Below, piece by piece: positions 1 through 38,909 of a DNA stretch of 38,909 nucleotides. The stretch lies in the NCBI GenBank assembly GCA_009602735.1, contig WELA01000485.1:154787-193695 (forward strand), read 5' to 3'. The stretch is from Mesotaenium endlicherianum. Its lineage: Eukaryota. The notes under the pieces are model-generated. The model saw only the letters and a program-made list of their open reading frames with translations. It did not search any database and was not told where the DNA came from. The stretch's first letter is position 1. Every line of letters starts with the position of its first letter. The position numbers were made by a program, and so were the translations under genes.

Positions 1-153
1 GTAGCAGGCAGGGGATTTGGGCTTGCTCGGCAGCTCTCACTCCTTCATGGTGCTCTTGAGGAAGGGCAGGGGGAGGGGGCAGGGGGAGGGGGCAGGGGCA
101 GGGGCATTAGCAGGGAGAGAGGGCTTAGGTTTCAGGCTCGGCGGCGCTCTCAC

Positions 154-3100
154 TCCTTCACGGTGCTCTTGAGGAAGGGCAGCAGCTTGACGAGGTTCTT
201 GAGCGTGGTGAGGCCGGCGATGAAGGTGACAGGCACGTAGAAGAGCAGGATGAGCGCGCCAAAGAGCACGCTGAAGATGGTGGTGCGCGCCACGCGCTCC
301 GACAGCGAGAGCTCCACGTTGGGCCACACCACGTCGCCCGGCTGCGGCGCCATCTGGAGCCGCCAGGAGCCGCCTGCGTGCGTGCACCGCGTCACGATGC
401 GCCAGGTGGTGGGCATGTGGCACGTGTGCCGTGTGGCATAGGGGGACACAAGGGGACAGGGGTCACGTGGGCCAGCCAGGCGTGCCAGCGAGGTGGGCAA
501 ATTGTGCTGCGTTAGCGTTAGCGTGTGTGTGTGCGTGCGTGTTGAGGGGGGGGAACTCGGAAGAGAGGGGCTGGGCTGTATGCTGCGACTGTCGTAATTG
601 AGAGGGTAGAAGGTAGGACAGGGGGTATGTGAAGATTACTTCATGCCAGAGTCACTCTCGAGATGCAAGGAAGGCGAGCAGTACATCCAAAGATCAAGAT
701 CAGTCGGCAGTGGTGGAAGGGCAAGTCACGGGTAATAAGACCTCTCATTTTCCAGCTGGCAGCAAGGGCTGCCTCGGCACTCACCCTTGGCTGAGTGCAG
801 CGCCTGGCTGGCGACTGCAGCAACCCTCCTGCTGTTGAACGTCACGAACGCCGCACTTGTGACCCTGCGCACCGCCAAAGAAGGGCCTCGAGATTAGGCG
901 CGCAGTCAAATTAGGACTGGCCAGGTGGCCCCGCGCCCCACGGCGCATGCACCCACGCCTGCGCTTGCGCCCGCAATCATTTGTTCCGGTGTGCGCGCAT
1001 GTGTACGACCCCTGGCCTGTGTGTGGACCCTGACTCGTTTCTCTCTGATACTCTTCGTGTGAAATTGCAGAATGTGCTTTTCCCTACAGGGGAACTCTGC
1101 ACCAAATAATGTCCAGCGGATTCAAGATGAATGATTGGACACATGATCTGTGTGAGCTCAGGGTGTCGCCCAAGTACCGCAAACCCCCTGTGTATCTGTA
1201 TATGTATGTATCTCACTCCCCCTCTCTCTGTGTGTTTCTGTGTGCGTGTGTGTGCGCACACTGACATGCACACGTTGTGTTGTACCCTGGGAGCGGAGGG
1301 GGGGGGGTGCGAGCGAGCCAGAAAGGGAAGGTTTGAAGGAGCGTGCAGACCACCTGCGGCCATTCTTGGCGCCACCGTAATTCACATACAAACCAAACTG
1401 ACACATGTAAGCCTGGATGCAGCAGTAGCAACGCACAGAGCGCACGCGAGAAGGGAAAGCTGAAGAGTTGGAGTTGGCTCCCAAGGGAAGGGAGGCACCT
1501 GCAGTCAACGGACATCTTCTGCTCCTCTTTCAGCTTCACACTCCTGGCCAGCACCTGCTCCTCCCAGTGGGGGATGACGTCCACCTGGCGGCCCCAGCAG
1601 CCACAGAGCCCCAGCCGCATGCGCTCCGTCGCCGCCGACTCGGGCAGCGGGTCCTCCCGCAGTGCGTTCTGCTCGCGCCACGCGGCGAGGCGGAAGCGCG
1701 CGCGGTCCAGCTGCGTCGCCGCGTGCTTCCAGCGCACGTACGCCTTCTGGACCTGCGGCCGTGCGCGTGTACGCAGGAGGCGCTTGCACGGAGGCGTGCA
1801 CGGAGGCGCGTGCTTTCTGTCAGTGGCGACATCTGTCAGTGGCAAACAAAGTGAGTGTTCTGGGAGGACCTTATGGGCCTCCACACGCTCACGCTCGCAG
1901 TGGGGAAGGCGGTCCCAAATTCCTCCACGTGAAGTATGAGCCTTTTGTCGGGTGCTTCGCAGCTTAGAGCCCCCGACAGACACACAATCAGTGATGTTTG
2001 TTCTCTCCGCTTGCCCCCCCTATCCCTCTCCGTTTCCCCGTCTTCACCCATGCACCTCGCACCTTGGCTCTCCTTAATCAGTCTTCGCCTGACACTGAAA
2101 TACAGTCACCTTCATGCACGTGCACACGCGCTCGTGCACATTCACACGCGCACAGGCGCACACGCTGCCAGACACCTGGCTCCAGGTGCGCACAAAGGTG
2201 CAGGCACAGGCGCAGGCCCAGGCTCAGGGACGAGGCAAACACAGAAGGCAGAAGGGCTGGCACAGGGACAAGAAGGGACAAGCACGTGCACAGGCCCAGG
2301 CTCGGGGATATGCAAAGGCACAGGCACAGGCACAGGCGTCAAGACAGGCACAGGAGCAGACGCAGGTGCAGGGGCACAGGCGCGGGCACCGGATTAGGCA
2401 GAAACGTAAGTCTGGGACACGCGCGCATGGGCACGGCGTGGGAGCCAGGGCTGTAGGCCTGGCCTAGGCGTGGGCTTGGCTTAGGCTTGGATAGCAGGCC
2501 GGGGGCACAGGCAGGGTGCAGGCAGGGGGCTGGCAGGGGGCACCAAACCAATGGATCGATGGGCAAAGAAGAAGCAAGCAGGAGGGCAGGCTGTGAAGCG
2601 GGGAAGGAGGCGGGGACGAGGAGAGTGAGCTGAGTGGCGGGCGGGCGGGCGCTTTTGTCACCTTGCGGAATCGGCGCACGCTCTGGTGCGTGAGATACAG
2701 GTGCGGGTAGAGGCGCGAGAAGTACTTGTCCACCAGGCGCGCCTGCGCCCGCGCGATCCCCGTGGGCTCCACCTTGTAGGGTGCCTGCGCGCTCCCAAGG
2801 CAAGAGCTGAGAAATGCGCGCGCGCACGCTCAGGTCCCTCGGTGCGCAATGCGCCTCTGGCCTCCACCGCGCGGGGTGCCCGCACACGCGAGGAGGCAAA
2901 GAGTTTGAGAAAACGAACAGGCTCCCCATGCTCTCGCCACGCTACCAAGCTCCTCACCAGTTGAGTGACTGAGCGTATATGCTCGGCTTCCCCCGCGCTT
3001 TCCCTATGCCCCCTGGACTCCCCTTGTACGGTGCCTACCCTCAAGGCGAGAGTTGACAGAGCATAACAACCCTGTGCTCTCCACCTTGTAGGATGCCAGC

Positions 3101-5779
3101 GCTCGAGGCAAGAGTTTAGTAAGCGCACACGCTCAGCTTCTCCGAGCACGCTAGCGCTGCCTGAGGGCTGCCCCTTGTAGGGTGCCTGCAATCTCAACCT
3201 AAGAGTTGGGTACGTGCTTTGACAGTTGAATTTTTACCCAGCAAGACGGCGGTGTTAATTCCCCGCAAGCAGGCGTTGAAAAGTGGGCTGGCCGGCACTC
3301 ACCTGCACGAGGCCCATGGACGCCACGCGCAGCAGCTTGAAGAAGCCCCGCAGAGTCTTCTTCTCCACGCTCACGCCCTTGCTGTACGACCCACCTCCTC
3401 CCCCCCNGCTCTCTTCCAGCGTAGCTAAGCTCTTTCAGCTCACGCTTTGGTCCAGCACACCTCCAGCCCCTGCTTGGCTCTGCTCTGCTCAGCTCAGCTT
3501 GGCTCAGCTCCAGCTCAGATCTTAAGCTCCGCACCGCTAGGTTCGGAAACCGCAGGCTAGGTTTGGACAGACCTAGATATTCAGGTGCAGGCACAAGTAT
3601 TGCTCTGAGGGCGAATGCTGATGAGAGAAGCCGACAGAGAGAGATGCGGACTAAGACAGGTAGACAGACATGACAGGCGGCAGACATAGACTGAGAGACA
3701 GGCGGAGAGAGACGGATAGACCATGGGGCAGGCAAGGTGCCAGACGGACAGAAAGGCACGAGTCGCACACAGCCCAAAGAAACAGCAACTCCTAGCAGAA
3801 CAATACTCCCTGAACCAGCGGCTACTCACGCAAAGCAGCAGAGCGCCATGGTGCAGGCAGTCAGAGGGAAGGAGGGTAGAGGGGGGCTGGCAGGGGCAGT
3901 TGGGGGGGCGGGGAAGGGGGGCGCAGTTCAAGGTCTTGTGAAGAAGAAAAGAGGAAAGAGGGAGGAGGGAGGAGGGAGGGTGGATTAAGGAGGATAGAAG
4001 GGAGGGAGAACGGGGGGAGAGGGAGGGGCAGGGAAGGGCGTGGCGCTCACCTGCCTCGTTTGTCAAAGAAGCTGATGACGGACTTGGTCTTGCCCAGCTG
4101 CGCCAGGTCGGGCTTGGGGATGTCGGTGACAAGCAGCGTGTACTCCTCGGGGGAGCGCGCGCGCGCGCGCTGCGCCAGGAAGGCGTGCCTGAGGCGCCAC
4201 ACGTGTGCGTAGGTCCGCCAGAGGCAGGCGATGGTGATGCCACTGATGACGTAGAGGCACGCAAAGTGTGCCCACAGGCGCTGCGCGCCGTGGCCCACGT
4301 TGCTGGCGGAGAGGTTGTCCAGCGCGCCGGTGGAGGCCGGCAGCTGGTTGATGTTGCCGCCCGTCGCGTTCACAGGGAGCAGGACCGGAAGGCAGACAAG
4401 GGCGATGAGGACAAAGAGCTGCACAGTCGAACGGGCGGGCGGGCGGCGGGCGGGCGGGCCAGAGAGGAGAGGAGAGGAGCAGCAAACGACGGGCACGAAG
4501 GCGTTAGTGTGTTCGGGCGGGACTTAGCAGAAGTGACGTGGATAGTGATTGAGTTTGTGCACAGGCGGCTGCGGGTACCTAGGGCAACAGTGAGGTTGTG
4601 GGTTGTGGTAGCAGGTCCCTGGTGGGGAGCCAATCTGAACTAGATGTTGTGGAGCACCGGCATGCGAAGCTTTTACATGTGCAGCACTCCGGCTGTCAGG
4701 CACATCAGACTGCAAGCGTTTGACTTCTCAAACAACAGTTGGTGGGCAGGCTGCTTGCTACCATAGAACAGCTCTTCATCACTGGTGGAGGGAGTTTTTG
4801 AAGCTTCTGCAATCTTCAGCTAAATTTTACCGTCTGACTATGAGCTCTTCCTTCAAACTGGATGATGGTGCTTCCTCTCCCACATCACAATTATGCCCCA
4901 GGGCGTGGTTGAAGCACACTTCATGCAACTGCTCCATCTTGTCTGCAGCTAATGCAGGCCCCCAGATCCCTGCTACCTGTCCTTCAAAGTAATTTCATTG
5001 GATCCTTTACCGGCTTCAAAAAATTACTTACCCCACACTGAGAGACATGTCAAACGGCAAGCTGCAATGAGTGTTCATACATCCCCGGTTCCAGTATTTA
5101 CGGTACCTGTCATCTGGGGCTACTTCCACCAACCTAGACTGAACAGAGCAAGGGATGAAGAAGACGAACTGCGTGCCCCCAAAGGTTCTACCTCGGATGA
5201 ACCTCAGAGATGTGCCACTCTCGTCTACAAGGCAAAAAGCTCAAAGTCCGCATACGTAGCCCAGTCACCTCTCTTTGTTTCCCTAGCGACGCAAAGAACC
5301 CAAACATTCCCTGACAAGTTCTTCACTCTCTCTAACGTCGTCATTTTGTATGGCTTGGCGAAACTCCTCCCCAAGCCTCACAACCTGCCGAACTTCTGCA
5401 ATGGAAGAAGACCTCACACCCTTGAAGCTCATGGCAGACTCCAGGGGAGTCAGAGAGCCAGAGGGAGGTCTGCAGGCACCTGGAGAAGCAATACCTGGAT
5501 GCTGAAAGTGAACATGCGGATGTAGATGGCTGCATCCAGCCCGCAGCTCTCTATGATGTTCTGCTCGGTTGCCGCCCAGACGGGCTTCAGCCATCCGAAG
5601 GCGCTGTCCATGGGCTTCTTGGGCGCGCCTTCATCTTCGACATACATCCGCGATGCATGGAGGTACTTGAAGAACTCCGTGCGGTGGAGGAGGGAGAAGA
5701 GCACGATGAGGATGACGGCAAAGCTTCCCGCGAAGATGAAGAGGGAGAGGAAGTTCGAGGAATGCGATGCATCCACCAT
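154..5779 (-). CDS. OSCA: OSCA/ERD4/CSC1/TMEM63-family mechanosensitive Ca2+-permeable channel, 5' portion; the gene continues beyond the left edge
   Basis: Exons rebuilt with canonical GT-AG sites: 5495-5779 (MVDASHSSNFLSLFIFAGSFAVILIVLFSLL...AFGWLKPVWAATEQNIIESCGLDAAIYIRMF), 4051-4418 (LFVLIALVCLPVLLPVNATG...LDNLSASNV...RLWAHF...PEEYTLLVTDIP), about 3303-3400 (start hidden by the N at 3407), 2662-2784 (VDKYFSRLYP), 1499-1752 (GLCGCWGRQVDVIPHW), 785-864 (AAFVTFNSRRVAAVASQ), 154-373 (WRLQMAPQPGDVVWPNV...LFYVPVTFI...LPFLK). Intron phases match wherever both ends are visible. GLDAA, LLPVN, AAFVTF and APxPxDVxWxN are OSCA/TMEM63 hallmarks. Subclade not determined. Confidence 0.92.
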
Positions 5780-7913
5780 GACTGCTGGTTTGGATCTGCT
5801 GGAAGGAATAAAGTGAAATGATAGTGAACAGTCCCCTAAAATTTCCCTCGAAGCTTCGTTCTGTAGTGATCTTCCCTATATGATCTGGAGAGGGAGATAC
5901 TGAGCGGGAGCAGAGACTGGACGGAGGGAAAAAGTTATGTTGTTCTACACGAGGGTCATCTGAGTCTCTTAGTCCCCTTCACGAGAGTCGTGTCCAAAAT
6001 GCGATTTGTTTCTCTACTGCAGCTTGAGTACACTTTCAAACTGCAAGCAAAGGCCCTGATAGAGGTAGTCGAGAAAAATATCCCTGTTTACGGCCTCCGT
6101 CGACGAGCTGTATGCCAGTTGATAAATGCCGTCTCGAGCTTATAGCTGATCTCACTTGTGGTTTCTAATAACTCCCCTGGTCTCAAACACCTGTTTGTAG
6201 GAACCGCCCATTCCCTTGCTTGGAAGTATCTCCCACGAGTCTGTTAGTCACTGTGAAGCTTCTGCTTACACCTGCTTGATTCACTCAAATCTAGATGTTT
6301 CCCACTTCATGTACGGCTGCTTCTTGTGCGATTGTAAGGAGGGACAATGCAGTCCCTCTCAAGACAGCAGGCTGTGTCTTTGAATCCACAATTGCCAGGA
6401 GGAAAAGAATCATACTGAGTATGTCTGGTAGGAAAAGAACAATCCCTGCTCTTTTGGCACATCATGCTGCTCTGCTGTCCTGAGAATCCACCTGTCCCTG
6501 AAGCAGTTACAGAGCGTGAAGCTACCAGGTAGTGGACTTGCAGGTCTAATTAAACTGATGTCCCCTTAGACCTGCATATGCAACAGATGCCTTATCAGGA
6601 AGCCACATTGTTGTGAAGTTCACTAGGTACACTGTAATATGGCAGAGGGAGTAATAGATCACAACTCCTTCATTATATAGCCTACCTTTTAGGCGTGAGC
6701 AGCATATTTTCATATCGTAGTACCAAGTTAGATGTAGGGCATTTCCAGCTTGAAACATGTGTCTCCAAGCATGCTTCCACTTCGTGCATCTTCTTTTTCA
6801 GCCAATGCTTCGGTCAGTGTATGGTAGAGTTTCTGGAAGAGATTAAGGAGGGATTGAATTCCGCACACGAAAGGTCTCTCTAACAGAACCCACAAAGAGG
6901 AGCGATGAATAAATTACCATAGACAGTTTATTTGCACATGCCTAGCCCCTAACCTCATCCGGTTCAGTTGCTTACATAAGCTTGAAGTAGTGCCTGAAGC
7001 CGTTTTCCTGAGACATTGATATTAAGAGACAAGGTGACGGGCCTTTTTCTTCTTTCAAATTCTGCTTGTGTCCTGAATTGGAGAGGTTTTTTCAACTGAG
7101 ATATCAAAATGTGCGTCCACAATCAGGAATAGAGGCACTGGGTAAGAAGACAGGAAATGAAAACGCGTCAATTATTATACCTTCGAAAGCATACGGCACC
7201 TTGATCATGTTAGCACGCTGATTCACTAACGTCGTCTCAATGATAGATCAACAAGTTTTTCTCCAAGTGTCGGCCTACACAGAAAAGAGAGAAGGATGTA
7301 CTTTTCATTATGGCAGTCAAACGTCCAAAGGGATGTGAGTCTTGCTAGTCATGACATTCCACTATTTCATTGCACTACATCGCTAGCCTGTGAATCATTC
7401 TCCGTGACCCTCAGCTTCAAGTCGAGGTTGTCTAGAATTTCAACTTTCAATTTGTACTTGTTGGAGGGTGTTGGAGAAAGGACTTCTGATGAACTCCGGT
7501 CCAGCTCCGACCAATGGACTCCGACCAATTCCTGTAATGGTACGTCTCGAGAGGCCGACAGCTTCAGCGCTCACATTGCGACACCTGGGTGTGCTTTGGC
7601 GCTCGGGCGTGCTCAGGGCAGCTTAGGATGACTCAGGTCGAATCAGGGCATGCTTGGGCTCACTTGGACTGGCTTAGGTTGGCTTGGGCTGGCTTGGGCG
7701 CCTGTCGGTGATGTTTGGTGGCGGTCGCGAACAAAGAGTGTTCTGTACATTTGGGTCCAGCTCTGGTCCAGCTGGGTCCAGCAGTGCCTTTGGATTTATC
7801 CATCGAGGTCAACCCCTTGGACTATGTACTATCGGCAACTCTCGGGCAATTTAGCACAGTTTAGCAGAAAGTAGTGCAATTTGGGGCCAAAGGGGGCAGT
7901 ACCTGACAGGTTA

Positions 7914-8232
7914 CTTTGCGTGCCCCTTAATAAAGTGAATCTTGCGTGCCGCCCCGGGAGAGCATTTTGCGTAACCCGCTTGAAGAATTGATTTTGCGTG
8001 CCCCTGGCAGGGGAGTTTCGCGCCCCCCAATAAGCAGCATTTTGCGTGCCCCCAGAAGCGGAGATTTTTGCGTGCCCCTATAAGAGGTGGGTTTGCGGGC
8101 CCCGTACAGGAAAACGTTGCGTGCCCCATACATGGAATATTTGCGTGCCCCCCAAAGATAGCATTTTGCGCCCCCCCCCCAAAAAAAGTTGCTTTTGCGT
8201 GCCCTCCTAAGAGGTGATTTTGTGTGCCCCTT
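7914..8232. repeat. Array of about 13 copies of TTTTGCGTGCCCC separated by variable spacers (period about 23-30 nt)
   Basis: Copies begin near 7914, 7941, 7965, 7992, 8016, 8040, 8065, 8092, 8117, 8140, 8164, 8194 and 8218, all in the same orientation. The array lies in the divergent OSCA-RsgA intergenic region. Confidence 0.85.
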
Positions 8233-8660
8233 CAGGCGAGGGCCCCCTCTCCAAGAGCATTGTGATGAATTGCACACCTGCTATTTCTATCGTGGTCGCC
8301 TGCAGGTTGCCTGACATCTACAACAGGCTCTGTGTGTAGACAGATCGAGTATTGTGTTTACGGATCCAAAGGGCGAGATGTCGTTGCCCAATAAAACAAA
8401 CCTCATCTTGTAAAACTGCTGCTCCCAACAAGTCTATGCTCCTCTCGTACTGATCAGTGCCTTCGAAGATTTGAGCTCCTGTGGGGTAGGAGATCGGCCA
8501 GTTTCAGCTCGTAACCTGATCTCGGGCGTCAGTCGAGCGTGCTCCTAAGGGGCCAGCGAAAAGCCAATCCCCAGGAACCCACGAGCAAATTTCAAGCGAC
8601 GCTGTATTCATTGATTCGATGGAGTGATTCCATAGCACGGATCTGCTTTTACGAGCAGAA

Positions 8661-11600
8661 ATGGCTCTGATCAAGCCGCACGTGCCGCCACGCTGCGAGG
8701 GTATCCTTCTTACACCCTTGGGGAGGCAATGGGGCACGGCAAGCTGCGCAAATCGCGCCCATCCCTCTTCTGCTGCTGTGCATGATGGGCTGGCTGAGAA
8801 GACAGCACTCTCCTGTGGGTATCGGCTCAAGCATTCACACAAGCACCCCCAGTCTGGCAGCGGTGCTGTGGTGGCAGCACGGGGCAGCCGGAAGTTAACG
8901 TGCTGCTCCTTCCTAGAATCAGCCCCCATGTTTAAAACCTGCGGCACTGCTCAGCACGCACCCCTGCTGGCTCACACAGGCTTGCCACAGAAGCTCAGCA
9001 GCGAAGGCCAGACCAGCCGAAAACTGGGGCTTGGGCCGGGGCCGGGGCTGAGCCTGGGGCTAGGAGCAGAGCTGGGGCTGAGGCTGGGGCTAAGACGAGG
9101 CCCGGGGCCAAAGCTAAGGCTGGGATCAGGGCCAGGACCGGGGCCGGGGCTGGGTTGGGGGCTCGAATCGGGGCTAGGGCTGGCGGTGGGACAGGGGCCG
9201 GGGCTGGAGCCTGGGCTGGGACTGGGGACAGGTGTGGGCCTGAGGGTGGCCCACGGGACGGGCTTTGGAGCGGGCTTGTGCGAAGGACAACAGGGGAAGG
9301 GGCAGGGGAAGGGGCAGGGGAAGGGGCAGGGGCAGGGGACGAGGAAGTTGGGGGTGGTGGAGGCGGGGAGGCGGAACGACAGCGGGGGGTCGAGGACGCA
9401 GAGAAGCAAGGAGAGCCGGCGGGCGCCTTCCCGGCCCGCGCAGAGCCCCAGGCGGCGGGCCTCTGCTCCTCCCGGCCGCGGATCGGGGTCATCGGCGGTC
9501 CGGATGGATCTCAATCTCGAGAGCCAGGCCCTCAGGGAGGACCAGGCCATAGGGCAGGTGGTGGTGGCTCAGGCCAACTTCATGCGCGTGCTAGTCACCA
9601 GGTGTCGCCCAGCGGGGCCCCCAGGGGCAGCGGCCGGGCCCGGGCTCGACAAGGCTGCGCCAGGTGGCAATGGAAGAGAGAATGAGAGGGGTGCTGCAGC
9701 ATGTGAAGGGGAGGCGGAAGCAGAGGAGGAAGTGGGGGAGGGGGAGGAGGAGGAGGAGGGACANNNNNNNNNNNNNNNNNNNNNNNNNNNNNNNNNNNNN
9801 NNNNNNNNNNNNNNNNNNNNNNNNNNNNNNNNNNNNNNNNNNNNNNNNNNNNNNNNNNNNNNNNNNNNNNNNNNNNNNNNNNNNNNNNNNNNNNNGAGGA
9901 GGAGGAGGGACAGGGGGGGCGGGTAGGGGCGGGGGAGGAGCCTGCTGCGGAGGGGGGGACAGGGCATCTTGCGGGTGCAGCGGCAGCAGCAGCAGCAACA
10001 GCAGCAGCAGACGCCCCCCCCTCTCTGGGCACGCCGCAAATAGGCACGGAGCTCCTGTGTGTGGTGAGGGCCCTTTTGAAGAAGATGCGCCGCCGGGTGC
10101 TCGTGGGGGACAGGGTTCTGGTGGGCAGCGTTGACTGGGTTGACCGGCGGGGCATGGTGGAGGACATCCTGCCGCGGGCGAGCGAGATCTCGGACCCCCC
10201 CATCGCGAACGTGGACCAGGTGCTGCTGCTGTTCTCGCTCGCGCGGCCGGCGCCCGAGGTGACCAACATCAGCCGCTTCCTCGTCGCCGCGGAGGCGACA
10301 GGTGTCCCCTTCCGGCTCGTGTTCAACAAGGCCGACCTCGTCAACCCCGAGGTGCGCGCCGCCCCCCGGCCCCCGCCCCCCTTCCCCTCCGAGAAAGAGG
10401 GAGAGGGAGAGTCTCTCTCCGGCAGAGTCGCTCAGGCAGGGCAATTGCTCCCCCCTCCTGCCTCCCCCTTCGCCGCCACTTCCCGTCAGCGAGAGCCCCA
10501 TCCCTCCAGCAACTATGCGCTTGTTGCCTTCGATCTCTCCTCCTCCGGCCAGGGGTTGTTTCAGCTTCCCGGAAGTGCCGGGCAGCTTTAGCCCAAGAGG
10601 GTGGCTGGGGTGCCTGCATGGGGGGCCGCTGGGGAGGCAGCCCAGCGCTTCAAAGCAGCGGCTGCCGAAGTACTGAGGTGTGCGGGGTTTATTGGCCAGA
10701 GAGACGAGAGGCATGTAGGGTTTATGGGCCAGAGACACGGGAAGCATGCGGGGCTCGTGGGTCAGTGCAAAGGGAGCCATGTGGGGTTCAGGGTCTAGGG
10801 TCCAAAATAAGTCCAGGGTGTTTTCAGTGTCAGCTCCCCCCCCCCNACCCTGAACCCCAAATCATGATCTCTGAAACTCTGTGAAGCTGGAAGCCCGAGA
10901 GAAGTACACGCGCACCTTCTTGAACTCGACGTCAGCTCTTCTGCCGCACGATGTAGCCATTCACTTCACCCAGCAGCCCAGGCGAGAGCTCTGTAAAGCC
11001 CCAAGCCCCCAAGGAGCTGCAAACCCTAGAACTCAAGCTCGGGCCTGCTGCAAGGCCCGGTCGGTCTCACAGATGGGCCAGCGGGGCATGCGGGCCCCGC
11101 TGGAAGAGAGGAAGAGCCAGTCCGTTCAGACACATGGCGCTTCGGTTCAGAAGAGAGGGGGGGCCGCTGGGGGTGGCCAGCGCTGGCACTCACACGGCGG
11201 AGCTCCGGCTGTTGACCTCAGGCCGACCTCAGGGAGAAGCTCAAACCTTGAACTCACAACCCGTCGACCAAACCCTGACCCTAAACTATAAAACCCCAAA
11301 ACCCGGGCCTTTTACCCTTCAGCTGCTTCTCCGCGAGCCCCAGAAAACAGAACACAAAACTGAAAGAGGGGTGACTCAGAGGAGCCTCGAGCTTGAAAGC
11401 GAGACCTTAGGATGCAAATCGGGCGGCGGCCCTACCTGCCTCTGTCTCCCCCCCTCCCCCCCTCTCCCCGCCCCCTGCTTCCCCCCAAGCCTAAAAACCC
11501 TAAAGTTTGACAAATTCTGAAGGCGCTTCATATCCCTGCCTAAAGCCCTGTTGGCAAACCCTGAACCCTTCGACCCTTCAAGGGTCAGGGCGCCAGTCCC

Positions 11601-14600
11601 TCTCGTTTGGGGCCGGGCGGGGGCCTGGAACCGGTGCGAGGTGACGTGGCTCCATATGCCGGCGCCAGCACCACGGGCAAACGCCAGCTGGCCCAGCGCG
11701 CCTGCGCCGGAGGGGGTTGTGCAGTGTGGAGGGAGCGGGAGTTGCCAAGAAGTGCCAGCTGGCCCTGCATGCCCGCGCCAGGAGGCGCCTCGTGGGCCGG
11801 GACAGGGAATCTCGGTGATAGACGTAAAATCAGAACAAGAGGCCTAGGGCTTTGGGATCGGGGCCTGGCCTCTGACCACGGCTTCGGGTGGAACGTGACA
11901 GCAGGTGGCATCTTGACGTGCGCTTGGGCTGGCGGGGGCGGGCCAGGCGGGCGGGCGGCTGGTGGGGCTTGCGGAACTAGCTTTTGGGTTTCACGTGAAG
12001 ATTGCGAGGGGCTGATTTCTCGCATGTTGGAGGTTGCGGCGGCAATAGGAGACTCAGAAAACAAAGGGCCATGGTGTGTGTGTGGGTTGCCCCGGGGGGA
12101 TGGGGTCTGTTTGGGGGGGGGGTGGCGCTTAATGGGGGCATGTGCGTGTGTGTGTGTGTGTGTGTGTCTGCGTGCGTATGTGGAGGGGATGTGTGTGCGT
12201 GTGGGTGGGTGTGTGCTTCTGCGTGCGCACCCGTCCGAAGAACTTCCGTGCGAGACTCAAGTGGCTGCTTGCAGTTGGCGTGTTGCCCAAACAGTTCAAA
12301 GGAGGCGACCGAAAGAACCTCAGGACCCCCTCCTCCCCCCCCTCCCCCTCCTCCTCCTCCTCCTCCTCCTCTTCTCACTTATGAAGTGCGACTTAGTGGC
12401 GCCCTCTTTTTTTTCCTGAATGCCTTTGTGTCGTCGCTACTCTGTATACTCAGGTGGTGGAGGCGTGGAGGCAGCGGCTGGAGGGGTGGGGCTACACCCC
12501 GCTGGTCTGCAGCGTGGAGGCGGGCGCCGGCGTCACGCCACTTGGCGCAATCCTGCGCACCAACGTATCCGTTGTGGCGGGCCCCAGCGGCGCCGGCAAG
12601 TCCAGCCTTATCAACGCGCTCCGCCTCCTGGCGGAAGAAAACGATGCCACCTCGCACGGCAGCTTCGATGGGCACGCCGCCGTGGCAGGCGGCCACGGCG
12701 GCGACATCTGGCATGCACCGCGTGCAGAGGTGGCGGGTGGCAGTGGCAGCTGCTGCGGCGGCAATGAACAGGACAGGCAAAAGGAGGGCGAGGGGCCGGC
12801 AACAGCTGGCGTGACAGCTGGTGCCTGGGAGTTCAGCAGCGAGGCCAAGTGGGGCGACAGCCACTGGTCCCGAGCTGGGCCTTCTTCGCCAGATCCGAGC
12901 GGAGCAAGCACTCCCGCCAGTTCCGCCCACGGCACACCCGGGCCTCACGATGCCCGCGAGGGCGACACGTGGCACGGTGGCGAGAGCCCGAGAGCCAAAT
13001 CGGAAGAGGGCGAGCCAGGCGCCAACGAGGCCCATGCTGAGCTGGATGCCATTGGAACGTTGTTGCCTCGCCGCACGTCAAACGACGAGGATGAAGGCCC
13101 TAGCCGGGGCGGCAGTGTGGGAGCGCGGCAGATGGCCGCCTCTGCTCTCTCGCCTGCTAAGGACGTACTCGGTAGCTCTGGGGAGCGGCAGGAGGGGGGC
13201 AGCCAAGGGCAGGGGCGGGGAGAGGAGGGGGGTGCAGCGCAGAGAGAGGAGCTGGCGCAGGTGAAGGGTCAGGGGCGGGACGAGCTGGAGGCGCAGGGAG
13301 GGGAAATAGAGGAGGGGCTGAAGCAGGAGGCGGAGAGTCAGGAGGAGGAGCGGGAGGAGGGGCAGGAGGAGGGGGGCACACAGGGGCAAGGGAAAGAGTA
13401 TGCTTGGCGGGGGCAAGGAAGTGAGGAAGGGGGAGGGGGAGAGGAAGGAAGGGAGGAAGCGGGCGGAGAGGAACCGGGCGCCAGCGTGGGAACAAGTGGC
13501 GACAGCGCGGGGCTCGAATTTGAGCAGGTGAAGGTGGGGACCGTGTCGGAGAGGAGCGGGCGCGGGCGGCACACGACGAGGCACGTGACGCTGCTCAGGC
13601 TGCCACACGGCGGCCTGCTGGCGGACTCGCCCGGCTTCAGCCAGCCGTCGCTGACAGCTGTCAGCGCCGCAGACCTCCCGAGCTATTTCCCCGAGGTATT
13701 GTGCTCGCCCGATCCATTTCCTTTCCTCACACGCGCGCGTTGATTCTGTGATGATTGTAGAAGGTTTCTGAATCTCTCAACGTATTTTCAAATAGTATAC
13801 ATCTTGGTTTTCGCTTAATTTAATTATATCTACGTGCACGTACTATTCATATATGCTCGATTATATTAATATGATATATAGATATATATATTTACATGTC
13901 TACATGTGTACATATGCAGATAATTCCTTTGTTATCAAATGTCCATCGTAGCAAGAGCATGTTCGCGTCTCGTTGTGGTGCATACCATACAGTTCGCCCT
14001 CACTCACGCCGACATATCCAACCCAACGTGCACGCCGCCGCCAGCAGTGCGCCACGTCATCAAGCACACATCAGAGCATGCGCCCAAGTGCTCTCATGTG
14101 CATGCACCCGTAACAATCCCGCCTTGTCATCGATGGGGGCGAGGGCTTAGACGTCAGAGGCAGGGCTAGGGTGGTGGGGTGTAGGGCGCAGAGGCCTCTG
14201 TGCACGTCAGGACACCTGGCCTCCATATTCCAGGCTCTGCGTGCCTCAATCTCATTCTACTGCAATGTTCTGCCACGTGGCAACACCGCCCGGGGGGAGG
14301 GAGGGGGGGGGGGGGCGGTGCTACTTGCGACGCCAAAGCGTGTATCGGAGCGTGCATCCTTCTCTTTGTATGGGATTTGGCTGTCCTGCTGTGTAAGCCT
14401 TGTGCCTCAGAGTGGGGTGCTTCTTGCTGAAGCTTCTGTCTGCCATGTGCGTGTGTGTGCTTGTGTGCCCTCTACATGTGCGTGTGTGTGCTTGTGTGTG
14501 TGCACCCGCGCGCGTGTGCGTGCGTGCGTGCTCGCGTGTGTGTGCGTGAGTGTGTGTGCGTGCGTGCGCGCGTGCGTGTGCGTGTGTGTGTGGGTGTGTG

Positions 14601-15633
14601 CGTGCGTGTGCTTGCGTGTGTGTGCCCCCCCGCATGTGCGTGCACACGCTTGTGTGCTTGTCTGACCTCACATGTGCGTGTGCACGTGCCCGTCCTTTTG
14701 CATTTCCATGAGCGCCTGCACGCAACAATCTCCTATTTCGTGATTGTTCTCGATTTTTGCCCCGCTTGGCAGATCCGCCGGCGGCTGGAGGAGAGCGAGG
14801 AGGGGTGCACCTTCTCCAACTGCTGCCACGTGGCGGAGCCCGGATGCGTCGTGGGCTCCGACTGGGACCGCTACCGACACTACGTGCTGCTGCTGGAGGA
14901 GCTCAGGCAGCGCGAGGACGCGGACCTTAAGGCCCTCGGGACGAAACGAGAGAGCGATGTCAGGTGAGGGGCTAGAGCCGAACCCCCGCCATGGCTGCCG
15001 CGGCTGCCCCGCTGCCATTCCGTCGCTGCCCTTGCCCTTGTGCGTTGCGTGCGTTTGTGTGCGAAATGAAAGTATCTGGTTTCTCCTCTTTGAATTGTGG
15101 CCCCCCTTTGGCATTGGGCGTGGCAATCGCGGAGCCTCTCCTCTTCCAAATTGCCTTTTTTGCGTTCTCATCTGAACACTAATTCTTTTGCTTTCGCTTA
15201 TTGGAGTCCAAGGCAAAGGTAGCCGCATGACAATTCTGGGAGCCTCGCCTCTCTGATTTTCATACAAACGTCTGTTTGCCTTATGTTGTTCTATGAAGTC
15301 ATTTTCTTCTCTTGGCTTTCCTCCTTCTTCCAGCCCCCAGTCCAAGGCGCCGGGAGTGACATTTGCAGGGCTTGTCTCCGCCCGGGCTCAAGAGTGTCTG
15401 TACGTCTTGTGTCGTCGCATGACATCCTTCTTCCTCTCTGCTTCTTCAGGTTCAAGACGAAGGCGTCGGGCGTGACGATTGCGGAGCCCCGCCTGGTGAT
15501 GAAAAAGCATCGGCGCGTCTCGAGGCGAAGTAGCCATCAGACGGTCGACGTCGACGAGGACGAGTTTTGGACCGGGAGGGAAGACGGTGCCGTCGCCGAG
15601 GTCGCCGAGGGCTTGATTAGCGGGGGCAGGTAG
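8661..15633 (+). CDS. rsgA: RsgA/YjeQ (EngC) small ribosomal subunit biogenesis GTPase, plant organellar type with a long N-terminal extension
   Basis: Exons 8661-10351 (spanning the N gap 9764-9895), 12454-13695, 14773-14963 and 15450-15633 (TAG), with GT-AG sites and consistent phases 0,0,2. Motifs: QAIGQVVVAQANFMRV and ELLCVVRALLKKMRRRVLVGDRV (OB region), DPPIANVDQ, G4 FNKADL, G1 GPSGAGKSS, G2 SGRGRHTT, G3 DSPGF, and zinc finger CTFSNCCHVAEPGC. The G4-G1-G2-G3 order is the circular permutation diagnostic of RsgA. Start codon 8661 is the first in-frame ATG and is less certain. Confidence 0.93.
10680..10797. repeat. Degenerate ~33-nt tandem repeat, 3-4 copies, in RsgA intron 1
   Basis: Units tgcggggtttattggccagagagacgagaggca / tgtagggtttatgggccagagacacgggaagca / tgcggggctcgtgggtcagtgcaaagggagcca / tgtggggttcaggg. 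Confidence 0.7.
14446..14690. repeat. (GT/GC)n mixed dinucleotide microsatellite in an RsgA intron
   Basis: Long gtgcgtgtgt run. Similar CA/GT/GC tracts occur at 12140-12230, 24085-24380, 26010-26070 and 28800-28920. Confidence 0.85.
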
Positions 15634-16879
15634 CAACATCGTCTGCATATCCCATCAGTGGAGTTCGTGCACTAGTATAGACATTTTTTTTCTCAATAAA
15701 GTTTGACCTGAAATGTAAATAGTGTGCTGCTTTGCTGCCCGAAACTTTTCGTGGTGCCCGAGATAAAATGTTTGCCTATCGGTTCTATGGTACACATCTC
15801 AAACTCTGCACCACTCTTGATGTTTGGGCAAGTAGTAAGAAACATGGACCCTTTGCACTCCAAGAGAGTACACTCATGCAAACCCTCAGCCTCTCGGATG
15901 CATGACTGTGTGTCAATTGATTAAGTAGACCGCTTCACTTCTTCTTTCTGTTGTCACTTTGACCATTAAGGTCAGCACATGTTGTTTCTCACGGTCGGGC
16001 CTCACACAAGTGATAAGTGGCCTCACTAGTCTCTGCAACATGCGAGTTCCCCCCCGGATGGGCACCACATATACTTTGTTTGGTAGAAATGAGGTTCAGA
16101 ATAGTTAATTCACCGCATATAATTAAACCTAAAGACTAAGAGACAAATGAAGAGCATTTTGCTACACTATAAAGCAAAACTTTTGAATTGTCCTGAATCA
16201 GTGAACACAAAACTAAGTTGTTTCGCCCAGCTGCCAGCTGGCTGCCATCAAACCAGTGCAGACATTCAACAACAAATTCTCAATTCAGCGAAGGAACTCG
16301 AGGCTTGCCCAGTACATATTGATTAGGGCATAAGTGGGCAGCATGGTCCAAATCTGCCTCAGCTGCCAAAACAACCATTGGCAAAGATGCGCTAGTCGAT
16401 TGTTGACAAGTCACTTGGAGACCTCAAAAGTAACCTCATATTAAGATATGTATGACAGTTAACACGGATGTAGCATGTGAGTCATGCTCAAATCTTCACC
16501 CTAACCTGTCTGGCTATGTCAAAAGATCGATGTCAATTTTGGAATGCGCTTTTGTCGGGCAGGGCATATCACCACTAGAAACCTCCGAGGGATGGTCGAC
16601 TTCCAAATATGCACGTACACTAATCCTAATGGGGGCCTAGGGTACTCATGGTTAAAATGTAATGCTCTTGTGCTGATGCTAAGCCAGACCGCAAGTTTGA
16701 GAAACAACAATCAAATAATAAATCGTGGGCGTTACCAAAAATGAAGATTAGGAACTGCTAACCTCAAAAAATCTAAGGCGGGCCTTGCGAGCAAAAGTTG
16801 CACATACTAAGTAGCAACACTCCCACTGCCACACCAGGACGTCTAATCTCGGCTTCTCATCACAGACGAATGCGATGCA

Positions 16880-19800
16880 TCACGGTAAACATACGATCTG
16901 GTTGACAAACAAGGACCCCGTGCTACAGCTCAGGGCTCTATTGAATATCTTGAATAGCAGAGCACTCCGTTTGAACTTGTTGTAGATGAGGGACGCGCAC
17001 GTGTCTCCGCGCCGCAGCTTGTATGCTTTCTTACACTGGGGGCCGCCGCTCAATGCGCCTCCAAGGACGCACACCTGCCGTGAGCACAATCAAATCGTGA
17101 TAAGGGTTACAACCAGTTACGGCACTGTAATGCGCATGCGACCTCAACCCGCGCGCTCAATGGTCGGAATAACACGTGCTTGACCCAAAACGGCAACGAG
17201 TCGCGGCAGCATTTGTCCACTGATGCTGACGTTGCTGTTGACGATGACGTGCATGCATGCTTCAACACGCATTGCGCTGGCAGAGGACCGTATCCCTGAG
17301 AGACGATTAGAATACTCTCGTGTCAATTGCGACGGGGGCTCACGCCTCCTCAAATCACACTCGCAACCAGCCACCTTGGAATCTCAAAAGACACATGCAC
17401 TCATCCGCACCTGTTGGCCCGGGAGGGAGGAGGCTCGGCCAGGGAGAAGATTCCCGCAGTAGAGGCCCGGGTTGATTTTGAGAAATTGCAGAGGCTCCAG
17501 CTTATATCTGGCCCAAATCTTTGCGCACGTGTCTCGAGGCTCCACGGGCGCCCACTGCCTGCATACTAGGCTGCTTGGAAAGTCCCCCTCCGAATATTCG
17601 ACGCAGATCTGCATGAAGTGCGCAGCGGGACAGTGCAGGCACTCCCGCGAGCAGCAAGCAAAGCAAAGAGTCCCGAAAGTGAGAACCTCCGACACTCGTA
17701 ACTGGCTCCTTAGCGAATCTCGAGTTCCGTCAAGTGCCTCGTGAGCTCTGTTAAAATGGGCATTGCTCTTTGGCAGTGGACGCTACGGCGACATAGAAGA
17801 GGAAAGAAGAAAAAGAAGAAGAGGAAGAAGAAGAAGGAGAAGAAAGAAAAGGAGAAGGGGAAGAAGAAGAAGAAGACAAAGTCAAGATGAACAGGGACTA
17901 ACGAACAGGGAACATCTCCGCTCACACATCACTTGGCAACCAGAGCTCAGAGTGAGTAGGCGCCTGCAAAGCGGGTGCGAGTGCTGCAAGAGGAAAGAGT
18001 GGAGGACCTGGAGGCACGTTGGAATGAAACTGTAACCCGGGCAATTCCTGGCACACATCTCGAAGGTGAACCCTGACCCTTAACCCTAATTGTAAACCCT
18101 GACTCTACACCTTACTCTTAAGTCGCAACCCTGAAGCCACCACTGTCTTAACCCAGATCCCTAACTCTAAGCCCAAACCCTGACCGCTGCACCCCCAAAC
18201 AGTCGAGAAGAGGCGGAGCAGACACGCAGGGCAGCTGCGCAACGCTAGACTTACTCAACTCTGTAGAATTTCGGACTTCTTATTTAGGGTTCGGGAACGA
18301 GGCTTGTCGGGCTCCTTTGAAAGCGCACAGCTCCGGCGGGGCACCAAGCCGCGGCGTCGACCCGACCGTGTGCGCCCACGTGAAGGACTCCTCGCGCAGC
18401 CGTCGCGCCCGCTCTCGGGATTGAGCGCCGACAGCTCGAGAGAGCAGAAGAGAGACAGAGACGCAGAGGGAAGCCTCGGGGCGCCAGGACCCTTGCTGCA
18501 TCCCTCGCGGTATGCCTCGCGGCACCGGGCTCACGCGCAAAGGTTTAGGTGCAAGGTTCAAGAGTAGAATCGGGTTTTCTGATAAGGGTTGGGGTTACAT
18601 TTTCGATTTAAAATTTTATTACGGTACTGCCGCCCTTGCCGGTTCCCGGGACAATTGCAGCGGGCAGAGAGGGGGGCGGCTGGAGTGCTGCGCACCTGCT
18701 GGCCCGGGAGGAGCCGCGAGCAGTTGAGGCCGGGGTTGATGCCCTCCAGGTCCTTCTTCAGCTGCAGAGCCGCCTTCACAGACGCGCACGTGTCCCCCTG
18801 CTTTACTCCCCCCCCCACCCCCCCACCNNNNNNNNNNNNNNNNNNNNNNNNNNNNNNNNNNNNNNNNNNNNNNNNNNNNNNNNNNNNNNNNNNNNNNNNN
18901 NNNNNNNNNNNNNNNNNNNNNNNNNNNNNNNNNNNNNNNNNNNNNNNNNNNNNNNNNNNNACACACCCGGAGCCAGAAGAGCTTAATCAAGCAGCGTCTC
19001 GCGTCTCGAGCGATGCATGGTGACTGTGGAGCAGCATCTGCCGAAGATGCGGGAGACAATTTGGGCTCTAGGGTTTAGGGTTCGAGGTTTCGGGTTCAGT
19101 TGAGCAAGTTGACAGTGCAAAGGCATGAGGTTGGACTGCAAAGTGCAGAGAGAGAGAGCTAGCTCGCAGCGATGTGGCCGGGCTTGCGAGGGGTTGTCGG
19201 AACGTTTTACACGCGATGCGCGCCAGTGCACGCACCTGCTTGAGGCCCAGAGGCCCAAAAGGCGATGTTTGATTAAACACCAACTTTGAGAATCTTAGGG
19301 GCACGCACGCACGCACGCATCTCCAGCCCCATAGGCCACGCGCGTGCGGCGCAGTGGGCTTTCCAACTCACACACACGAGGAGGCCGAAAGGCACAGGAG
19401 CAACATTTGGCGAGATGTGCACACGTCTGCGCGTCTATACGTCTGACATGTCTGCGAGTGGTGAGTACGACTCAGGAGCGCCGCAAGCAGAGCCCCCCCA
19501 TCCACGCAGCAGCTCTCTCCACCCCCCAAAACACTTTTTCTGAGCTGACTTCCGCCTCAGAAGGGAAGCTCGGGTTTCAAGCTCGTGCTTCCCTCCTTAA
19601 CACGCACCTGGTTGATAGCGTACAGCGTCAGGCAGCCGGGGTTGAGCTTCACAGGCGTCACGTCCAGGCTGGTGTTCGCCCGAAGCGCGTCGCATTTGAG
19701 GCCCTGCGCAGCAGCAGCAGCAGGCCCGCACACGCGGTTGATGCTTGCGCCGCGCGTCGCGTGCGTCGCACGCTTGACGCCGACACAGTCGTACAAAAAG

Positions 19801-20463
19801 TGCGGATTGAATCAGACGCTACATGCGACGCACCATGCGACGCAAGCTGCAGCTCGAATCAGATTACGTGTTAACAGCCGTCGCTTGACTCATTGCACAC
19901 ACGTGGCAGAATTCCCAGCACCCATGGAGTTGAATCCTGAATATTGGATGCTCCCTTAGGTTCTGGATGCATATTCGCGCCCGCATGTGTGCGCGCATTG
20001 AGGAGTGTGCGTGAATACTTGTGCCCTATCATCATCGTGCAACTAGCATACGTACTGCTTGGATGCGTGACAGGCGTGTGCCGCACACACGCTAACCACA
20101 CCTGCTGCGTGCACGACTCGGTCAGCTTGCACCCCCCAGACGCCTGTAGGCCAAAGGCAACGAATCAGGGGGGGAACACAAAGAGAGAGATAGACTTTGA
20201 AGAAATCGAGAGAGGAACCGTACTCTGTTCCTGGCGAGCAACTGCGCGAGCGCGAGGCCGAAGGCGTTGCATGAGGGGAGCTTGAAGGAAGAAGTAGAAT
20301 AAATTCAAAGAAGTCAAGGGAAGCCGTACTTTGTTCCTGGCGAGCAGCTGTGCGAGCGTGAGGCGGAACGTCGTGTGGATGAGGTAGCACGAGTCGCGGG
20401 GCTGCACCGCGTACTTCAGAGTCCTGTAGCTGTGGTCCTTGTTGTAGTTGTCTTCCTCCGCGA
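16880..20463 (-). CDS. Four tandem Cys-containing LysM domains at the C-terminus
   Basis: LysM1 YAVQPRDSCYLIHTTFRLTLAQLLARNK|GLKCDALRANTSLDV; LysM2 CLTLYAINQ|GDTCASVKAALQLKKDLEGINPGLNCSRLLPGQQ|ICV; LysM3 CRQWAPVEPRDTCAKIWARYKLEPLQFLKINPGLYCGNLLPG...GQQ|VCV; LysM4 CKKAYKLRRGDTCASLIYNKF...FNRALSCSTGSLFVNQIVCLP-stop. All internal introns are phase 0. Confidence 0.9.
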
Positions 20464-21232
20464 CTGCGCACGCGCGTTTGCGATGCGCCATCAGGATTCA
20501 GTACAGGAGGAGGTGAAGAAAGGACAGCTGTCAGCACGCGCTCCTCGTGTCCTCATTGGGAGACGCTCCACACACGGTGTCGAGCGCGTGCAATCTTCTT
20601 CTTCCTCCGAAGCAGCAAATCCACCGGCCGCGCATTGTGTGTAGACTGAAGGCCTCACCACATATGGTAGTAGTATTGACGTTAAATAATATTACTCTTA
20701 TAAGCAGAGTAAGATCCTCTGTATACAGACTCATAGCCAGGCCATGCATCATGCAAAGCGGGAACAGTCATTTACAACCTCACACCTCGTGCCACAGCTG
20801 GCTCTTGCAGTCGCATCGCGCTCAACAACATCCGCCAAGCATGGAGCCTCAGCGAAGTAAGGCAGGCTGTGAGTTCTTGTGGAAAGATAGCACCCTTACC
20901 GGGCCCTCGACAGGCCTGCCTGCCTGGATCTGACGGTCAGCAGAGCTCTGAACCCTGAAGAGCATTAAAGGTGCATGCACTTGACGGTGGTGTGGGGGAA
21001 GAGGAGGACGGGAGAGGAATCACGAACCCGGGGTGCACGTGGGAAAGGAGTCGAGTTGGAAGCCCGCGGTGAAGCCAAGAGGGCAGATGCACGTGTACGA
21101 CCCCTTCTTGTCGTTCACGCACGTGCCGAAGCCGCAGGGGTTGGACATGAAGAAGGTGCACGGGTCCGCTGCCAAGGGGAGAGAATGTACGCTCAAACAA
21201 CGGAGACACACACGCATACAAACGCGCGCACA

Positions 21233-21288
<56 letters not shown>

Positions 21289-22848
21289 NNNNNNNNNNNN
21301 NNNNNNNNNNNNNNNNNNNNNNNNNNNNNNNNNNNNNNNNNNNNNNNNNNNNNNNNNNNNNNNNNNNNNNNNNNNNNNNNNNNNNNNNNNNNNNNNNNNN
21401 NNNNNNNNNNNNNNNNNNNNNNNNNNNNNNNNNNNNNNNNNNNNNNNNNNNNNNNNNNNNNNNNNNNNNNNNNNNNNNNNNNNNNNNNNNNNNNNNNNNN
21501 NNNNNNNNNNNNNNNNNNNNNNNNNNNNNNNNNNNNNNNNNNNNNNNNNNNNNNNNNNNNNNNNNNNNNNNNNNNNNNNNNNNNNNNNNNNNNNNNNNNN
21601 NNNNNNNNNNNNNNNNNNNNNNNNNNNNNNNNNNNNNNNNNNNNNNNNNNNNNNNNNNNNNNNNNNNNNNNNNNNNNNNNNNNNNNNNNNNNNNNNNNNN
21701 NNNNNNNNNNNNNNNNNNNNNNNNNNNNNNNNNNNNNNNNNNNNNNNNNNNNNNNNNNNNNNNNNNNNNNNNNNNNNNNNNNNNNNNNNNNNNNNNNNNN
21801 NNNNNNNNNNNNNNNNNNNNNNNNNNGGGGGGGACTGTTCAGTGTCTAGATGTTTGTGGCGCATCAGGTGCAAATGAGTCATGCAGATTACTCTAGGGAG
21901 CGGCAATCAGCAGCGCATGTGAACAATTCTAGCAGTTAAGACTGGCGAAGTTCGCCTTTGGGAGTCCTTGAAGCCCTCCTCCCCTCACGCTAGCTTGTAG
22001 CAGCAAAGCAGAAGTGCTCCAAAATTTTGTCAAGCCCATGTATCTCAAAAGTGCACCAAAGCACTCCACAGCTCCAGCAGGTTGGAAAGAGGCTGAGATG
22101 TCGGGACTTGGAGACTTTGAGACTTGGAACAGAACGGCACCAGAGGGCTGACTTGCTGGAGGGGCCGTCGAAGCGCCTGTCGACCTACTGCACTCGGGTC
22201 TCAGAACAAAGAGAGGGTGGAACGCCCCAACTTCAAGAAGCAAGAAGGGCAATGCATTGCACGGCACACGCTCTGCGTGCACGCAGCTTGCCAAGGACAA
22301 CCAGAAGATCATCCTCATTGGGTTGATGTGGGTCACAAGAAACACCCCAAACGGGGAGGCCTGTCGAGGCATCCAATCTTCCTCGCTCAAAGTCTGCTGA
22401 AATTTCAATCGAGAAAAGTTCCGCACGTCAGCCACTGTCCATAGGTCCCAAGGGTCACGCCCTCGGAAGCGTGCAATGCAGCAGCAGCCAGGAGGAACTG
22501 GCGTGCTCTTCTTGTCTCCGCAAGGACAAGCTCCGCCTACCCCTAACCCTAGCCCTAATCCTAATTTTAACCCTAGGCCTAACCGTAACCCTAGCCCTAA
22601 CCCTAAATCCTAACCCCGAGGGGAACCCGAGCAGCTTAGGGGCCTCACCGGGAGCGCAGGTCTGGGAGGCGTCCGAGTTTGCGACGGGCGTGAAGTGGGG
22701 GGGGCACTCGCACGTGGTGGCGTTGCCCTTCTGAACGCACCTCCCGCCTCCACAGGCGCTCGATGCCTTCCCTCCGCACAGATCCTTCCCTGCAGAACAG
22801 CGCACGCGCGTGCGCACCCCCAAGGGGTTGGGGGGGGGGGGGGGGGGN

Positions 22849-22884
<36 letters not shown>

Positions 22885-25800
22885 GAGTGAGGAGGGCAAT
22901 GGGTGCAAGGGAAAAGAGGAGAAAGAGAGACGGAAGTTCAAAACGTCAGCGGGCGTGCACCAACACCCACGCTTGCCTGTACATACACAGGCAAACGTTG
23001 CATGACATGTGTCGTCTGGACACATGTGCGTACAGCGAATGCCACTTGTGCTGCTTGTACGCTCCCCTTAACCTCAAGGCACCGGGCACCGGGCGGCGGT
23101 TGCCACTCACCCTTTGCAATGGGGTACATGCCAGGTGTCGACGTGACGCCGCAGACGCCGTCCCCGCCGGCGATGGCCAGGTACATGTACCCGCCGTCGC
23201 CCCACCCGCGGCCCCACGAGTTGCGGATGATGAGGTGGGGAGTCTTGGCCGTGAGGTTGTAACCCACCAGCAGCACCGCGTGGTCCACCAGCGCGTTGCT
23301 GAAGCAGGCCGGGTCGTCGTAGACTCCCTGTAGGTGTCGGACACGCACGCAGGCAGAAAGGCACGCACGCTCAAAGGCATGCACGCACGCACGCACGCAC
23401 GCTCGCAGGCAGGCAGGCGCGCAGGCAAGCACGCACGCAGACACGCACGCAGGCAGGCAGGCACTGTCAGGCTCTTCTCTCTCTCCCTGCCCCCTCGACC
23501 CCCCGCCCCTCACCCCCGCCACCCCTGGAAATCTCCCGGCCAAGCTGCCCTCTCAGACTTACTTCTGTCTGTCTGTCAGGGCGCGTGAGGGAAAGGACGC
23601 AGGGAGATAATTGTTGAACAAGCGGGAGGAGGAGCCCCCGGGCCCTGGCCTCTCCGAGGCCTATTTCCTTGGCAAGAAATGAAGGCTCCCAACATCCTTG
23701 GCCTGAAGTTAGGGTGCACGGCACCCACAACCTCCTAGCCCTAAGATTTAGAGCCCCCATGATCCTAGGCCTAAGAACACAGCTGAGGAATTCCAACCTC
23801 CTGGGCCTAGGGTTTAAGCCTTCCAATTTCTGAAGAATTCCGCCAATAGACTCCCGGCCTCCTAGGTCACGGGGTTAAGCGCTTAAGGTGTTAGGGTTTT
23901 GAGGGTGTCGGGCGCCCAACCTTGCCGGAGTAATTGATGAAGGAGTCCTGGTCCGCCTCGAGGCTGACCACCACGGGCTGGCGCTGCACGGCCAGCAGGA
24001 GGCCCAGCACCCCGAGGAAGTCCACCTGCTCCCACGCGGCCACCCCCAGCTGGCCCTGCTGCGCCTGCACTCGTGGTGCGTGCACGCATACATGCCACCA
24101 TCGAGACGTGCACATGTGCACACGCACACACGCACGCACACGCACAGGCACAGGCACAGGGGTGGGAGTTGGTGGTGTTCAGGCACGCGGTATTTCGTAC
24201 GACAGTTTGGGTGCCTGCGGTGATTGGACGCAGACGCGCATTCAAAAGTTCCCACGCACGTGCACACACACACACGCGCGCGCACGTGCACGTGCACGCA
24301 CAGACGTGCAAGGGAGCATATGGACACGTGCAAGAGCATGCGCATACCGACAAAGGCACTCGTGCGCGCGTTAACGCACACGAACACGATTTGGAAGTGC
24401 TGCTATAGCTACAGCACCTTCTTCGCGTCGCACCCTGTCGCGCTCTTTGCGCCTCTGTAGGGGTAGCCTGCCTCGGGGGCGAGGCCGCCGTAGCGAGCGG
24501 TGTTCCCCGCCGCATACTCCAGCGCGTCGCCGGGCCAGCCGCCGGCGCACGAGCTGCTGCCGCGCTGGCAGTCGATGACCTGCTGCTCGCTGGCCGCCAC
24601 CTGGCGCGAGAGGAGGATCGCGCTGGCGGCTTCGATGGCGCCCACGGCTGCAAACGCCCAGCAGGCCTCTGCGCAGCCGGAGCGGGGGGGTGCTACAAGT
24701 CAAGGTCAGGTTTCAGGGTTTTAGGGTCATGGGGTTCCAAAGATCGTGCCTACTGGCGTTGCAAAGTTTCGACCTCATAAGAACCGCGGGCGTCTGAGTG
24801 CGCGTGCGACCAAAACCAGCAGCCACTGCAGCAGCCGGGTCCTAGGGTTTAGGGTTCAAAACGGTAGCTCCGGGGTTTAATAGGCTGAGGGGGTTTCCAT
24901 GCTCCAAGGCCAAAGCGCAGATCAACTTGCAATATCGCACTCAGGAGGAAAGATAAGCACACGCCCGAGAGCCTCAACAGGCGGGTGACAAAAGCACCTC
25001 GCGGGCAGTGTCAAAGGGGAAACCCTTTTTTCAAGTGACAGCATCCTGCGTGCTACCTGTGGCACGCACGCGGATGAGGGCGCATGGGCATACATGCAGC
25101 CGAACGCCAAAGGTGAATGCACAAACCATAACACAGCATACGAAAGCCGGGCACAAAGTCACGCGTGCACGCCTCCCGCCACGCCTCGCCAGACAATGAC
25201 AAGAGCGTGCGTATAGCCCTAAGCCCTCGCCACAGCTGACCACGCACGAGCACGCTTGCCCGCACGCACGCACACACGAGCCCCCTTACCGCAGTGGCCC
25301 TGGTCCTTCACGCCCGCCAGCACGCGCTTCTGCCGCCAGTCCACGGCCGGCGGGAGGTGCCAGCTGGCGGCGCCGCCGTCGCCAGAGAAGCCATAGCTGG
25401 CGTGGCGGAAGTGCTTGCTCAGATGCTTGGGAGGGGCTCCCAGGGAGGGCGGCACGAGGCCCCTCGTGCGGACGGGAGCAGGTGGGGGGGAGGGGGGGGG
25501 GTGGCACTCTAAACTCATAGTAGCAGGAACACAGTGATGAAAGTGAGGCNNNNNNNNNNNNNNNNNNNNNNNNNNNNNNNNNNNNNNNNNNNNNNNNNNN
25601 NNNNNNNNNNNNNNNNNNNNNNNNNNNNNNNNNNNNNNNNNNNNNNNNNNNNNNNNNNNNNNNNNNNNNNNNNNNNNNNNNNNNNNNNNNNNNNNNNNNN
25701 NNNNNNNNNNNNNNNNNNNNNNNNNNNNNNNNNNNNNNNNNNNNNNNNNNNTCGGGGGAGGGGGGCTCCTCCGCGCAGCAGGAGGAGGAGGGGGGGGCGA

Positions 25801-28800
25801 CTTTTTGCGCGGCGGAGGGGTGCTCTTCTTTGGCGGCGGTGGGGGGGAAAGAGAACCTGCATGATGGAGAAGAAAGCATGGCGTGGGAACGGGCTCGGAT
25901 AATGGGCAGGAGCAGCGGGAGGAGCACAAGTAGGTGGGGATGGTGCCACGGATTCGCGTTCGGATGTAGCATCACGAGTGTGAGGTCCATGCGTGATCAA
26001 TTGGTCGCTTGCGTGCGTGTGCATTTGCATGCGTGTGCATGCGTGTGCGTGCGTGTGCGTGTGTGTATGTGTCAAATTCTTCACATGCAATTTGCCCGGC
26101 ACTGCTGCAGTCAGATACGGCTCCACTTTGACAACCAAGTTTTCCGCATTTCCTCGAGTTGATACACAGTGCACACGCATCAGGTCAAGCTAACCACGCC
26201 AGAGGCGCCCCCTCAGCCAGCCCATTTGCGGCGCGGGATGCAAGAGGGGCAAACTCGTTGCTTTCATGTCGTGCGCCATCGCTTGCATACAACGTCTTCG
26301 TCAGTTCAGGCGTATAACCCACAACTGATCCCACTTCAATGTCTTCATCACTTTAGGCGTATAGCCCACACGGAGAGTGTGCATCACAAAAGTGAAGGGC
26401 AAGGTGGTGCGTTTGGGGAGCACGTACAGCTGGCAACCCCCGCCACCTGTCCCCCCCGGTACCCCGGCTGGCAGACGCACGTGGGCCGGGCGGCGGCGCT
26501 CAGGATGCAGCGCCCGTGGCCCCCGCAGGGGCCCGCTGCTGAGGTGGCGCCGCAGAAGGCGGCGCACTCCTCTGCACTGCGCTGCTCCTGGGCGCACTTG
26601 GAGAGGAAGCAGTTGCCGGAAGAATCCGCCGGACAGCTGGCGCCCGTCAAGTAGTTCCCCGACAGGTGCCTAGACAGACGTGCGTGCGTGCGTGCGTGCA
26701 TGCGCGTGCGCTCTCGCGCGCGCGAGAGAGACAGAGCCACACGGAGAAGTCAGGGGGGGCGCCACAGACTCTAGAGGGGCCGGGCCTAGAGGGGACGGAG
26801 GGGCCAGCCAGGGCCCAGTGGCAGGCAGCACTTCTCACCGCCAGGACATGCGAGCGCACACGTGTGTATCCATGGGAGGGTTTAGAGCGCCAAGTTAGGA
26901 TTGAGGATTCGGGGGTCTCTGGTGGTTGGAATTTGGCAGGGGAATGACACAAGAGGGCCCACTCAGAGCGTGTTGCAAGTGGCAGCATACGCCCCCCACA
27001 GGCCTAGCAGTTGACACCTGTTGGGGGGAGAGACTGTTGGAGGTTTTCAAGGCCAGGAAGCAAATTATTAACAACTTAAAAGCTCAACAATGCAAGGGGG
27101 GCGATGGAAAGGGCATATCATCAAGCGTCTTCCGGAAAAAACCCACAGTAGAGCGCAAGCTGCGAGTGACACGTGGCATAGCTGCCAACGGGCAGGAGCT
27201 CCCTTGTATCCGTATGCAGCAGCAAGTGCGACTTCAGAGTGAGAAGCCCAGGAGGGAGTGAGAAGCCCAGTGGGAAGGAAGACGGTTGTGGGTGAGGCCC
27301 AGGTTGTTTCACAGCCATCTGAGCAGGACGTTCTCGCAAGGCTGCTCGCCCCTGTCCAGTGAGCGAGCCGTGCATGGGGGGGGGGGGGGGNNNNNNNNNN
27401 NNNNNNNGGGGGGGGGGGGGGGGGGGGTGAGAGAGAGAGAGAGGGAAAGAGAGAGAAAGACGAGAGCGGGCAGGCATCAAGGGGGTCTAGTAGAGTCTCA
27501 AGAACGACCACACAAGCATGCTCCCACCCACGCACAACAGCGAGCCAACGAGCGAGCGGGCGGGCGAGCGAGGGAGCTTTCACACGCAAGAGCTTGCAGA
27601 CAACGGGGGAAAGAGTCTCACAGGTTCTCGAGCTCGGGGAGGGCCAGCAGGCAGGCGGGGACGCCCCCGGAGAGCTGATTGCCGCCCAGGTCTCTGGTCC
27701 CCCCAAGCAAGTGGTCCCCCGGGCAAAGCAGCGGACGGCCCGTAAGGAAGCCGGCCAACGTGGACACCTGGCGCAAGGGTCCAGTTTGTGCCCTAGTTTA
27801 GCAGACGTAGCCTCGTAGACTGGACAGCAGGCCGTTCCAGCTACGCTGTGAGGATTTTGACCCTGGCGTTCTGACGGCGGAAGCAAGCTGCATGCGGACC
27901 AGACAGCTGGCAGAACCCGAGAGGACGCTGACAATCTGAACATCAATCTGCTAGCCCCGAACAAACCCAGAGTGCCTGCTAGCAAGCCGTTCAAACCTAG
28001 AAAGGAGGAGCAGACACCAGGGCGTCAACTCAGATGCGCAACATACTCTCCCCTATGCGCAAAGCCGACCATGACACGACCACGACCCTGACCCGAACCT
28101 GACCGCAACCCGACCCTGACCCGACCCTGACCCAAGCCTGACACTCACAAGGATTTAAGCTGCTTTGTGCTGCAGAGTTGCTGTGGGATGCCTCCGCTGA
28201 AGCGGTTGGAGCTCAGCTGCCTGCACACCCCCCCTCCCCAACACTCAGCCCATAAAAGGAGTAATGGGAGCGCAAAGCCTTCTGAGGGGAGGGAGGGTCC
28301 GAGGGTGCAGGCGGCGGGGGTGCGTGGGTTCTGGTGGGCGGGAGGAGGAGGCTCGAGGAAGACCGGGGCAGCTTTCCCCCACACACACGCACGCCACACG
28401 GGATGCATCGGAAAACCACAGCCTAGGCGGCTCCCCCTCCTCCTCCTCCTCCTCATCCTCCCTCCTCCCTCCTCCTCCTCCCCCTCCTGCCCCTGCTCCT
28501 CCTCCAGATGTTCAGCGACGGCTCTGGCAGCAATCTCTTGTGGAAAATGCGAGCGCCAGAGGCCTCTTTGGCTCAACCTTTTGACCCCCTCGCAAGCCAG
28601 GGGAGATCGGCTCCCGCGACACTTGCCGTCTCCGAGCCGCCCGTGATGCGCAAGAGATCTGACGGCATACGTACGATGTTTTTGTGCGAATACGTCGAGT
28701 ACCGTGCAAAAGACATGCAAGAAAAGAAAAGAGGGGGAAGAAAGGTCGCGACAGACCGGTTCTACATCCACACATCCGCGCGCACTCACACGCAGCATAG

Positions 28801-30915
28801 ACTATGCGTGCATACATGCACACGCACATAGACACACGCGCACACACAGACACATGCACACACACCCACACACACACACACACGCACGCACGCGCACACA
28901 CACACACATACACACAGAAACACATAGGCGAGAGGCCTACCCGGCACAAAAGGGATGAGTGCAAAATGCAATGGACCATCAGCACAAGCGGTACGGCCGA
29001 AGTTGCCAAGCGAGACTGTCCGTTCTTCCAAAGAAAGAGGAAGTCAGGTTGCAGACAAAGACGTTTACTGAAGCCCACACCCGAGACCCCAGAGCCTGGA
29101 TCAACCACAGCAGACTGCGCGCCTCAACGGCAGAGAGCGGCCGCAGACTGCACGTGCGAGAAGGGAGCCCAGAAGTAAGCAAGCACACAAGAGAGTGCAG
29201 CAGCTGCCAGCGATCGTGAGCCGCCATGCGCTTGCGTGTGAGTCAAATCAGGTCCGAGAGGCACGTGGGCTGGAAAGGCATGCATGCACACTCGGGTCAG
29301 AAAAGGCAGAGATGGCGTGCGCGCGCGCGCGCGTGCAGCGTGTGAGAGTCCGCCGTGTGCGGCGTGTGAGGGGCAGGGGCTGAGTGGGTATGCTTACACT
29401 TGGATCAGTAAAGGCACGCTCCCCAGGCAGCTGGGGATGGTTCCCGAGAGGTCATTCCGCGAGAGGTCCCTGTTGCAGCAGCGAGAGAGGGGCGCGAGAG
29501 GGAGGAGGAGAAGAACTCTCTGAAGGTCTCCTAGGTAGGAACTTGGCCGCCAGAATCAAAATCTCGGGCATTCTTTCATTCGCGTATTCATGTGTGCATT
29601 TGTGCATGTATATGCACACAGACGTATGTGTGATGAATAATCATGAGCGCAAATAAATTATATACGTGCATATGGACATCCATCTGAATATATTTGTGTA
29701 CATGCAGATCTAATCTTCACGATGGAGAGAAAAAAACAGGATCTCCCGGGAGAGTGTGTGGCACAGTAACGATCAAGTGAGGAGGGCAAATGGAAAACTC
29801 TCAGGTTTTGAAAAGCGCGGGAGGACCACCAATCAAGGGCACTTTGAATTGACAAATTGCAGTCAAGCGTTTGAGTGACTATCGATAGGCCAGGAGGGCC
29901 AGAACCCAGGTTGGGGGGGGGAAGGGCTCACAGCCATCATAGCTCTGTCACAAGACGCACAAGGAGTGTCCAAGCGAGGGAGGGCAAGGGGTTAAAGGCC
30001 TGCAAGTTCTAGCATGTGATGGATGGGACACTTGGGAGTCGGGAGACCAGACAGGCTTCAGTTATGGTCGCACGGCGCACAAGCTCACAGGGGGCGACAG
30101 CTCCTGCAAGTGGCACAGGAGAAGCTACCTGCCAGGCGAGGGTTGGCGTGTGAGGCGGAGGGGTGTGAGCACGAGCTGACGATGCAATTTTTTTGGGGGG
30201 GGGGGGGTGTGGGGGGGGGAGAGAGAGTGTTGGGCTACGGCAGCCGGGCCCTCACAGGTAGGAAAAAAAATCCGTCAAGCGGCACAGGTCCTCCGGCAGC
30301 GGGCCGCTGAAGAAGTTGTCGTTGAGAAGCCTGCGGGAAGACATCCATGGCGGCAAGGCGCCACACATCGGTCAGCGATAGGGTCCAGGTGGGGAGCAGG
30401 CCGCAAGCAAGCGCCGCCCGTCGGGGCCCACAAACCCTAAAATCTAAAGGGCTGGACGCTGGTACCCTAGCTTGTCCCCAGAGAGGCTGTGGAAGTAGTC
30501 GAGCGCAAGGCGCTGTTGCATCTGACACTTCATCTGACACGTCAGCAACGCCAGGCGTAAGCATCTGAGAGGGGATGCGAGGGAGTCAAAATCGGAAGTA
30601 GGACGTCCGGGAGCGTGCAGGCAGATGAGTGCGAGAGCCTCGGGAGAATTCGGACAAATCTAAGCACACAAAGAGAGAGAGCAAGAGAGAGAGAGAGAGA
30701 GATAGAGGGGACGAGAGAAAGAGGGGGAGAGCGAGGAACGCGCACAAGCACAGATTGGATCTGGGAGGCGTGGACTGAGGGACAGCTGTCGCGAGGGGCG
30801 CGGGTTGAGTGGGTGCTCACAGAATTGCCAGTTGCGACAGGCTCCCCAGGCAGCCGGGGATGACTCCCGAGAGGCCGTTCTGCGAAGCCTCTCTGCCCAG
30901 GCCCAGGGCAAGCAG

Positions 30916-30968
<53 letters not shown>

Positions 30969-32043
30969 CTTGAACTAAAAGGAGCAGCTCCTTGGAACTG
31001 GAGCAGCTAATGGCTTGGAGAAGCCGGCACATCGGCAGGTACCATGTCGTCACACACTGCAAGCAAAAGGAAGTGCTTACTGCACATCTCAACAACCATG
31101 CCAGTGTTTAGGTCACTCGGGCCTCCTCCTGTTCAGCAGACAGTACAAATATATGTGTGCCTTTTCATGTCACAAGGTTCTTCTCTATGCCACATGTGTG
31201 TGTGTATCTGCATGCATATATCTTTGCGTGTGCTGCATGTAGTTTGGACACAAGTACACGCGTGTGCGCAAGGAATAAGCAGGGTACGAGGCAAGCTTGC
31301 TCTTCCAGCCACAGCATCCTTCTCGAAAGGTGCACTAGCACATCAGAAGTTACACTACGACCACGAGCAGCAGCAGTGCTTCTCACGACGTGCCGCACTT
31401 CAGCGCAATCGTCTGCCCTCTGAAAGCTTCTCCGTCCCAGATGGGCTCGCCCCAGCAACAGAAGACCTCCAACAGAAGAAACCGCACGAGTTACCACCAG
31501 AATGAGCTACCCTGGCCCTCAGAGAACATCATGGCAACGTGACAGAGAGACAGGTGCTTTCCAGCAGGAGCAGCTGTAATGTCGGGCAGCTAGCTCCAGC
31601 CACACAGAACATGAGGCGACAGGGCACTGACTTGGTTTCAGAGGAGGGGAGAGAGGGGCCAGCTGGCGGTGAAGAACACCTTGGGAGAGGGAGTGGAGCT
31701 GAGGGCGCTATGCAAAGGAAGGAGGGGCTCACCTGCTGCCCCGGTTGTAACTGCTGGCAGTTGAGGCCGGGATTCAGCTCCAAGAGCTCCACATTGTCAA
31801 ACACCCCGGCGATTGACCGACACGTGTCGCCCTGCAAGCAACGCACACCACCCGCGATTTCGTAGGGCAAAGTCACACCCGGAGGGAGAAGGCACAGCCG
31901 CGGCCGCATAGCTTAGACGCGCCCATCACCAAATTGGCTCCGGACGGTACTTTCTGGAAGACCACATGCAGCTCGCCAGTGCGGGCTCATGCCTCTACGG
32001 ATTGCGAGCGCGCGTGCACATGCACACGCGCCCACGCGCGTGT

Positions 32044-32075
<32 letters not shown>

Positions 32076-35000
32076 ACCTCGTGGCACTGCATCTAGCTTG
32101 CCATGGAGCCTTGCTCTCTAAGTTTCATGATTCAAAGGCCAGGGTAGTGCTGAGCTCACAGGCGCAACGGAGTAGGTGACGCCGCAGCCCTCACTGTTGT
32201 TCCTGTAGACCACCGCCAGGACGACTCCTGGCGTCGGATGGGGCGTGCACCTCAGGTTCTGTCACAGAAGAATGGGAGAGCATGAAGCTGACTGAAACCA
32301 GCTGTCCTTGTGCCTACGAGAGGAAGAGGCAAGCCTGCGCAATTGATAGCTTCTAGATCNGTCGTAGAGCTCCTGCAGCCGGCACAGCTCCTCCGGCAGC
32401 GGGCCGCTGAAGTAGTTGCCGCTCAAGTACCTGCGCTCCTCCCACGCCACCACGGCGACATCAAGCGCAGGCGAAACTCGTCGCAACGAGCCCCGCAACC
32501 CTGAACCTTGAACCCTAACCCCAACCCTAAATCCTGGACAGAATTCACCCCAAATCCTAAAATGTGAACCCTAAGCAATGCAGAGCCTCAACCTCACATG
32601 TCGCACGCTGGCGAGCCGGCAGCGACAGGCCAGAGCAGGGGGGGCTGGCATGCGTGATGTGGAGCGGTAGGGGGGGTGACACAGTCAGGTGTCTTCAAAG
32701 GGGCATGGGGGGGGGCTGCGCGAAAGGGCTTACTTACAGTCTCATCAGAGAAGACATGTTCCCCAGGCACCCGGGGATGGCTCCCAAGAGGCCGTTCTGC
32801 GAGAGGTCTCTGCCACAGCAAGCCGCGAGAGAGGCAGAGGTGTGGGCACACATAGGAACAACAGCAGCAGCAGGCGGCAGCAGCAGCGGCAGGTGACAGT
32901 AGCAGCAGCAGCAGCGGCGGCAGCAGCAGGCGACAGCAGCGGCAAAAGAATGAAAACAGCGTAGATTAGGTGTCAGGCCCCCTCTGCTGCTCTCGACTGG
33001 AGAGAGTCGCAGGCTTGACGGGGCAGGCAGCTGCTCGCCTCCGGAGGCAAACGCCGACAGCAGCGAGAGGCTAGAGCTCGTCTGAAGAGAATGCGGGTTT
33101 GCGCTCCAGCAGAGGCAGTGGCAGCAGCAGGAGCAGGAGGAGCAACAGCAGCCACGGTCCTCCCGAATCCTCCGATTTTGCTTTCGCCTTCTCGCAAACA
33201 GGTCCTGCTTGGAGTTTGAGTTTACGACTGCCTCGCACAAGAGAGACTCAGGTCCTGAAGGCACGCGCTGTTGAGGACGCCTCTGAGGTGCCTTCCTGCG
33301 GCGCAACTCGACCGGCCCAGGCCTCTGAACGAGTGAACCGAGGGTGTAATGTTTGACTCTTGAGTGACCGACAGTCGGGGGCAGGTCGGGGGCAGGTCGG
33401 GGGCAGGTTGGGGGGCAAATCGAGGGCAGGTCGAGAGCAGGTCGGGGGCAGGTGGGCGGGGGCAGGTGTCGGAGCAAGGCAGGGCACGCTCATTGGCACG
33501 GCATCCATGGCAGCTGCAGCAAGCGGCGGCGGCACTCCTCTCTCCACAAGGCGGACCTTGACAACGCTCTACAAGGTTAGGATGGGTGAGGCGTTCAAGC
33601 CCGGCGGTTTGAGAGTAAACGTTTGAGCATGAAGGATGCAAGGAGACGAGGAGGGGCTGAGGGTAATGGCAGCGTGTGCACTCACAAGTTAACAAGCCCC
33701 CGCGAGCGGCACAGGCCCTCCGGCAGCGGGCCCCGGAACTTGTTGCTGGCCAGATACCTGCGCGGAAGCAGAAGCAGAGTCTCGCCGTTGACAGGCGGGA
33801 ACAAGCTCGGCAACAATCAGCCCGCCACACCAAGCGGGCCGCAAGCCGAAGCTCTCCACCCAAACCCTCCACCGTAAATCCTCACCGTAAACGGAAAACC
33901 CTAATTTGGAAGCTACGTGTGCCCCGGCTTGACTTGCCAGCTGTCCCGGAAGACGCTCCCGGGTCACTCTGACAGCGACGGCACAGCACACAGCAACTGG
34001 ACAGCCGGCCCACGCACGCCCGCTTGGCATTGTCCTTTCATTTCCAGTTTCAGTTTCAGTCACAATAATGCAACAGTCTCCCACCCTCCTGTAATCCATG
34101 CGCAGGCACCCGATGCACAAACAAATTTTATGGTTGCAATTACGGTTGCAGCGCCTAGTTTACTAGCAGGAGGCAATGCAAAGGAGAGGAGGAAGGGGGG
34201 TGGGAGTAGATGGTGAGGGTGGGGGGAGGGGGAGGGAGTAGAGGGAGAGGAGCAGAGGGAGGCGGACAATGGGAGAGGAGAGGAGAAGACGGCTTCCCCC
34301 AGGAGCAGAGATATGGAGGCTGGAAAAGCGAGCTCTGCATGTTTGCTCATGGCACGCAAACACCTGGGGGGGGTGCTCTTTGAAGGGCGGCAGGGAGCGC
34401 GAGAGGCAACAAACGAGGAGAGGGCGGGGGGGAAAGGGTAGGAAATGAGGGAGGGGAGAGGACGGGGGGAGAGGCGAGGGGGGTGGAGAAGTGGGAGGGG
34501 GAGGGGGGCCCAGTCCTGAGAGACACCAGAGGAGGCACAGAGCGTTCGAGCGGGCCCGCACTTACAAGTGAACGCACGGTGGGAATACAATAATGACTGC
34601 GACGAGCATACAGGTGGACAGGTCGGGTGCGACGGCATCGCGTCGAAGAGACAGAACGAGGGGGTAGCACGAACGCATGCCAGCGGGCGCAGGCGTGTGA
34701 CTATCTGTTCCGAAGACGGGGTCACCTCGCAACCCTGAGACCTCTGCCAGAATGCCAAGCCTAGACCCCTAAACCTCTATCCCCCCCCCCCCCTNCTTGG
34801 CATTGTCCTTTCATTTCCAGTTTCAGTTTCAGTCACAATAATGCAACAGTCTCCCACCCTCCTGTAATCCATGCGCAGGCACCCGATGCACAAACAAATT
34901 TTATGGTTGCAATTACGGTTGCAGCGCCTAGTTTACTAGCAGGAGGCAATGCAAAGGAGAGGAGGAAGGGGGGTGGGAGTAGATGGTGAGGGTGGGGGGA

Positions 35001-36574
35001 GGGGGAGGGAGTAGAGGGAGAGGAGCAGAGGGAGGCGGACAATGGGAGAGGAGAGGAGAAGACGGCTTCCCCCAGGAGCAGAGATATGGAGGCTGGAAAA
35101 GCGAGCTCTGCATGTTTGCTCATGGCACGCAAACACCTGGGGGGGGTGCTCTTTGAAGGGCGGCAGGGAGCGCGAGAGGCAACAAACGAGGAGAGGGCGG
35201 GGGGGAAAGGGTAGGAAATGAGGGAGGGGAGAGGACGGGGGGAGAGGCGAGGGGGGTGGAGAAGTGGGAGGGGGAGGGGGGCCCAGTCCTGAGAGACACC
35301 AGAGGAGGCACAGAGCGTTCGAGCGGGCCCGCACTTACAAGTGAACGCACGGTGGGAATACAATAATGACTGCGACGAGCATACAGGTGGACAGGTCGGG
35401 TGCGACGGCATCGCGTCGAAGAGACAGAACGAGGGGGTAGCACGAACGCATGCCAGCGGGCGCAGGCGTGTGACTATCTGTTCCGAAGACGGGGTCACCT
35501 CGCAACCCTGAGACCTCTGCCAGAATGCCAAGCCTAGACCCCTAAACCTCTATCCCCCCCCCCCCCTTCCCCCCCTTAAAGGCAAAGGGGCAGCGGGCAG
35601 CACAGCTCAAGAGGAGAGCAGCGCCAGGGAGTGCCACGCACTGCTTGCGCAGGAAGAGAGCATAGACAGAAGAGCATTCTTCTTAAGCCCCAGTCCCAAA
35701 CCCCTGCTTCATCGCCAGCATTGACCTCAAAAATAGGCGAGCGGCGTCGCGGACTGCACGTGCGGAAAGAGGACGTAGAAGACGAGGAGGCAGGCCAGGG
35801 GGGAGAGCAGAGCAGAGAGCAGAGAGTCTCAGACGCTTGCAAGCGCGAGCTGGCGCGCGCACAGCGTGCGGCTCGTAGTCAAATTGTGCGAGGATGCGGG
35901 GGCTGTGAAGATTTGGATGGAGATGCGTACAAGCCTGCGAGGGAGGGCACGCTCCCGAGGCAGCCGGGGATGAATCCCGAGAGGCCGTTCCGCGCGACGT
36001 GTCTGCCGGAGCAGCAAGCGCGCGAGAGGGAGAGAGAGGAGAGTGAGGGGGAAGAGAGAGAGAGAGAGCAAGGGAGAGGGAGAGAGAGAGCGAGACACAC
36101 ACACACACAAGAAGTGATGCATCGGCGGCAGGAAAGCACACAGCAAGAGCTGGAGAGACGAGACGAAGAACTCTGCAAGGCCCTCAGAATCCACTGCAAT
36201 GGAAGCCCCAAACAAGGCTCCTCGAGTTTTGCCGGGGGATGCGCCTGCGGACGCGTCAGGGCCCTCAGGCAGCAAAACTCAACCCAGCCGGTTTTAGGGT
36301 TTGCCTATTGGGGCTCACTTACGAGAGGCTAGAAGTTGGGGGTGGGGCGGCTGTCAATGGGCAAGCGGGGGTCAGGGGCAGGACCCAAGGACGGGAGAGG
36401 GCGACGCGCTCACAGGCATGCCAACGTTCACGAGCCAACAAAATCTGCCACTCGCTGTTTGAGGGTCAGGGTACAGGTTCAAGCGCGCACTCACACATAC
36501 ACACACACACACACACAGCTATATTTATACATATGTACTACTCATATTAACAATTCTTTTAAAATATACAGAGA

Positions 36575-36643
<69 letters not shown>

Positions 36644-36644
36644 N

Positions 36645-36688
<44 letters not shown>

Positions 36689-38909: not shown

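Follow-up and report, generated by a model that had tools for sequence, protein, structure and literature searches.

Organization of the locus

The window, i.e., the whole 38,909-nt stretch of Mesotaenium endlicherianum DNA that was analysed, contains on its minus strand a gene of 25 exons that runs from position 38341 to a stop codon at 16880 and combines LRRs, a Cys cap with an EGF domain, a Ser-Pro linker, a C1A (papain-like) protease, two EGF domains and four LysM domains, in this order. Twelve exons of 72 or 75 nt carry one LRR each, another carries LRR13 together with the Cys cap and EGF, and one carries the linker; the remainder are four protease, two EGF and five LysM exons. The visible coding length is 3050 nt (about 1016 codons), the 5' end being missing. 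The features of the locus are as follows.

38270..38341, minus: LRR1 exon (72 nt, phase 2; gene model)
37493..37564, minus: LRR2 exon (gene model)
36749..36820, minus: LRR3 exon (gene model)
35931..36002, minus: LRR4 exon (gene model; contig letters link it to LRR5)
33686..33757, minus: LRR5 exon (gene model; RNA joint 32809/33686)
32738..32809, minus: LRR6 exon (gene model and RNA)
32361..32430, minus: LRR7 exon (the N at 32360 takes away its donor and final two bases; all four runs show RNA joint 30892/32361, with two intervening letters)
31733..32258, minus: two intronic LysM-type exons (32258-32160 and 31831-31733), skipped by the mRNA and identical in protein to P0009
30821..30892, minus: LRR8 exon (gene model and RNA)
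30256..30330, minus: LRR9 exon (75 nt; gene model and RNA)
29398..29469, minus: LRR10 exon (gene model and RNA)
28149..28220, minus: LRR11 exon (gene model and RNA)
27622..27693, minus: LRR12 exon (gene model; junctions not among the RNA joints listed)
26428..26669, minus: LRR13, Cys cap and EGF1 (Pfam EGF 1.6e-05; RNA joint 25854/26426)
25752..25856, minus: basic Ser-Pro linker exon, entering the gap (sequence and RNA)
25550..25751, no strand: assembly gap of 202 N at the linker/protease boundary (sequence)
25290..25508, minus: linker end, short pro-segment and start of the mature protease with Gln19 and Cys22 (acceptor position inferred)
24418..24668, minus: C1A exon with Glu23, Cys25, Trp26 and Gly65 (100% match to P0001; Pfam C1 1.4e-16)
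23921..24064, minus: C1A exon, first 13 codons omitted in the annotated model (RNA joints 24063/24417 and 23326/23920)
23111..23327, minus: C1A exon with His159, Asn175 and Trp177 (Pfam C1 2.8e-14; RNA joint 22788/23110)
22649..22789, minus: EGF2 exon (Pfam EGF 2.4e-04; RNA joint 21168/22649 across the gap 21289-21826)
21028..21168, minus: EGF3 exon (Pfam EGF 3.4e-07; RNA joint 20463/21028)
20330..20463, minus: LysM1, first part (gene model and RNA)
19608..19703, minus: LysM1 end and LysM2 start (gene model and RNA)
18696..18797, minus: LysM2 body (gene model and RNA)
17411..17608, minus: LysM3 (Pfam LysM 1.2e-06; RNA)
16880..17074, minus: LysM4 and stop codon (gene model and RNA)

After boundary correction, AG acceptors are present at all 25 exons; of the 24 internal exons, 22 have GT donors and two have lost theirs at Ns. 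Exon phases are compatible throughout, and the single stop is the last codon. A strict LRR-exon pattern (72 or 75 nt) applied to positions 26001-38909 retrieved 11 exons on the minus strand, none on the plus strand and none in each of 100 shuffles, which rules out chance exons. Exon by exon, Pfam recognized two C1A exons, three EGF exons and, of the five in the LysM region, a single LysM exon; the remaining four there, like the individual LRR exons, are too short or too divergent to score by themselves. The exon count, domain order, catalytic residues and terminal stop given by an earlier, sequence-only reading of this DNA are reproduced in the present model together with phases and splice sites, and its minimum of 12 LRRs becomes 13, counting the repeat in the cap-EGF exon. 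A tblastn search with five paralogue N-termini found no N-terminal cap or signal exon in 38342-38909; the start codon and signal peptide are absent from the window, and the 5' end of the gene lies further upstream.

Throughout 27622-38341, the LRR exons are of two alternating sequence types, the even-numbered ones often following CT tracts, which suggests that the array grew by a two-exon unit. The LRR4-LRR5 intron contains a near-perfect tandem duplication (34009-35567; 780 of 786 bases, offset 773) around the lone N at 34795; overlap at scaffolding is the probable cause. Within the intron downstream of the first LysM1 exon, positions 20211-20262 are an 85% copy of the end of that exon and its donor, 106 nt away. 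The window further encompasses an OSCA/CSC1-type channel gene (1-5780, minus strand; RSN1_TM and RSN1_7TM matches) and, at about 8740-15650 on the plus strand, an RsgA GTPase gene that carries a long low-complexity insertion and is convergent with the protease gene; neither neighbor shows a sign of a functional link to it.

Transcription and continuity of the gene

The RNA evidence comprises one contig set and three raw-read runs, from three studies, aligned to positions 16700-33900 at 90% likeness. Among the joints listed, at least 14 of the 24 predicted junctions were seen as RNA joints, each in all four runs: LRR5-6, LRR7-8, LRR8-9, LRR10-11, EGF1-linker and all nine between the second protease exon and LysM4. 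The LRR4-5 junction follows from contig letters beyond LRR5 that match the end of LRR4, and letters of the same kind indicate LRR1-2; as an RNA joint, the first protease junction appeared in a paralogue-like form only. Seven junctions are not among the joints listed, two of them outside 16700-33900. Paralogue reads also aligned at the locus, yet the contig pieces that cover LysM2-4 and two of the protease exons are free of mismatches, and in two of the three raw-read runs first mates fall mostly on the plus strand, as fits minus-strand RNA. Transcription of the gene is seen in all three studies, contrary to the complete lack of expression that the sequence-only reading had named as its refutation.

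That reading had also pointed to three gaps at which separate genes might abut. RNA joints bridge two of them, at 32360 and 21289-21826, in all four runs; at the third, 25550-25751, the linker-to-protease junction was not seen in the four runs. In single models, this boundary is bridged by seven Mesotaenium paralogues (P0003-P0006, P0008, P0011 and P0012), which run from the cap and EGF through linker and pro-segment into C1A, and the whole domain order recurs in P0011, P0012 and Closterium models. Complete Trinity transcript ORFs, P0022 (1178 aa) and P0077 (901 aa), likewise have the whole order from a hydrophobic N-terminus to the LysMs.

The public annotation of this locus, P0001, is a 324-aa protein that starts just past the gap and consists of the protease piece alone; one of its protease exons is 100% identical to the window. 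It lacks 13 codons present in the RNA and continues into an intron that is spliced out there. Two genes, an LRR-EGF-proline gene ending in the gap and a protease-EGF-LysM gene beginning there, would accommodate both the unseen junction and the separate annotation of P0001, but we consider such a split highly improbable, given that P0001 has no hydrophobic N-terminus, that its model is contradicted by the RNA on both these points, and that the seven paralogue models together with P0022 and P0077 span the boundary in one chain. The gene is expressed and spliced, and most likely it encodes one protein with an LRR arm, a papain protease and four LysMs; the single polypeptide proposed from the sequence alone is well supported by RNA joints, paralogues and complete transcript ORFs. 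P0180 (ME000156S01489), which in Mesotaenium is closely paralogous to the LysM2-4 part, is annotated as a protein of its own with 177 aa, and split annotation seems common in the algal C1A-LysM family.

The two LysM-type exons in the LRR7-LRR8 intron had been overlooked in the sequence-only reading and are spliced out in the RNA. They begin beside a one-N contig join and are exact protein substrings of the paralogue P0009 (ME000065S09004), and reads link them to the preceding exon of P0009, which lies outside the window. A LysM "island" within the LRR array is rejected on these grounds, the mRNA joining LRR7 directly to LRR8. The exons are likely to reflect a misjoin at the CT tract before LRR8; a recent copy is the less favored explanation.

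The protease domain and its pro-segment

By residues, Pfam match and predicted fold, the central domain is a C1A papain-like protease, and activity is predicted. The C1A catalytic set is present (Gln19, Cys25, His159, Asn175 and Trp177; pattern Q C E C W G G H N W in P0001), PF00112 scores 158.7 bits against a cut-off of 20.7, and the protease model matches papain folds over about 200 residues with Z of 26.5-28.7 and rmsd of about 2. These three properties are shared with papain, RD21 and Rcr3, from which the protein differs in its LRR-EGF arm, its EGF-EGF-LysM4 tail, Glu23 and the lack of a visible I29 prodomain. The RD21-type C-terminal granulin is absent, the protease being followed by EGF-EGF-LysM4 with RNA joints to the stop.

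All four residues that the sequence-only reading had called intact (Gln, Cys, His and Asn) are indeed present, but it missed that papain position 23, Gly in papain, is Glu in the window copy, in both the assembly and the annotated model. Few papain-like enzymes have a residue other than Gly at this position, and in glycyl endopeptidase (papaya proteinase IV, 1GEC) Glu23 and Arg65 together restrict P1 to Gly (PMC4220004, PMC13737867). The window copy shares Glu23 with that enzyme but has Gly65 in place of Arg65, i.e., only half of the block, so that the same specificity is not to be assumed. By analogy, Glu23 would partly narrow specificity in favor of small P1 residues; it may also leave little activity.

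The state of the prodomain had likewise been passed over. No I29 prodomain was found in the visible sequence, which has the 202-N gap upstream of the protease, or in the paralogues with continuous models; there is only a short pro-segment. About 40 residues before the mature N-terminus are near-identical among close paralogues, and a search for the pro-segment motif located it in 63 of 123 family proteins. The window protease model aligns with proenzymes over a longer range than with mature enzymes (about 200 residues from residue 55), and procathepsin X (1DEU) superposes over 231 residues (rmsd 2.5, Z 27.4, model range 16-268), although confidence in the pro-segment of the model is modest (pLDDT blocks of 68, 68, 48 and 72) and the model may echo learned proenzyme folds. 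A complex prediction for the P0003 pro-segment and mature protease, run without an alignment, scored 0.01, a value that speaks neither for nor against inhibition. Procathepsin X also has a short pro-segment, but there a pro-segment Cys is linked to the active-site Cys, whereas residues 16-54 of P0001 contain no Cys, and at 24% identity there is no sign of orthology. Taken with the conservation of the segment, the model suggests a minimal inhibitory pro-segment, i.e., zymogen control. A papain with predicted control by about 40 residues and a natural Glu23 is of enzymological interest.

Binding modules, linker and secretion

The full-length model of the paralogue P0012 (pLDDT 81.9, pTM 0.51) has an LRR solenoid, a papain domain, EGFs and four LysM folds of the beta-alpha-alpha-beta type; at this pTM, no confident packing between domains, including LRR and protease, was found. 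The LRR arm matches the folds of the plant receptor ectodomains ERL1, GSO1, MIK2 and FLS2, and, as in these receptors and in LRX proteins, its 24-residue extracellular LRRs are encoded on single phase-2 exons. Plant LRR receptors have a transmembrane helix, with or without a kinase, whereas the chain here ends in LysM4 with neither seen. In agreement with the sequence-only reading on this point, hydropathy indicated no membrane helix (the highest internal 19-residue values, 1.35-1.84 in 14 of 14 proteins examined, all lie within folded domains), and none of 117 family matches has a kinase Pfam domain. A receptor kinase or receptor-like protein is rejected for lack of a membrane anchor. In each of the 11 relatives examined whose N-terminus is complete, that end includes a hydrophobic stretch (hydropathy 1.46-2.73), and from these relatives the protein is predicted to be secreted.

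The linker is basic and internal, with 34 visible residues, three Ser-Pro runs and no Tyr; the gap may hide more of it. To call it an extensin, as was done from the sequence alone, overstates a short segment without Tyr. LRX proteins have a long C-terminal extensin with Tyr cross-link motifs, and the shortness of the linker excludes LRX identity.

The LysM3 exon scores 28.7 bits against a Pfam cut-off of 20.9. Among solved structures, the LysMs come closest, at weak E values of 0.005-0.02, to the Cys-containing ones of chitinase A from fern and horsetail (4PXV, 5BUM), which carry an enzyme to chitin; the fern LysMs are disulphide-stabilised and bind chito-oligomers (PMC4392113). The protein analysed here shares this Cys-bridged type but couples it to a protease, and the Tyr that follows Asp-Thr/Ile-Cys in 4PXV and 5BUM is present in LysM1 only, the family varying at this site; in its absence from LysM2-4, affinity for chitin may be weak. 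The Cys-bridged LysMs are predicted to bind GlcNAc polymers.

Gating of the protease by the LRRs, suggested in the sequence-only reading, is unsupported because many relatives have lectin or hevein modules in place of the LRR arm. The arm would rather be a second binding surface, for a target, a wall or a partner, and the short pro-segment is the better candidate for control.

A lectin-tailed papain family of Zygnematophyceae

A search with the paralogue P0004, in which the best ~8000 candidates were scored and domains taken from precomputed Pfam, returned 117 matches, of which 19 combine LRR, C1A and LysM and 57 a legume-lectin domain with C1A. By the same precomputed domains, I29 occurs in none of the 116 algal or unnamed matches and is present in the one fish match only. 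Named sources are Mesotaenium, Closterium strains and transcriptomes and, from 30 look-ups, Netrium and Spirogloea; those with names are Zygnematophyceae, the green algae most closely related to land plants. In the family layout, the C1A-EGF-EGF-LysM4 core stays constant and the N-terminal module is exchangeable, being LRR-EGF, legume lectin or hevein, in each case a recognition or glycan-binding type. For example, the Netrium protein P0161 has hevein repeats where the LRRs stand. Besides hevein repeats, P0161 and P0087 have an N-terminal region that looks prodomain-like by eye and has no Pfam I29 match; these two proteins possibly represent an ancestral form. No land-plant protein with the core occurs among the named matches (best ~8000 candidates scored per search). 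The expanded family joins three module types that land plants use separately in immunity, a combination absent from land plants among these named matches.

A residue census covered 226 C1A domains, near-duplicates from related strains and isoforms included; 165 were assigned to the family by EGF/LysM motifs, and 135 of these have Cys22 and Trp26 aligned. Position 23 in the 135 is Gly (51), Ser (26), Ala (26), Lys (12), Glu (10) or another residue (10), compared with Gly in 45 of 57 domains of the remaining class, which includes some family fragments. Cys25 is replaced by Ser in 32 of the 135, so that about a quarter of the family domains lack the catalytic Cys, while His159 and Asn175 are retained in 161 and 163, respectively, of the 165. 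These dead copies had escaped the sequence-only reading, although the window copy itself keeps Cys25.

A quick tree built from 61 protease domains places the window copy within a Mesotaenium group of 11 rows (SH-aLRT 98), itself nested in an algal group of 32 rows (SH-aLRT 97). Some C1A-EGF-LysM proteins lie beyond this larger group, so the tree does not show that the whole set arose once. Leptophrys vorax is an amoeba that feeds on algae; P0015, filed under its name, nests among Closterium proteins and is probably RNA of algal prey.

The sequence-only reading knew of no characterised protein with this architecture. Models with the full order already exist in databases as hypothetical proteins of Closterium and Mesotaenium, and C1A with LysM is on record for Chlamydomonas, whereas no description of the LRR-C1A-LysM architecture or family was found in the full-text literature (mostly papers free of subscription, and genome papers apart from their supplements). 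The Chlamydomonas proteins consist of papain and 2-3 LysMs in five architectures (Supplementary Table 3 of the source), and such fusions have been reported lost from vascular plants (PMC6362431). Compared by architecture, none of these five has LRRs or the C1A-EGF-EGF-LysM4 order; the survey covered no Zygnematophyceae. The accessible part of a study of papain family origins (PMC10380794) mentions neither LysM, LRR and EGF nor Zygnematophyceae, and that of PMC11289646 does not mention proteases. The present set is best described as a lectin-tailed modular papain family of Zygnematophyceae, lectin-protease fusions as such having precedent.

Proposed function and alternatives

With middling confidence, we propose that the protein is a secreted papain protease aimed through its LysMs at microbial walls, acting in defence under the control of its pro-segment. 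It would be secreted as a zymogen held inactive by the short pro-segment and become active once the segment is shed or displaced. The four-LysM tail would tether the enzyme to microbial surfaces bearing chitin or peptidoglycan, i.e., GlcNAc polymers, where the protease would cut a narrow set of proteins, and the LRR arm would add a further, exchangeable binding surface. Defence is favored by the nature of the swapped N-terminal modules, the expansion of the family, the variable S1 site and the dead copies. Variation at position 23 and the Cys25Ser replacement fit pressure from inhibitors or varied targets; they may also reflect relaxed selection after duplication. Among C1A enzymes, RD21 and Rcr3 have immune roles. 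A candidate opponent is the parasite Ancylistes, the wall of which contains chitin. It attacks Closterium and Netrium (bioRxiv 2023.12.22.573025).

A role in the alga's own wall or mucilage is unlikely but is the alternative that survives best. The LRR-proline arm would serve as an anchor, as in LRX proteins, and the protease would trim matrix glycoproteins in growth, separation or conjugation. Expression in all three RNA studies, the basic Ser-Pro linker and the missing Tyr of LysM2-4 are compatible with this, as is the secretome of Penium, which contains cysteine proteases as well as LRX-like proteins (PMC6027541). Conversely, the hevein and lectin swaps and the chitinase-like LysMs point to foreign glycans, and so many dead copies and a variable S1 site would not be expected of a housekeeping enzyme. 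Should matrix turnover prove the only role, this would still be an undescribed and mis-annotated family of algal proteases.

Rather improbable is an integrated decoy, in which the protease would be bait for parasite inhibitors, the LysMs would hold this bait on the invader and the LRR arm would signal occupancy of the bait to a separate membrane receptor. In the Cf-2 and Rcr3 pair, a receptor guards a protease bait in this manner; here the two roles would be joined in one chain. Such a trap would account for domains that have lost the catalytic Cys yet keep His159 and Asn175, for the high variability of position 23, and for an LRR arm that folds like plant receptor ectodomains. It is at odds with the lack of a membrane anchor, kinase or known partner, with the absence of confident LRR-protease packing in P0012 and with the retention of Cys25 in the window copy. 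The variable active site, dead copies and swapped modules allow both defence and decoy to be tested in culturable algae with known parasites.

Finally, the enzyme might bind bacterial or fungal debris in mucilage and free peptides as a nitrogen source, or otherwise keep microbes in check, a very unlikely use that shares all its anatomy with defence but leaves the dead copies and the narrowed S1 site unexplained. In the secreted C1A proteases of Aphanomyces (C1A-CBM1, C1A-CAP and C1A-ML), fusion to carbohydrate modules serves substrate adhesion (PMC10084794). As in the family described here, duplicated C1A domains are there combined with swappable binding modules on a low-complexity linker (PMC10084794), although the modules are different, the proteases are on the side of the pathogen and an independent origin is presumed.
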